From NCBI GenBank assembly GCA_934097105.1, contig CAKONI010000004.1:1-53157 (forward strand): a stretch of DNA of 53,157 nt, in the 5' to 3' direction. The number at the start of each line of letters is the position of its first letter. Within the stretch, counting starts at the first letter, position 1. Of this stretch, positions 1 to 53,157 are shown piece after piece. The notes beneath the pieces are model-generated. The model was not told the DNA's origin, did not search any database, and saw only the letters and a list, made by a program, of their open reading frames with translations. The position numbers and the translations under genes are program-made. This stretch comes from an uncultured Bacilli bacterium. GTDB taxonomy: Bacteria; Bacillota_I; Bacilli_A; RF39; UBA660.

Positions 1-1378
1 TTGTTGAAATATAACTGTGAATGTTAAATGGAGAAATGCTTACTATTTTGTCAGTTCCTAGTATTGTCATTACTGATGCGTAATTTGTATCTTGTCCTTC
101 TTTGGTTCCTATATTAGAGTCAAAACCAATTAAATAGTAATCTATACCTCCTGAGGTTGTTGCATAGTTTTCTTCATTTATTTTTTCTTTTATAATGGGA
201 AGGTTTTTTTCTAAATCAAAATTGTCATAAAAAAGTTTTTGATTATTTTCTATTATTTTGTTTTCATCATAATTGATTAGTTGTTTGTAAAAAACGCTAT
301 CTTTATTCCATTTATTTTCATTTAATATGCCTAGATTATGCTTTATATAGGATTCTAATCTATAGAAGTTTCTAAGATCGCTATCTTTTTCTATTGAATT
401 ATAGGCTTTTATTAGATAGAATAAAGCACTTTCAAAGTCATTTTCTCTGGCGTAAAGATTAGCGAGTTCTAGGAATGTTTTATAATTTTGATCACTTTCT
501 AAGTACCATTCTTTTGCTTCGTCAAATTTTCTTATTTTTTTGGCTATGGTACCTAATAGTGGCTGATAATTATAATAATTTTCATAGGCAATTTTTAAAC
601 AGTCGTAGGCTTTTTCAAAGTCTCCTTGATGATTATAAATTTTTCCTAAATTAGAGGCTGTCGCCCCGTCTTTATTCATAGAAAGTGCTTTTTCGTAAAG
701 TTTTTTACTTAATTCTATATTATTATCGTTATATTCAAGTGTTGCAAGTTCTGAGAGTGCAATGTAATCTTCAGGATTTAATCTTATAATTTTTTTAAGA
801 ATTTTTTTTGCACTTTTGGTATAACCTTGTTTTTTCTTAATTTTAGCAAGACTAAATAAGGCTTTGGAATCATTTTCTTTTACTCGTAATGTTTGCTCAT
901 AGTATTCAATAGCGGTTTTATAGTCTCCTTTTAGTTCATAAGTTTTAGCGAGTTCAAATGAGGCGATTGGATCGTGATGAATATTTGCAAGTTTTTTTAG
1001 TTTTTCTACATCGAAAATATTATTTTCTTTATCTATTCTAATGCTTTCTGATAGGGATTCTCTATTATTTGGATCGAATGATAATACAGTATTTGTATAT
1101 TCTTTGGCTTTTTCGTAGTTTTTGTCTAGAAATTCTAGTCTTGCTAAGGAGTAATAGACATAAGGTGTATCGGCATAATTAAATAAAGTGTGAAGTATTT
1201 CTTTGGCTTTTTCTCTATACTTTTTATCATATCCAATATTTCTGGCTATAGTTACTAGAAGATCGTAATCGTCTTTATTTTCATTATAAATTTTCATTAA
1301 TTTTTCGACCTTTTTATTCTCATCTTTTTCATATCTACATATTTCCCCAACTTCTAAATGTTTTTCTTTTTCTCTCAT
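1..1378 (-). CDS. TPR-repeat protein; start codon in window, 3' end runs off the left edge
   Basis: Absent from the ORF track because no stop lies in the window. Manual minus-strand translation from ATG 1378-1376 (MREKEKHLEVGEICRYEKDENKKVEKLMKIYNENKDDYDLLVTIARNIGYDKKYREKAKE...) was checked open at the 1201-1378, 601-660 and 2-61 segments, and nothing suggests a stop elsewhere. Recurrent helical A/Y/L motifs (YEKAKEY, YKTAIEYYEQ, FEKAYDCLKIAYE) fit TPR repeats. Confidence 0.6.
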   Translation of the reverse strand, partial: MREKEKHLEVGEICRYEKDENKKVEKLMKIYNENKDDYDLLVTIARNIGYDKKYREKAKEILHTLFNYADTPYVYYSLARLEFLDKNYEKAKEYTNTVLSFDPNNRESLSESIRIDKENNIFDVEKLKKLANIHHDPIASFELAKTYELKGDYKTAIEYYEQTLRVKENDSKALFSLAKIKKKQGYTKSAKKILKKIIRLNPEDYIALSELATLEYNDNNIELSKKLYEKALSMNKDGATASNLGKIYNHQGDFEKAYDCLKIAYENYYNYQPLLGTIAKKIRKFDEAKEWYLESDQNYKTFLELANLYARENDFESALFYLIKAYNSIEKDSDLRNFYRLESYIKHNLGILNENKWNKDSVFYKQLINYDENKIIENNQKLFYDNFDLEKNLPIIKEKINEENYATTSGGIDYYLIGFDSNIGTKEGQDTNYASVMTILGTDKIVSISPFNIHSYIST

Positions 1379-1571
1379 ATATACCCCTTTCCTTTCAGGA
1401 ATGTATATTTTACTACGTTTTATTTATTTTTTCAAGGTAAAATTCATAAAATATTACTTTAAGAAGTAATAAAGATAATTTCAAGTCTTGAAAAAATAAG
1501 ATTTTGTGGTAATATATGGGCAATTTTTAATGTAGATGGGTGCTTAAATATGGATTTTATGATGAGTACTT

Positions 1572-1621
1572 AATATAAAAGAAAAGTACTAAGTATTATA
1601 GATATTATATTACTTAGTACT
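1572..1621 (-). terminator. Rho-independent terminator after the BspA-like gene
   Basis: Perfect 11-bp stem agtactaagta (1585-1595) / tacttagtact (1611-1621). A T-rich run follows on the minus strand (A-run 1572-1584 on plus), about 20 nt past the stop at 1640. Confidence 0.55.
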
Positions 1622-1639
1622 AATTATATTATTTATTAT

Positions 1640-4600
1640 TTATGAAAGAGTGAAACTCTTACCTGAACATGGTTCTGCATAGACACTACTAGAGGAACCA
1701 TACCATTTACTGGTTGTGTTAGTTAGATTTCCTGTTGTACTTGGTATTTTTACAGTCCAGGTTGTGGCAGATAAGCCTGCAGAAGAAAACATTTCTTTCA
1801 TATTAGTAACCTTTGATGTATTCCAATTTGATAAATTTAAATTAAAATTCGTAGCATTTTGGCCTGCTCCCAAAAACATTCCTCTCATACCTGTTACCTT
1901 TGAGGTATTCCAGTTTGAAAGATCTCCTATGCTCCATGTTGTGGCTTTTTCGCCTGCGTGATTAAACATAAAACTCATATTGGTTACACTTGATGTATTC
2001 CAGTTTGATAAATCTCCTATATTCCATGTTGTGGCACTGCTACCTGCATAATAAAACATAGAACTCATACTTGTTACATTTGAGGTATCCCAGTTTGATA
2101 TATTTCCTATACTCCATGTTGTAGCAGAAGAGCCTGCATTTGAAAACATAGTATTCATATATTTCACTTTTGATGTGTCCCAATTCGATAAATCTAAGTT
2201 AAAAGTTGTAGCATTTCGGCCTGCAACTTCAAACATATACCTCATATCAGTTACATTTGATGTATTCCATTTTTCTAAACCTACTAAGTTAAAAGTTGTG
2301 GCAGAAGAGCCTGCATTTGAAAACATACTGCTCATATCAGTTACTTTCGAGGTGTCCCAATTTGATAAATTCAAATTAAAAGTTGTAGCATTTTGGCCTG
2401 TTTGATAGAACATATAACTCATATTTGTTACACTTGAAGTATTCCAGTTTGACAAATCTCCTATACTCCATGTCTTGGCATTTTTGCCTGCTCCATTAAA
2501 TATAGAGTTCATATTAGTTACTTTCGAGGTGTCCCAATTTGATAAATTCAAATTAAAAGTTGTAGCATTTTGGCCTGCAGAATCAAACATAGATTCCATA
2601 CCTGTTACATTTGATGTATTCCAGTTTGATAAATCCAAATTAAAAGTTGTAGCATTTTGGCCTGCAGAAGAAAACATTCGCTTCGTATTTATTACATTTG
2701 AGGTGTCCCAGTTTGAAATATCTCCTATACTCCATGTTGTAGCAGAAGAGCCTGCATTTGAAAACATACTGCTCATATCAGTTACATTTGAAGTGTCCCA
2801 GTTTGACAAATCTCCTATACTCCAGGTTGTAGCTTTTTCACCGGTTCCAAAAAACATAGACCTCATATTTGTTACACTTGAAGTATTCCAGTTTGACAAA
2901 TCTCCTATACTCCAAGTCTTAGTATCAGAGAATTCACCAGCATCCTCTGCAAACATATAACTCATATCTGTTACCTTTGCTGTATTCCAACTATCCAAAC
3001 CAACCAAATTAAGAGTTTCAGCGTGATAACCTGCTCTAAAAAACATATAACTCATATCTGTTACTTTTGCTGTATTCCAATTTGACAAATCTAGATTGAT
3101 AGTTTTGCCATCATAGCCTATACCCCAAAACATATAATTCATATTTGTTACATTTGACGTATCCCATGAGGATAAATCTAAATTAACAGTTGCGACGGTG
3201 TTACTTTCACCTAATCCCACAAACATATACCTCATATCTGTCACTCTAGAAGTATCTAAATTAGAAAAATATCCCTTTTCCACATTATCAAATTGATAGA
3301 ACCAATATGCAGTAGAAGTGGGTTGTATTGTTTTTCCTATTTCTACACCTTTTACATTTCTACGTTCACTATACCATAATGAACTGTTATAGGAACTAAA
3401 TGCATACGAATTATCACTATCCATAGCATTATATTCATTAGCAACCTTTCCATGTTTTTCTATATTAGAATTTCTATTAGTATTTTGTTCATTTATTATA
3501 AATGTTCCATCTTCATATAATGATGTTACTTCACTTGTTACTTTTACTGTACATGTTGTATTATTTGTTATATTTTTTATTGTTACTTGATTATCTTTAA
3601 ATGTTCCTTTTTGATTATTTGTACAGGTTACTACTCCAAGTGCATTTTCTATATCTGAGATTATATTGAATATTCCATCTTCATTATATTTTACTCTCTT
3701 TGTAGAATCTCCATTTATTACTCCATTTTGTACTACTACATTTACTTCATACTCTTCTTTTTCCCATACTGCATATAAATCCACTATAGTATTATTATCT
3801 TCTGTTAAATCTATTACTTCTTCTTCATCATTATATTTTACATTTCCATTTAATTTAGTACTCCATCCTTTAAATATATTACCTGTTTTTGTAAATACAT
3901 TTTTAGTTAATTTGCTTTTAACTCCAGTTGTAAAACTAGAATTAGTCATTGTTCCAGTACCACCATTTGGATTGTATTTTACTTGATAAGTAACTCCCTC
4001 TTTAACCCAAACTGCATATAAATTAACTACTCCATTATATACATTTGTTAAATTACTTACTTGTTCTTCATCTGTATAAACTACATCTTTACTATTATTA
4101 ATACTCCATCCTTTAAATGTATAACCATTTTTTGTAAATGTATTTTTTGATAGTTTTTTTGTTTCTCCTTGTTTAAACGTAGTACTATTCATTGTTCCAG
4201 TACCACCATTACTATTATAATTTACTACATAAGTCTCTTCTGTATCTGTTTCATTTACATTAGTTTTTACTCCTAATTTAAATGCATAAGTAATATCATT
4301 TTCTTTATTAAAATCTATATTAGTATTTTTTTCATCTATCCATACTCTAAGTTTATATTTATCTTTTGTTTCGATGTTAGTACTATTATGATTATTAGTT
4401 TTAGTATATAAAACATAATCTTTACTTATATCACTTACGTTTTTTAATAATAACTCATTACCATCAAAATCTGTTAAATATACTTTTATTTCATCATCAC
4501 TTAACTGTTGTACATTTCCATCTTCTGTTTGTAATTTTTCTAAAACTATACTATAACTAATATTTTGATTTTTACTAGTTTTTGAAGTTACAACAAAATC

Positions 4601-4825
4601 AAATGCATCACTTTGAGTTTTACCTTCTTCATCACTCATAGGTATTGCATTAGGTATATTTATTACATTTGTATTACTTTCTAAAAATTCTAAGGATGTA
4701 CTATCTGTAATAATTTTATTTTCATTTTTTCCGGTATAAGTGCTTTTATAAATTGCATATGATCCTAAGATTAATCCTAATATAAATACTATTATTAGTA
4801 CAATAGTAAGTTTTTTATTTTTCAT
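1640..4825 (-). CDS. Large surface protein: signal/TM anchor, two Listeria-Bacteroides (Flg_new) repeats, then about 20 BspA/DUF285-type leucine-rich repeats
   Basis: The start was moved to ATG 4825 (MKNKKLTIVLIIVFILGLILG), which has a GAGGTG RBS upstream. Motifs YNSNGGTGTM...FTKNGYTFKGWS and YNPNGGTGTM...FTKTGNIFKGWS match Flg_new. The reiterated LSNWDTSNVTDMSSMF...AGxxATTF/W units are the DUF285/BspA signature. Confidence 0.8.
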   Translation of the reverse strand: MKNKKLTIVLIIVFILGLILGSYAIYKSTYTGKNENKIITDSTSLEFLESNTNVINIPNAIPMSDEEGKTQSDAFDFVVTSKTSKNQNISYSIVLEKLQTEDGNVQQLSDDEIKVYLTDFDGNELLLKNVSDISKDYVLYTKTNNHNSTNIETKDKYKLRVWIDEKNTNIDFNKENDITYAFKLGVKTNVNETDTEETYVVNYNSNGGTGTMNSTTFKQGETKKLSKNTFTKNGYTFKGWSINNSKDVVYTDEEQVSNLTNVYNGVVNLYAVWVKEGVTYQVKYNPNGGTGTMTNSSFTTGVKSKLTKNVFTKTGNIFKGWSTKLNGNVKYNDEEEVIDLTEDNNTIVDLYAVWEKEEYEVNVVVQNGVINGDSTKRVKYNEDGIFNIISDIENALGVVTCTNNQKGTFKDNQVTIKNITNNTTCTVKVTSEVTSLYEDGTFIINEQNTNRNSNIEKHGKVANEYNAMDSDNSYAFSSYNSSLWYSERRNVKGVEIGKTIQPTSTAYWFYQFDNVEKGYFSNLDTSRVTDMRYMFVGLGESNTVATVNLDLSSWDTSNVTNMNYMFWGIGYDGKTINLDLSNWNTAKVTDMSYMFFRAGYHAETLNLVGLDSWNTAKVTDMSYMFAEDAGEFSDTKTWSIGDLSNWNTSSVTNMRSMFFGTGEKATTWSIGDLSNWDTSNVTDMSSMFSNAGSSATTWSIGDISNWDTSNVINTKRMFSSAGQNATTFNLDLSNWNTSNVTGMESMFDSAGQNATTFNLNLSNWDTSKVTNMNSIFNGAGKNAKTWSIGDLSNWNTSSVTNMSYMFYQTGQNATTFNLNLSNWDTSKVTDMSSMFSNAGSSATTFNLVGLEKWNTSNVTDMRYMFEVAGRNATTFNLDLSNWDTSKVKYMNTMFSNAGSSATTWSIGNISNWDTSNVTSMSSMFYYAGSSATTWNIGDLSNWNTSSVTNMSFMFNHAGEKATTWSIGDLSNWNTSKVTGMRGMFLGAGQNATNFNLNLSNWNTSKVTNMKEMFSSAGLSATTWTVKIPSTTGNLTNTTSKWYGSSSSVYAEPCSGKSFTLS
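1738..3253 (-). repeat. Coding tandem repeat array (about 75-78 bp period) for the DUF285/BspA LRR units
   Basis: Near-identical DNA units recur, e.g. gtcccaatttgataaattcaaattaaaagttgtagcattttggcctg at about 2354 and about 2531. The plus-strand ORFs 1716-2960 are mirror-frame shadows of these repeats. Confidence 0.8.
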
Positions 4826-4892
4826 AATAAGTAACACCTCTATTTTCTTATAGTTTAATAATATCAAAAAAACATCTTTTAACAAGATGTTT

Positions 4893-5603
4893 TTATAATT
4901 TTTTTATATTTGAATTTAATTCTTTTACGTAATCTGTTACTATATTATCATGATTTGCACCTTTTATCATTACTACTTTTTTTCTTAAATTTTTACTTAA
5001 TGTTTTGTTCATTAGTTCTGGATTTACAGCGTCATCTTTATCTCCATATATTAGGATAATGTCATCTGGATCTATTTTTTCTAATTCTTCTCTTAGATCT
5101 CTTCTTACTATTATTTGGTAGGTATTTCTAAGGAATTTTGTACCATATTTCATTTCTGGGGTTCCTACTACGTAAATTACATATAAATTTCTTAGTACTT
5201 TTCTTAGTTTTTCTACCATTTTTGGAGTTTTTGCGAACTTTTTACTATTATCGAAGTTTCTAATTATTGCAGGTGCGACTAGAAATAATTTTGCTTTTTT
5301 ATTATATTTATTTTTATATATTGTTGCGACTGCTCCACCAAAGGAATATCCAAGTACTATATCAACTTTTATTTTATTTTTGTTTACGTAATCGTTTACG
5401 TATGATGCAAAGTCTTCGACATCCCATTCTTTTTTTGGTTCTTTTTCTCCGCAGAATCCTGGGAAGTTTAATGTATAAACGTTATAGTTTTTTTTAAGGG
5501 TTTCTATTAATTCTTTGCAATAGTCCCAGGCGTCTTTATCTGTTGTTTGTTTTGTATATTGTTCATAGTCCCAGCCATGTAATAGTAATATGTTTTTTTT
5601 CAT
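4893..5603 (-). CDS. Alpha/beta-fold hydrolase
   Basis: 236 aa with the nucleophile elbow GYSFGG and an LLLHGW oxyanion-type N-terminus. Its ATG overlaps the murF-like stop by 1 nt (TAATG). Confidence 0.6.
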   Translation of the reverse strand: MKKNILLLHGWDYEQYTKQTTDKDAWDYCKELIETLKKNYNVYTLNFPGFCGEKEPKKEWDVEDFASYVNDYVNKNKIKVDIVLGYSFGGAVATIYKNKYNKKAKLFLVAPAIIRNFDNSKKFAKTPKMVEKLRKVLRNLYVIYVVGTPEMKYGTKFLRNTYQIIVRRDLREELEKIDPDDIILIYGDKDDAVNPELMNKTLSKNLRKKVVMIKGANHDNIVTDYVKELNSNIKKL

Positions 5604-6991
5604 TATTCTAAGTTCTCCTCACAAATCTTATCAAAGTCGTAGCAATATTCGTGGTAATGATAAAATATTTCTCCGTCTAGATCTTTCATAAAATCATGAT
5701 TTTTTACAACTTCTACGTTAGGATGTTTTTTTAATTCATCGAAGTAATTTATTCCTTCGAAGATGAATACTTTATCAAATTTATCGAAGTATTCTGTTAT
5801 ACCTGCTAAATCATCGTCGTACCAATCTGTATCTCCATATTTTCTAATTACTAGGTAGCATTTATCATATAGATGAAGAGATAGTTGGTGCACTCTTTCT
5901 TTGAAACTACTGTCTCCATCGAATATTACATTTTTTCCGAAAAGTTCTACTCTTTGTAATCTATTTTCTACTGGTTTGAAGTTGTTTAAAGTTTCTATTA
6001 TTTTGTCTTCATCTATGCTATAGTACATACCTATATTGTATACTATTAGATATTGTATTATAGAAAGTTCTGTTAATATTGGTACATATATTTTTTTACC
6101 GTTTATGATTATTCCTTCGTTATCTCTTTCTACTTTACTTGGATAAAGTTCTTTTAGCTCTTTTAGGTTTGTTTCAAATAAAAATTCATCTTCGTAGTAT
6201 AATTTATTATCTTTTAGTGATAATTTTTTTAATTCTTGATCGTCTTTATTAATAAATCCCATTTTTGCATCTTTAAATACATAGGCTTTATTTTTACATG
6301 TGTCTGCGATTGTATTAAGTCCTGGTTCTCCTAGATGGGCATTTCCTATATTTATCATTGCAGATGTGTCTGGTTTTATTAATTCTGCTAATTTTTTTAC
6401 ATGATCTTTATAGAATATTCCCATTTCAAGAGCCACTATATCATGTGTTTTATTTAAGAAATTTATTATGTATGCTTTTAATAATATTGGTGTAATTCTA
6501 TCACTATAAATTCTTAATACTTTATATTTATTTTTAAGTACATTTTCTACAAGTCCTATAGTAGTTGTCTTACCAGCGCTTCCGGTTGCCGTTATGACCT
6601 CAAAGTCATTATTTTTAATTTGATAATCATATAATTTATCAATTGATCCCATTATATCATCTACTACTAGTAGTTTAGCATCATCATATTCTATTTTTTC
6701 TTTCATGTCTTCTTCAATGACAAATGTATATTCTTTAAATTTTCCAACAATTTCATTTATTGGTGTTTTTAGATCTGTTTTTACATCAATCCATCCTTCT
6801 TCTAACATTTCATCGCCTAATACAACTGGAAAGAAAAGAATATTTTTTGATCTATCTTCTATTCCATGATGTTTCATTGAAAGAATTCTTAAAAAGTCGA
6901 ATTCTTCGTTTTCTTCTACATTAATCAATTCTTTTACGTTTATAATTTCTTTTAATTTTTCTACACTATACTTATTTACTTCAAATTTCAT
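5603..6991 (-). CDS. murF: Mur ligase family protein, MurF-like (divergent)
   Basis: P-loop ITATGSAGKTTT, motif NIGNAHLGEPG, and an N-terminal domain before the P-loop as in MurF. Start placed at ATG 6991 (MKFEVNKY) behind an AAGGAG RBS. Lies directly downstream of mraY. Confidence 0.55.
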   Translation of the reverse strand: MKFEVNKYSVEKLKEIINVKELINVEENEEFDFLRILSMKHHGIEDRSKNILFFPVVLGDEMLEEGWIDVKTDLKTPINEIVGKFKEYTFVIEEDMKEKIEYDDAKLLVVDDIMGSIDKLYDYQIKNNDFEVITATGSAGKTTTIGLVENVLKNKYKVLRIYSDRITPILLKAYIINFLNKTHDIVALEMGIFYKDHVKKLAELIKPDTSAMINIGNAHLGEPGLNTIADTCKNKAYVFKDAKMGFINKDDQELKKLSLKDNKLYYEDEFLFETNLKELKELYPSKVERDNEGIIINGKKIYVPILTELSIIQYLIVYNIGMYYSIDEDKIIETLNNFKPVENRLQRVELFGKNVIFDGDSSFKERVHQLSLHLYDKCYLVIRKYGDTDWYDDDLAGITEYFDKFDKVFIFEGINYFDELKKHPNVEVVKNHDFMKDLDGEIFYHYHEYCYDFDKICEENLE

Positions 6992-7001
6992 ATTTTTCTC
7001 C

Positions 7002-7982
7002 TTATATCCAAAGTGCAAATATTATACCGAGTGCTGCGAAGACTATACCTGCGAGCCAGAATCCTTTTACTATGTCTGGTTCTTCATAGCCTTTTCTTTC
7101 AAAATGATGATGTATTGGTGTCATTAAAAAGACTCTTTTTCCTTTTAATGTGTACCAGAATACTTGTATCATTACGCTTAAGGCTTCTAAGCAGAATACA
7201 AGTCCAATTAGGAATAGTGTTAGTTCTCTTCTTGTAAGTATGGCAACGGTTGCTAGGACTGCTCCTAGGGCAAGGGAACCGGTATCTCCCATGAATACTC
7301 TAGCGGGATAGGCATTGAACATTAAAAATCCTGCGATTGCTCCGGTTAAGACGAAACAGAAGAAACCAACGTCTTCTTTGCCTATAAATAATGATATAAG
7401 GGCAAAGGCTACGAATGCTATGGAACTTAGTCCTCCGACTAATCCATCTAATCCGTCGGTTAGATTAACTGCGTTTGAGAATCCTACTAATAAGAGTAAT
7501 ATTAGTATTCCATATCCCCAGCCTAAATCGACGTTTATACCTAGTGTTGTTACTACGAATGTTGTATTGCCATTAAATTTCATATAAATAGCAAAGAATA
7601 TTAAAGCTATTATTATTTGTCCTATGAATTTTTGAATTACTGTTAAACCTTCGTTTTTTCCTCTTTTTATACTTAAAAAATCATCTAAGAAACCTAAGAA
7701 TGCGTATAAGACAAATACTATCATTATTATAAGTAAATTATACGTCATATGAAGTCTACCACTTATTATTAAGTAGATCATTGCGAGTATTGTAGGTATT
7801 ATAAATATGATACCTCCCATTGTAGGAGTTCCTTCTTTTTTTCTATGTGATTCTCCAACGTATTCGCTTATTCTTTGACCAAAGTTTACTCTTTTTAAAA
7901 ATGGTATTAGAATAAGACCTGTAACTACTGCGATTATGAAACCTATCATTACGCAAAGTATTGATTTTGTAAGCATTAACAT
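7002..7982 (-). CDS. mraY: Phospho-N-acetylmuramoyl-pentapeptide transferase MraY
   Basis: Polytopic membrane protein with MraY motifs: NAVNLTDGLDGL, MGDTGSLALG, TPIHHHFE. The track's GTG start lies inside the GAGGTG RBS, so ATG 7982 (MLMLTKS) is preferred. Confidence 0.9.
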   Translation of the reverse strand: MLMLTKSILCVMIGFIIAVVTGLILIPFLKRVNFGQRISEYVGESHRKKEGTPTMGGIIFIIPTILAMIYLIISGRLHMTYNLLIIMIVFVLYAFLGFLDDFLSIKRGKNEGLTVIQKFIGQIIIALIFFAIYMKFNGNTTFVVTTLGINVDLGWGYGILILLLLVGFSNAVNLTDGLDGLVGGLSSIAFVAFALISLFIGKEDVGFFCFVLTGAIAGFLMFNAYPARVFMGDTGSLALGAVLATVAILTRRELTLFLIGLVFCLEALSVMIQVFWYTLKGKRVFLMTPIHHHFERKGYEEPDIVKGFWLAGIVFAALGIIFALWI

Positions 7983-8108
7983 AAAATGCACCTCATTTCT
8001 TGATAATTATACTACATTTTTTTGAATTAGACTATATTTTGTTCTTTATTTTTTTCTTATTTACACTTTTCTTTTTAATTTTATTAAAATGTAGGAAAAA
8101 AAAGAACT

Positions 8109-8792
8109 CTACTTCTCTAATACTCCAATTACTAATGTATTTTTATTATCAGAATAGCCTGATTCTACATTACATGTTTGAAGTATTATTATATTAGAGT
8201 TTTCTTTTAAATTTATATTTGTATTATAAACTGATTTGTTTTTTAATTTATTTATGTGTTTTAAGTATGAAAGTCCATTGTAATTATTTAAATTTACGTA
8301 ATCAAAGTCCTCTTTCTCTATATAACTTGAAAATATTTTATATACTTTTGTACCATTTTCTGTATGAAGATAAATCTTTTTATGTTTTTTGTAATATTTT
8401 TCATTTAAGTATTTATCTAGTTTTACAAATGGAAGATGATTTCCTCTGGTTGAATTATGTCCATATATTAATATTTTTTTATCGTTTAAGGTATTTCTAT
8501 AGTCCATGAATACTGCACCTTTTTTATCTTTTTTATTTTTTATGTTGTGGTTTAGGTAATAGTCATTATTGGTGTGTTTGACCACTACTGTTTTTAGAAC
8601 GTTTGGTATTTCTAGGACTCCTACTATGTCATTATTTTTATATTTTTCTTTTAACTTAGTTATTTTATTTTCTTCTTGATTTTCTTTATTCATATTTATA
8701 CTATTTATAAGTGTTGTTTCATTTATTTTGGGAAGTAGTAGCATGGTTATTATTAGTATAAGTGCTGGTAGTAGTAAGAATGTTTTTTTCAT
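8109..8792 (-). CDS. srtB: Class B sortase
   Basis: 227 aa with a signal/TM anchor, NNDYYLNHNIKNKKDKKGAVFMDYRN (SrtB-type), the His motif LIYGHN and the catalytic ILQTC. Lies immediately downstream of a PPKTG-bearing substrate gene. Confidence 0.8.
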   Translation of the reverse strand: MKKTFLLLPALILIITMLLLPKINETTLINSINMNKENQEENKITKLKEKYKNNDIVGVLEIPNVLKTVVVKHTNNDYYLNHNIKNKKDKKGAVFMDYRNTLNDKKILIYGHNSTRGNHLPFVKLDKYLNEKYYKKHKKIYLHTENGTKVYKIFSSYIEKEDFDYVNLNNYNGLSYLKHINKLKNKSVYNTNINLKENSNIIILQTCNVESGYSDNKNTLVIGVLEK

Positions 8793-8806
8793 ATGGACTC
8801 CTTGTT

Positions 8807-11800
8807 TTATCTAGTTACTTTTTTTATTATTACGTATGTTGAAAATAAGGTTATTAATGATAGTAATGTTAGTGAAATTATATTCATTTTTGTATCTTTA
8901 TTTTCTATTTTTATACCTGTTTTTGGTGGGGTTATTTCTAATATATTGTTTGTATTTATTGTTATATTTTTTTCAATTAATTTGTTTATTATGGTGTATC
9001 CATCGTAGATGGTATTGTATCCTTTTATTTTATGTTCTTTTATTTTGTAAATTATTTCTTTGCCGTTTTCGTATTTATCTAGATCTTTTAGCACGTAAAT
9101 CCAGTTATTTTTTTTGGTTATTTTTATTTGTTTTATTAAGGTGCTTCCTTTATAGATGTCTACTAGTATTTCGCTTGGTCTTAGGCCTTTTTCGTTATTG
9201 TTGTCTTTCCATATTTTTGTTATTTTAATATTTATTTTCTTTGTGTTATGGGTATTGGTGATGGTTGTTTGAACTTCATTTTTTACTTTTGTTACTGAAT
9301 TTTTTATACTTGTTTTGTATCCTTTTACTTCGCTTTCTATTATTTCATATTTTATTTCTTGGCCATTTTTGTATTTATCTAGATTTTTAAAGATATAGGT
9401 CCAGTTATTTTCTTTTGTTATTTTTTCTGTTTTATATAAAATGCCGTCTTTATATAGTTTTACAGTTATGCTTTTTGGTCTTATTCCGTCTTGGTTATTG
9501 TTATCGTTCCAGGATTTTTTTACCTTTATATTTATTTTTTCTGGAGCGTGTTTATTTGTTATGTCGAAGTTATTTATTGTTGTTTCGTAGCCGTTTACAT
9601 CTATTTCTTTTACTTTGTAATTTATTTCTTTGTTGTTTGCATATCTTATGATGTTTTCAAAGGAATAGGTCCAGTTTGTGCTTTCGCTTGCTTTAGTTCT
9701 TGCTATTTCATTATCTAGGTGATCGTATAAAATAATTGTTATTTCATTTGGTCTTATTCCGTCTTGGTTATTGTTATCATCCCATGATTTGGATCCTGTT
9801 ATAGTTATTGTTTCGGGATTATAAGTATTTATTATGTCGTATCCATCATAGGTTGTGTCGTAGTCTTTTACTGCTTCTTCACTTACTGTGTAGTTTATGA
9901 ATTTTCCTTTGCTATATTCTGGAAGATCAGTAAATTCATAGGTCCAGTTTTCTTCTTTTGTTATCTTTTTTTGTTTTTTTATTATGGAGGTTTCTCCGAC
10001 TTTTCCCTCAAGGGTTATGGTTATGCTGTTTGGTCTTTCATATTTGTTATTTTCATCTTTCCAAATTTTTTTGCCACTTATCGTAACATCTTTAGGATTA
10101 TGAGTATTTATAATTATAAATGGGTTGTCTTCGTCGTATGAAGTTTGATAGTATTTTTCAGTTTCTTTATCCATTTTTTCATTTACTAAGTATTCTATTT
10201 TCTTTCCGTTTTCATATTTTGGCAGGTTTTCGAATTTATAAATCCAGTTTTCTTCTTTTGTTATTTTTGTTGTTTTTATTATGTTATTGCAAGTGTTTTT
10301 GCAGAGATTAATTGTAATTTCATTTGGTCTTAAACCATCTTTATCGTTTTGATCAACCCATCTTTTTTCTCCGATTATATTTATTTTTTCTGGAATATGG
10401 GTGTTTGTTATTGTGAAGTTATTTATTGATGTTTCGTAACCATTTATTTTTTCTTCTTTTATGGTGTAGTTTATTTCATTTCCGTTTTCGTTTTTAGGAA
10501 GATTTGCAAATTCATAAGTCCAGTTTTCGTCTTTTGTTAGTTTTTTCATTTTTATTACTTTGTTATTTGCGAATAATTTTACTGTTATTTCGTTTGGTCT
10601 TATTCCGTCTTGGTTATTGTTATCATTCCATATTTTTTCTATCTTTATATTTTTTACTTCTGGGGTATAACTGTTTGTAATATTGTAGCCGTTTATAGAA
10701 GTTTCGTAATCCTTTACTTTTTCTTCTTTTATAGTGTAATTTATTTTATGGTTTTCGTCGTTTTCATAACCTGTTTCATATTTATAAAGATTAGTAAATG
10801 CATGAGTCCAGTTTTTATCTTTTGTTAATTTTTCTGTTTTTATTAGTTTGTTGTTTGCGAATAATTTTACTGTTATTTCATTTGGCCTTTTTTGATCGCG
10901 ATTGTTATCATCGTTCCATGTTTTTACAACTGGTATGTTTATTTTTTGGCGATTTAGTATATTTAAAGTTACTGTAGAGGTATTACTTGTAACTTTATCT
11001 GTTTCATTTTTTTGATTTATTTTTGTTGTTATTTTATAATCGAAGGTTACTTCTCCGGTTGTGTTTTCTAATGGCAAAAATGTAAATGTCCCATCTTGTT
11101 TTATATTAAGGGTTCCTTGTAATAGACCATTTTTATAAATATTGTAAGTACCATTTTCATTTTTTATAGTACTTTTATTTGTAATTATTTCTATTTCATC
11201 AGTAACTCTTACTTTATCATTTCCGGTTTTTATGTCTTCTTTTTTGTTATTTATTAGATCGTTTTTTAAAATTGAACTTCCGTTTATTGTGCTTTCTTGG
11301 TATCCTATATAAGTTGAATTATTTTCATAGTGATCATCTTTTGTTATTGCGGGAATATCTACGGCTGGTTTATCAAACTTAAGATTTAAATTTGTTTTGT
11401 CGTAGTATGGATTATTTTCTGAGACTGTTGTTTTAAGGGTGGCATTTTCGTTGGTGTAAATACTTCCATGATAGGTGTCTTTTGCTTTTACTGTGTAGGA
11501 TAAGTTATAATTTTTGTTTGATTCAAGATTTCCAATTTTCCATTTTAAAATGGTGCCGTTTTCGGTTTCTATTACTTCGACTTTCTTGTCTATTAAGTTC
11601 TTTTTAGAGTCACTAGTTAGGGTAAATTCTTTTGGAATTATATCTGTTAGGACACTATCTTTTCCAATTTTATTTATACTTTCTTCGATTACTTTTTCGA
11701 ATTTTTCTTTTAATTCTTTGCCTGATAGGGCTTTATAGTTTTTGTAAAGTGGACTTTCTGAGGTGTTTTTTGGATTTATGGCCTCTAATTTTTTTAGAAT

Positions 11801-12583
11801 TTCTTCGACTTCATTTTCATTATCTGTACTACCGAACGCTATTGTGTAGATGTCTGCGGTTTTGTTTTCTTGTTTTAATGAATCAAGTGAGTCTTTGGCT
11901 GCTTCGGATGGTCTTTTTGTTTTAGTGCAATCATAGTAGGTGTATTCTATACATACGGGATCGTCACTGCTACCTGTTCCAAGTCTTTGTCCATTATAAT
12001 TAAAGTATGTTGGAAGGCCATCGGTTAGAATTATTACTATTTGTTTAGCGTCTTTTCTTTTGCCTTTGTTTAGGAATTCTTTGGCTCTTACAATTCCTTG
12101 TTCTAGATTGGTGCCTCCACTTGCTTTTATGTTATCTATAAAGTTTATTACATCTTTTTTGTTTGTTGTCATTTCAAGTTTATTTTTATTTGCAGTTGTT
12201 GCAAATTCTACGACTCCGATTTTTACACTTTCTTTATCATCCATAAGGGTGTTTACTAGATCTTTTGCGGCTTCTTTGGCATTTTCTAACTTTTTAGAAT
12301 TTTTCATGCTTTTTGATTTATCGAGTACTAATACTATATCAAGTTTGTTGCTTTTTCTTGTTTCTTCATTATATGGATTTGCTTTTATATTTAGATTTAC
12401 TTTTGCAAGGCGTCCATATTCTAGATTGTCGCTTGTGAATTCTTGGGATATTTTGCTTGCCTCTTTTGTAATTTCTATTTTTCCGGCATTATTTTGAGCA
12501 GATATTGTGAAAATTGTAATTAGTGATAAGAAAAGTGTACTTAAAATTAGTTTTATTTTGTGTTTTTTTAGTTTATTTATCAT
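8807..12583 (-). CDS. Sortase-anchored adhesin: signal peptide, vWFA domain, 7 CnaB-type repeats, PPKTG sorting signal
   Basis: MIDAS motif DIVLVLDKSKSM, plus GGTNLEQG and LTDGLPT. Seven repeats of W(N/K)DxNNxDGxRPxEITVxL...NWTYxFxNLPKYxNGxEIxYxxxE. The C-terminus is PPKTG, a hydrophobic stretch, then KKVTR. Confidence 0.85.
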   Translation of the reverse strand: MINKLKKHKIKLILSTLFLSLITIFTISAQNNAGKIEITKEASKISQEFTSDNLEYGRLAKVNLNIKANPYNEETRKSNKLDIVLVLDKSKSMKNSKKLENAKEAAKDLVNTLMDDKESVKIGVVEFATTANKNKLEMTTNKKDVINFIDNIKASGGTNLEQGIVRAKEFLNKGKRKDAKQIVIILTDGLPTYFNYNGQRLGTGSSDDPVCIEYTYYDCTKTKRPSEAAKDSLDSLKQENKTADIYTIAFGSTDNENEVEEILKKLEAINPKNTSESPLYKNYKALSGKELKEKFEKVIEESINKIGKDSVLTDIIPKEFTLTSDSKKNLIDKKVEVIETENGTILKWKIGNLESNKNYNLSYTVKAKDTYHGSIYTNENATLKTTVSENNPYYDKTNLNLKFDKPAVDIPAITKDDHYENNSTYIGYQESTINGSSILKNDLINNKKEDIKTGNDKVRVTDEIEIITNKSTIKNENGTYNIYKNGLLQGTLNIKQDGTFTFLPLENTTGEVTFDYKITTKINQKNETDKVTSNTSTVTLNILNRQKINIPVVKTWNDDNNRDQKRPNEITVKLFANNKLIKTEKLTKDKNWTHAFTNLYKYETGYENDENHKINYTIKEEKVKDYETSINGYNITNSYTPEVKNIKIEKIWNDNNNQDGIRPNEITVKLFANNKVIKMKKLTKDENWTYEFANLPKNENGNEINYTIKEEKINGYETSINNFTITNTHIPEKINIIGEKRWVDQNDKDGLRPNEITINLCKNTCNNIIKTTKITKEENWIYKFENLPKYENGKKIEYLVNEKMDKETEKYYQTSYDEDNPFIIINTHNPKDVTISGKKIWKDENNKYERPNSITITLEGKVGETSIIKKQKKITKEENWTYEFTDLPEYSKGKFINYTVSEEAVKDYDTTYDGYDIINTYNPETITITGSKSWDDNNNQDGIRPNEITIILYDHLDNEIARTKASESTNWTYSFENIIRYANNKEINYKVKEIDVNGYETTINNFDITNKHAPEKINIKVKKSWNDNNNQDGIRPKSITVKLYKDGILYKTEKITKENNWTYIFKNLDKYKNGQEIKYEIIESEVKGYKTSIKNSVTKVKNEVQTTITNTHNTKKINIKITKIWKDNNNEKGLRPSEILVDIYKGSTLIKQIKITKKNNWIYVLKDLDKYENGKEIIYKIKEHKIKGYNTIYDGYTIINKLIEKNITINTNNILEITPPKTGIKIENKDTKMNIISLTLLSLITLFSTYVIIKKVTR
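9001..10927 (-). repeat. Coding tandem repeats (about 270-290 bp) for the 7 CnaB domains
   Basis: A recurrent DNA block ggtcttattccgtcttggttattgttatc occurs at about 9478, 9750 and 10596. Plus-strand ORFs across this region are shadows. Confidence 0.75.
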
Positions 12584-12686
12584 TTATTCTCCCTTCTATA
12601 ATTTGAAAATTTATTTTTTTTTCTAAATTATAAACTCCTAATAATAATATGATTAAAACTTAAAAAACTTTACTCTTTTTGATATA

Positions 12687-12718
12687 CAAAAAACTACAAA
12701 ATAATTTTTCTGTAGTTT
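12687..12718 (-). terminator. Possible terminator after the PBP gene
   Basis: Stem aaactaca (12691-12698) / tgtagttt (12711-12718) with a 12-nt loop. Followed by TTTGTAT on the minus strand, so the T-tract is weak. Confidence 0.35.
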
Positions 12719-12725
12719 GGTTTGG

Positions 12726-13594
12726 TTATTTTTTACCCATTAAAAGTTTTATGGTGCCTGTTTCATAGTATCTTACTCCGGCTTTTGGGGTTTGATCTAC
12801 TACTATGTCTCCGTCGCCGACATATGTTATTTCAAAGTTTGATAAATATTTCTTTGCTTCGTTTTTTGTCATTCCTATAACATTTGGTACATCGTAATAT
12901 TTTTTGTCCATCCATTCGTAATCTTTTTCTTTTTGGTTTGGTTGTTTTTCTATGTCCATTATGTTTATCATATCTAGGAGAATTTTTCTTACGAAAGGTG
13001 TTGTTGTGTAACTTGATAAAAGGGCTGTTTTTTTAGGATTGTCTATGGCTAAGTAGAGTACTACTTTAGGGTCATTACTTGGAAGTACTGCCATGAAACT
13101 CATTATGTAGTTGTTTTCTAGATATCTTCCGTTTTCTACCTTTTGGGCTGTTCCGGTTTTGCCTCCTATTCTATATCCATCTATGTAAGTTACTTTACCT
13201 CCGCCTTTAGCGACGACGCTTTCAAGGGCCATTCTTAATATATTTGAGGTGTTTTTACTTATTGTTTTTCTCACGAGTTGTTTATTTTTTTCTTTATAAA
13301 TATTTCCAGTTTTACTGTCTAAAAGACTTTTCATTATGTAAGGTTTGTACAAATTACCACCATTTACTATCGAAGAGACTGCTGTTATTTGTTGAATTGG
13401 TGTTACACTTACTCCTTGACCGAATGCTGTTGTTGCAAGTTCTAGATCTTTTACATCTTTTAGGTTAAATAAGATTCCTTTTCCCTCACCATTTAAATCT
13501 ATTCCTGTTTTTTCGCCGAAGCCGAATAAGTTTATGTATTTAAAGAGTTTATCTTTTCCTAGTGAGAATCCCATTTTCACAAATCCTGGGTTGC
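12726..13594 (-). CDS. spoVD: Class B PBP (SpoVD-like), C-terminal segment of a split gene: second half of the transpeptidase domain plus one PASTA domain
   Basis: PGFVKMGFSLGKDKL follows directly on from the NSCN that ends the upstream segment. Has the KTG motif (GGKTGTAQ) and a single PASTA domain (YDVPNVIGMTKNEAKKYL...). There is no native start; the track's 'M' is a TTG inside the junction. Confidence 0.85.
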
Positions 13595-15285
13595 TTTGTG
13601 TCAATACACGAACACTTTAAAACAGGAGTTTGTCTTCTACAAGCAGGGGTTTGCAACGACTTAGACTTAAGTTCGTTTTTTGTGTTCATATCCAAATCTA
13701 TATCAATATCTGGTGTATTAAAATCAAAATAAATAGATAATTTTATATACTTTCTATCACCATTAACTTTTTCAACTATAACCTTATCAACTAATAAATT
13801 TACCAAATAAGGTAAGTTTTCTTTAATATCCAATTTTACACTTAAGCAAGATTCAATATCACTAAATTTTTTACGCATTTTTTCTTCTTCTAAGTTCTCT
13901 CTTTTCGAACTGTCTATTTGCTTTTGTAAATTAAATAATTCAGTATTAAATTTATCATTTCTTTTTTTAAATTCAAAGTCATCAATCATACCTTTTAAAC
14001 TTAAATCTAACAATTTATCTTTTTGTTTATCAATTTGTTCTATCTTTCTTTTTATTTCTTCTGTATCTAATTCATCAGTAAAATTCTTAACAATATTTTT
14101 ATATTCTGATAAAACTTGTCCCAAATAGTCTTTTTTATGTTTAATGAAATCACTAAATAGATTAACAAATATTTTATCAAGATAACTTTCTTTTATAATT
14201 GGAGATTCACATTTTGACACTCCATCAGTTTTATAAGTTTTACAAGCCCATGTTGGATTTAAAGAACGATTCGATCCACCATTACGAATAAATATACTAT
14301 TACAATCTTTACAATATAATTTAGCCGAATACTTATATTTTTTTATGTGTTCTTCAGAATTGAGTACATGCCTAGATGGTAATTTTTTTCTTCTTTCATG
14401 CAAAGCATTTGCTTTGTCCCAAAGTTCTTCTGATACAATGGCAGGAATTCTATCATCTTTTTCTATAATTTGTTCTTCTTTAGGTATTTTTTTCTTTTTA
14501 TGAGTTTTATAATCTTCCACCTCAGTAAGTTTAGCAGTATAAAATCCCTTATATCTAGGGTTGGAAAGCATTTTTGCAAGAGCTGTCCCTGAATATGGTT
14601 TTCCTTTGGAATTTAAATATCCCATTTGTGCTAGTTCTTCGCCAATTTTTTTTAAGCCAAGACTACCACTTGCATAAGTAGTAAATAAATACTTTATGAT
14701 TGGTGCTTCATTTGGGTTAATTTCATATATTCCATTTTTCTTATAATATCCAGTTAAATTACCACCGATTAATTTTCTATCTTTAATCATTCTATTAATA
14801 CCAAATTTAACTCTTTCTGATAATTTACGAACTTCATCTTGTGCCATACTAGACATGATAGTAAGTCTAAACTCAGAATCTTCTTGAATTGTATTTAGAT
14901 TATCAGATAAAAAATATACTATAACACCTTGTTTCAATAAATATTCTGTATATTTGATACTATCAACCGTATTTCTGGAAAATCTAGAAATTTCTTTTGT
15001 TAAGATTAAATCAATTTTTCCTAAAGTTGCATCTTCAATCATTTTTAAGAAAGAATCACGATTTTTAACAGCTGTTCCACTGATTCCCTCATCAATATAT
15101 CCACGAGTAAAAATCCAATTAGAATTTTCTTTTATCATATCTTCAAAATAATTTTGTTGATTTTCTAACGAATTTAACTGATCATCTTTATCTGTTGAAA
15201 CACGACCATAATATGCAACTTTTAAATTCATATCATAAATTGTTTTACCTTTCCTTAATTCTTCTCTTGCTTTTTTTATTTCCAT
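13549..15285 (-). CDS. Large serine recombinase (resolvase domain, recombinase domain, zinc ribbon, coiled coil)
   Basis: Catalytic region YYGRVSTDKDDQLNSLENQ and KEISRFSRN. Recombinase-domain motif AKMLSNPRYKGF. Zn-ribbon cysteines CKDC...WACKTY...KCE, followed by a coiled-coil stretch. The last 13 codons (PRICENGILTRKR) lie beyond the TTGC junction in host PBP DNA. Confidence 0.9.
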   Translation of the reverse strand: MEIKKAREELRKGKTIYDMNLKVAYYGRVSTDKDDQLNSLENQQNYFEDMIKENSNWIFTRGYIDEGISGTAVKNRDSFLKMIEDATLGKIDLILTKEISRFSRNTVDSIKYTEYLLKQGVIVYFLSDNLNTIQEDSEFRLTIMSSMAQDEVRKLSERVKFGINRMIKDRKLIGGNLTGYYKKNGIYEINPNEAPIIKYLFTTYASGSLGLKKIGEELAQMGYLNSKGKPYSGTALAKMLSNPRYKGFYTAKLTEVEDYKTHKKKKIPKEEQIIEKDDRIPAIVSEELWDKANALHERRKKLPSRHVLNSEEHIKKYKYSAKLYCKDCNSIFIRNGGSNRSLNPTWACKTYKTDGVSKCESPIIKESYLDKIFVNLFSDFIKHKKDYLGQVLSEYKNIVKNFTDELDTEEIKRKIEQIDKQKDKLLDLSLKGMIDDFEFKKRNDKFNTELFNLQKQIDSSKRENLEEEKMRKKFSDIESCLSVKLDIKENLPYLVNLLVDKVIVEKVNGDRKYIKLSIYFDFNTPDIDIDLDMNTKNELKSKSLQTPACRRQTPVLKCSCIDTKQPRICENGILTRKR

Positions 15286-15326
15286 AAATAGTACTTCCTT
15301 TCATGTGTTCCTAAAATTCAAGATAA

Positions 15327-15572
15327 CTAGGATGCTTGCATGGTAGCTCCATAATCAGCATTTGTCAAATCATTTTTTTCGTTCAATAAATATTCTTTTC
15401 TTACCTTTTTAAGTCTTCCCATAATAGAATTTTCCATTTCATTATATGTTCTTAAATCAATAACTTTTTCATCGTATAATTCTTTATTAACAATTAGCCT
15501 ATATTCCAATAACTTATATTCAAAAGGTAATTGTTTGGTACTAAACCTAACTTCTATATCATTTTCTAGCAT
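15327..15572 (-). CDS. Small hypothetical protein (81 aa) 41 nt upstream of the recombinase; candidate directionality/accessory factor
   Basis: Intact ORF with a GGAGGT RBS, co-oriented and adjacent to the recombinase. I recognise no motif. Confidence 0.45.
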   Translation of the reverse strand: MLENDIEVRFSTKQLPFEYKLLEYRLIVNKELYDEKVIDLRTYNEMENSIMGRLKKVRKEYLLNEKNDLTNADYGATMQAS

Positions 15573-15747
15573 TTAGATTTACCTCCAATAAAACCTATGT
15601 CAAAGTTTTTGGACTTATTCATTAGCATCACCTGTTTTAATTATCCCTTTTTGTAGAGAATTATCTTTTTCTAACGGATCTTTCAAATGAATTTCAATAG
15701 TATATTTAGTATTGTTACCATTATCAATTTCTAGATGATATGCTTCT

Positions 15748-15957
15748 TTATTTTTTTGTTATTCCTATTTCTGTATAATCTATCATATTTAGTTTGTATA
15801 TTTTTAAGCTTATTGCAATTATTATTTTCTTATACTCATTATCAGTATAAATATGATAAATTTCATGCTTTTCAGTTTCTAATTCTTTAATACTTAACCT
15901 GTAATCAATTAAATTTTCAATTCTTTCAACTTCACTATTTGTCTTTTTTATTTCCAT
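15748..15957 (-). CDS. Hypothetical small protein, possibly frameshifted at its 3' end
   Basis: Start MEIKKTNSEV sits behind an AAGGAGG RBS. The ORF stops just after an A7 run (15751-15757), and the +1 frame continues for about 45 more codons (KEAYHLEIDNGNNTKYTIEIHLKD...). Confidence 0.4.
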   Translation of the reverse strand: MEIKKTNSEVERIENLIDYRLSIKELETEKHEIYHIYTDNEYKKIIIAISLKIYKLNMIDYTEIGITKK

Positions 15958-16076
15958 ACTATAACCTCCTTGTAAGAAAAAAGAGCAATGCAATAATACA
16001 CATCGCTCTTTAGAATTTTTTCTTACAATACCATATTATCATAAAAGAGTGATTATGAATGTCCATCTTATATTTT

Positions 16077-16499
16077 TTAAATATTTCTTTTTTGCTTATA
16101 AACCCTATAAATAAGTCTACATTGCGATACAGATAAATTAACCTTATTTGATATCTCAGTCCATTTCAATTTTTGTGTTAAATCTTCTTTATAATAAATA
16201 ATTCATTTTTCCTTTTCTTTATATTTATTTAATCTTTTTAATTCCATGCTAACATATTTTAAAAGTATTTCTTTTTCTTTATAAAGCATTGATAATTTTT
16301 CATCATATTTTTGATTGTTAAAAATATAATATAAAAACTTATTTTTTTCTACTCTACTTGTAAAAACAACATCTTTTTTATATACAGTAGCTTGTGGTAA
16401 AACTTTTGATTTTTCACATTCTTTTTTATTCAATATATTATTTATTTGACTCTCTAATACAATAATCCTATCATTGGCCACTTTCAAGTTCATTTTCAT
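16077..16499 (-). pseudogene. Phage/ICE-type regulator (coiled coil plus sigma-70 region-4-like HTH, DUF1492-like) with an in-frame TGA
   Basis: The ORF ends at TGA 16203-16205. The same frame then continues IIYYKEDLTQKLKWTEISNKVNLSVSQCRLIYRVYKQKRNI to TAA 16077-16079, which looks like a region-4-type HTH. Confidence 0.45.
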
Positions 16500-16951
16500 T
16501 TCCCCCAATCTATTTTAATACTATAATTACTTATAAGATTTTTCTTGAGGAGGAAATGAATCTTATAATTTCTATAAAGCAAAAAAAGAGTGAGAAACAG
16601 CCTATTTTCTAAACTATTTTTCACTCTTTTAATTATTTCAACTTTTTGAGGACAAAATTCCCCATTCGATTTGTAAATTAACGATATAAAACGATCAAAT
16701 TCATAAAACAATAGAAAAATACGTAGCGCTATACCATACCCCTAAAATATAAATCTGAAACCTATAGTAATGTTGATATTATTATTTATCAAGATTTTTT
16801 TCACTAAACTTAGTAATAAAATAGGACAGAATTTTTTCATGTAGATTTTTTTCAATCAAATGTATTATCCATACTGAAATATGCTTTTTTTTACAAGTTT
16901 CTTTGTGCTGTCAGAAGTATTATAACAATTTTTTTTTAGCAATTTCTCTAT

Positions 16952-17179
16952 TTAACTTGAAATTTTTGGAAAATAACATAATAAATGAAATGAATAATTA
17001 AGCTTTACATCAAATTCAATTCCATTTATAACTTTTATATCAGTATCTAATGTTTCTATATAATTATGCTCTGTAAATGAAATGTACTTTAAATTTTGCT
17101 GTTTTGCCATTGTTAATATTTCTACTCTAAAACGCTTTTCACCAGTAACCAAAGAATGTACATGCAAATCATACTTCAT
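16952..17179 (-). pseudogene. PHP-domain phosphoesterase, N-terminal fragment
   Basis: MKYDLHVHSLVTGE...FTEHNY...NGIEFD matches the PHP N-terminal His motifs. It is only 75 aa, against a usual length of more than 200 aa. An in-frame TAA is followed by another 28 open codons. Confidence 0.55.
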
Positions 17180-17181
17180 AG

Positions 17182-17637
17182 TTATATCCTCTTTGAATTA
17201 TTTAATCGATAATTCAACTCCCAAAGAGCATTTTTATTGCTATCCCATCTTAATTTTTTTATAGCATCTTCATAATAAAGCCATTCCATTTTAGAATGTT
17301 CATGGGAAAGTTTTATGTTTTTACTTTTGCAACCAATTCCAAAACAGTGTTCATATATTAATATCACATCTTCTCCCCAAATGAAGTCCTTTGTCACATT
17401 GGGAACTGGCATTGTACAAACAGATTCTAGTTCAATTAAATCAGTAAAGTCAGTAATGCCTGCTTCTTCATTAGCCTCTCTAATACATGCATCTTTATAA
17501 GACTCATCTTCATCTTCTACTCCGCCAGCAATGCCTTGCCATATTTCTTTTGAACCATTTCTACAAAAAATCCCATATAAGTATTTGTCATTTTCTTTAA
17601 TGAATGGAAACGCCAATATCTGATGTGGTTTTCTCAT
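17182..17637 (-). CDS. NUDIX hydrolase (NudB-like)
   Basis: Nudix box GGVEDEDESYKDACIREANEEAGI (GX5EX7REUXEEXGU). 151 aa and intact. Confidence 0.8.
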   Translation of the reverse strand: MRKPHQILAFPFIKENDKYLYGIFCRNGSKEIWQGIAGGVEDEDESYKDACIREANEEAGITDFTDLIELESVCTMPVPNVTKDFIWGEDVILIYEHCFGIGCKSKNIKLSHEHSKMEWLYYEDAIKKLRWDSNKNALWELNYRLNNSKRI

Positions 17638-17977
17638 AATATCTCCTCACTTCTTTAACTAACATTATATAATTCTTAAATAAAATATGCAATATTAAAA
17701 AAACCATTTTTATAGAAATAGTTTTATGTGTAATTATATCTTCTGACAATGTTTTTATTTTAAAACTTAATATATCTAATAGTTTTGCTCCAATATCTTC
17801 TTTTAGAGAGTTTATATAGTTATATAATTTTTTTACCAATCTTTTCACATATAATATATCTTCATTATTTTCAACTATCATACAATAACAAAGACTGGTA
17901 TTTTCATATCCTTTCTTTATTTCTAATTTATTAAAATTATCAAATTGTTTAGACTCTTTATGAAATGTAACTAACAA
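17597..17977 (-). CDS. Hypothetical protein; the frame is open upstream without a start, so it may be the 3' part of a frameshifted gene
   Basis: The same frame stays open upstream to about 18112 (EKIAISLFDKLDKEILSINNGIKRNYLIKNVAYRF...). It meets ORF 18088-18369 at an A6 run (18115-18120). Confidence 0.35.
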   Translation of the reverse strand: MLVTFHKESKQFDNFNKLEIKKGYENTSLCYCMIVENNEDILYVKRLVKKLYNYINSLKEDIGAKLLDILSFKIKTLSEDIITHKTISIKMVFLILHILFKNYIMLVKEVRRYYEKTTSDIGVSIH

Positions 17978-18087
17978 ATTATTTTGATTTATCTGAATTT
18001 CTAAAATTTTATTTATAAATCTATATGCTACATTTTTAATTAAGTAATTTCTTTTTATCCCATTATTAATACTTAATATTTCCTTAT

Positions 18088-18369
18088 CTAATTTATCAAA
18101 TAATGATATAGCAATTTTTTCTTATTAAATATAAGATTTTCATAAGTATTAGTATCAATATTATTTTTAGAATCTTCTTTTATTTTAATTACATTAAATG
18201 ATTGTTTCATATTATTATCAAATTCAATCCTTTCATTACTAGAGTATTCAACACCATCATAAATCAAATTATATGTAGAACAAACATCAATTTTGGCACT
18301 ATATTTTATACTATTTGCAAGGGTTTCTTCAAATTCAAAAGTGTTCCTGTATTTACTCCAAGATTGCAT
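18088..18369 (-). CDS. Junction ORF (93 aa) at the right end of the element, hypothetical
   Basis: The A and T of its ATG (18369-18368) are host PBP bases and the G (18367) is the junction core base. Codon 2 (CAA, 18366-18364) lies in the TTGC core. There is no RBS upstream. Confidence 0.3.
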   Translation of the reverse strand: MQSWSKYRNTFEFEETLANSIKYSAKIDVCSTYNLIYDGVEYSSNERIEFDNNMKQSFNVIKIKEDSKNNIDTNTYENLIFNKKKLLYHYLIN

Positions 18370-19409
18370 GAGTTTTCAAATACTTGAAGAAATGTTTGAG
18401 CACCATGGCCACCGGGTTTCCAGCATTTAATTTTTGCACCGGATACTTTTACGGATCCACTGTCATAGAATGTATCTTTTTCTAGGTTTACTGCGCCCTC
18501 TTCTACAGCAGCCGCGGTTGTTATTATTTTAAAGGTAGAGCCTGGTTCATATGTCATCCATATTGGAAGATTTCTATTTAATGTTTCTGTATCATATTTT
18601 TTATAATTGTTAGGATCAAAATTTGGTCTTGAACTCATTCCTAGAATTTCTCCAGTATTAGGGTCCATAGCGACCGCTAAAGCATGATCGGGAGTAAAGG
18701 CTTTTGCTATGTTATCTAGTTCTCTTTCAATTGATGTTTGAATATCAAAGTCTACTGTTAGCATTACATCAAGTCCAGATGATGGTTCAGTATATACTTC
18801 GGCCATATCTAGTTTATTTCCTTTAGCATCACTATAATATTTAATCGCGCCATCTTCTCCGGTTAAATACTCATCATATAAAAGTTCTATTCCCGAAAGT
18901 CCTTGGTTATCTATTCCTGTATAACCAAGTACATGAGAAAGCATTTTTCCATTTGGATAATTTCTTTTTGCTTCTTTTACTAAATAAACCCCATCAAAAT
19001 TATAACTATTTATTTTATCTGCTATTTCATATGATAAGTTTCTCCCCTCTGGATGAACCCTTTCTATCGATGCTTTTTTAGTTACATGTTTGTACATATC
19101 ATCATAAGGAGTATTTAAAATATCGCTTAGGGTTTTTGCAACTTCTTCCGGATTTTTTATTTGATTAGGAATTATTATAAGACTAGTTATTGTTATATTA
19201 TCCGCAAGAATCTTACCATTTCTATCTAGGATTTTTCCCCTAGAAGCACTTATTGGAAGTTCTCTACTCCATAAATCATCTGATAAAGTGCTTAATTTGT
19301 TATATGAAAATACTTGTACATATAAAATACGAATAAATATTATTATAAATAAAAGGACTGCTCCAAGAAATATAAATTTCATTCTTTCATTATATTTTTT
19401 AGTAAACAT
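18363..19409 (-). CDS. spoVD: Class B PBP (SpoVD-like), N-terminal segment of a split gene: TM anchor, dimerisation domain, first half of the transpeptidase domain
   Basis: Signal-anchor MKFIFLGAVLLFIIIFI. SxxK motif GSTFK. The segment KCWKPGGHGAQTFLQVFENSCN ends in the SxN motif. After N the frame runs 19 codons into the element and stops (track ORF 18306-19409). Confidence 0.85.
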
Positions 19410-19564
19410 GCTATCACCTAGTGAAATATATGCATAAAATAAATATTTATAAATTATTAATATAAAGAGTTTTGGTGAATTTTAAAGATAATAAAAAGCA
19501 TTAGAATAATATCTAACACTTTTCATCTTTAGTAAGTTTTAATTTTTCTTAGAATTTGTAATAT

Positions 19565-19763
19565 TTATTTAATAAGTTTATTAAAAACTTCTATGATACT
19601 TTCTTCCTTATCTAAATTAATATAAATATAATTATCAAAATTGTTTTTACAAAATTTTTCTAAAATATAGGTTTTTCCTGTTTGTTTTGCTCCGACTAGC
19701 ATAAGTGGCATTTTATAATTATCTATCCATTTTTTTAAGTTCCTCTTCTATTTTTCTATACAT
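19565..19763 (-). pseudogene. AAA+ ATPase (AAA_14/DUF4143 family), 5' fragment, frameshifted and truncated
   Basis: ATG 19763 sits behind a GAGGTG RBS: MYRKIEEELKK, then an A7 run (19730-19736) shifts the frame. With one A removed it reads ...LKKWIDNYKMPLMLVGAKQTGKTYILEKFCKNNFDNYIYINLD (Walker A). It stops after about 65 aa, whereas the family is about 400 aa. Confidence 0.6.
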
Positions 19764-19846
19764 AATAGTCACCTCTATTTAGCATTTCAACATATTTTGT
19801 ACAAAATCCACTAAATATGTTTTCTATAAAATATAAATACTATAAA

Positions 19847-20344
19847 TTATTGTAATTGAAAAGACATGCCTTTCTTACTTTTGCTCAAAATATATACATG
19901 TGATTTTTTGAACTGTTCTTTATTAATTAATTCTTCTACTTCATCTTTTTTTAACCATGATATAGAAGTGACTTCATCTTCATTTAGTTTTATATCTTTT
20001 GGATTAATTGTTTGGTTGGTGTAGTAAATAGCAAAGAATGCTTTTCCGTTTGGATGTTTTTCGTATCCTAAAAACTTTATTTTATCTTTTATTAAATGAA
20101 TTCCTATTTCTTCTTTGGTTTCCCTTATTATGGCTTCAAGCGGTATTTCTTTATGAAGAACATGCCCACCAGTTAGTCCGTATTTACTACCTTTTTCACT
20201 TGAACTTTTTTGAATTAAAAATTTGTTGTTATTTTCTATAATTATAGTAGAAAGCATAATATAATTATTTTCTACTTTTTCTCCTCTTGTTATTGTTTTG
20301 CCAGTTAAATTATGATTTTCATCATATAAATCTAATATTTCCAT
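19847..20344 (-). CDS. NUDIX hydrolase
   Basis: Nudix box GGHVLHKEIPLEAIIRETKEEIGI. 165 aa. Confidence 0.8.
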   Translation of the reverse strand: MEILDLYDENHNLTGKTITRGEKVENNYIMLSTIIIENNNKFLIQKSSSEKGSKYGLTGGHVLHKEIPLEAIIRETKEEIGIHLIKDKIKFLGYEKHPNGKAFFAIYYTNQTINPKDIKLNEDEVTSISWLKKDEVEELINKEQFKKSHVYILSKSKKGMSFQLQ

Positions 20345-20368
20345 AAAAATCCTCTCAACTTATTATTT

Positions 20369-20830
20369 TTATTTTTTAATAATTGTTAGTTTGTCTTTGT
20401 ATACTTTTAATTCATTTAATATACTTTTTTCTTGTTTTTTATATAACTTTACATCTGATAGTTGTTTAAATAAATTTTTAAATGTGGGCTTTACATTATA
20501 ATCTTCTTTTCCTTTTCTTTGCAGAAACCATCTTTTTATCATTTGTTTATAAGTTTTTAGTTTTGATATTTTTATATAATATATTTTGTCTGCTTTTTCT
20601 CTTCCTTTTATGAACCTTTTTCTTCCTATATCTTCGATTATCCATGATGAGGAGTTTATTATTTTAGAAAAGGTTTGTTCTATTTCTTTATTGCTTCTTT
20701 TTTTAGTTAAATTATTTTGGTCATATACGATTTTATCTAATTCATAAGATGTTATATTATATTTTTTACTTAATTTTTTTGATAAATATGTCTTACCAGA
20801 TCCGGTTGAGCCCATTATATATATTTTCAT
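20369..20830 (-). CDS. Small P-loop NTPase (adenylate-kinase/FlaR-like)
   Basis: N-terminal Walker A, MKIYIMGSTGSGKTYLSKKL. 153 aa. Confidence 0.6.
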   Translation of the reverse strand: MKIYIMGSTGSGKTYLSKKLSKKYNITSYELDKIVYDQNNLTKKRSNKEIEQTFSKIINSSSWIIEDIGRKRFIKGREKADKIYYIKISKLKTYKQMIKRWFLQRKGKEDYNVKPTFKNLFKQLSDVKLYKKQEKSILNELKVYKDKLTIIKK

Positions 20831-20869
20831 ATTTTTATTTCCTTATTAATTAGTGATTTTGTTTTGATT

Positions 20870-21280
20870 TTAATTATTTTTTAACCACATGTACATTCCA
20901 TCTTCTGGTATTTCTTTTTTTACTTTAAATCCAAATTGCTTGTAGAAATTTTGTTTATTTGGTGCGGACAAAAGTTGGATCATTATTTCTTCATTGCTTT
21001 CTAAATTCCTTTTTATATAATCGATTAGTGAACTAATTAATAGTTTTCCATATCCTTTGTTTCTGTACTCTGGAATAACTATTACGTCCATTAATAGTCC
21101 GGCATATCCACCATCTGTAACAAATCTTGCCATGCCTATTGTTTTGTTGTTTACAATGCATTTAACATTAACTCCATTTTTTAATGAAATGTTTAGTAAT
21201 CTTTCTGAGGGCATTTTCCATCCGACTGAATCTAATATTTCTTTGTATTCTTGGATTGTTAATTCGTTAAATTTTATCAT
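20870..21280 (-). CDS. GNAT family N-acetyltransferase
   Basis: 136 aa with the acetyl-CoA motif region VIPEYRNKGYGKLLISSL. Confidence 0.75.
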   Translation of the reverse strand: MIKFNELTIQEYKEILDSVGWKMPSERLLNISLKNGVNVKCIVNNKTIGMARFVTDGGYAGLLMDVIVIPEYRNKGYGKLLISSLIDYIKRNLESNEEIMIQLLSAPNKQNFYKQFGFKVKKEIPEDGMYMWLKNN

Positions 21281-21355
21281 TTTATTATTTCTCTTTTCTT
21301 TATAGTTTTTTTTATAGAAAAAGGATTTCTACCAAATGATAGTAATCCCTTTTTA

Positions 21356-22132
21356 TTATACTATTGATCCTCCACCATCTACTACTATAAATTGTCCTTG
21401 TGTGTAACTTGATGCATCGCTTGATAGATATAAAATTGTTCCATTTAGTTCTCCATCATTACCTGGTCTACTACTTGGATTTAGCATATTATAGCCATTT
21501 AAGAATTCTTCAGATTTAAATAAAGTATCTTCTGTCATTCCTGTTTTAAATAAAGCAGGTCCGATGGCGTTTACTGTTATTCCATATCTTGCATAAGAAC
21601 AAGCCATTCCTTTTGTAAGACCTAAAATAGCGGATTTTGAAGCGTTGTAACTATGTCTTATAAATATATCGCTTTTATCTGCAATTATTGCATTTACTGA
21701 AGCAATATTTACTATTTTTCCATATTTTCTTTCTTTCATTCCTGGTATTATATATTTACTTAATAGATACATACCTCTTACATTTACGTTGAATGATTTG
21801 TCCCATTCTTCTACTTCTAGAGTTTCTACTCCTCCGCGGATAGCAACTCCTGCATTGTTAAGTAAAATGTCTATGTGACCATATTCTTCTAGTATTTGGT
21901 CCACGGCATTTTTGATCATTTCTTCACTTGTTACATCGCATTCGATTGCTAGTGCTTTTCTTCCTGTTTTTTTTATTTCTTCTTTTACTATATTTAGTTT
22001 TTCTAAACTTAAATCTAGTAATGCTACGTCTGCACCATACTCAGCATACATATTAGCAGCGCTTCTTCCAAGTCCTGAAGATGCTCCGGTAATTACTGCT
22101 ACTTTTCCTTCTAAATTGAATAAATTTTTCAT
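21356..22132 (-). CDS. SDR family oxidoreductase
   Basis: TGASSGLGRS cofactor motif, NNAG, catalytic YNASKSA. 258 aa. Confidence 0.85.
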   Translation of the reverse strand: MKNLFNLEGKVAVITGASSGLGRSAANMYAEYGADVALLDLSLEKLNIVKEEIKKTGRKALAIECDVTSEEMIKNAVDQILEEYGHIDILLNNAGVAIRGGVETLEVEEWDKSFNVNVRGMYLLSKYIIPGMKERKYGKIVNIASVNAIIADKSDIFIRHSYNASKSAILGLTKGMACSYARYGITVNAIGPALFKTGMTEDTLFKSEEFLNGYNMLNPSSRPGNDGELNGTILYLSSDASSYTQGQFIVVDGGGSIV

Positions 22133-22196
22133 ATTTATTACCTCCTTTTATTATTATAGCATTTATGTGATTTATATGTAAATATTTTATTTTTAT

Positions 22197-22712
22197 TTAT
22201 ATATCAAATTTTCTTATTATTACATTTACTGAAGTTATTTTTACGTTTCCTGTTACTGGGGTTCCTAGTATGCCTGCCATAACTTGTAGTGTCATTGGTT
22301 TATCGAAGGTGAAGAAGTTTGTGTTTAAAAATTGCATCATACTTATTCCTCCGGCTGGTACCATGAATGATAAATCGCTTAAAACTGTTCCGTTTTGATC
22401 TTTTAAATAGAATATTCCTCCATTTGTTGCGGTTACTTCTGAAATTGTACCGCCTAGGGTTATTTCATAGTTACCTGGTTCGTTTATTATTATGTCATTT
22501 AGGCCGTTGAAGGAAAAGTTATTATTGTCTACAGGAAGTATTTTTTTATCATCGAAATTTAAAAGTCTAGATTCGGTAGTTTGTCCGAAACTTGCATAAC
22601 AAATTGCATTTAATAGTGAGTCGCCCTTTTCTCCTTTTGGACCTCTTTCTCCATAGATGCCGATTTCATATAATCTTTTTTTTATTTTTCCATTTTGAAT
22701 AATATAATTTAT
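22197..22712 (-). pseudogene. Collagen-like / BclA C-terminal-domain-like ORF with no ATG/GTG/TTG start
   Basis: Not in the ORF track. Manual translation gives 171 open codons: INYIIQNGKIKKRLYEIGIYGERGPKGEKGDSLLNAICYASFGQ...IIINEPGNYEITLGG...FYLKDQNGTVLSD...VKITSVNVIIRKFDI*. It has four GXY triplets followed by a BclA/C1q-like pattern. The first in-frame Met is 55 codons from the end. A short ATG ORF (MKYEMWKMKHNDK*) lies just upstream in another frame. Confidence 0.45.
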
Positions 22713-22799
22713 TTATCGTTATGTTTCATTTTCCACATCTCATATTTCATTATATGTACAAATGTTTTTGGCGGTTGTGATAAAGTAACAAAAAAAGGC

Positions 22800-25133
22800 T
22801 TATTGTTTTACCTTTTTTGCCTTTTCTTTTATTTTTTCATAGACTTCTTCATAGGTACTTACGAAGATAAATCTAATTGAACTTTTTATTTCTTCTTCTA
22901 TTTGCATGACTTCTTTTTTATTGGATTTTGGTAAGAAAACTTTATTTATACCTCTGTTTTTGGCACCGATTATTTTTTCTTTTAATCCTCCGACTGGAAG
23001 AATTTCTCCGCGAAGTGTTATTTCTCCGGTCATGCTTATTGTATTTTTTATTTTTTGGTTTGTAAATGCACTTATTATTGCTGTTGTAATTGCTATTCCG
23101 GCGCTTGGTCCGTCTTTTTTTACTGCTCCTTCGGGTACGTGTATATGAATGTCGTTTTCTGTTAGTAGATTATAATCTATATTGAATTTTTCATAATTAC
23201 TTTTTATGTAACTTAGGGCGATTCTAGCGCTTTCTATAAATACGTCTCCTAGGGAACCGGTCATTATGATGTTGCCACTTCCTTTGTAGTAATTAACTTC
23301 TATTTTTAGTATGTCTCCGCCGAATGGTGTGTAACTCATTGCGTTTACTACTCCAGTATATTCTTTGGGAAGTGTTTCGTAGGTGTTATATTTTTCGTTT
23401 CCTAAGTATTTTTCTATTTGATATTCATCTATTATTTTTAATTCATTTTTTTTGTCTATTACTATTTCTTTTACTATTTTTCTTAGGATTTTTTGTACTA
23501 ATCTTTCTAATTCTCTTACTCCGGCTTCTTTTGTGTAATTTCTTATTATTTTTTTTATTCCGTCTTCGGTGAATTCTATGTTGTATTCTTTTAGGTTAAA
23601 GTCTTTTATGTTGTTTGGAATTATATGATTTTTACATATATTTATTTTTTCGTATTCAGTATAACTAGATATTTCAATTATTTCTAGTCTATCTAGTAAT
23701 TCATAGGGAATTTGATCTAGATAGTTTGCTGTTAAGATGAACATTACTTTTGATAAGTCATATTCTTCTTCGATATAGTGATCTTGAAAGTATTTATTTT
23801 GTTCTTTGTCTAGGACTTCTAATAGGCTGGATGCTGGGTCGCCTTTTATGTCTTTGGTCATTTTGTCTACTTCGTCTATTATGAATACTGGGTTGGAACT
23901 TTTTGCTTTTTTCATTCCTTCGATTATTTTTCCTGGGGCTGATCCGATGTATGCTCTTCGGTGTCCTACTATTTCGGCTTCATCATTTATTCCACCAACT
24001 GATATTTTGGTGTAGTTTTTGTTTGTTGCTTTTGCTATTGTTTTGGCAAAGGTTGTTTTTCCTACGCCTGGTGGGCCTACAAAGCATATTATTGGATTGT
24101 TTTTGCCTTTGGTTAATTTATTTAGTGCTAAATATTCTAGTATTCTTTCTTTTGCTTCTTTTAGGCCATAATGGGTTTCGTCTAATACTTTTTTGGCGTC
24201 TTCTATTTTTTCGTTATCTTTTGTATAGATTCCAAATGGGAGTGATAATACTGTGTCTATGTAGGTTTTTACCATTCCTATTTCGCTTGACATTGGTGGT
24301 AATGATTCGTACCTTTGTACTTCTAGTTTTAATCTTTCTTTTATATTTTTTGGAAGATTTTTGTTTTCTATTTTTTCTTTTAGGATACTTATTTCTCTAT
24401 CTTTGTCGTAAGATGTTCCTAATTCTTCTTTTATTACTTTGATTTTTTCGTTTAATATATATTCTTTTTGTTCTTGTTCTAGGGATGTTTGGACTTTTTC
24501 TTCTATTTCTTCTTCTAGGTCTGCTAGGCTTATTTCACTACTTATGTCATCAAGGAGCATCATTACTCTTTTTGTGGGTTCTTTTTCGTTTAGATATTCC
24601 ATTTTTCTTTCATATGTTCCTGGGACAAATACTGTTAGAATATCTGTTGTTTTGTCTATATTATTTACTCCGAGTATTTGAGAGAGGATGCTGTTGCTTA
24701 CGTTTGGCATTCTTTCGATGTATGTTTCTACTTGTTTTATTAGGCTTCTTGAATAGGCAGTTTCTTCTAGGGGTAGTAATTTTTTTGTTTCTAGCTCTTC
24801 AAATTTGGATACTTTTATTTTATCTATTTCTTCTTGATATGATAGTACTTTTACTCTTTTTAGACCTTTTATTATTATTCTAGTTCTATTGTTTGGTAGA
24901 TCTATTTTCATATTAATGTAGGCAATTACTCCAATTCTTGGAAAACTTGTTTTGTCTATTGTTTCTTCTAGTTCATCGTTGGGATGAATTATTAATATGT
25001 GTTTATTATAATAGGATTCTGCCAAGGATATTAGTTCTTTGTCCTTGTTATTTTCTAGTTCTAGTCTTATTTCATTGTAAGGAAAAAGGATAATATTTTT
25101 AAGAATTAGTATTGGTAGTTTTCTATTATCCAT
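22800..25133 (-). CDS. lon: ATP-dependent Lon protease (LonA type)
   Basis: N-terminal LON domain, Walker A GPPGVGKTT, and protease motif DGPSAGIAITTAIIS with the catalytic Ser. 777 aa with an AGGAGG RBS. Confidence 0.95.
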   Translation of the reverse strand: MDNRKLPILILKNIILFPYNEIRLELENNKDKELISLAESYYNKHILIIHPNDELEETIDKTSFPRIGVIAYINMKIDLPNNRTRIIIKGLKRVKVLSYQEEIDKIKVSKFEELETKKLLPLEETAYSRSLIKQVETYIERMPNVSNSILSQILGVNNIDKTTDILTVFVPGTYERKMEYLNEKEPTKRVMMLLDDISSEISLADLEEEIEEKVQTSLEQEQKEYILNEKIKVIKEELGTSYDKDREISILKEKIENKNLPKNIKERLKLEVQRYESLPPMSSEIGMVKTYIDTVLSLPFGIYTKDNEKIEDAKKVLDETHYGLKEAKERILEYLALNKLTKGKNNPIICFVGPPGVGKTTFAKTIAKATNKNYTKISVGGINDEAEIVGHRRAYIGSAPGKIIEGMKKAKSSNPVFIIDEVDKMTKDIKGDPASSLLEVLDKEQNKYFQDHYIEEEYDLSKVMFILTANYLDQIPYELLDRLEIIEISSYTEYEKINICKNHIIPNNIKDFNLKEYNIEFTEDGIKKIIRNYTKEAGVRELERLVQKILRKIVKEIVIDKKNELKIIDEYQIEKYLGNEKYNTYETLPKEYTGVVNAMSYTPFGGDILKIEVNYYKGSGNIIMTGSLGDVFIESARIALSYIKSNYEKFNIDYNLLTENDIHIHVPEGAVKKDGPSAGIAITTAIISAFTNQKIKNTISMTGEITLRGEILPVGGLKEKIIGAKNRGINKVFLPKSNKKEVMQIEEEIKSSIRFIFVSTYEEVYEKIKEKAKKVKQ

Positions 25134-25248
25134 TATTTTCCCTCCTTGTGTAAATATTTCTTTTTATTATATATTATTTTTTTAATTTATCAAGTAAAAT
25201 CTACAAGTTTTTTGATTTTTTTTGTTTATTATTGTATTGGTGATACTT

Positions 25249-25416
25249 ATGAAAGTTAAATTATTTGATGAAAGTCATGAAAAGGATTTGGAAGATGCGA
25301 TTAATGGTTTTTTGAGTGAGGATATTGATGTTATTGATATTAAATATGAGGTGGCGATTGAAACATTTGGTGAAGAGCAAATATATTGTTTTTCTGCGAT
25401 GATCATTTATAATTAA
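25249..25416 (+). CDS. cse60: Cse60-family small sporulation protein homologue
   Basis: MKVKLFDESHEKDLEDAINGFLSEDIDVIDIKYEVAIETFGEEQIYCFSAMIIYN matches my recollection of the Cse60/YteV pattern (KxFD..HEKDLE..IN.FL...IKY.V...EQxYCFSAxIxY). Start moved to ATG 25249. Confidence 0.55.
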   Translation: MKVKLFDESHEKDLEDAINGFLSEDIDVIDIKYEVAIETFGEEQIYCFSAMIIYN

Positions 25417-25431
25417 AAAGATACAAGGTTT

Positions 25432-27444
25432 TTAGAAAACACTTATATCTACATTGGTTTCTATTCCTTGTATTTTGCCTTTTGAGGTATATTGCCAGCC
25501 GATGTATTTTTGATCATAGTCGCATTTGTCTGACCACTGGGCTACCCATATGTTATATTTTTTTATTTTGTCACTGTTTAAATAAGAATTTGTTAAGGCG
25601 TTTAGATTACCATATACTCCGACTTTGTAGCCTGCTTTTGTGATTTTGCTTGCGAATGTTGTTATTGCTACTTCCCATTTTTCTTTTTTTATGCTTGCTT
25701 CTTCAGCATCGTAAAATACTGGATATGCTAATTTTGCTTTATATTTTTTTAGGGTGTTTATTACAAAATTTGCTTCTTTATTGGCGATTGTTTTTGTTTT
25801 TCCATAGCCATAGTAATATATACCAAAGGGAATATTTAATTCTTTTAGTGCTTTTATATTTTTTTCAAACTTAGCGTCTTCGATTTGTTTTAATGAGGAT
25901 GTTCCAGTGAAACCTATACGGAGTATTACTCCATCAACGTCTTTTTTATTTTTTATGACGCTCCAATCTATATCTTTTTGAAATTCTGAAACATCTATTA
26001 TTTTTTTGGCGTTTCTTTTTATTAATTGGCCTTTGGTATTGAAGAAGTATTTTTCGTCTTTTATAAATGCCCATCCTGTTACTTTTTTATTTTGTCCGTC
26101 GTAATAATATATATCATTATTTATGGTTTTAAAGCCGTTTATTAATTTTCCATCTTTGGTAAAGAAGTAGGATAATTTTTTTATTGTTATGGTGCCTTTG
26201 GCCATGACTCCTTTGTTATTGAAGTAGTAGGTTTCTCCATCAATTGTTTGCCATCCTGTTTTCATTCTTGCATATTTATCGAAGTAATAGGTATTTTTTT
26301 TGCTTTGGGCGAAGCCTTTGTATGCCTTGCCATCTTTTTTGAAGTAATAAGTGTTTTTTCCTATTTTTTTCCATTTATTTTTTAGGAGTGTATATTTATT
26401 AAGGTAATAATATTCTCCGTTGTATTTTATAAATTTTGTTTTTCGTATTCCCTTTTCATCAAAGTAATATGTTCTGTTTTTTATGTTTATGAAGCCTTTG
26501 CGCATTTTACCGTTTTTTCCGAAGTAATAGGTTTTTTTATTTATTGTTTGGAAGTATTGTGACATTTTTCCTTTACTATTAAAGTAATAGGTTTCTCCAT
26601 TTATTTTTTTAAATCCATATACTTTGCGGGCGTTATTGTCAAAATAGTAAATGCCGCTTTTTGTGTGTAAAAATCCTTTGTGGGCTTTGCCATTTTTTCT
26701 AAAGTAATAGGTATATTTTCCTATTTTTTTTGTTTTATTTTTTAAAAGTTTGTAATTTTCTAAATAGTAATAATTGTTGTTATATTTGATGAATCCTGTT
26801 TTTCGCACTCCATTTTCGTTAAAGTAATAAATCTTTTTGTTTATGGTTACGAAGCCTTTGCGCATTTTACCGTTTTTTCCGAAGTAGTAGGTTTTTTTAT
26901 TTATTGTTTGGAAGTATTGTGACATTACGCCTTTACTGTTAAAGTGATAGGTTTCTCCATTTATTTTTTTGAATCCATATACTTTGTGGTAATTATTGTC
27001 GAAATAATAAGTGCCGTTTTTTGTATTTGCAAATCCTTTGTGAGCCTTGCCATCTTTTTCAAAGTAGTATGTGTACTTTCCTATTTTTGTTATTCTATTT
27101 TTTAGGAGCGTGTAACTGTCTAAATAGTAATAATTGCCGTTATAGTTTATGAAACCTGTTTTGCTTATTCCGTTTTCATCAAAATAATAAGTTTTTTTAC
27201 CTACTGATACAAAACCTGTTTTTAATTTGTTATCATTATCAAAGTAATAGGTTTCGTTTTCTATTTTTTGAATACCTTTTAAATTTAAATCTGTTTCATA
27301 GTAGAGAGCGTTTTCTTCTTTGTAAATTTTCACGTAACCGTTATCTAAGTTGTATGTTTTTATTAATTTTTGTTCTGCGAATACATTTGGAATTATTGTT
27401 AGTGATATTATCGTAAGTAGTATACTTATTACTATCTTTTTCAT
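25432..27444 (-). CDS. Secreted autolysin: cell-wall-binding (CW_binding_1-type) repeats plus a C-terminal GH25 muramidase
   Basis: Signal peptide, about 20 G(F/W)xxxxxxTYYFxxxGxxxxG repeats, and a GH25-like C-terminus (IIDVSEFQKDIDWSVIKNKKDVDGVILRIG...PFGIYYYGY...WVAQW). Confidence 0.8.
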   Translation of the reverse strand: MKKIVISILLTIISLTIIPNVFAEQKLIKTYNLDNGYVKIYKEENALYYETDLNLKGIQKIENETYYFDNDNKLKTGFVSVGKKTYYFDENGISKTGFINYNGNYYYLDSYTLLKNRITKIGKYTYYFEKDGKAHKGFANTKNGTYYFDNNYHKVYGFKKINGETYHFNSKGVMSQYFQTINKKTYYFGKNGKMRKGFVTINKKIYYFNENGVRKTGFIKYNNNYYYLENYKLLKNKTKKIGKYTYYFRKNGKAHKGFLHTKSGIYYFDNNARKVYGFKKINGETYYFNSKGKMSQYFQTINKKTYYFGKNGKMRKGFINIKNRTYYFDEKGIRKTKFIKYNGEYYYLNKYTLLKNKWKKIGKNTYYFKKDGKAYKGFAQSKKNTYYFDKYARMKTGWQTIDGETYYFNNKGVMAKGTITIKKLSYFFTKDGKLINGFKTINNDIYYYDGQNKKVTGWAFIKDEKYFFNTKGQLIKRNAKKIIDVSEFQKDIDWSVIKNKKDVDGVILRIGFTGTSSLKQIEDAKFEKNIKALKELNIPFGIYYYGYGKTKTIANKEANFVINTLKKYKAKLAYPVFYDAEEASIKKEKWEVAITTFASKITKAGYKVGVYGNLNALTNSYLNSDKIKKYNIWVAQWSDKCDYDQKYIGWQYTSKGKIQGIETNVDISVF
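26082..27282 (-). repeat. Coding repeats for the cell-wall-binding modules, including a 360-bp super-repeat
   Basis: 26491-26570 and 26851-26930 are nearly identical at exactly 360 bp offset (gaagcctttgcgcattttaccgttttttccgaagta.taggtttttttatttattgtttggaagtattgtgacatt). Confidence 0.85.
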
Positions 27445-27540
27445 ATTTTCTCCTTATTATAAGTATATATTAGGTTAAGTAAACATTGTCAATGTTTTTT
27501 ATCTTGTTTTATGTATTAACAATGGACTTTCTTTATATAT

Positions 27541-27570
27541 AAAAAACTCTTATAAAAGAGTATATTTTTT
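27541..27570 (-). terminator. Hairpin terminator downstream of tRNA-Arg (bidirectional in appearance)
   Basis: Stem actctt (27546-27551) / aagagt (27556-27561), flanked by an A-run and a T-run, so it reads as stem plus U-tract on both strands. Confidence 0.5.
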
Positions 27571-27575
27571 AAATA

Positions 27576-27652
27576 TGGCGCGCCCAGAAGGATTTGAACC
27601 CTCAACCTCTTGGTCCGTAGCCAAACGCTCTATCCAATTGAGCTATGGGCGC
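27576..27652 (-). tRNA. tRNA-Arg (anticodon ACG)
   Basis: The reverse complement folds as a cloverleaf: GCGCCCA TA GCTC AATTGGATA GAGC G TTTGG CTACGGA CCAAG AGGTT GAGGG TTCAAAT CCTTC TGGGCGC G CCA. The anticodon loop is CT-ACG-GA. Confidence 0.9.
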
Positions 27653-27715
27653 TTAATGAGTTACAAATAAATTATACTACATAATTGATATAAATTCAAG
27701 TGGTGTTTTGTGTTT

Positions 27716-27746
27716 TTTTAAAGAAAAAAGAAGCGCTTTGCTTCTT
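27716..27746 (-). terminator. Rho-independent terminator of the prepilin-type gene
   Basis: Stem aagaagc (27728-27734) / gcttctt (27740-27746) overlaps the stop codon. TTTTTTCTTT follows on the minus strand. Confidence 0.6.
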
Positions 27747-29853
27747 AATAATGGTAACATGTTTTGTATGAGGTGCAACTATTATAGGTTTTACAACCAC
27801 ATACTTTTGATTTGCAACTTTTATATTCACTGCAACCACAAGATTTACATCTTTTGTAGGTATTACATGTACGTGTATATATGTTTTCTGTTTCGCAGTA
27901 TTTATATGTATACTGGCCTCCGACGACTCCTGTGGTACATTTTTTATATGCTCCGCCTGTACAGGTTGTTTTGGAATATGTTTTTGTAGTTGTATAACAA
28001 CCTGATGCTGGTTTGGTTCCTACTCCTGAACCTACGCATTTAGAGCATCTTGGTGATGTTCCTGCTTTTGACCACTTTGAGTATGTATCACAGCCACAAG
28101 ATTTACATCTTTTGTAGGTGTCGCAACTGCAGTTTGAGTTTTTACATGAATTATATTCTTTGCATGTAACATTTTGAGCACAACCGCAGTCTTTGTCTTT
28201 TGACCATTCTTTTACATTGATTGTTTTTGTTACGGAATTACTATTTCCTGCTTTATCATAGCATACTCCAGTATAACTTATTTCCTTTCCCACTTTTGTA
28301 TTTGTTACTTGCAAAGTGCTTGAGTTTGAGGTTTTTGAATTTAATTTTACTGATTTTACTCCGCTTCCTTTATCTGTGCATTTTAAAGTTACTTCAACAC
28401 CTTTTGCGTAAAAACCATCTTTTTTCTTTGAGGAATTAAATGTTATGGTTACTACTGGTTTGATAGTATCTATTTTTAAATCTTTTGACCATACTACTTT
28501 ATTGGAGCCATTGGAATCTTTGATAAAACTTTCGCCTACTTTTACATTATCTGTTCCAGTTTTATTGGTTTTTGGTGTATATGTTGTGGTGTAAACATAA
28601 TTTGATTTTTTATTGGCGCTTGTTAGGGTTCCTAAACTGTTTTTTGTTGATATTTTTTTAGTGGATTCTACTACATCTTTTCCTTTGCTTTTACATGTTA
28701 TTTCTAATTTAGCACTACTGCCTATTTTTAGCCAACCGCTAGGACTGTCTTTTGAAAACCAACAGTATGGAGGTGTATCGTCGGTGCTTGAGGGGTTGGG
28801 ATCTGGGTTGGTTGTTGGTTCTTGTGGAGGCGTGGGATCTGGATCCTCTTTTGTATTTTGTGTTATATTTTTTTCGCATATTCCAATATTTCCGGCTTCA
28901 TCCATTACGTGACCATAGTATTTACCATAACTTACGCTTATGGGATCTGCTTTTTTGTTTTTTAATTCTTCACTACTTGAAACATTTTTTTTATTTATTA
29001 AAGTGTTTAAGTTTTCTTCTTTACTATAGTTGTCTTTGGCTTCAATGCCAAGTTTTCCATTGTTGTAATATAATTCACAGGTGGGATTTTCGTTATCAAA
29101 GACGATGTTATCTATGCATTTGGTTTCTAATGCACCATTATTAAATATTGTTATGTTATATTTTCCGTTTTCTGTCTTTCCGCCTGATTTGGGAAAGTAA
29201 TTTACTAAGTTTGTACTGGAGATGTCTATTTTTTTATTTTGTAAATCAATTATTTTTTCACTGCCGGTTGTTTCATTTTTTATTTTTATTGAGGAAAGTT
29301 CCTCAGTTTTTATTTTTTCCATTCTTATATCTTCTGGATTGTAATAGATGCCATTATTTTTTCTTTGGTAATTACTTATATTTATTTCTTTACATGTTGG
29401 TTGTTCGGTGGCTTCGAAGTCTGTTATTTTACAGTATTCGTCGTTTTCTGAATAATTTTTGTCTTCACATATTAGGCATGCGTGATATTTATTTTTTGTT
29501 GTGTTTTCATCTTGCCTTACGAATACATAACTTTTTTGACAATTTCTACCATCTGAGTCCACTAATTCTTTGGTTAGATAGTTGGTGGTTCGTAAGGTTG
29601 GTTCTAGGACGTAACTTGTTGCTACTTTATCTATATAATTTGATTTTTTTACTGGAAGTAGTATTTTATTATGAGAAAAATATGATTTTCCCGCTAATTC
29701 AAGTTGTTCTTTTAGGCTTACGTTGTATGTGTCTTTTCCTTTTCCTACATATTTTGATACTACTGGAATTGCTATGGCCACTAGTATGGATATTAAGACT
29801 ACAACTGCCAAAATTTCTACGAAAGTAAATCCTTTTTGAGTTTGTTTTATCAT
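27745..29853 (-). CDS. Prepilin-type N-terminal (GFxxxE) protein, 702 aa: Ig-like modules, Pro/Thr linker and a 24-cysteine C-terminal tail
   Basis: N-terminus MIKQTQKG|FTFVEILAVVVLISILVAIAIPV is a class III signal/methylation motif. Linker DPDPTPPQEPTTNPDPNPSS. Ig-like motifs DTIKPVVTI...CTDKGSGVKSV...CYDKAGNSNSV. The last ~148 aa hold 24 Cys, with CxTYKRCKSCGC occurring twice. Confidence 0.75.
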   Translation of the reverse strand: MIKQTQKGFTFVEILAVVVLISILVAIAIPVVSKYVGKGKDTYNVSLKEQLELAGKSYFSHNKILLPVKKSNYIDKVATSYVLEPTLRTTNYLTKELVDSDGRNCQKSYVFVRQDENTTKNKYHACLICEDKNYSENDEYCKITDFEATEQPTCKEINISNYQRKNNGIYYNPEDIRMEKIKTEELSSIKIKNETTGSEKIIDLQNKKIDISSTNLVNYFPKSGGKTENGKYNITIFNNGALETKCIDNIVFDNENPTCELYYNNGKLGIEAKDNYSKEENLNTLINKKNVSSSEELKNKKADPISVSYGKYYGHVMDEAGNIGICEKNITQNTKEDPDPTPPQEPTTNPDPNPSSTDDTPPYCWFSKDSPSGWLKIGSSAKLEITCKSKGKDVVESTKKISTKNSLGTLTSANKKSNYVYTTTYTPKTNKTGTDNVKVGESFIKDSNGSNKVVWSKDLKIDTIKPVVTITFNSSKKKDGFYAKGVEVTLKCTDKGSGVKSVKLNSKTSNSSTLQVTNTKVGKEISYTGVCYDKAGNSNSVTKTINVKEWSKDKDCGCAQNVTCKEYNSCKNSNCSCDTYKRCKSCGCDTYSKWSKAGTSPRCSKCVGSGVGTKPASGCYTTTKTYSKTTCTGGAYKKCTTGVVGGQYTYKYCETENIYTRTCNTYKRCKSCGCSEYKSCKSKVCGCKTYNSCTSYKTCYHY

Positions 29854-29959
29854 TTTTATCCTCCTTATTTTATAGTATGAATATATTTTTTTTATTTATG
29901 TTATTTTTAATTTTGTTTTTTAATATAATTTCAATTTTTTACATTATTTTTTATTTTTC

Positions 29960-29988
29960 TTGTTCTTTACTTACTTTAGGCGTATAAT
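29960..29988 (+). promoter_or_regulatory. Putative sigma-A promoter for the 30108 gene
   Basis: TTGTTC (29960-29965), a 17-bp spacer, then a perfect TATAAT (29983-29988), about 120 nt upstream of the ATG. Confidence 0.4.
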
Positions 29989-30107
29989 AAGGACAAAGGA
30001 AAAACTGTATTAATTTTTGCAGTAAAAAATGTCCGATAATTAATAATTTTGGAGTTAATTTAACAGAAAAATAAGTTTAATTACTATAAAAATATGGAGG
30101 AGGATAT

Positions 30108-30707
30108 ATGAAAAAAATAATTACTAATAATTTCTTTTTATTATTTGTAATGGTTATGATGGTTATAACGACTCAAACTGCGTATGCCAACATAATGTGT
30201 AACGATGGTACAGAAAGTCCAACTTGTACTGATTGCCACAGAGGTTGTTGTTCCCATCATGGAGGCTGTGCTTCTTCTTACAGTTCTTCTAGCAGTGACG
30301 ATAGTTATAGTGAACCTAAAACTGCAACATCATCTTGCGATTGTTCTTCGCTAAAAAGTAGAATAGAAGATTTAAAAGATGAGATAGAAGGTTTGAATGA
30401 TGATATAAGAGATTTGGAATATGATAACAAATATTTAGAAAGTCAAAATGAAAAGTTGGATTCTAAATATGATGAATTACTAGATGAAAATTCTGCACTT
30501 CAAGAAGTAACCAGTTCTAAAAATGAAAGCAGTAGTGAAGATAATAACTTAATTTTAAAAATTTTGTTTTGTCTAGCGTTTATAGTGGCCATTGTTTATA
30601 TGGTAAAGTATTATCTTATAAAAACTGGTAGTGAATTAGAATCAATTGTTCCAATAACTGATGAGGATATTGATATAGATGATGAGAATAGTTTTATGTG
30701 GGAGTAA
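30108..30707 (+). CDS. Secreted/anchored protein: signal peptide, Cys-rich DUF3761-like module, Ser-rich linker, coiled coil, C-terminal TM helix
   Basis: After the signal cleavage-like AYA: NIMCNDGTESPTCTDCHRGCCSHHGGC, which resembles the C.DGT.S....G.CS.HGG pattern I recall for DUF3761. Heptad-like LKSRIEDLKDEIEGLNDDIRDLEYDNKYLESQNEKLDSKYDELLDEN, then the TM helix ILFCLAFIVAIVYMV. GGAGGAGG RBS. Confidence 0.6.
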   Translation: MKKIITNNFFLLFVMVMMVITTQTAYANIMCNDGTESPTCTDCHRGCCSHHGGCASSYSSSSSDDSYSEPKTATSSCDCSSLKSRIEDLKDEIEGLNDDIRDLEYDNKYLESQNEKLDSKYDELLDENSALQEVTSSKNESSSEDNNLILKILFCLAFIVAIVYMVKYYLIKTGSELESIVPITDEDIDIDDENSFMWE

Positions 30708-30880
30708 ATTTTAAAAATTCTATTATTGTTAATATTACTTGCATTTTTAACTATTTTTGTTATTTATAGTAAATTTACTTTTTAATAAAAAAAAATTCAC
30801 GCCAGAGCATGAATTGATATTTAAAAAAATTTTGATATAACAAAAGTGTGTTTAATAGTGTGTTTCAAAATATTAAAGCA

Positions 30881-30905
30881 TAATAAAACCCTTGATATAC
30901 AAGGG
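30881..30905 (-). terminator. Terminator downstream of tRNA-Lys
   Basis: Stem cccttg (30889-30894) / caaggg (30900-30905). TTTTATTA follows on the minus strand. Confidence 0.5.
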
Positions 30906-30918
30906 TAATAATCAATAT

Positions 30919-30994
30919 TGGTGATCCCTCAGGGGCTCGAACCCTGGACCCACAGATTAAGAGTCTGTTGCTCTACCAACTGAGCTAAGGAACC
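30919..30994 (-). tRNA. tRNA-Lys (anticodon CTT)
   Basis: Reverse complement: GGTTCCT TA GCTC AGTTGGTA GAGC A ACAGA CTCTTAA TCTGT GGGTC CAGGG TTCGAGC CCCTG AGGGATC A CCA. The anticodon loop is CT-CTT-AA. Confidence 0.9.
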
Positions 30995-30997
30995 AGT

Positions 30998-31026
30998 AAC
31001 ATGATATAATCATATCATGTTTTTTT
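30998..31026 (+). terminator. Strong hairpin plus T-run reading on the plus strand, between tRNA-Lys and aspS
   Basis: 10-bp stem aacatgatat (30998-31007) / atatcatgtt (31012-31021), followed by TTTTT. On the minus strand no U-tract follows it. It could block antisense read-in or act as a processing site. Confidence 0.4.
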
Positions 31027-31063
31027 GAAATTGAAAATACTTTTTTTGAATTTCTTTTATATT

Positions 31064-32812
31064 TTACATATTTTTATTAGCAATTTCAATTCCTAATTCT
31101 TTTAATTGTTTGTTATCTACTATATTTGGAGCATCACTCATAAGGCAAGTAGCGTTTGCAGTTTTAGGGAAAGCCACTACATCGCGGATATTTTCAGTAC
31201 CTGCTAAAACCATAATTAATCTTTCAAGTCCTATTCCTACTCCACAATGAGGTGGTGCACCATATTTGAATGCATCTAGGAAGAATCCAAATTTTCGTTT
31301 TGCTTCTTCTTCGGTTAGACCTATTGCTTCGAATACTTTTCTTTGGACTTCTCCGTCGTGAATTCTAATTGAGCCACTTAATAGTTCATAACCATTAAGT
31401 ACTAAATCGTATGCTCTAGAATAGCAATGTTCTTTGTCTGTTAAAAGTTTGTCTAAGTCTTCTTCTCTTGGTGATGTGAAAGGATGATGTGCTGCGACGA
31501 ATCTGTTTTCTTCTTCTGAAAATTCATACATAGGAAATTCGGTAACCCATAGAAAATTGAACTTATTTTCATCAATTAGTCCTAGATCATTACCTAATTT
31601 TACACGTAAGGCTCCTAGTGATGTTTTTACTATTTTGTAATTTCCAGATACTAATAGTACTAGATCGTTTTCTTTTAGATTTAATTTTTTTATTAGATTA
31701 TCTTTTTCTTCTTTACTGATTACCTTTGCAATTGAACCTGTTAGTTCTTCATTATATTTTAAGTAAGCAAGGGCTCCTGCTTTATAGACTTTGACGAAGT
31801 CATTTAATTTGTCTAAATCTTTTCTTGAGAATTTATCGCTAGCATTTTTTACTACTAAGCAATTTATAATTCCTTTGTTAGAAAGTGCATCTTTATACAT
31901 GCCAAATTCAGTATTTTTGAAAATGTCTGTTATATCAGTAATTTCCATGTCAAATCTAGTATCTGGTTTGTCACTACCGAATCTTCTTATACATTCATCA
32001 TATGTAAGTCTGATGAAATTATCTAGTTTTATTCCTTTTATTTCTAGGAATATTTCTTTCATAAGGTTTTCTACGACATTCCATATGTCTTCTTCTTCGG
32101 CGAAACTCATTTCAATATCAATTTGTGTAAATTCTGGTTGACGGTCAGCACGAAGATCTTCATCTCTGAAGCATCTTGCAACTTGAAAATATCTTTCTAT
32201 TCCTCCGACCATTAGAAGTTGTTTGTAAAGTTGTGGTGACTGAGGTAATGCATAGAATTTTCCATTGAAAATACGAGATGGTACTAGATAGTCTCTTGCT
32301 CCTTCTGGAGTTGATTTGCAAAGAATTGGTGTTTCTACTTCGATAAATCCATGTTTTGATAAGAAATTTCTAGCGAGCATAGTAACTTTGTGACGTAAAA
32401 TTAAATTGTCTTTAATATTTTCTCTTCTTAAATCTAAATAACGATATTTAAGTCTTGTGTCTTCAAGAGCGGTAGTATCTTTTGATATTTCAAATGGAAT
32501 ATCTAGGCTTTCATTTATTAGTTTAAGGTTTTCTACTAGTACTTCTATTTCTCCAGTTGCAATATTTTTGTTTTTGTTTTCTCTTTCGATAACTTTTCCT
32601 GTTGCTTCAATTACGTATTCACTTTTTAGGGATTCTGCTAAAGAATAGAATGATGATTCTGGCTTTATAACAAGTTGAATTATACCACTTCTATCTCTTA
32701 AGTCGATAAAGATTAGGCCTCCTAGGTTTCTTTTCTTTTGAACCCAACCGTATAGTGTAATGGTTTCACCAATATTATTAATACTTATTTCACTGTTAAA
32801 TATTTTTTTCAT
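31064..32812 (-). CDS. aspS: Aspartate--tRNA ligase
   Basis: 582 aa with a bacterial AspRS layout: OB-fold N-terminus, class II motifs FRDEDLRADRQPEFTQID and GLERL, and a GAD insertion domain. Confidence 0.95.
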   Translation of the reverse strand: MKKIFNSEISINNIGETITLYGWVQKKRNLGGLIFIDLRDRSGIIQLVIKPESSFYSLAESLKSEYVIEATGKVIERENKNKNIATGEIEVLVENLKLINESLDIPFEISKDTTALEDTRLKYRYLDLRRENIKDNLILRHKVTMLARNFLSKHGFIEVETPILCKSTPEGARDYLVPSRIFNGKFYALPQSPQLYKQLLMVGGIERYFQVARCFRDEDLRADRQPEFTQIDIEMSFAEEEDIWNVVENLMKEIFLEIKGIKLDNFIRLTYDECIRRFGSDKPDTRFDMEITDITDIFKNTEFGMYKDALSNKGIINCLVVKNASDKFSRKDLDKLNDFVKVYKAGALAYLKYNEELTGSIAKVISKEEKDNLIKKLNLKENDLVLLVSGNYKIVKTSLGALRVKLGNDLGLIDENKFNFLWVTEFPMYEFSEEENRFVAAHHPFTSPREEDLDKLLTDKEHCYSRAYDLVLNGYELLSGSIRIHDGEVQRKVFEAIGLTEEEAKRKFGFFLDAFKYGAPPHCGVGIGLERLIMVLAGTENIRDVVAFPKTANATCLMSDAPNIVDNKQLKELGIEIANKNM

Positions 32813-32828
32813 TTAAATTCTCCTTCCA

Positions 32829-33053
32829 TTAAAAAAACAGTTATCCAAAAGGGACGAATAACTGTTAAATCCGCGGTACCACCCTAATTATTATTAAATA
32901 ATCACTCTTTTATTATAACGGTTTAAAACCGGCTTATTCTACTAATTTCAAATAAAGCACTCATGGTGTCTTTCGTATTAAATATCTTGTTAGTTTGCAC
33001 CTTACACTAACTCTCTGTAAAGTATTTAATATTACTCTTCCAATCAACGTTTA
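32829..33053 (-). promoter_or_regulatory. T-box riboswitch leader of aspS (Asp specifier GAC)
   Basis: On the minus strand: Stem I elements GGAAGAGTA and CAGAGAG...GGTGCAA; specifier loop CGAAA-GAC-A; the conserved T-box AGGGTGGTACCGCGG (plus strand 32871-32885); terminator aacagttat...ataactgtt followed by TTTTTTT, just before the RBS GGAAGGAG. Confidence 0.85.
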
Positions 33054-33060
33054 TATCTAT

Positions 33061-33089
33061 ATTATAATAAGTTAAAATACAAAAGTCAA
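33061..33089 (-). promoter_or_regulatory. Sigma-A promoter of the aspS T-box leader
   Basis: On the minus strand: TTGACT (33089-33084), a 17-bp spacer, then TATAAT (33066-33061). Confidence 0.65.
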
Positions 33090-33133
33090 GATTCTTTACT
33101 TTTTTCTTTTTTTAGAAATTTATAATTATTAGT

Positions 33134-34441
33134 TTAGAATGGTAATTTGAAATTTCCATTTGAGAATTGTTTCATCATTTTTTTACTTTGTTCAAATTGG
33201 GTAAGAAGTCTATTTACTTCTTGAATGCTTCTTCCACTACCTTTTGCTATTCTTTGCTTTCTGCTTGCCTTTATTATATCTGGATTTTTTCTTTCGCGTG
33301 GTGTCATTGAAAGTATTATTGCTTCGACATGGGCAAGATCTTTTGGATCTATATTTATATTGTTAAGTCCCATTTTTTTGGCTCCTGGAAGTAGTTTTAG
33401 GATTGATTCTATTGAACCTAGTTTTTTTATTTGTTTCATTTGTGATAGGAAATCTTCTAAGTCGAATTTTCCACTTCTCATTTTTTTAAGGGATTTTTCG
33501 GCTTCTTTTTCGTCTATTACTTCGTTTGCTTTGTCTACTATTGATAAGATGTCTCCCATACCAATTATTCTAGATGCCATTCTATCTGGATAAAAGTAGT
33601 CTAGTCCATCTAGTTTTTCGGAAATTCCAATAAATTTTATTGGAACGTTTGTTAAATGTCTTACGGAAAGAGCAACTCCTCCTCTGGTATCGCCATCTAA
33701 CTTGGTAAGGATTACTCCGGTTAAATCTAGTTTTTCGTTAAATCCTGTGATTACATTGATTGCGTCTTGTCCCATCATTGAGTCTATTACTAATAATATT
33801 TCTTCTGGTTTTACTTCATCTTTTATGCATATTAGTTCGTCCATTAGGCTTTCGTCTATATGAAGTCTTCCGGCAGTATCTATTAGAACGTAATCGTAGC
33901 CATTTTCTTTGGCGTATTCTATGGCATTTTTACTTATTATTGAAGGGTCTTTTTTTCCCTCTGAGTAGACTTCTATGCCAAGTTCTTTCCCTATTTGTTT
34001 TAGTTGATCGATTGCTGCGGGTCTATATACATCACAGGCTACTAGAAGTGGTTTTTTCTTGTTTTTCTTTCTAAGTAAATTGGCAAGTTTTCCAATTGTA
34101 GTAGTTTTACCGCTTCCTTGAAGCCCCACTAACATAAGGCAAGCAGGATTTCCTACTGTATTAAGTGGTGCGTTTTCTCCGCCTAGAAGTTCTTCTAATT
34201 CGTCTCTAATTATTCCTACGAACATTTCTCCTGGAGATAGGCTCTTTTTTACTTCTTCTCCTAGGGCTTTTTCTTTTACTTTATTTGTAAATTCTCTGAC
34301 TACTTTATAGTTTACGTCTGCTTCGAGTAGAGCAAGTCTTACTTCTCTAAGCATTGGATCTATATTTTCTTCTGTTATTTTTCCGTGTCCTTTTATATTT
34401 TTTATGACTTTTTCTAGTCTATCGCTTAATCCTTCAAACAT
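33134..34441 (-). CDS. ffh: Signal recognition particle protein Ffh
   Basis: Start moved to MFEGLSDRLEKVIKNIKG (ATG 34441). GTPase motifs GLQGSGKTTT, DTAGR and TKLDG, plus a Met-rich M domain. Confidence 0.95.
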   Translation of the reverse strand: MFEGLSDRLEKVIKNIKGHGKITEENIDPMLREVRLALLEADVNYKVVREFTNKVKEKALGEEVKKSLSPGEMFVGIIRDELEELLGGENAPLNTVGNPACLMLVGLQGSGKTTTIGKLANLLRKKNKKKPLLVACDVYRPAAIDQLKQIGKELGIEVYSEGKKDPSIISKNAIEYAKENGYDYVLIDTAGRLHIDESLMDELICIKDEVKPEEILLVIDSMMGQDAINVITGFNEKLDLTGVILTKLDGDTRGGVALSVRHLTNVPIKFIGISEKLDGLDYFYPDRMASRIIGMGDILSIVDKANEVIDEKEAEKSLKKMRSGKFDLEDFLSQMKQIKKLGSIESILKLLPGAKKMGLNNINIDPKDLAHVEAIILSMTPRERKNPDIIKASRKQRIAKGSGRSIQEVNRLLTQFEQSKKMMKQFSNGNFKLPF

Positions 34442-34520
34442 TATATCACCCTTTAATAATTGTACTAAATTTGAAGTGAAATGTCTATTGTTAAGTCCCA
34501 TTTTTTTATAAAAAAAAGGA

Positions 34521-35108
34521 TTATAGTAATTCTATATCCTCTTCTTCTTGTTCTTCTTTCTTTTCTATAGGTTCTTCTTTTGGTTTTATTGGCTCTTTGA
34601 TGATTTCTTCTTTTTTTATTTCTTTATTGTATTCAGTATTATTAAATTCTAAATCAAAGGCATTGATTGTTGGTAGTACTTCTGTTATATCTTCTTTTTC
34701 TGGTTCGTCTATATTTGCTATGTTTGCATCTACCAAAGGAATTTCGATTTTTTCGTTATTTTCTATAGTATTTACTGGTTCTTCTTTTTCTTTAGTTTCA
34801 GTTATATTTTCGTTTTCAATAGTGTTTGCATTGTTATTCATAACGTCGTTGATACCCATATTGGTGGGAACGTTATAGGGTTCTGGCACTTCTTTTGGGC
34901 GATCTTCAACGCTAGTAATTGGCGTTATGTTGTTTTCTTCATTTGGTTGCATGTTGTTTTCGCTATTATATATACTTAAACTTGTAGCATCTACTGCTTT
35001 TGTTTCTGATCTATATGCTATTATTATTATAATTATTGAAATTAGTATTAAACCAACACCAATTGTTATTAAAATTCCTGGGAATTCTATAAGTGTGTTT
35101 AAATCCAT
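34521..35108 (-). CDS. Membrane-anchored acidic low-complexity protein
   Basis: One N-terminal TM helix (GILITIGVGLILISIIIIIIAY) followed by an E/N/I/K-rich tail. No motif recognised. Confidence 0.5.
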   Translation of the reverse strand: MDLNTLIEFPGILITIGVGLILISIIIIIIAYRSETKAVDATSLSIYNSENNMQPNEENNITPITSVEDRPKEVPEPYNVPTNMGINDVMNNNANTIENENITETKEKEEPVNTIENNEKIEIPLVDANIANIDEPEKEDITEVLPTINAFDLEFNNTEYNKEIKKEEIIKEPIKPKEEPIEKKEEQEEEDIELL

Positions 35109-35187
35109 GAAATCAACTCCTCTTTATTCTACTTAAATCATATCAAAAAGCAAGTAAAAATGCAATGTTTTTTTGACATTTTATTTT

Positions 35188-36477
35188 CTACTTTACTATA
35201 TTTCTGTTAAGTTTTGGTGTCATTTTTACTGTTGATTTAGTATTAAAGATAATTTTTTCTTTTATTTCTTTTAATTTATTGAAGTCTAATTTTTTAATTA
35301 TTTCAATTTTATTTGGTATAAATTTTTCATAATCTAACACATCATCTAGGATTGAATATAGGATGCTGTTTATATTTGAAATTGTTTTTACTTCACTTGC
35401 TATCCAAGATTTTTTTTGTCTTTCGAAGTCTTCTTTGTTTATTTTTATATCTTTTAAGTAGTCATCTAATTCTTTTTCTAATTCGTCTGGTTTTTCTGAT
35501 ATGGCATCGAATTCTATTACGTAGTGGCTTTCGGTTTCTATTATTTTATAGAAACTTGATGAGAATAGTTTTTGTTTTAACCATTTTTCTCTTATTTCTG
35601 AGGTTAGTCCTAGTCCCATATTTAATAATGCATTTAAGTAAAGATCTAGTTCGAAGTTTGTTATTTTTAAATCTTTTAAAGCATTTTTATTTATTTTATA
35701 GGCTACGGCTATTTTTGTGTTATCTATATTAAATTCTATGTTTTCATATTTTTTGTAAACGTGATCTGGTTCGTTTTTGTATATTTTTTCTATTTTTTGG
35801 TTTTTGTTTTGGAAATTTTTTGTATTTTCTTTTATTATTTCTAGAGCCATTTTTGGATCGAAGTTTCCTATACTTATTATGAACATATTGTTTGGACTAT
35901 AGAAACTGTTATAACAGGTTTCTAACTCTTCTTTTGCGATTCTTTTTATGTCTTCGTCGGTTCCTATTACTTTGTTACGATAGGGATCGTTTACGAAGAC
36001 ATTTTCTTTTATTTTTTCACTTAGTACTCTGTTTGGATTATCTTTATACATGCTTGCTTCTTCTAGTATTATTCCTTGTTCTTTTTTTACTAGATCTTCT
36101 GTTAGGGTAAGGCCTTGAATCCAGTTTACTAAATAGGTTAGATTTTTTTTGTAACTTTTGTTTCCATATATGTAATAACTTGTAAAGTCGTGTGATGTTG
36201 AGGCGTTTACGTCTGTTCCAAATTTTTCATAGAATGTGAAAGGATTTTCTTTTTCTTTTTCGAATAGTTTATGTTCTAGAAAGTGGGCTATTCCTGTTGG
36301 AGTTTGAATTTGTTTTCCATCTATAGAGAATTCTATGTTTCTTCCTCCGTATTTTGTTACGAACATACATGTATAACTTTTTTTTGTTTTTAGTGGCACT
36401 AAAAATACTTCTAGGCCATTTTCTAATTTTTCGTAATATAATTTTTCTTTGAAGTTGTTTATGTTTATTTTTTCCAT
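35188..36477 (-). CDS. M16 family zinc peptidase (active-type subunit)
   Basis: HFLEHKLF is the inverted zincin HxxEH motif. Start moved to ATG 36477 (MEKININ) behind a GGGAGA RBS. Paired with an upstream M16 paralogue. Confidence 0.8.
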   Translation of the reverse strand: MEKININNFKEKLYYEKLENGLEVFLVPLKTKKSYTCMFVTKYGGRNIEFSIDGKQIQTPTGIAHFLEHKLFEKEKENPFTFYEKFGTDVNASTSHDFTSYYIYGNKSYKKNLTYLVNWIQGLTLTEDLVKKEQGIILEEASMYKDNPNRVLSEKIKENVFVNDPYRNKVIGTDEDIKRIAKEELETCYNSFYSPNNMFIISIGNFDPKMALEIIKENTKNFQNKNQKIEKIYKNEPDHVYKKYENIEFNIDNTKIAVAYKINKNALKDLKITNFELDLYLNALLNMGLGLTSEIREKWLKQKLFSSSFYKIIETESHYVIEFDAISEKPDELEKELDDYLKDIKINKEDFERQKKSWIASEVKTISNINSILYSILDDVLDYEKFIPNKIEIIKKLDFNKLKEIKEKIIFNTKSTVKMTPKLNRNIVK

Positions 36478-36478
36478 T

Positions 36479-37729
36479 TTATCTCCCAATTTCTTCTGCT
36501 AAAAGTATGGTGTCTATATTTATTTTATTTGCTACTTTTATTATGCTTTCTTTGTCTATTTTTTGTATATTTTCTTTTTGTGTTTCGTATAATTCTCCGT
36601 CAAAATATAGGTAATTGAAGTAATAGTCTACAATTGAACCTTGGTAATCTGTTATTTCTTTTAAGGTGCTTAGTAATACTTCTTTGGCATTTTTTACGTC
36701 TCTTAAGGAGAAATTTCCTTTTTTCATTTCTTCTATTTCTTTTAAAACTTCTTCTTTTACTCGTTGGAAGTTTTCTTTTGATATTCCTGCTTGTATTAGG
36801 AATATTCCGTCTATTCTATTTATTCTTGAGGTTATGTTATAGGTATACGAGTGTTTTTCTCTTACGTTTTTAAATAGTTTTGAGTTTGGTGAACTTCCTA
36901 GTATGATGTTGTAAGCAAGGGATGCGTATTTTTTTTCAAAGTTGGTTAAATTCTTTATGGAACTTCCCATTATTAGTGTTGATTGTGAGTAATCTGTTTT
37001 TTTGATTTCTTCGCTGTAGTCTTTTTCATATGATAGGTAGAAGTCTTTTACTTTGTTTTGGGTTCCTTTTAAGAGAAATTTGTCTTCGATTAGTTTTTCC
37101 ATATTATTAAAGTCTATATCTCCGAGTACTAGTATATCTATATTGTTTGTGCTATAAAATGTTTTATAGAATTCATATAGGTTTTCTGGTGTTATTTTTT
37201 CTAGATCCTCTATTTTTCCTTCTGCTTTGTAGGTGTATATTTTTTCTCCTAGAAGTTTTTTATATTCTGTGAAACTATAGTAACTTGGATTTTCTTTTTG
37301 TCCTTGCAGATATAATTTTAATTTTTCATAGGTTATTTCAAATCCTTGTTTATTGAATTTTTCGTCTTCTATATTTGGTTTTTTTAATATTTCCATGAAG
37401 AAATCTAGGCTTTCTTTTAGGAGACCTTTATTAGTATATTTTTCGTCTATTACTGAAATGTTCATTTCTAGAAACATGTATCTACCTTTTCTATAGACGT
37501 TTGACCAAATACTTGCGCCATATAGATCTTGTCTTTTTTTTACTATTTCTTTTTCTGTTTTATATTTGTTTGATGAAAAAAGAAGATTGTCCGCTAATAG
37601 GCTTCTTTTGGTTAGTTCTTCTTCTTTGATTTCTTTCCAAAATATTATCTTAAATAGTGTTGTTTTAAAGTTTTTGTTTTTTATTAGATGTAAGTTGTAA
37701 CCATCTTTTTGGATATTTTTAATGTCCAT
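36479..37729 (-). CDS. M16 family peptidase-like protein (no HxxEH, probably the non-catalytic partner)
   Basis: 416 aa with the length and pattern of an M16B partner. No HxxEH motif is present. Adjacent and nearly overlapping with the active-type subunit. Confidence 0.65.
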   Translation of the reverse strand: MDIKNIQKDGYNLHLIKNKNFKTTLFKIIFWKEIKEEELTKRSLLADNLLFSSNKYKTEKEIVKKRQDLYGASIWSNVYRKGRYMFLEMNISVIDEKYTNKGLLKESLDFFMEILKKPNIEDEKFNKQGFEITYEKLKLYLQGQKENPSYYSFTEYKKLLGEKIYTYKAEGKIEDLEKITPENLYEFYKTFYSTNNIDILVLGDIDFNNMEKLIEDKFLLKGTQNKVKDFYLSYEKDYSEEIKKTDYSQSTLIMGSSIKNLTNFEKKYASLAYNIILGSSPNSKLFKNVREKHSYTYNITSRINRIDGIFLIQAGISKENFQRVKEEVLKEIEEMKKGNFSLRDVKNAKEVLLSTLKEITDYQGSIVDYYFNYLYFDGELYETQKENIQKIDKESIIKVANKINIDTILLAEEIGR

Positions 37730-37762
37730 TTCATCACCCTCTTTTATTATGGATTGTTTTTG

Positions 37763-38455
37763 TTATTTTATGGCTTCTAGGGCCAATTTTATTGCTTTTT
37801 CAAAGCCTTTTTCTCTTTCTTCAGGTTTTAGGCTTTCTCCTTTTAAAGTATCGGATACTGTTAGGATAGATGTTGCTTCTTTTTTTAGGGAATTTGCTAC
37901 TAAGAGAAGTGCGAAACTTTCCATTTCAAGTCCTAAAGATGAGTATGCTTTTTTGTTTTCTTTGTTTGTTGTTTTATAAAATACGTCGCTTGTATATATT
38001 TTTCCTTTGTTTATTTGAATGTTTTGACTATTTGCTGTCTTTATTATTAGATCGTTTAAATAGGTGCTTGATTTTATTTGTTTTTTTCTTTTTTCCATGT
38101 ATGAGTGTGAGAAGTTTGAGGAGGTTTCGGCGGATAGTGCTAGTAATATGTCATTTAGTTTTATATTAGTTTGCATTGATTTACATGATCCTACTCGTAT
38201 TATTTTTTCTACGTCATAAAACTTAAATAGTTCATAGGCATAGATTGACATGCTTGGCATTCCCATTCCTGAGGGCACTACTGAAATTTTTTTATTTTTA
38301 TAGGTTCCTGTGTAGGCGGTCATACCTCTTACGTCGTTTATTAGTTTTGGGTTTTCTAAAAAGTTTTCGGCAATATATTTTGCTCTTTTTGGATCTCCGG
38401 GCATTATTACTAGTTTTTCTATCTCACCTTTTTTGGCGTTTATATGGGGCGTCAT
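37763..38455 (-). CDS. deoD: Purine nucleoside phosphorylase, DeoD type
   Basis: MTPHINAKKGEIEKLVIMPGDPKRAKYIAENFLE...VRGM..YTGTYK...SGMGMPS closely parallels E. coli DeoD. Confidence 0.9.
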   Translation of the reverse strand: MTPHINAKKGEIEKLVIMPGDPKRAKYIAENFLENPKLINDVRGMTAYTGTYKNKKISVVPSGMGMPSMSIYAYELFKFYDVEKIIRVGSCKSMQTNIKLNDILLALSAETSSNFSHSYMEKRKKQIKSSTYLNDLIIKTANSQNIQINKGKIYTSDVFYKTTNKENKKAYSSLGLEMESFALLLVANSLKKEATSILTVSDTLKGESLKPEEREKGFEKAIKLALEAIK

Positions 38456-38464
38456 ATTTCCTCC

Positions 38465-40693
38465 TTATTCGTCTTCTAATTTTACTAGGACTTCACGTGG
38501 TTTTGAGCCATTTTGGGGTCCGATTATTCCGCGTTCTTCTAATAGGTCTATGATGCGGGCTGCTCTATTGTATCCTAGTTTGAATCTTCTTTGTAATAGT
38601 GATGCACTTGCTTTTTGTTGAGTGATGACGAATTCTACTATTTCGTTGTATAGAGGGTCGTCATATTCTTCTTTTTCATTTGATATAGTGTTTTCTTTTA
38701 TTTCTGAGTCTACATTTTCAAGGTTCATGAAGTTTTGATCGAATGATGCTTTTTGCTGAGAAATGCAGTAGTCTACAACTTTTTTTATTTGTTCTTCATC
38801 TATGAAGGCTCCTTGAATTCTTTCTGGAACGTTTTCACCCATTGGTAAGAATAGCATATCTCCTTTTCCTAGAAGTTTTTCTGCTCCGACCATGTCTAGG
38901 ATGGTTCTTGAGTCTATACTTGATGATACGGCGAATGATATCCTAGATGGGATGTTTGATTTTATAAGTCCCGTGATTACATCTGTTGATGGTCTTTGGG
39001 TCGCTATTACTAAGTGGATTCCGGCGGCACGGGCCATTTGGGTAATTCTCATGATTGAGTCTTCTACTTCTTTGCCTGCTACTAACATAAGGTCTGCTAA
39101 TTCATCTACGATTACGACTATATATGGCATTTTTGTTAGTTGTTCATCTTCTGGTAATTTTTTATTTTTTTCTTCAATTATTTTATTGTATCCGGTTATA
39201 TTTTTGGTTCCTAGTTCTTCGAACAGGTCATAACGTCTTTCCATTTCACTTACTGCTCTTTTTAAGGCTACTGAGGCTTTTCTTGGATCGGTTACGACTG
39301 GTGTTAAAAGATGAGGAATTCCATTGTAGATGGAAAGTTCTACCTTTTTGGGATCGACCATTACTAGTTTTACTTCATCAGGTTTGGCTTTCATAAGGAT
39401 GGATACTAGCATTGTATTTATACAAACAGATTTTCCTGATCCTGTGGCGCCCGCTACTAAAAGGTGTGGTGTTTTGTCTATGTCGCACCATTTTACTTTT
39501 CCCATGATGTCTTTTCCGAGCGCTACGGAAAGTGGATGATTTTTAGTTTGTTTGGGCATAAGTTCTAGGGTTTCTCTTAAGGTTACTGGTTGGGCTTGTT
39601 CGTTTGGCATTTCTATACCTACGGTGCTTTTTCCTGGAATTGGTGCTTGTATTCTGATATCTTTTTTAGCGAGTGCAAGTGATATTTCTTTGTTGATTGT
39701 AAGTATTTTTGATACTCTTGTTCCTGATGATAGTGAAAGTTCATATTGGGTTACAGTTGGTCCGATATTTACTTCGACAACTTTTGCACTTATTCCAAAA
39801 TCACGAAGTACTTGTTCTAGGGATTCGATATTTTTTTCTATTTGGGTATGATCTGTAACTTTTTTCTTGTTTTTGGCTTCGGGTAATATATCTATTGGTG
39901 GAAGTGTGTAACTTCTATTAACTGGAGATGATTCTTCTTGGGCTGGTTTTTCTTTTTTATCATCTTTTATTTTTGTTAGTTCTTTTATGTCGTGTACTAC
40001 TATTTTTTCGTCATTGTGATCTACAATTTTTGGTTCTTCTTTTGATAAGGAAGCGCTTTCTTTTATTTTTTCCTCTTTTTCTTTTGGCGTACGTTTTAGG
40101 CTTTTGGCTTTTTCTTTTCCTTTATCTAGAATGTCTTTGATGCTTAGGCCTGTGAAAATCATAAAGCCTGAGACAAGCAGAATTGGTACGACTACTTTTG
40201 TTCCTTGAGCATCGAATAAGGCATAGAAAAGTGATGAGAAAATGGCTCCGAATATTCCTCCGCCTGTATTTGATAGGGCTGCGTTAAATACTCCAGTTTG
40301 AACACTTTTGTTCATAATTTTTTCTATTCCTAGCATTAAGTAATCTATGGTTTCTGTAAAAATTTTGCTTGGATTTATGTTGTCTAGGACATAGTTTTGA
40401 TGCATTAGAACTGTAAGGCCAATTACAAAAAGATAAACTCCGATCATTTTTGAGGATAGAAAGTTTATACTTTTTCTATTTACAATTATAAAGATTCCTG
40501 ATATAAGGAGTACTATTAGTAAGAAAAAATATAGGTTTCCAACTAAAAATAGAGAAAATGATGCGACTACTCTACCAGCAAATCCATATTTTCCTATTCC
40601 TAGTATTGCTAATAATATAAAAAGGATTCCATAAAGTTCTATTAAATAAGATGGTTTTTTGTCTTTTGCTTTTCTTGATTTTTTTTTGGCCAT
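38465..40693 (-). CDS. ftsK: DNA translocase FtsK/SpoIIIE
   Basis: N-terminal TM helices and a linker. Motor domain with Walker A GATGSGKS and Walker B VVIVDELADL. Gamma domain winged helix SASLLQRRFKLGYNRAARIIDLLEERGIIGP. Confidence 0.95.
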   Translation of the reverse strand: MAKKKSRKAKDKKPSYLIELYGILFILLAILGIGKYGFAGRVVASFSLFLVGNLYFFLLIVLLISGIFIIVNRKSINFLSSKMIGVYLFVIGLTVLMHQNYVLDNINPSKIFTETIDYLMLGIEKIMNKSVQTGVFNAALSNTGGGIFGAIFSSLFYALFDAQGTKVVVPILLVSGFMIFTGLSIKDILDKGKEKAKSLKRTPKEKEEKIKESASLSKEEPKIVDHNDEKIVVHDIKELTKIKDDKKEKPAQEESSPVNRSYTLPPIDILPEAKNKKKVTDHTQIEKNIESLEQVLRDFGISAKVVEVNIGPTVTQYELSLSSGTRVSKILTINKEISLALAKKDIRIQAPIPGKSTVGIEMPNEQAQPVTLRETLELMPKQTKNHPLSVALGKDIMGKVKWCDIDKTPHLLVAGATGSGKSVCINTMLVSILMKAKPDEVKLVMVDPKKVELSIYNGIPHLLTPVVTDPRKASVALKRAVSEMERRYDLFEELGTKNITGYNKIIEEKNKKLPEDEQLTKMPYIVVIVDELADLMLVAGKEVEDSIMRITQMARAAGIHLVIATQRPSTDVITGLIKSNIPSRISFAVSSSIDSRTILDMVGAEKLLGKGDMLFLPMGENVPERIQGAFIDEEQIKKVVDYCISQQKASFDQNFMNLENVDSEIKENTISNEKEEYDDPLYNEIVEFVITQQKASASLLQRRFKLGYNRAARIIDLLEERGIIGPQNGSKPREVLVKLEDE

Positions 40694-40879
40694 TTTATCA
40701 CTCCTACTCTATTTACATTATAACACAACAAGTTTTGTAAATACTAGTACTTTTTATAAAATATTTTTTGGTTATTTACATATTAAAAGTCATAAATATT
40801 TTTGTAATATCTATGACTTTTGTATTAATATTATAGATTTAATTTAAAGGATAAAACTTTATTTTTTATTTATCATTAT

Positions 40880-41686
40880 TTATCTTGTAGAACTTTTTTG
40901 AATAGTTGGACTCATGAATCCATATGCTACAGTTTTTAATGGTTCTTCGTCCATTTTTTCTATTTTGTCATCTATATATTTTATGCTAGATGCTAAACTA
41001 CTTTTGTAATCTTCTATTTGAAGTTTTGTTACGTCTTCTGGAACGTTTGGCACTTTATCTACATTTTTAAATAATGTTAACATGTTAGTGTATTTTTCTT
41101 TGGCTCCTAGATCTTGTAGTGTATATAAATCTTCAATTACTAGATTTTTTATTTCTTTATCGCCTGTACTATTTTTGTAGTTATTTATTCTGCCATTGTA
41201 TATAACTGTTGCATTACTGTTTGTAAGTTCTTCGTATTCTTCTTTTTGAAGACTGCTGTATATTTTTAATGAATATAAATATAATTTATAGATTGGGTCG
41301 TTTAATATTTTATCTTCATTTGTATTTTCATCTACTTGGAATGGAACTTTGGCATGTAAAAATATATCGCTATCTTCATTTTGACAATATGGTAAGATAT
41401 CATAGCCTTCTATTTCACATTTTCTGTATTCTCCATCTCCATTTACTAGTTCTTTTTTAAAATTATCTTCCCACATGAGTAAACTGTCACAAGCTTCTAT
41501 AAATTCTTCTGGTGAGTAATTTTTATTTGCATAGCTTTCTTTTATGTTTCTAGCGCATTCTATTTTTAAATTGTTAAGCATATTTTCAAGTCTTACAATT
41601 TTTTTTGCTTGTGTGTCATATAGTCTTGGTTTTTCGTTTAAGATGTCTTCTAATCTTTTGGTATAGTATTTATAATCTTTTTCCAT
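40880..41686 (-). CDS. Hypothetical cytoplasmic protein (268 aa)
   Basis: Intact ORF only 3 nt downstream of the preceding gene. No motif recognised. Confidence 0.5.
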   Translation of the reverse strand: MEKDYKYYTKRLEDILNEKPRLYDTQAKKIVRLENMLNNLKIECARNIKESYANKNYSPEEFIEACDSLLMWEDNFKKELVNGDGEYRKCEIEGYDILPYCQNEDSDIFLHAKVPFQVDENTNEDKILNDPIYKLYLYSLKIYSSLQKEEYEELTNSNATVIYNGRINNYKNSTGDKEIKNLVIEDLYTLQDLGAKEKYTNMLTLFKNVDKVPNVPEDVTKLQIEDYKSSLASSIKYIDDKIEKMDEEPLKTVAYGFMSPTIQKSSTR

Positions 41687-41689
41687 AGT

Positions 41690-42310
41690 TTACTCCATTT
41701 CATATATTTCTAATTTTTTATCATTATGAAGTAGTTTTACTACTACTTCTTTTGGATAGTCTAAATCTTTTTTATATTCTAGATTTACTGTTACTACATA
41801 TGCATTGTCGTCTTTTACGTTTTTTTTGTCTAGTTTTTCTGTTTTTATTTCTTTTACGCTTGAATTTGTTACTTCGGGTAGTTCTTGTTTTCTATCACCG
41901 GATACGTTAATTTCTATATATTTATAAACTGTGTCTGAAGCTTTTAGGGCAAAGTTTTCTCTACTTTTTTCACTTATAAATGTTATGCCTCCGATGTCGT
42001 TTTTGGATGTTTTGCTATTTAAATCGTAGAAGTCTACTGCGAACATTTGTGATATTAGTTTTGCATATTCTTCTTCGTTTACTTTATCTGCTTTTAGTAC
42101 TTTTACTAGTTCTTTGAATAGTTGTTTGTACTGTTTTGGCTTGTTGTTTTCTAGGACGTATCCATATTCTTTTATTTCGTCTACTACTTTGACTTTATTT
42201 TCACTTTTTTTACCATTTGTTAGGATAAGTACTCCGATAAATATAATGAATGCTAATGCAAGTATTAAAAATATTACTACTTTTTTCTTTAGTTTTCTTT
42301 TTTGTTTCAT
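41690..42310 (-). CDS. Hypothetical membrane-anchored extracytoplasmic protein (206 aa)
   Basis: N-terminal KK-rich segment plus a TM helix (VVIFLILALAFIIFIGVLIL). Its start overlaps the ltaS stop by 4 nt. Confidence 0.5.
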   Translation of the reverse strand: MKQKRKLKKKVVIFLILALAFIIFIGVLILTNGKKSENKVKVVDEIKEYGYVLENNKPKQYKQLFKELVKVLKADKVNEEEYAKLISQMFAVDFYDLNSKTSKNDIGGITFISEKSRENFALKASDTVYKYIEINVSGDRKQELPEVTNSSVKEIKTEKLDKKNVKDDNAYVVTVNLEYKKDLDYPKEVVVKLLHNDKKLEIYEME

Positions 42311-44358
42311 TTTTGCACCTCTACTTTATTATTTTTATCTTTTTCAAAATAGTTATATACTATTATATCATTTGAAATATCTATTATTTGTTCTGTATAT
42401 TCTTTGTTTTTTCTAATATATTTTTTGCTTACTTTTTTATCTGTAAGTAGTTTATATTCGTTTTTGTTTCCATTGTAATAAACATAGTTTGTTACGAAGT
42501 TTCCATTTGGGAAAGGTACAACATTATCTTTTTTATTCATTATGTCAGAACCTAAGTAGTATTTATTTTTTACTCCTAACATGTTGGAAAGGGTTGGCGC
42601 TAAATCATACATACCCATTGCTGTATGGATTGTTGTTTGGTATTTTTTGAAGTCTTCATCATTTGACCATATTATTAAAGGTACTTTTCTATTTAGTTCT
42701 TGCCAGTAATAATCTAGTTTTTTGTAGTTTGGATCTGTTTCGTCTAAAATAGAGTCTTTCTTATAATCGTAATTATAGTATCTATTCCAATTTGTTGTTG
42801 ATATTCTTGCGTCGTGATCTCCGTATAGAACTATTGCTGTGTTTTCTAGAAGATCGTTTTTTTCTAGTTCTTTTATTAAGTATCCAATTTGTTTATCTGC
42901 GTAGTGTGCTGATATAATGTAGTTACCTAATTTAGTATTTTTTAAGTATGAGTATTCTTTTCCGTTTTTCTTTAGGCCTACATTAAATTCTCCGAATAGT
43001 TCGTTGTAATCGAATGGTGTATGATTACTTAGGGTAATAAGGGTTCCGTAATATTTTTTGTGTTCTTTATTTATTTCTTTTATGTACTCTACGGATTGTC
43101 TTATGAATGATCTGTCTGATAGACCGAATCCAATTTCTTCGTCTATTTCATATGATTTTTTGTCATAGAATTTGTCATAGCCTAGATTTTTGTGCATTAT
43201 ATTTCTATTCCAGAAGTCTCCGGTATTGGCGTGCATACTGAAAGTGTAGTATCCTTTTTCTTTTAAGGTTTTGTAGAGACTGTTATATTCTCTGTTTGAA
43301 TAATTTATGAATACTGTTCCGCTTGAAACTGGAAGTAATGAGGTTGCCACGGTGAATTCTGTGTCACTACTGGTGCCGAAACTTACTTCTGAGTAGAAGT
43401 TATCGAAGTAGATTCCTGATTTTGTTAGTTTGTTTAGGTTTGGTGTTACTTCTTTTCCATTTATTTTCATACCTATTAATATTTGTTGCATACTTTCAGA
43501 ATGTATTGCAATAATATTTTTCCCTTTTAAGGAATTAGTATACTTATTTTTTTTACTATCTTTTTTATTTTTGTAATAATCATTTACTTTTCTATTGGCT
43601 TTGTCTTGTCCAAATAATGTTGCCATTTTGGGTTCGATACTTTTTACTATATCATTTATTTGATACATGTAAACTCCGAATCTTGATACTAGATATTCTC
43701 TGTTCCACTGACTATATAATCTAGAAAAATCAACTGGTTTTAAACTTAATAGAAAGGGAATAAATAGTAAGAGTACCCATATATATATGGTTTTTAATAC
43801 ATCTTTTTTGTGGACTTTTTTAAATATACTTGTGTTTTCTTTTGGTTTTAGTTTTTTATTTAATATAGGTAAAGTTATGGGAAGCCATAAGAATATGAAG
43901 AATTTTATTTGAAGGAGATCTCCGACGACGTTTGAGTCTCCAGTATCATGGTTGGCTAGTACGAATGAGAAGAATGTTATTGATATAAAAGAACTGTAAT
44001 AAAAATAGTAAACTATATTTGAAAGACATACTAATGTACTTACTATGGATATTATAAATAAGTACAAAAAGCGGTATTTTTTCTTTACTAAAAAGTATAG
44101 TGATGAGAAAATTAGGGTTACTATCATGTCTGCTAATACGGGTCTTATGCTAAGGGCGTTTCCTATTGTGAATGCTCTTAGTATTATACCGTTTAGTACT
44201 GCTCCTAGGATGTATACGAATAGTAATTTATTGTCTTTTATTATATTTTTTGTGTCTTTTGATATGTTTTTTATAAAATTAATTATTTTCTCTTTTAGTT
44301 TAGTTTTTTCATTATTGTTTTTCTTTATTTTCTTTATTTCCTTTTTTTCTTTTTTCAT
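42307..44358 (-). CDS. ltaS: LTA synthase family protein (LtaS-like sulfatase-fold enzyme)
   Basis: Five N-terminal TM helices plus an extracellular domain: IAIHSESMQQ...EVTPNLNKLTKSGIYFDNFY...GTSSDTEF, LYGDHD. Confidence 0.85.
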   Translation of the reverse strand: MKKEKKEIKKIKKNNNEKTKLKEKIINFIKNISKDTKNIIKDNKLLFVYILGAVLNGIILRAFTIGNALSIRPVLADMIVTLIFSSLYFLVKKKYRFLYLFIISIVSTLVCLSNIVYYFYYSSFISITFFSFVLANHDTGDSNVVGDLLQIKFFIFLWLPITLPILNKKLKPKENTSIFKKVHKKDVLKTIYIWVLLLFIPFLLSLKPVDFSRLYSQWNREYLVSRFGVYMYQINDIVKSIEPKMATLFGQDKANRKVNDYYKNKKDSKKNKYTNSLKGKNIIAIHSESMQQILIGMKINGKEVTPNLNKLTKSGIYFDNFYSEVSFGTSSDTEFTVATSLLPVSSGTVFINYSNREYNSLYKTLKEKGYYTFSMHANTGDFWNRNIMHKNLGYDKFYDKKSYEIDEEIGFGLSDRSFIRQSVEYIKEINKEHKKYYGTLITLSNHTPFDYNELFGEFNVGLKKNGKEYSYLKNTKLGNYIISAHYADKQIGYLIKELEKNDLLENTAIVLYGDHDARISTTNWNRYYNYDYKKDSILDETDPNYKKLDYYWQELNRKVPLIIWSNDEDFKKYQTTIHTAMGMYDLAPTLSNMLGVKNKYYLGSDIMNKKDNVVPFPNGNFVTNYVYYNGNKNEYKLLTDKKVSKKYIRKNKEYTEQIIDISNDIIVYNYFEKDKNNKVEVQK

Positions 44359-45166
44359 AAGTACACTTCCCTTGTTTTACAAAAACTTCTGCGTTTATGG
44401 CCATGCCTACGACGAATAAGTACGCTAATAAGTATAACCACATAAGTAAAATTAAAATATTTGCAAAATTACCATAAATTACATCATATGAGGCAATATT
44501 GGTAATGTAAAATGCATAAAGTTCTGTAACGATCATCCAACTTATTGTTGTGAATATTGCTCCTTTTGTTGTGGCTTTGCTTTTTATTTTAGTTGATGGT
44601 GCCATTGTAAATAGTAGTTTAATTATACTAAATACTATTAAGCAGGAAACTATTATTTTTAATAGTTTGTATATTATTCTATAACTGTATAAATTGGTGC
44701 TGAATAAATCTATTAATACTTTTACTATTAGGTCCCCTAGTAAGGGTATTAATATTACGAACAGTAGTAATAGTATTAGCATTATGGTCATTACGAATGA
44801 TTTTATTTTTAATTTGATAAATCTTGGTTGTTTTACCCCATATAACATATTTGAGGCTATTATTATTGAGGAAGGAGCATTTGATCCTAGTAATATATAA
44901 AGTATTATTACTACAAAGAATCCTTCAATTTGTATGTTTGATGATAGTTGCACTAGTATATCGGAAAAAGCATTTGGCATTACTGAACTTAAAGAATCTA
45001 GAAAGCTGAAGTCTTTATTTATGTAAGAGGCCACGGCTGTTGTTATGGCTGCGATTGGTACAATAGACATTAGAAAGTAAAAGGCTATTTGACCAGGTAA
45101 GATTTGCATTTCGGGCTTTTTTAATATACTTAAAAATGTTTTTTTTATTTCATTTAGGGTTTGCAT
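44312..45166 (-). CDS. YihY/BrkB family membrane protein
   Basis: Six predicted TM helices. N-terminal pattern QIAFYFLMSIVPIAAI is typical of the family. 284 aa. Confidence 0.7.
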   Translation of the reverse strand: MQTLNEIKKTFLSILKKPEMQILPGQIAFYFLMSIVPIAAITTAVASYINKDFSFLDSLSSVMPNAFSDILVQLSSNIQIEGFFVVIILYILLGSNAPSSIIIASNMLYGVKQPRFIKLKIKSFVMTIMLILLLLFVILIPLLGDLIVKVLIDLFSTNLYSYRIIYKLLKIIVSCLIVFSIIKLLFTMAPSTKIKSKATTKGAIFTTISWMIVTELYAFYITNIASYDVIYGNFANILILLMWLYLLAYLFVVGMAINAEVFVKQGKCTYEKRKKGNKENKEKQ

Positions 45167-47235
45167 TAATAATTTTGCTCCTTATCCATACGCATTTCGA
45201 TACTTGCTTCGTTTATGGCGTCGTCGATGGTTTTGATATCGTCTTCTATCATACTGAATCCAATTGCTGCGCCGAATCCATGTGGTAATTTTTCAAATTC
45301 TTTTGATAATTTGCTTATATAAGTACTGACTTGAGTTTTGTTGTAACCTATTAAGTATATTAAGAATTCGTTTCCATCGGTTCTAATTATTTCGCTTTTT
45401 TCAAGTTGAGTATTTATAAGAATTGCAGCGGCTTTTTTTATAAGAAGGTTACCTTCTTCTTGACCATAGTTATCGTTTACATATTTTAGATTATTTAAAT
45501 CTGCGATGATTATGGTTCTAGGTTTTATTTTTGCTTCGTCCCATTCATCTATGTGGGCTCTTAGGTAGTTTCTATTTTTTAGTGATGTAAGCATGTCACT
45601 ATATTTTAATACGTCTTGTCTACGTAGTACGCTTAGGCTTTTTTTGTTTTTTAAAAGTGCGAAAAGGCATACTGCTACGATTGGCAATATTAGTACTACT
45701 AAGACTAAAATGTATAGGTTTTTGAATCCGCCTTCGTTTGTTTCTTTGGCTATTAGATTGTTTACACTATTAAGTTTTAAACTGTTTGAGTCTTCATACA
45801 TTAGAACAAAATTAGTAAGATTATATAGTGCTTCTTCATTATTTTTGACGAAGAATCTATAAGATGCGTTGTAACTGTCTTTAAAGATTAGGTTGTAATC
45901 TGTTAATTTATTTTTATTTGAGTAATAATAGTAGTCTATTTCATCTAGTACAAGTATTGCATCGTCTTCGATATTTTGATTAATATTTTTTAGATTTTTT
46001 ATTATGCCATTGTAGTTATCGTTTAAATATGCATTTAGATATGTGTCTTTAAAGGCATAAATTTTTCTATTTTGAAGACCATGTTTATTGGTAATTAGGT
46101 AATTATCTTTACTTAGTGCAACCATTTTTGAATTAAATCCTGGTATGGTGTAACTACCTGATTCGTTTTTATAATCGAAGTCTATAAAGGCTATGTCTAC
46201 TTCACCGCTTTTTATTGCTTCGTCTAGTTTTTCGCTTGTTTTATATTCTTTGTAGTTAAATTCTATATTGGCCATTTCAGATATTTGATTTATATATTCT
46301 CCGGCGTAACCGTATAGTTTTTTTCCATCTTTTATGTTGTAATTGCTATCTTTTACATAACCATAGTTATAAATTTTTCTAGATAATGATGTTGTTTCGA
46401 TGTCTGTTGCGGATGTGTTTTTATGGTAGAAATCCATATATTCATTTTCTAATGATTTTGTATAGTATTTTTCTTTAAATAGAGAAATATATTTTTCCAT
46501 TATACTAGATAATTTTTTATTGTTTGTAGTTCTTAAAACTATTTTATTTGTTAGATCATCGAATGAATAATTAATATATAAGTTGTTTTTTACTATTTCT
46601 TGTAATGAGTAATATCTAGGTACTATAGCGAATTTAATCTTTCCTTTATTTATATCTGATGTTATGTCTGATAGATTAGAATAAGTTACTAGATTTTGAT
46701 TTTCTAGGAAGTTAGATATTGTTTTTTCTTCTTCTGAGAGTATACCTATTTTTTGATTATAAAGGTTGTTTAAATTGGTATAGTTTTCATTGTTTTTACT
46801 GATTACAACGTAGTTATCTTCAGTTATTAAAATATCTTTTTCTTCTAGTTTGTCGGTATTTTCTAGGATTAAAATAGAAAGTTCTTTGCTATCAATTGAG
46901 TTATTATAATTGTAGGCTTTTTTATTGAATCCTAAACCGGTATCTCTTTCTATTCTTTTTAATAGAGAAAAGACAATTCCATTTCCATCTTCTGCGACTA
47001 TATTGATGTTATTTGGAACATTTATGTCTATTAAGGTTTTTTTGTTTTTCATTATCCATTGTTTTTCTAAAATGGTAAGACTATTTTTGTCATCTTTTGC
47101 TGTTAAAAAGAAATAAATTGCTGTTACTAGAAGTACTATTATTATACCTATAATACAGTATTTTAAATAGTTATTATTTTTGTTTTTACTTTTGTTTGTT
47201 TTTCTTTTTTTACTTATTTTCTTGTTATTTTTCAT
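45166..47235 (-). CDS. Membrane sensor with an extracytoplasmic solute-binding-like region and a C-terminal degenerate GGDEF domain
   Basis: TM helix, about 470 aa outside, a second TM helix, then LTSLKNRNYL...ADLNNLKYVNDNYGQEEGN...RTDGNEFLIY. The signature reads DGNEF instead of GG(D/E)EF. Confidence 0.7.
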   Translation of the reverse strand: MKNNKKISKKRKTNKSKNKNNNYLKYCIIGIIIVLLVTAIYFFLTAKDDKNSLTILEKQWIMKNKKTLIDINVPNNINIVAEDGNGIVFSLLKRIERDTGLGFNKKAYNYNNSIDSKELSILILENTDKLEEKDILITEDNYVVISKNNENYTNLNNLYNQKIGILSEEEKTISNFLENQNLVTYSNLSDITSDINKGKIKFAIVPRYYSLQEIVKNNLYINYSFDDLTNKIVLRTTNNKKLSSIMEKYISLFKEKYYTKSLENEYMDFYHKNTSATDIETTSLSRKIYNYGYVKDSNYNIKDGKKLYGYAGEYINQISEMANIEFNYKEYKTSEKLDEAIKSGEVDIAFIDFDYKNESGSYTIPGFNSKMVALSKDNYLITNKHGLQNRKIYAFKDTYLNAYLNDNYNGIIKNLKNINQNIEDDAILVLDEIDYYYYSNKNKLTDYNLIFKDSYNASYRFFVKNNEEALYNLTNFVLMYEDSNSLKLNSVNNLIAKETNEGGFKNLYILVLVVLILPIVAVCLFALLKNKKSLSVLRRQDVLKYSDMLTSLKNRNYLRAHIDEWDEAKIKPRTIIIADLNNLKYVNDNYGQEEGNLLIKKAAAILINTQLEKSEIIRTDGNEFLIYLIGYNKTQVSTYISKLSKEFEKLPHGFGAAIGFSMIEDDIKTIDDAINEASIEMRMDKEQNY

Positions 47236-47246
47236 GGGCTTCCTCC

Positions 47247-47702
47247 CTAGTATGTGAATCCTTTGGCTGTACTACTTTTGTATCCAATTATAGGAAAATT
47301 TTTAGATTTTTCATTTTCGCTAGTTATAAATAGTTGAATGTCGTAAAATGACAATTGAGATTTGCTTAAATTTTTGGTTACTGTGGCTCCTAATTTTTTT
47401 GCTGTTTTTGTGGTTGTGCCACTTTTTACTTCTATAATTACATTAACTATTTTACCTTTTATATCAGTTTTTGCTGATGAAACTATTTTTTCGTCTTTTA
47501 AACTACTGATAATTTTTTCTTTTTCATCGTTTGTAATTTCTACTTTTTCGATACCATCAAGACGATTTCCATAGACTGGTTTTCCTGATTTTGGTATAAC
47601 CATTCCATATAAAATCCATCCTAGGATAAATAAAAACAAAAATATTAAAAACACTGTTGTGGTAAATTTATTTTCTTTAAGTTCTTTTATTATATTATTC
47701 AT
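47247..47702 (-). CDS. Small membrane-anchored protein, hypothetical
   Basis: Start moved to ATG 47702 behind an AAGGAG RBS. One TM helix and then a roughly 110-aa domain. Any likeness to YhcN/YlaJ-type proteins is only impressionistic. Confidence 0.45.
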   Translation of the reverse strand: MNNIIKELKENKFTTTVFLIFLFLFILGWILYGMVIPKSGKPVYGNRLDGIEKVEITNDEKEKIISSLKDEKIVSSAKTDIKGKIVNVIIEVKSGTTTKTAKKLGATVTKNLSKSQLSFYDIQLFITSENEKSKNFPIIGYKSSTAKGFTY

Positions 47703-47748
47703 ATGAATCACTCCTTATTATAAATTATAGCTTATATTGCTATAATAA

Positions 47749-49170
47749 TCAAATATTATTTATTTCTTCTTTTAAATATTCACTAGCGAGTTTGGGATTT
47801 ACTTTGCCTTTTGACTCTTTCATAACCATTCCCATTAGGAATTTGAAGGCATTTTCTTTACCATTTTTATATTCTATAGCAGAGTTTATGTTTTTTTCTA
47901 GTACTGTTTTTATTATTTTTATTATTTCATCTTTGTCTGAGATTTGACTTGCACCTTCTTTTTTTATTATTTCATCTAGAGAAGATGTGGTTTCTAGAAC
48001 TTTGTTTAGAATTTCTTTCATTATTTTTGAGGATATTTTTCCTTCTTCTAGATAGTTTACTAAAGGTATGAATTTTTCTTTGGTTAGGTTTGTACTAAAA
48101 ATACTAGTTCTTTTACTGTTTAAGTATGATGAGATATCTCCGAGTAATATATTACTTGCTATTTTGAAGTTTATGTTTTCTTCTAGAAACTGGTTAATGT
48201 AATCTGATAATTCTTTATTTTGAATAAGTTTATTTATATTTAATTCTGGGATGTTTTTTTCTTGATATAGTTTTCTTCTTTCGTTTGGTAAAATTTCTAA
48301 GTTTTCTTTGGCTTTTAGAATCATTTCATCAGTGATGTATAGATATGGGATATCTGGTTCTGGAAGAAAACGATAGTCTTTGTTTGGTTCTTTTTTTCTC
48401 ATGAAGATGGTTTCTTCTTTTGATGAGTCGAATCTTCTTGTGTCTTCTTCTAGTGCTTCTTTGGATTCTAATTTTTTTATTTGTCTTTTCATTTCCATGT
48501 CGATGGCATCACCGATATTTGAAATTGATCCTATGTTTTTTATTTCTGATCTAGTTCCTAACTTTTCTGTTTTGCTTACTGAGATGTTTACGTCACAGCG
48601 CATTGAACCTTCTTCTATTTTACAGTCTGATACTCCGGCATAGTAAAGTATTTCTCTTAGAGTTTTGGCATATTCCATTGCTTCTTCTTTGCTTTTCATA
48701 TCTGGTTTTGATACTATTTCGATTAAAGGTACTCCACATCTATTGTAGTTAAGTAGTGTTTTATCTTTGTGATGAAGACTTTTGGCGGTATCTTCTTCGA
48801 TATGGATTCTTTCTATACCGATTTTCTTTTTCTTTTTATCTATTTCAATTTCAAGGAAACCATCTTTTCCGATTGGAGTTTCCATTTGAGTTATTTGATA
48901 ACCTTTTGGCAAATCTGCATAGTAATAGTTTTTACGATCGAAGTGCATAACTTTTGCGATTTTCATATTAAGAGCAAGGCATGCTTTTATAGCGTTTTCT
49001 ATTACTTGTTCGTTTACTGTTGGTAGTGTTCCTGGGTATCCTAAGTCTATTTCGTTGATGTTAGTATTGGCGGGATCGCTATAGTTATTTTTTGAGGGAG
49101 AAAAAACTTTTGAGTTTGTTTTTAGTTCAAGGTGCACTTCTATACCTATTGTTGGTTTGTAATCATTCAT
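47749..49170 (-). CDS. gatB: Asp-tRNA(Asn)/Glu-tRNA(Gln) amidotransferase subunit B
   Basis: PTIGIEVHLELKT, GYPGTLP, RCDVNIS, and a C-terminal YqeY-like domain. Overlaps the gatA stop. Confidence 0.95.
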   Translation of the reverse strand: MNDYKPTIGIEVHLELKTNSKVFSPSKNNYSDPANTNINEIDLGYPGTLPTVNEQVIENAIKACLALNMKIAKVMHFDRKNYYYADLPKGYQITQMETPIGKDGFLEIEIDKKKKKIGIERIHIEEDTAKSLHHKDKTLLNYNRCGVPLIEIVSKPDMKSKEEAMEYAKTLREILYYAGVSDCKIEEGSMRCDVNISVSKTEKLGTRSEIKNIGSISNIGDAIDMEMKRQIKKLESKEALEEDTRRFDSSKEETIFMRKKEPNKDYRFLPEPDIPYLYITDEMILKAKENLEILPNERRKLYQEKNIPELNINKLIQNKELSDYINQFLEENINFKIASNILLGDISSYLNSKRTSIFSTNLTKEKFIPLVNYLEEGKISSKIMKEILNKVLETTSSLDEIIKKEGASQISDKDEIIKIIKTVLEKNINSAIEYKNGKENAFKFLMGMVMKESKGKVNPKLASEYLKEEINNI

Positions 49171-50617
49171 TGTTATTCCTCCTTGGATTTAAGTTTAGAT
49201 TTAAGGTTTGTTCTATAAAATATGCTAGTTTATAAATTGTACTTTCGCAAAAGGCGTTTCCTATTATTTGCATTCCTATAGGCATATTTTCTTTTGAAAA
49301 TCCTATTGGTAAGGAAAGTCCTGGTAGCCCGGCCATATTTACAGGGATTGTAAGTATATCATCTACGAATGATTTGTTTGGATCGTCAAGTGATGAGCCT
49401 ATTTTATAAGGCAAGGTTGTTGTTGTGGGTCCGATTATAAGATCGTAGGATGCGAATACTTTTGAAAATGATTGTGATAAGGCTTTTCTTACTTTTAGGG
49501 CTCTGTTATAGTAGTATTCTACATTGTCTCCGCTTAGGACATAAGATCCAATCATGATGCGGCGTTTTACTTCATCGCCGAAGGCTTCACTTCTGGTGTT
49601 ATAATAATAGTCTTCTAGTGAGGTGAAGTTTTTTGTGTGATATCCATATTTTATTCCGTCGAAGCGCGCTAAATTTGATGATGCTTCAGCGAGCGCTATT
49701 ACTTGATAAAGTGGTACTGCTTTTTCTAAGTAAGGAATGTCTATTATGTCTACTTTTGCTCCGCTTTTTTCGAGTAATTCTTTTATATTATTAAATATTT
49801 TTAATATTTCGTCATCTATTACATCGCTAATATAAAATTTAGGGATGGCTATTTTCATATTTTTTATGTTTTCTCCTAGGTGTTTGGTAAAATCTTCTTC
49901 TTTTGATACACATGTTAAGTCTTTGTTATCTTTTTTGCCTAGGACTCCTAATAAGGAGGCATTTTCGTAGACGTTTCTAGTTATAGGGCCTATTTGATCT
50001 AGACTTGATGCGAAGGCTATAAGTCCAAAACGAGATACTCTTCCGTATGTTGGTTTAAGTCCTACTGTACCGCAAAAGGAAGATGGTTGGCGAATAGATC
50101 CTCCTGTATCTGAACCTAATGATAAGGGTACTAATCCTTGAGAAACTGAGGCGCATGATCCTCCAGATGATCCACCGGATACTAGGCTTTTATTCCATGG
50201 ATTTAGTACAGGTCCATAAAAACTGGTTTGATTAGATGATCCCATGGCGAATTCGTCCATATTTGTTTTTCCTATAATAATCATCTTTTTTTCGTTTATT
50301 AAGGAAACAACATGGGCATCGTAAGTTGGCACGAAGTTTGAAAGCATTTTTGAGCCTGCTGTTGTTAGAATATTTTTTGTTACTATGTTGTCTTTGAGCG
50401 CTATTGGGATTCCATAGAAAATATTGTCTTTTTCTACTTTTCCTTCAAGTTCATGGGCTCTTTTTATGGCTTCTTCTTTATTTAGTGTGATAAAACTATT
50501 GGTGTCATCATTTTCAATTTTTGTGAATGCTTCATTAACTAAATCTATTGGTTTTATTTTGCCATCTACTAGTAAGTTATGTATTTCTTTTATATCTAAA
50601 TCTAAATAATTATTCAT
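49163..50617 (-). CDS. gatA: Amidotransferase subunit A (amidase signature)
   Basis: Amidase signature GGSSGGSCASV...GSDTGGSIRQP. Start moved to ATG 50617 (MNNYLD) behind an AGGTG RBS. Confidence 0.95.
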   Translation of the reverse strand: MNNYLDLDIKEIHNLLVDGKIKPIDLVNEAFTKIENDDTNSFITLNKEEAIKRAHELEGKVEKDNIFYGIPIALKDNIVTKNILTTAGSKMLSNFVPTYDAHVVSLINEKKMIIIGKTNMDEFAMGSSNQTSFYGPVLNPWNKSLVSGGSSGGSCASVSQGLVPLSLGSDTGGSIRQPSSFCGTVGLKPTYGRVSRFGLIAFASSLDQIGPITRNVYENASLLGVLGKKDNKDLTCVSKEEDFTKHLGENIKNMKIAIPKFYISDVIDDEILKIFNNIKELLEKSGAKVDIIDIPYLEKAVPLYQVIALAEASSNLARFDGIKYGYHTKNFTSLEDYYYNTRSEAFGDEVKRRIMIGSYVLSGDNVEYYYNRALKVRKALSQSFSKVFASYDLIIGPTTTTLPYKIGSSLDDPNKSFVDDILTIPVNMAGLPGLSLPIGFSKENMPIGMQIIGNAFCESTIYKLAYFIEQTLNLNLNPRRNNNE

Positions 50618-50903
50618 CGAAAACACCTGCCACTTCTATAAAATTTTCGAATTTAACTGGTGCATTATTAATTATTTCTTTTGGATTTTGACTATTTGAA
50701 AATTCATCTTTTCTTAAAGAACAATCTAGTCTAAAAGGGGCAATTAATGCCTCTTCGTTATCAATTTCAACATCAGTTATTTTATTTATTTCATCCATTA
50801 AGGATTTAAGTTGATGAGAGAATTTTTCTGTTTCTTCATCACTAAGTTTTAATCTAGCAAGTTCTGCTACGTGGAGAACTTCTTCGTTAGTTAATTTGTT
50901 CAT
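50610..50903 (-). CDS. gatC: Amidotransferase subunit C
   Basis: 97 aa. VLHVAELARLKLSDEE is typical of GatC, and it heads the gatCAB operon. Confidence 0.9.
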   Translation of the reverse strand: MNKLTNEEVLHVAELARLKLSDEETEKFSHQLKSLMDEINKITDVEIDNEEALIAPFRLDCSLRKDEFSNSQNPKEIINNAPVKFENFIEVAGVFDE

Positions 50904-50976
50904 AAAGTCCCTTTCCTTTCTGTAATATTATATCATGTATGCCATAAATTGTAAATTTATTAGAATTAAATTGTTG

Positions 50977-51008
50977 AAAGAAAAAAGTACATAGAAATTT
51001 ATGTACTT
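50977..51008 (-). terminator. Rho-independent terminator after the 51011 gene
   Basis: Stem aagtacat (50985-50992) / atgtactt (51001-51008). TTTTTTCTTTC follows on the minus strand, 3 nt after the stop. Confidence 0.65.
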
Positions 51009-51010
51009 AG

Positions 51011-53157
51011 TTAGTTTAAGTTACTTATTACAGCACGGGTGGAATATACAGAAAAAGCATTTCCAAAATATCCATTAAAATAGAAAAGTCCTACATATGA
51101 ACCAACATAATTTCCACCACGTATAAACCAAGAATCACCACCAGTAGATGGTAAATAAGCATAATCGTTATACCAGCCATACCAATTAGATGGTGCCATT
51201 TCCTTAGTGGCATCTCCTAATTTAAGTTTTTCGTATTCATTTCCTTTCGTTAAATAACTATAACTATCATAATATCTCTTACTTGGAAAATCATACGTTA
51301 ATGTTTTCTGACCTCCTTGAGATAAATATCCTGTAAATCCTGAGTGCTTAGGCTCTCCTCCATAAATCGTATATCCACTCATCATTGTTCCATCAGTATA
51401 AACTAAATCACTCATCATATATTCATCAACTCCACCACTCATGTCGTATATACCATATATATTTCCTGTGGTACTTGCAAGTACTCCTTTTTCTCCATTA
51501 TATTTGTTTGCATCTGTTGTACAAGTTGATGTGCTATAATCAGATTTAATAGAGTCCGCTGCTATACCAGTCAAATGACTACTACAATTGTTTTTTGTTA
51601 CTTCGGTGCACGTACCACTTTCGCATCTTCCATATTTTGAATGATAAAGATATGTTACAGCACCCCATTCAGTATTTTTCATCATGTGGGTTTCGTCGTT
51701 TTTATTAAATCCATACTTGTTGCCACTTTCTCTCATGTTATATATATCATTAAAGAAAGTCCCTACCATTGCCCCTTGCCATGAAACTGCATTCGGTATT
51801 ATATTAGGTCTTATTGTTGTCAAGTTACATCCTGAACCTACATCAGCATTATCACTATAATTGCAATCCGTATCACTTGAAACTTCAAACTTACCTACCC
51901 ATATTCCTGTTAGTTCTTCTCCAGATTCTCTCTTGCTATTATCATTTTTGTCCCACCAAAATGCTGGATGTGTATAGGTAGAAGTCCCTGCTTTTAAACT
52001 TCCATTTACACTATCTGTGCAAACCTCTGATATAGCATTTCCGTCACTATCTGTTTGATTTATCGCATCAGTACAAGAAATTGTACCACTACTAGTTGTT
52101 CCTTTTTCAAACTTTATTTTTATTTCTTCTGGGGTATTTGTATTTAAATAAGTGTATGTGTATCTAGGTATCCATACCCACATTGCATTTATTGCATCCA
52201 TTGGTATTTCTGTTCCTAAATTTGCATCAACATAATAATTGCGCAAAAAAGCCTTGGCAACATATTCATCAACTTTGGTTATTGTGCTAGATGCCTCCGT
52301 TATTTTATATGGCTTCTCACAAGATTTTTCAGTAACTGTTGGACACACATATTTACCCACCAAACTACTGGATATAGTTTCTGTACTTGTATTATTTAAA
52401 TCATATAATCCAGAAGACTCACTATAAGAAATATTATCTCCAACTATCACCCCAGAACTAGTAAAATCTTTCTCAACTACAGTCCAGTCTTGATGAGCAT
52501 TTCCTCCTGCATCACTACTTGTTGTATAACTTACTAAAGTATTGGATGGATATGTAAAACTATCAAGTACCCCATTATCATTACCACTATTGCCACTACT
52601 ATCCTTTGCATATTTTGCAGTTATTACATATGTATCACCTACTGAAGCACTATCTGAAAATGTATTACTACTTTCACCACTTGCACCATCCATGACAGTA
52701 GTTATATGACCACTATTTTTAGTAACTGTTACGGTAAGTTTATCATATTTAGATTCACTGGATACAGTTGCTTTAAATCCAAAAGTTCCTGCGGTATTAA
52801 TCCTTACTGTTATATTTATTCTACTATCTGCATTATTAACGTTATATCCACCACTTGTAAACTCATTGGGTAACTTTACAGAAATAGTCTTATTCGTCAG
52901 GGAAACGCTTTTGTTTTTAGTGATAGACTCTCCGATCTTAGAATTTTCTTTAACAGTAACAGCATTTGCCCACATTTTATTATTATAATCATACCATTTA
53001 TACTTCTTATCACTGTTAGTGCTATCTGCCTTTCTCCATGCATCGCTTGTTTCGTCATAATAAACTGATATCATATTGCTAGAAAGAAGTGGCGCATTTG
53101 CTCCACTTTTATCTAAATTAGGTTTAACATAAGTCATTTCTATAGTTTCTTTACCTT
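51011..53157 (-). CDS. Large secreted protein (715 or more aa; 5' end off the window) with an FGE-sulfatase (SUMF1/DUF323)-like C-terminal domain
   Basis: The frame is open upstream of the track's Met through to the window edge (..GKETIE-MTYVK). C-terminal motifs GIWVGKFEVS, HMMKNTEWGAVTYL, TGNIYGIYDMSGGVDEYM and WFIRGGNYVGSYVGLFYF...STRAVI parallel FGE-domain motifs (GLYDMSGNVWEW, RGGSW...FR). Confidence 0.55.
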   Translation of the reverse strand, partial: GKETIEMTYVKPNLDKSGANAPLLSSNMISVYYDETSDAWRKADSTNSDKKYKWYDYNNKMWANAVTVKENSKIGESITKNKSVSLTNKTISVKLPNEFTSGGYNVNNADSRINITVRINTAGTFGFKATVSSESKYDKLTVTVTKNSGHITTVMDGASGESSNTFSDSASVGDTYVITAKYAKDSSGNSGNDNGVLDSFTYPSNTLVSYTTSSDAGGNAHQDWTVVEKDFTSSGVIVGDNISYSESSGLYDLNNTSTETISSSLVGKYVCPTVTEKSCEKPYKITEASSTITKVDEYVAKAFLRNYYVDANLGTEIPMDAINAMWVWIPRYTYTYLNTNTPEEIKIKFEKGTTSSGTISCTDAINQTDSDGNAISEVCTDSVNGSLKAGTSTYTHPAFWWDKNDNSKRESGEELTGIWVGKFEVSSDTDCNYSDNADVGSGCNLTTIRPNIIPNAVSWQGAMVGTFFNDIYNMRESGNKYGFNKNDETHMMKNTEWGAVTYLYHSKYGRCESGTCTEVTKNNCSSHLTGIAADSIKSDYSTSTCTTDANKYNGEKGVLASTTGNIYGIYDMSGGVDEYMMSDLVYTDGTMMSGYTIYGGEPKHSGFTGYLSQGGQKTLTYDFPSKRYYDSYSYLTKGNEYEKLKLGDATKEMAPSNWYGWYNDYAYLPSTGGDSWFIRGGNYVGSYVGLFYFNGYFGNAFSVYSTRAVISNLN

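Follow-up and report, generated by a model that had tools for sequence, protein, structure and literature searches.

The DNA analysed here, a window of 53,157 nucleotides from an uncultured Bacilli bacterium (GCA_934097105.1, CAKONI010000004.1:1-53157), harbours a penicillin-binding protein (PBP) gene that is cut in two by an element encoding a serine recombinase. The initial annotation took the gene to be spoVD and the insert to be a skin-like intervening element. The question raised by this locus is whether the insert is an ordinary mobile element in a gene that growing cells can spare, or whether it is excised in the mother cell, restoring spoVD. The second reading, in which an element derived from an integrative conjugative element (ICE) and carrying a large serine recombinase (LSR) has integrated at the AA dinucleotide of the spoVD SxN motif and is excised during sporulation, is favoured here with a probability of about 0.6.

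The divided spoVD gene and its product

The split spoVD gene is located on the minus strand (19409->12726) and is cut at the Asn codon of the SxN motif. The features of the locus, in the direction of transcription, are:

19425-19432, minus strand: -10-like box CATATATT of the mother-cell sigma ('CATA') type, ending 23 nt before the start codon of spoVD
18364-19409, minus strand: spoVD 5' fragment, codons 1-349, with SxxK (S291), ending in the AA of Asn349 in SxN; its ORF continues into the element to 18306
18340-18391, minus strand: attL, core GCAA (minus strand) at 18364-18367; element-side arm TCTTGGAGTAAATACAGGAACACTTT below 18364
13595-18363, minus strand: intervening element of 4,769 bp, or 4,773 bp when a single copy of the core is counted; decayed ICE derivative
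17719-18363, minus strand: remnant at the left end, with 94% identity to ICE sequence directly on the other side of attP; what is left of the C-terminal extension of the recombinase ORF that spans attP, now decayed (ORFs 18088-18369, 17597-17977)
17182-17637, minus strand: cargo gene for a NUDIX hydrolase of 151 aa, located in the middle segment of 1.96 kb
16952-17179, minus strand: 75-aa fragment, weak PHP-domain similarity under the Pfam cutoff; likely a gene remnant
15615-15807, minus strand: 3'-end remnant of an ICE type IV coupling protein (TraG/VirD4-like) gene
15592-15599, minus strand: -10-like box CATAGGTT, 27 nt upstream of the start of the 81-aa ORF; family-wide CATAnnnT motif, of which the window copy is a weak match
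15327-15572, minus strand: 81-aa ORF (orf81), predicted alpha-hairpin; candidate recombination directionality factor
13549-15285, minus strand: LSR, 578 aa, with Resolvase, Recombinase and Zn_ribbon_recom domains; codons 1-565 element-encoded, last 13 codons and stop in the spoVD 3' fragment
13567-13618, minus strand: attR, core GCAA (minus strand) at 13591-13594; element-side arm AAAGTGTTCGTGTATTGACACAAAGC above the core
12726-13594, minus strand: spoVD 3' fragment, codons 349 (C) to 636, with TPIQ motif, KTG (493) and one PASTA domain

The N-terminal PBP ORF (19409->18306, minus strand) contains GSTFK with S291 and ends in ...FENSCN followed by 18 element-encoded residues, while the C-terminal ORF (13604->12726, minus strand) starts with (M)TQSNPGFVKMG, followed by KTGT (493) and a single PASTA domain. 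As the initial annotation had pointed out, SxxK and KTG are on separate fragments, and no active enzyme is therefore possible while the element is integrated. In silico removal of the element yielded the predicted in-frame protein of 636 aa (...ENSCNPGF...), whichever join point within the junction repeat is chosen, and uninterrupted 636-aa orthologues with 98-99% identity were found. Its assignment to SpoVD was confirmed by the NCBIfam equivalog model TIGR02214 (spoVD_pbp; 716.9 bits against a cutoff of 688, residues 10-634 of 636 aligned to model positions 2-635) and by C. difficile SpoVD being the best matching solved structure (7RCZ, 1.4e-118; next PBP 9.5e-76). Pfam domains in the joined protein are PBP_dimer, Transpeptidase and one C-terminal PASTA domain (582-635), and its motifs are STFK at 291, SCN at 347, KTGT at 493 and Cys/His ligands around SxN (C329, H, C348).

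C329 and C348 lie 38 and 57 residues after catalytic S291, the spacing given in the initial annotation for B. subtilis SpoVD, for which Ser294 and the domain plan are given in PMC3906833. For the window protein the spacing stands; the reading of both Cys residues as a StoA-reduced disulfide needs a caveat, as the Cys residues of SpoVD and a His have since been assigned to a Zn2+ site with the X of SxN as fourth ligand (PMC9334274). The Zn site of the window SpoVD would be D-C329-H-C348.

From what is known in B. subtilis and C. difficile, SpoVD would be a mother-cell protein with cortex synthesis as its sole task. Indirectly in line with this, its gene is found interrupted in many genomes and thus cannot be essential for growth. 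No second spoVD copy was found within the 53-kb window, where spoVD, a Cse60-like gene (25249-25413) and a gene for an FtsK/SpoIIIE-family translocase are the only sporulation-related genes. The host, placed through its relatives, is probably a member of the order RF39 of uncultured gut Bacilli. Sporulation has been predicted for this order, which also includes predicted non-sporulators (PMC10868615).

Attachment sites and conjugative ancestry of the element

Both junctions carry the plus-strand repeat TTGC (13591-13594 and 18364-18367, 4773 bp apart) that was noticed at first inspection. Comparison with a syntenic locus (L001; ~96.5% nucleotide identity over the flanking alignments) placed the breakpoints exactly at this 4-bp repeat. 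The attB of L001 equals the left part of attL joined to the right part of attR, identical over the 84 bp compared. L001 is an empty site in a conspecific strain, and the insertion in the window is precise. GCAA is the 4-bp identity common to attL, attR and attB. The reconstructed attP is an imperfect inverted repeat around AA (19 of 24 positions symmetric); a short attP of this kind, with imperfect inverted arms and a non-palindromic central dinucleotide common to attB, is of the LSR type. Real attP sequences, with 3 mismatches to the reconstruction, were found on two independent metagenome contigs (L005 and L006) that carry the parent ICE in unintegrated form. The circular junction expected from the initial annotation was thus seen for the parent ICE and not for the mini-element; searches for attP in JGI metagenomes and IMG/VR gave no match.

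The recombinase passed the cutoffs for PF00239, PF07508 and PF13408, in line with the initial view of a serine-recombinase insert, and matched the PHROGs integrase family phrog_95 (2e-109). Its catalytic-Ser motif YGRVSTDKDDQ is invariant in the family alignment. The best PDB match is the N-domain of a C. difficile conjugative-transposon recombinase (3G13, 6e-41), followed by TnpX, and identity to any annotated phage or plasmid recombinase is below 40%. NCBIfam matches to CcrC and CcrB were far under their cutoffs; the weak match to XisF (80.5 bits) fell short of the cutoff of 375, and the enzyme is therefore no XisF orthologue. Its domain architecture is that of the LSRs of Firmicute conjugative transposons and ICEs (TndX/Tn5397, TnpX/Tn4451, CcrABC), none of which is known to target spoVD and from which the window element differs by having no transfer genes. 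The attP lies inside the recombinase ORF, so that this ORF encodes a recombinase of 871 aa on the free circle and a form of 578 aa, with a host-encoded tail, when integrated. These isoforms may help to control directionality.

The parent ICE is also found integrated in spoVD, at locus L057, and full ICEs with genes for a coupling protein, a relaxase and a VirB4-like protein occupy the same spoVD site in at least 21 loci. Conjugation genes are present in the relatives L005, L057, L009, L027 and others. When the window element was searched for genes of a relaxase, a type IV coupling protein and a VirB4-type ATPase, only ~190 bp of the coupling-protein gene was found. Since its parent and relatives carry the full set, the window element is an ICE derivative rather than an ICE. 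Phage structural, lysis and replication genes were not found in the element, in which PHROGs matched only the integrase and the NUDIX gene; the 1.96-kb middle segment has no match among the ICE sequences compared. In origin, then, the element is not skin-like: it is a stripped-down, non-conjugative ICE remnant and is not prophage-like.

Interrupted spoVD genes in related genomes

Among 80 species-level genomes of uncultured gut Bacilli, 74 have the conserved module of 81-aa ORF and LSR adjoining the spoVD 3' fragment; a GTDB placement is on record for three genomes and is RF39 in each case. The LSRs at the SxN position in these 74 loci share 47-97% identity, and wherever the junction is readable the crossover is at the same AA dinucleotide of the Asn codon. 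Element sizes range from 2.5 kb to >10 kb. In 19 mini-elements (2.5-10.5 kb, all but one under 6.4 kb) all transfer genes are lost and the LSR is full-length; mini-elements down to 2.5 kb in size have kept the 81-aa ORF, the LSR and both att ends and lost all else. Two further LSR elements cut spoVD at the SxxK lysine codon and at the T-P-I motif, and one genome has all three insertions, leaving the gene in four pieces. Within the transpeptidase domain, no codons are better conserved than those at the three target sites.

Recombinases are intact in nearly all loci, and in ~75 loci the spoVD pieces show no stop or frameshift, also in genomes with two or three insertions. On the branch leading to the window, 23 synonymous codon changes stand against 4 nonsynonymous ones, all conservative. 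The divergence of the LSRs is uncorrelated with that of SpoVD (Spearman -0.06), and LSRs that are 97-100% identical occur in hosts whose SpoVD C-fragments are only 50-67% identical. Many insertions must therefore be recent. With horizontal movement this frequent, the intact state of the fragments says less about long-term selection than it seemed to at first; it may reflect too little time to decay.

The 81-aa ORF is found directly upstream of the LSR in 67 loci, site-A elements included. Its position and conservation make it a candidate recombination directionality factor; a fold search with the protein was uninformative. CATAnnnT occurs at -50 to -12 in 32 of 48 orf81 upstream regions and 12 of 22 spoVD upstream regions, compared to 23 of 262 control genes. 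The 81-aa/LSR operon and spoVD thus have in common a 'CATA' -10 box that few other genes possess. Against the sporulation reading count the weak match of the window's own box, the overlap of CATAnnnT with sigma-A-like TAnnnT hexamers and the presence, ~130 nt upstream of orf81, of a site resembling sigma-70 promoters (10/12).

Proposed excision during sporulation and comparison with known systems

ICEs of this family integrate by means of the LSR into spoVD, which encodes the sporulation-specific cortex transpeptidase, at the AA of the SxN Asn codon. For the excision we infer the following course of events, including when and in which cell it takes place and what the 81-aa protein does. During sporulation, the 81-aa ORF and the LSR would be co-transcribed from a 'CATA' -10 promoter of the sigma-E/sigma-K type, like that of spoVD. 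With the 81-aa alpha-hairpin protein serving as directionality factor, the LSR would recombine attL and attR, giving a 4.77-kb circle and an exact 636-aa spoVD in the mother-cell chromosome, while the element would be retained in the forespore. Such mother-cell-specific excision is likely, and the CATA-type box in front of both spoVD and the recombinase operon speaks for it indirectly.

An ordinary insertion with no developmental role would have an ICE family hitting a conserved motif of a growth-dispensable gene in carriers that form no cortex or spores, with excision only at the low rate linked to transfer and with the mini-elements as decaying leftovers. This account is in line with the full ICEs that occupy this position in at least 21 loci, with the rampant horizontal transfer and with the polymorphism of the allele within the species. 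Gut Firmicutes often lose sporulation, and some members of RF39 are predicted non-sporulators (PMC10868615). All three sites, moreover, could have been hit simply as the most conserved transpeptidase-domain codons. It is nevertheless considered less likely. Mini-elements down to 2.5 kb have retained precisely the LSR with its 81-aa ORF and both att ends, and the spoVD pieces are free of stops and frameshifts in ~75 loci, even with two or three insertions. The rare CATA box common to the recombinase operon and spoVD also argues against it, as does the frequency of the interrupted allele, which in this species cluster is no rarer than the intact one (~15 against ~9 contigs).

Excision and re-integration at a moderate rate in growing cells could alternatively produce spoVD-ON and spoVD-OFF subpopulations, a bet-hedging on spore quality. 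Such a stochastic reversible switch finds some support in the attP form assembled from two independent samples, in the possible sigma-70-type promoter upstream of orf81 and in the yin element of C. botulinum yabG, which behaves in a somewhat similar way and is found excised at all time points (PMC10747680). It is a good deal less probable still: the attP contigs are full ICEs and not the mini-element, a 4.8-kb circle that does not replicate would have to re-integrate in competition with its own loss at division, and the CATA motif is common to spoVD and the orf81 operon. The window is metagenome-derived, and a chimeric mobile-element contig could in principle mimic the locus. An assembly artefact is effectively refuted by the recurrence of the junctions in a second, independent assembly (L004), an N-fragment product of 367 aa on ~15 contigs from several sources, base-exact breakpoints against the empty site and the same architecture in 74 related loci.

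Mother-cell excision, the preferred reading, would place the element beside known intervening elements. The published targets found in the literature searched are sigK, spsM, spoVFB, spoVR, spoIVFB, gerE and yabG; spoVD is not among them, which agrees with the initial annotation. The skin element in sigK (B. subtilis skr-spoIVCA; C. difficile CD1231/CD1234) is likewise an LSR-bearing element in a mother-cell sporulation gene, with skr-spoIVCA under sigma-E control at the element edge beside the 3' fragment (PMC6957869; bioRxiv 10.1101/2022.02.25.481979). The spoVD element resembles it in having the recombinase at the edge directly upstream of the 3' gene fragment, preceded by a small gene (skr in B. 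subtilis), in its proposed sigma-E control and in size and cargo differing between species with only the recombinase in common. Unlike skin, which is a prophage-like element in a sigma factor gene, it has conjugative ancestry and cuts an enzyme at its catalytic SxN codon, and its excision is putative. The gin element in gerE of B. cereus (GirC/GirX) is also non-prophage, with an LSR and a ~6.5-kDa directionality factor, a predicted AA crossover amid an inverted-repeat att site and a suspected conjugative-plasmid link (PMC5595907). However, gin has three recombinase genes and no demonstrated conjugative parent, whereas the parent ICE of the spoVD element is seen in unintegrated attP form on L005 and L006 and integrated in L057.

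SPbeta in spsM (SprA/SprB) offers a parallel as an active mobile element that, like the spoVD family, is maybe also a developmental intervening element. It is a phage, whereas the spoVD family consists of natural ICEs in another gene and another bacterial order. Suzuki et al. constructed an ICEBs1-SPbeta chimera, in which an ICE given an LSR unit integrates at the spsM attB and excises on induction (PMC6957869). The spoVD ICE family may be the natural counterpart of this chimera, which is man-made and was induced with mitomycin C. The heterocyst nif/hup/fdx elements (XisA, XisC, XisF), from another phylum and developmental programme, are similar as several independent recombinase elements in genes needed only in a terminally differentiated cell and, reportedly, in cutting one operon or gene into many pieces.

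On its sequence features, the spoVD element appears to be a real new variant of the skin/SPbeta/gin class, a coding-sequence interruption with its own recombinase, the precise excision of which would restore the frame, and spoVD probably adds a new and widespread example to the genes rejoined during sporulation. More tentatively, the spoVD of RF39 gut bacteria may be a mosaic gene in which independent LSR cassettes derived from conjugative elements interrupt as many as three codons of catalytic motifs (SxxK lysine, SxN asparagine, T-P-I), all of them being removed in the mother cell under sigma-E-type promoters. If true, this would make spoVD the first known case of a sporulation gene that requires more than one excision, and so a counterpart among Firmicutes of the heterocyst nif genes; it would also harbour the first natural conjugative 'intervening element'.

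The interrupted gene and its intact relatives

The two pieces of spoVD, the recombinase gene and a small ORF preceding it are all encoded on the minus strand of the window:

19409 to 18306, minus strand: spoVD 5' ORF, from start to stop; N-terminus of a class-B penicillin-binding protein (PBP) with GSTFK (S291), KCWKPGGHG and, at 18366, ...FENSCN
15572 to 15327, minus strand: 81-aa ORF (orf81), located ~45 bp upstream of the recombinase gene in 67 loci
15285 to 13549, minus strand: large serine recombinase (LSR) of 578 aa; Resolvase, Recombinase and Zn_ribbon_recom domains and a phrog_95 integrase match
13604 to 12726, minus strand: spoVD 3' ORF; (M)TQS-NPGFVKMG..., followed by KTGT and one PASTA domain

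After ...FENSCN the 5' ORF continues with 18 unrelated codons up to its stop at 18306. Each junction has the minus-strand sequence GCAA, corresponding to TTGC on the plus strand at 13591-13594 and 18364-18367. In-silico removal of 4,773 bp, in any register within this repeat, yields a single open frame of 636 aa reading ...ENSCNPGF.... The 4.77-kb serine-recombinase element at the SxN motif and the in-frame rejoining of its flanks, both described in the initial annotation, were reproduced in this way from the two junctions. The joined protein matched the NCBIfam SpoVD equivalog TIGR02214 end to end with 716.9 bits (cutoff 688) and has a PBP_dimer, a Transpeptidase and a single PASTA domain in Pfam. 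Among solved structures the closest is C. difficile SpoVD (7RCZ, 1.4e-118), with other PBPs far behind, and both results support the assignment of the split PBP as spoVD. The cysteines noted 38 and 57 residues after the catalytic serine are indeed present (S291, C329, C348), but their interpretation as a StoA-reduced disulfide, which follows earlier work, needs correcting. In SpoVD proteins, Sacco et al. (PMC9334274) showed a Zn2+ site made up of these cysteines, a His and the X residue of SxN. No second PBP copy was found within the 53-kb window.

In a database search, the joined protein matched uninterrupted 636-aa proteins (P0001-P0004) with 98-99% identity. One of the intact proteins is encoded on L001, a 100-kb contig syntenic with the window (Lon, short-chain dehydrogenase, NUDIX, spoVD, the 1,258-aa VWA/Cna_B protein, and MraY-like and Mur-ligase genes). 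L001 aligns with the window in two blocks of ~96.5% identity. The overlap of these blocks, whose ends are at 18364 and 13594, is exactly the 4-bp core. The empty site (attB) of L001, …GAAAACTCATGCAACCCAGGATTTGTG…, equals the left part of the window's attL joined to the right part of its attR and is identical across 84 bp; relatives with an uninterrupted locus, which the initial annotation proposed to look for, thus exist. An independent assembly (L004) has a structure identical to the interruption in the window, and the diagnostic 367-aa N-fragment product is encoded on ~15 contigs (NCBI, ENA, Logan), which rules out an assembly artefact. Counted by contigs, the split allele is at least as frequent as the intact allele in the species cluster of the window, a point in favour of developmental excision. 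Small members (43-56 aa) of the P0001 cluster, considered as possible middle 'exons' of spoVD, proved to be unrelated proteins.

The sporulation-related genes in the window are only spoVD, a gene for an FtsK/SpoIIIE-family translocase (38465-40693) and a Cse60-like gene. The latter (25249-25413, plus strand; 55 aa) is 98% identical to an L001 gene matching Pfam Spore_Cse60, a small sporulation-associated protein. A 48-aa ORF just upstream of spoVD (19565-19711, minus strand), with an AAA_14 match, appears to be a truncated ATPase gene. Between spoVD and the MraY-like and Mur-ligase genes lies the gene for a 1,258-aa VWA/Cna_B surface protein (8807-12583, minus strand); a nearby gene (1640-4885, minus strand) encodes a protein of 1,081 aa that has seven DUF285 ('Mycoplasma') repeats. 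These two proteins are consistent with a Mollicutes-related, host-associated Bacilli lineage.

Recombinase, attachment sites and conjugative origin

The nearest solved relative of the LSR is a C. difficile conjugative-transposon recombinase (3G13), and its identity to all entries of the annotated phage and plasmid collections is below 40%. Joining the element ends in silico gives an attP, …GTATTGACACAAAGCAATCTTGGAGTAAATAC…, whose arms form an imperfect inverted repeat (19/24) around the AA of GCAA. An inverted repeat around a central dinucleotide is the standard anatomy of LSR sites. A real attP, with 3 mismatches to the in-silico one, is present on two contigs from different samples that carry an unintegrated integrative conjugative element (ICE), L005 (33.8 kb) and L006, where it stands after a recombinase 97% identical to the window LSR. 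Exact and degenerate attP patterns gave 0 matches in JGI metagenome contigs (two scans) and IMG/VR, so the excised mini-circle was not independently sighted, a result that weighs against developmental excision.

On L005, attP is surrounded by genes for a type IV coupling protein (T4SS-DNA_transf/TraG-D_C), a MobL relaxase, a VirB4-like ATPase, an M23 peptidase, methylases and a type III restriction-modification system. Of such an ICE, just the two att-proximal ends remain in the window element. The left end measures 645 bp and the right end 2,163 bp; each has 94% identity, and the right one includes ~190 bp of the coupling-protein gene. The two are separated by 1.96 kb of unrelated DNA, in which a NUDIX gene and a PHP-like fragment are found. 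The spoVD gene of the window is interrupted by a real, precisely inserted LSR element of ICE descent, in its present form a decayed ICE. A prophage origin is ruled out by the conjugation genes on L005 and by the lack of phage families in the element: PHROGs matched only the NUDIX protein and the integrase among the cargo. PADLOC returned nothing on the cargo, and no defence families; the sole addition from NCBIfam and Pfam was a sub-cutoff PHP match.

The recombinase ORF of the unintegrated ICE is 871 aa long and spans attP (L005:10001-12616; L006:3882-6497), with an extension of ~306 aa beyond attP that has no Pfam match. Integration truncates this ORF at codon 565 and appends a short tail encoded by the host sequence, which in the window amounts to 13 codons. 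The in-silico circle of locus L023 encodes a recombinase of 874 aa, and the extensions of L023, L071, L073 and L081 are 42-53% identical. The window copy of the extension (17597-18369, minus strand) has decayed to two short ORFs.

A family of elements with target sites in spoVD

A scan using one genome per species revealed more than 540 relatives of the recombinase, the best 80 of which were examined. In 74 of these 80 the LSR (47-97% identity) adjoins a spoVD fragment at the SxN position (site B), and readable junctions always lie at the AA of the SxN Asn codon, despite at least three attP arm types. The LSR gene is located immediately upstream of the 3' fragment, in sense, in 71 loci. Three further loci (L035, L042, L061), split at the SxN position according to the protein alignment, have the LSR gene adjoining the 5' fragment in antisense, an element orientation opposite to that of the other loci. 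Both junctions were within reach in 19 loci, with elements of 2,480-10,548 bp (18/19 below 6.4 kb). The smallest (L011, 2,480 bp) consists essentially of attL, orf81, LSR and attR. Host metagenome-assembled genomes (MAGs) are labelled 'Bacilli bacterium', 'Tenericutes' or 'Mollicutes', with genera including Ca. Faecimonas, Coprovivens and Faecisoma, which belong to the GTDB order RF39 (PMC8035907). Judging from these relatives, the window host is probably also a member of RF39. Seven contigs with RF39-type spoVD and element (L007, L024, L041, L043, L054, L055, L079) were binned as Vescimonas, Phocaeicola, Oribacterium, Paludibacteraceae, Bacteroidaceae or Muribaculaceae, probably by MAG mis-binning of mobile-element contigs.

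The family is widespread and has three target sites in spoVD alone. At site A the junctions fall within the F-K codons of S-T-F-K, and the sole dinucleotide common to both is the AA of the catalytic-lysine codon (L007, L034, L055, L069, L083, L041). Site C is ACN-CCN-AT of the conserved T-P-I motif at about residue 414 (L032 and 14 others). Each has its own LSR, ~41-42% identical to the window LSR and with the same three Pfam domains. Sites A and B are both interrupted in 6 loci and sites B and C in 14, L041 included in both counts; L041 is the 1 locus interrupted at A, B and C, with the gene in four pieces. In strains of the species cluster of the window, with the same flanking genes, a site-C insertion is found instead of one at site B (P0362, 419 aa, on 6 contigs; L087-L089). 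The L088 copy encodes an AbiEii-family protein. At L049:668-9553 a 698-aa recombinase is followed by an unrecombined attP-like joint; the locus also has a 92-aa fragment of a recombinase and, beside a piece of spoVD, a second LSR. The arrangement resembles one of nested or tandem elements.

The only cargo gene common to the elements is orf81, of which a distant copy is present in site-A elements. For its product, 264 relatives were found in the databases, all unnamed and some occurring on ~1,000 contigs. The conserved core of the protein measures ~60 aa. The protein is predicted to form an alpha-hairpin (helices 17-34 and 40-77) with a pLDDT of 75 from a shallow alignment. Foldseek of this model against the PDB gave no match below E = 1. 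The non-significant matches include the coiled-coil hairpin of the LI integrase of a Listeria phage (5UAE, E = 2.4), a generic likeness to which no weight was given and which at most hints at a coiled-coil-binding cofactor. In the skin element, as here, a small ORF and then the LSR (skr-spoIVCA) are located at the edge adjoining the 3' fragment (PMC6957869; Galperin et al.). On the basis of this arrangement, and of its position and conservation, the 81-aa protein is proposed as a candidate directionality factor. LSR directionality factors have no common fold (PMC11795197).

Programmed excision or insertional knockout

The intervening-element targets named in the searchable literature are sigK, spsM, spoVFB, spoVR, spoIVFB, gerE and yabG; spoVD is not among them, and no paper on spoVD with an intervening element or recombinase insertion was found there. 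We consider it fairly probable (roughly 60%) that excision follows a mother-cell programme, as it does for skin, SPbeta, vfbin and gin. RF39 bacteria have been predicted to be spore-forming (PMC10868615). By its sequence the element appears competent for excision. LSR genes are full-length in nearly all loci, all mini-elements included, and the spoVD pieces of ~75 loci show no stop or frameshift, the 3' pieces terminating at the normal stop. Codon changes in spoVD were 23 synonymous versus 4 conservative nonsynonymous on the window branch, and 22 versus 1 on the intact-allele branch. The main rival explanation, which we regard as less likely, is that spoVD is a plain ICE insertion hotspot and that cortex synthesis is knocked out by the insertions; it is favoured by the full coupling-protein gene (ICE state) found upstream in at least 21 loci. 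The divergence of LSR and SpoVD also bears on this choice. Co-divergence had been expected as a sign of long vertical residence, but no correlation was found (Spearman -0.06), and LSRs 97-100% identical occur, also in mini-elements, in hosts whose SpoVD C-fragments are just 50-67% identical. Many insertions are therefore recent, which makes the intactness of the fragments weaker evidence than it seems, and the argument that intact fragments prove selection was downgraded.

Promoter sequences are a further line of evidence on programmed excision. Across lineages, orf81 is preceded by a terminator hairpin and then by a CATAnnnT box ~25-35 nt before the start codon (for example CATACAAT, CATATAGT and CATAAAAT), and a similar box is found upstream of spoVD (CATATAAT, CATATTAT). 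CATAnnnT at -50 to -12 is present in 32/48 orf81 upstream regions and 12/22 spoVD upstream regions versus 23/262 for other genes of these contigs. In B. subtilis, -10 elements of sigma-E and sigma-K are characterised by 'CATA'. Against this reading, sigma-A-like hexamers overlap with the box; the window's own orf81 box (CATAGGTT) is a poor CATA match, with a sigma-70-like site further upstream. A sigma-70 promoter scan of the element was uninformative (55 sites versus 45.9 +/- 6.8 in shuffles).

With spoVD, an enzyme cut at its catalytic motifs joins the short list of sporulation genes with excisable elements, and a conjugative rather than phage origin is a new source for such elements. An uncultured gut lineage with reduced genomes (probably RF39) is added to those showing the phenomenon; it is common there, with at least 74 species-level genomes involved and module proteins on up to ~1,000 contigs. 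In RF39, spoVD has been reported as reduced or absent (PMC10868615); this may in part be explained by its division into two to four pieces, since a gene so split would escape orthologue calling. Sporulation predictions from MAGs should rejoin such fragments. The three or more attP arm types at the SxN site and the separate LSR families for SxxK and T-P-I are suited to genome-engineering toolkits, as the sequences of these loci directly provide attB, attP and a candidate cofactor, the 81-aa protein. Should excision be developmental, the transfer of ICEs among gut commensals would directly rewire an essential step in spore formation, and hence host-to-host transmission.

Follow-up and report, generated by a model that had tools for sequence, protein, structure and literature searches.

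In the window (the whole stretch of DNA analysed, 53,157 nucleotides), the gene of a large serine recombinase (LSR) was found to run through the attachment site of its own element. As the earlier note had proposed, the C-terminus of the recombinase is state-dependent: contigs in the attP form encode a fusion of the recombinase to a further coding region (referred to as the extension), and integrated loci encode tails from the host. attP lies within the recombinase ORF and the gene is partitioned by integration. We hold with high confidence that this split-gene anatomy is real and maintained by selection. The extension is broken in the window, so only the short form of the enzyme can matter there.

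The 4.77-kb element sits within the SCN codons of a PBP gene of the spoVD type, which it divides in two. The features of the locus, in coordinates of the window, are as follows.

12726..13592, minus strand, 3' part of the spoVD-type PBP gene with the remaining transpeptidase domain and PASTA (Pfam; in-silico join)
13549..15285, minus strand, LSR in its integrated short form of 578 aa, with Resolvase, Recombinase and Zn_ribbon_recom domains
13591..13592, minus strand, dinucleotide AA at the attL crossover, formed by the second and third positions of LSR codon 565 (CAA) (sequence)
15327..15572, minus strand, 81-aa ORF immediately upstream of the recombinase, present in all sub-lineages
15758..17718, minus strand, interior, in which Pfam recognised a NUDIX gene (17182-17637) and a fragment with a PHP domain (16952-17179), with small ORFs besides
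17719..18363, minus strand, remnant of the extension gene covering about the first 216 of its 306 codons (comparison with L003 by blastn and alignment)
18088..18369, minus strand, ORF93, ATG CAA plus 91 codons, the first 86 being extension codons and the next 5 out of frame (comparison with P0003)
18364..18365, minus strand, attR crossover dinucleotide AA, with host bases 5' and the element P' arm (TCTTGGAGTAAATACAGGAACA) 3' (comparison of 24 junctions)
18364..19409, minus strand, 5' part of the spoVD-type class B PBP gene with PBP_dimer and the start of the transpeptidase domain (Pfam)

The 5' part of the PBP gene ends ...TCA TGC AA at the crossover. When the flanks were joined in silico without the element, a 636-aa PBP ORF was obtained, which contained no stop, read ...FENSCNPGFVKMG... 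and was colinear with the intact orthologues of the same genus, so the insertion is precise. An intact PBP orthologue of this genus was assigned to TIGR02214 spoVD_pbp (699 bits vs a cut-off of 688), and Spo0A_C and SpoIVA were present in 4 and 5 of 5 relatives, respectively. The element is seated in a sporulation gene of a spore-former, and its removal restores the frame. Neither an attB nor an attP form was found in the host's own MAG, which is 56% complete. The interior is not shared with the reference ICE: blastn of 15808-17718 against L002 and L003 gave no match, and a short match (86%) was obtained at 15744-15807. A search with Pfam detected no type IV secretion ATPase, coupling protein or relaxase in the 4.77-kb element. 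Judged from its sequence, the window copy is a decayed mini-element derived from an ICE family and itself no ICE; it retains an intact recombinase, the 81-aa gene and both att arms.

The frame of the recombinase was confirmed to read ...ATT GAC ACA AAG CAA / CCC AGG ATT TGT ... TAA, with the CAA codon at 13593-13591. Residues 1-565 (reaching ...DTKQ) are encoded by the element, and residues 566-578 (PRICENGILTRKR) together with the stop codon are supplied by the host, as had been claimed for these last 13 residues, from the +1 frame of the PBP 3' half. Over the element-encoded part, identity to residues 1-565 of the 871-aa proteins P0002 and P0003 is 97%. PF00239 (E 1e-27, with the motif YGRVSTDKD), PF07508 and PF13408 were located at residues 24-166, 191-298 and 320-375, respectively, all upstream of the crossover, and a K/E-rich heptad-like stretch suggests a coiled coil at about residues 400-500. 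The closest solved chain is 3g13, the catalytic domain of a conjugative-transposon recombinase (E 1e-40). The 81-aa ORF stands beside every LSR examined in the family at 47-91% identity; searches of Pfam and NCBIfam gave no match to it, and it is a candidate directionality factor or regulator.

The exchanged core, previously taken to be TTGC, was corrected to the dinucleotide AA (TT on the plus strand), because the hosts of most relatives have TGT instead of TGC, and attP and attB then have just AA in common. The P arm (AAAGTGTTCGTGTATTGACACAAAGC) lies directly 5' of the attL crossover within the LSR ORF and forms with the P' arm an imperfect inverted repeat (21/30 matches in L003). As read from the sequence, a 2-bp crossover and an imperfect inverted-repeat attP fit what would be expected of a large serine recombinase. 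Over the first 8-10 codons to either side the sequence is under constraint from the arms, and conservation in this stretch is partly at the DNA level.

The right-end ORF at 18088-18369 begins ATG CAA TCT TGG, and its CAA (18366-18364) has the same phase as the LSR, as the earlier note had read it. Its ATG is indeed built from host bases, being an accident of the host codon TGC; with TGT, hosts give TAA instead. This was the case at 17 of the 24 junctions compared (two of these loci duplicate others), where TGT AA places a TAA stop right before the extension and the integrated extension has no start codon. In-silico joining of 15285-13591 with 18363-18088 gave 656 codons with no internal stop. 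Thus the continuous frame of the proposed switch to about 656 aa stood, and its length did not, for the true long form has about 860-871 aa. ORF93 is 98% identical to residues 565-649 of P0003, and the 91 codons, which the earlier note took as the extension, are the front of a 306-codon frame that is broken in the window by a 1-nt deletion between 18119 and 18118 (codon 86). The relic retains 94% DNA identity to the intact extension up to 17719, where the homology stops (deletion or replacement), and the genome search recovered it in two pieces (87% and 95% identical). The 656-aa product of the window, as its sequence reads, is a relic of a frameshifted and deleted extension. The earlier view that so long an open frame is unlikely to be pure chance held, with P about 7e-5 for 91 open codons by our own arithmetic from the observed stop frequency (stop probability about 0.10-0.11 per codon).

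The comparison with related elements, which had been put forward as a check, was positive for frame, phase and coding extension. Of 120 LSR homologues (78-97% identity), 119 run through the crossover into a variable host-encoded tail: they end ...C-x-C-[IV]-[DN]-T-K-Q at the crossover and carry tails of 4-20 residues that vary with the host. Across the family the integrated form has about 570-585 residues and the attP configuration about 860-871. The junction-spanning frame and its phase are retained in at least three diverged LSR sub-lineages with unequal linker lengths. In sub-lineages at 69% identity the linkers (...KCCRIHQNE| and ...LLCSNGNIKQ|) differ in length, but the frame remains open, its phase is unchanged and the crossover falls on an xAA codon; openness extends over 30-75 codons in lineages differing by large indels, a fossil attP included.

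Natural attP-type joints were found in several lineages. P0003 is an 871-aa fusion on a 33.8-kb contig with VirB4-like, T4CP and MobL genes, this contig and the 29.3-kb element integrated in G154 being related by circular permutation; P0002 is an 871-aa fusion on a 7.2-kb contig; in a second lineage, L091 has a single frame of 548+311 codons (859); and P0268 and P0265 are fused fragments from two further sub-lineages. Such joints are rare, P0002 and P0003 being the only full fusions among 5.8 billion proteins. In G264 a chromosomal joint was found to be the inner joint of a tandem array and no free circle, and attP-form contigs therefore do not prove circles. Genes for a T4SS ATPase, a coupling protein and a relaxase are present in L003 and in the 29.3-kb element of G154, and the genes after the extension on the ICE are defence-type cargo (Macro, type III methylase, helicase). 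No terminator-like site was found between the LSR core and the extension.

A search of 399 other host-family genomes detected the extension in 24, and at least 11 genomes carry an intact frame of 306-311 codons directly after AA, at 37-55% identity. Intact frames of 307-311 codons have a chance probability of about 1e-16 (0 stops vs 21-75 in the other two frames), and dN/dS ranged from 0.13 to 0.53 over codons 71-306 and from 0.14 to 0.84 over codons 10-50, which, as far as sequence comparison can tell, is the mark of purifying selection on the extension; codons 10-50 are conserved as protein, with an IxVCSTxNLIY motif. No conserved start codon was found: L004 and L008 have no ATG, GTG or TTG in codons 7-75, and gene callers choose inconsistent starts. 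In about half of the sequences there is an ATG around codons 44-52, immediately upstream of the folded domains. Neither a conserved start position nor a Shine-Dalgarno motif was found, and several of the intact genes lack any start up to codon 69-100. At the attR end the extension is the sole gene retained while all cargo turns over. The identities of LSR and extension are uncoupled (89% vs 54% in G154 and 69% vs 79-89% in G264, respectively), a pattern that speaks against close co-evolution of the contacts linking core and module.

The extension starts with a short conserved piece, followed by a variable linker and by two DUF5655-like domains in tandem. All 36 aligned extensions match DUF5655 (PF18899) with E no higher than 0.01 and a best value of 4e-12; the bit score of the reference member is 19.9, under the 24-bit cut-off. 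The AF2 model (36 sequences) had a pLDDT of 79, with 10-residue blocks mostly at 80-97 over residues 71-300 and a drop to 60 near 251-260. Each repeat resembles YdhG-like (Z 10.1), YjbR (8.7) and T4 MotA in the sigma-appropriation complex (8.1), and Foldseek gave a probability of about 1 for the MotA C-terminal domain. The structural neighbour cluster in the ESM Atlas is DUF5655 (TM 0.68-0.75), and DUF5655 is fused there to GmrSD, HsdR-N, GIY-YIG and NucS nucleases. The modelled fold and the domain neighbours suggest that the module is probably DNA-binding.

A stop before the core in homologues had been named as evidence against the reading. Such a stop was found in one sister lineage (LSR53), the LSR of which is 53% identical and ends 16 codons short of the crossover; the main lineage reads through. 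In the LSR53 lineage the extension has gained a GTG of its own, preceded by AGGA at 8 nt (G100, L077, L082 and L084), or is truncated (G069). It is free-standing and expressible when integrated, so covalent fusion is neither mechanistically required nor indispensable for keeping it. An own GTG where the LSR does not span the att site indicates that expression of the extension is selected and that the main lineage relies on fusion.

Skin-type intervening elements interrupt sporulation genes and include SpoIVCA/sigK, SprA-SprB/spsM and gin/gerE. The window element resembles them as an LSR element placed precisely inside a mother-cell sporulation gene (here spoVD), with exact in-silico excision and a small conserved ORF adjoining the recombinase. 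We know of no skin-type element in which the recombinase gene spans the att site, and, unlike skin, the family of the window element extends to ICEs, since relatives carry relaxase genes and genes for type IV secretion. Developmental excision of the window element is predicted at most.

For serine recombinases, we found no description of a recombinase gene spanning its own attachment site with an isoform switch. In the SSV-type 'suicidal' tyrosine integrases (SSV1, pT26-2) of archaeal viruses and plasmids, the recombination site lies inside the integrase ORF (PMC7253208). The likeness is that integration partitions the recombinase gene, that excision or the circle joint restores it, and that hybrid genes arise from halves of different origin, here LSR and extension modules (PMC7253208). 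However, the SSV-type enzyme is an archaeal tyrosine integrase and its split leaves two inactive pseudogenes, whereas the present recombinase, a bacterial LSR, keeps its whole catalytic and att-binding core on integration and loses no more than an accessory module at the C-terminus. Membership of the SSV type was rejected, as the enzyme is a serine recombinase with all three Pfam domains upstream of the crossover. According to PMC13023037 and its references, the promoter of TnpX, likewise a large serine recombinase of a clostridial mobile element, is formed at the circle joint in Tn4451/Tn4453, Tn916 transcripts cross the joint, and ICEKp1 and ICEclc have state-dependent int promoters. In these systems, as here, the recombination state alters expression across joined ends; their switches are transcriptional, whereas here the joint lies inside a coding frame and alters the protein itself (PMC13023037). 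In the integration-dependent immunity of mycobacteriophages, attP lies inside the repressor gene; as in the present family, a site within a coding frame makes the C-terminus of the protein, and with it the protein's behaviour, depend on whether the element is integrated or free. There, however, a repressor is cut by a tyrosine integrase system and a degradation tag of a few residues is lost, in place of a folded module of 300 residues (PMC3694055).

On balance, we lean towards the following explanation of the family. The elements, some of them full integrative conjugative elements of about 29-34 kb, insert at the AA of the spoVD codons for Ser-Cys-Asn, in gut Bacilli that form spores and have small genomes. 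The main lineage has attP inside the recombinase gene, where a linker connects the catalytic and DNA-binding core (up to about residue 535) with the C-terminal module of about 306 residues. Integration cuts the gene and leaves the short enzyme only (565 residues plus 4-20 arbitrary host-encoded ones), with the 3' part stranded at the far end of the element as a start-less frame, usually behind TAA; excision or any attP-type joint restores a single frame of about 860-871 codons. The sequences demonstrate this anatomy and its conservation, the coding nature of the extension and the real occurrence of attP-type joints with the long frame. We infer that the long isoform would be made from the circle and that its extra module would probably join the recombinase in integration or post-transfer establishment, and that the short form, with the conserved 81-aa neighbour, would excise the element and rebuild spoVD. 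A function of the module in recombination or integration has slightly less than an even chance in our judgement, and that it sets direction would, from the sequences, be unlikely. Equally unlikely is a self-rewiring serine recombinase, in which recombination would toggle two isoforms, the long one arising from attP-type joints alone and favoured for or restricted to integration by its tandem DNA-binding module, and the short one arising from the integrated copy alone and fit for partner-assisted excision; if true, direction would be encoded partly in the topology of the gene itself and not just by a separate directionality factor.

For the window copy itself, it is quite probable that the junction frame is a fossil, the skin-like spoVD element needing just the short recombinase and its small partner while the 656-aa product is idle. 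The frameshift at codon 86 and the deletion after codon 216 point to this, as do the size of 4.77 kb with no transfer genes, Spo0A and SpoIVA in the hosts, a target assigned to spoVD by NCBIfam, and decayed extensions in many other remnants. A fossil frame leaves the intact, selected extensions elsewhere unaccounted for; it describes the state of one copy and is compatible with the family-level explanation.

The fusion may alternatively be a circle-specific expression device that does no more than lend the extension a promoter and a start, confining its synthesis to the attP configuration, with a job unrelated to strand exchange (regulation of transfer genes, or protection or marking of incoming DNA). 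The extension lies downstream of, and co-oriented with, the spoVD 5' half and is start-less, so it would be silent despite host transcription; it functions unfused in LSR53 cassettes, the modules are shuffled among elements, DUF5655 is typically attached to restriction or defence nucleases, the genes following it on the ICE are defence-type, and Tn916 and TnpX of Tn4451 are precedents for joint-dependent expression (cited in PMC13023037). However, read-through with an own ribosome-binding site would suffice for this purpose (as in Tn916), yet the start-less fusion is kept despite linker indels; the LSR53 module is expressible when integrated, so strict circle-specificity is not universal; and retention of the extension alone at attR amid cargo turnover better fits a core role in recombination or maintenance. 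We regard such a device as rather unlikely.

That the extension is a separate gene with an internal or non-canonical start, its frame match being inherited without consequence from att-arm constraints, is highly improbable. In its favour, the phases would agree by chance one time in three, the arms are under constraint at the DNA level, an ATG occurs near codons 44-52 in about half of the sequences, and LSR53 is a recombinase that works at this site although its gene does not span it. Against it, neither start position nor Shine-Dalgarno is conserved, codons 10-50 are conserved as protein (dN/dS down to 0.14), the LSR linker stays open across 30-75 codons despite large indels, and a start appears exactly where fusion is unavailable (LSR53).

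A class B penicillin-binding protein (PBP) gene on the minus strand of the window is split in two parts by 4.77 kb of DNA with lower GC, and the gene of a large serine recombinase (LSR) lies at the 3' end of the inserted DNA. The PBP domains were assigned with Pfam, and the features are as follows.

19409-18364, minus strand: 5' part of the PBP gene, with PBP_dimer and the start of the transpeptidase domain
13592-12726, minus strand: 3' part of the PBP gene, with the remaining transpeptidase domain and PASTA
13549-15285, minus strand: LSR gene, 578 aa, with Resolvase, Recombinase and Zn_ribbon_recom domains

After removal of the element in silico, the flanks were joined as a PBP of 636 aa (...FENSCNPGFVKMG...), which was colinear with the intact 636-aa orthologue of a genome of the same genus (G063) and with the uninterrupted orthologous gene of G209 (open frame of about 650 aa), both reading ...GAAAACTC(A/T)TGTAACCCAGG... 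at the insertion place. The target is spoVD of a spore-former with a small genome (about 1.1 Mb), because the G063 orthologue exceeds the curated cut-off of TIGR02214 (stage V sporulation protein D), Spo0A and SpoIVA are present in relatives of the host, and two further transpeptidase genes are carried by its own genome. The reading of the host as too small for sporulation, and of the PBP as a redundant division enzyme, was ruled out by Spo0A and SpoIVA in the relatives and by the TIGR02214 score. Near codon 297 of the same spoVD a second, unrelated LSR element (recombinase about 41-42% identical, gene at the left end) was found at the following places, and for this reason spoVD is in three pieces in some genomes.

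G154:C39, 86130-105210: second spoVD element
G185:C19 (locus L045): second spoVD element
G264:C3 (locus L054): second spoVD element

In G154, spoIVA is in two pieces (G154:C12, 120239-120607, and G154:C43, 4871-5224; profile positions 1-124 and 120-237, respectively), which may be another split sporulation gene or merely an assembly break. Directly downstream of spoVD in the window lies the gene of a 1258-aa surface protein (8807-12583, minus strand), in which an N-terminal signal sequence, a VWA-like region, many Cna-B-type repeats and a C-terminal PPKTG sorting-like motif with membrane anchor were recognized by eye. Of two NUDIX genes, the first lies within the element (17182-17637, minus strand; Pfam E 2e-10); the second, NUDIX-like by eye, belongs to the host flank (19847-20344, minus strand).

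On the attL side the LSR frame reads ...ACA AAG CAA / CCC AGG ATT TGT ... TAA, its last 13 residues being encoded by the +1 frame of the PBP gene, and the other junction reads ...TCA TGC AA / TCT TGG AGT..., from which it follows that ATG CAA TCT TGG is in the same phase as the LSR frame. The ATG exists only because the host has TCA TGC at this place. Among 24 junctions examined, including two loci that duplicate others, the host bases before the junction were TGT, not TGC, in 17, and because most hosts have TGT, attB (..TGT AA CCN GG..) and attP (..AAGC AA TCTTGG..) have AA alone in common, in agreement with the 2-bp crossover that serine integrases use. The element sits at an SXN site of spoVD. 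In attP the two arms match at 21 of 30 positions as an imperfect inverted repeat, and both are coding: ...VLKCSCIDTKQ of the LSR is translated from the P arm, and SWSKYRNTF from the P' arm, the latter being part of a downstream frame of about 306 codons (the extension), which stands directly behind the crossover AA at the far (attR) end.

The crossover is read through in 119 of the 120 best LSR homologues (78-97% identity), P0071 being the sole frameshifted one, and the tail after Q consists of 4-20 arbitrary residues (PRIC, SRLC, SWICKTW and others) that differ with synonymous differences in the host gene. In sub-lineages of about 69% identity the linkers are much longer and different, and the frame is still open with an xAA codon on the crossover; the junction of G185 and G297 reads ...KCCRIHQNE/PWICKF..., and that of G322 reads ...LLCSDSNTKQ/. 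The junction-spanning frame is a family trait. The junction readings of the earlier note, which had proposed that the LSR C-terminus switches with the state of the element, proved exact at both ends when the window was re-read; its observation was confirmed, and its interpretation holds in part, as detailed below.

For the coding status of the extension, the 306 residues behind Q in the LSR homologue P0003 were used as query against 400 other genomes of the host's order. Matches were obtained in 24 of 399 genomes of the same family (21 of 145 genera, own genome included), every one beginning at query residue 1, directly behind AA, and intact frames of 307-311 codons (37-55% identity) were present in at least 11 genomes. 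The intact frames hold 0 stops versus 21-75 in the other two frames (chance P about 1e-16), and dN/dS (Nei-Gojobori) is 0.14-0.84 for codons 10-50, about 1 in the variable linker (codons 51-70) and 0.13-0.53 for codons 71-306. No conserved start codon was found in the relatives' frames: in most hosts TAA (from TGT AA) immediately precedes the extension, the first in-frame ATG, GTG or TTG lies anywhere between codons 9 and 100, the loci L004 and L008 lack all three from codon 7 to codon 75, and few Shine-Dalgarno-like motifs were seen. Without a conserved start, the products predicted by gene callers (239-331 aa) have inconsistent starts. The family is narrow, only 104 cluster representatives among 1.84 billion being related in a profile search with the extension, which found no other long LSR fusion among them. 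Neither the extension nor an 81-aa ORF adjoining the LSR, which is conserved in all sub-lineages (47-91% identity), had a match in NCBIfam.

The long fused frame of LSR and extension exists in nature as attP-type joints. The homologues P0002 and P0003 (871 aa) read ...CSCIDTKQSWSKYRNTFEFEETLANS..., exactly the predicted joint. The contig of P0003 (33.8 kb) carries VirB4-like, TraG/VirD4-like and MobL-relaxase genes and an M23 peptidase gene, with Macro and type III restriction-modification genes among its downstream cargo, and is by tblastx a circular permutation of a 29.3-kb element in spoVD of G154, with the break point at the junction. In a JGI contig of another sub-lineage (L091) the 81-aa ORF is followed by LSR and extension as one frame of 548+311 codons, and P0268 and P0265 are fused-joint fragments from two more sub-lineages. 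In G264 the joint is internal to a tandem array (LSR/extension ... second LSR/spoVD 3' half), and therefore attP-type joints are not necessarily free circles. No terminator-like site was found between the LSR core and the extension. A generic attP pattern was matched at five loci; the strict lineage-A pattern had no match in genome or JGI metagenome contigs, and neither the attP nor the restored attB form was present in the host's own MAG. A degenerate fossil attP with both arms lies in the LSR tail of the 69%-identity lineage (about 2170-2240 of L050/L087); the active attP follows about 120 nt downstream. In two MAGs (L088 and L089) a spoVD 3' half in inverted orientation adjoins the upstream fossil attP, and 38 LSR-tail codons and an intact extension come next.

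The window's own copy was compared with the P0003 contig (L003). Identity with it is 94% in two segments, 15757-13591 (81-aa ORF and LSR) and 18367-17719 (extension codons 1-216); the 2 kb separating them, with the NUDIX gene, the PHP fragment and small ORFs, has no relation to it. A 1-nt deletion between 18119 and 18118, within the AAGAAGAAAA run, throws the extension out of frame at codon 86, and its homology stops at 17719; the fusion of 656 aa predicted in the earlier note is for these two reasons a truncated relic of the 871-aa protein. Neither the LSR nor the 81-aa ORF is damaged, and the two att arms are also intact, with one mismatch each versus L003; this mini-element may therefore still be able to excise and rebuild spoVD. 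Single-base changes in A-rich runs break the extension both in the window (AAGAAGAAAA, 18111-18130) and in G264 (GATAAAAAGAAA, locus L050), and may reflect either genuine decay or mistakes in assembling homopolymers.

Cassettes of 4-6.5 kb with a different LSR (LSR53; 527-531 aa, identity 53%) are inserted in spoVD at the same AA crossover, at the following places.

G100, contig G100:C4 (locus L074): LSR53 cassette
G069, contig G069:C9 (locus L075): LSR53 cassette
Locus L077: LSR53 cassette
Locus L082: LSR53 cassette

In G150, LSR53 and the extension are on different contigs and their pairing is unconfirmed. The P arm of LSR53 (...GCCAGAAATCCCGCCCCCGAG AA) is unrelated to that of the main lineage, and its frame ends with an in-phase TAA 16 codons short of the crossover, so the spanning frame does not extend to this lineage; a stop before the core had been named in the earlier note as refuting its reading, which is thus contradicted for this lineage. 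The same extension gene is carried at the opposite end of the cassettes; the two end modules are conserved between G100 and G069 (85% and 93% DNA identity), with the cargo between them swapped out. In G100, L077, L082 and L084 the extension (variant ...NIFVFVEKL) has GTG at codon 10 with AGGA 8 nt upstream; that of G069 is without a GTG-type start and truncated to 285 codons. These cassettes indicate that the extension can function unfused and be expressed in the integrated state, and that its expression is under selection. Because the start codon arises exactly where fusion is unavailable, the view of fusion as the main lineage's way to express the extension is strengthened. The cargo of the LSR53 cassettes is concerned with DNA-base chemistry (HhH-GPD glycosylase, UDG, methyltransferase, cytidylate-kinase-like protein and ASCH).

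The fold of the extension was modelled by using AF2 with an alignment of 36 sequences, which gave a mean pLDDT of 79 (35 from the single sequence). Residues 1-70 are poorly defined, and residues 71-300 form two similar alpha/beta units with pLDDT mostly 80-97 per 10-residue block (60 near 251-260). Pfam assigned DUF5655 to 36 of 36 members of the alignment (best E 4e-12), with the reference member itself scoring below the cut-off. Each unit was matched by VIA-align with YdhG-like proteins (Z 10.1), YjbR (8.7) and T4 MotA in the sigma-appropriation complex (8.1), frataxin/CyaY-like proteins also being among the matches. Foldseek against the PDB gave nothing at E <= 0.001 for the extension; in the per-domain search, high probability was reached only by MotA-CTD, YjbR and YdhG rows (about 1 for the C-terminal DNA-binding domain of MotA). 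Common fusion partners of DUF5655 in the ESM Atlas are GmrSD, HsdR-N, GIY-YIG and NucS nucleases, and with these partners and the fold matches a putative nucleic-acid-binding role of the extension is at most a reasonable inference. The single literature mention found for DUF5655 is unrelated; with the present family, this uncharacterised domain gains a defined, testable context.

What controls the direction of large serine integrases is actively studied, both for the mechanism and for genome engineering, and the present explanation invokes coiled-coil contacts and separate directionality factors. In the mechanism proposed here, the integrated element would yield the short LSR only, which would excise the element together with its conserved 81-aa neighbour, a candidate directionality factor. 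The circle would yield the long LSR, whose extra module may act on DNA with the recombinase in integration or establishment. By this change of isoform the direction of recombination might be biased, as the earlier note suggested. What both lineages have in common is the predicted co-expression of the extension with the LSR from the attP configuration, as fusion or as downstream cistron, in keeping with a function at this step. Identity values for the LSR are uncoupled from those for the extension (89% versus 54% in G154; 69% versus 79-89% in the hybrid G264), which argues against tight contacts between core and module, and the phase common to all sub-lineages would hold such hybrids in frame. 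The extension as a directionality factor fused in cis was rejected as the main reading, because excision would be favoured in exactly the state needing integration.

In the "suicidal" SSV-type archaeal tyrosine integrases the att site is inside the recombinase gene and integration inactivates the enzyme (PMC7253208). The att-in-gene principle is common to both systems; here, however, the enzyme is a bacterial serine recombinase and its catalytic core survives. The principle of a recombination site inside the recombinase gene, so far one of archaeal tyrosine integrases, is thus extended to bacterial serine recombinases. State-dependent expression across the joint is described at the level of transcription for Tn916, Tn4451 TnpX, ICEclc and ICEKp1 (PMC13023037 and its references), and the C-terminus of mycobacteriophage repressors depends on the integration state (PMC3694055). 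In the literature search no serine recombinase gene was reported to span attP and to gain or lose a folded domain, the searched passages of a large LSR survey make no mention of an attP-spanning recombinase gene, and nothing relevant was found for phage mv4, considered as a precedent.

The family offers a natural case in which integration would strip, and excision give back, a folded module of 300 residues, and its short and long isoforms are open to cloning and direct comparison in attP x attB versus attL x attR recombination. It also ties the widespread spoVD-splitting elements of uncultured gut spore-formers to conjugative elements. A family member of about 42 kb (G322:C6, 39140-81330; loci L018, L049 and L090) lies in a target other than spoVD, a long hypothetical ORF rich in coiled coil (...SLEKEA/IQALRTSK...), with the same split-recombinase layout and an extension intact at 311 codons.
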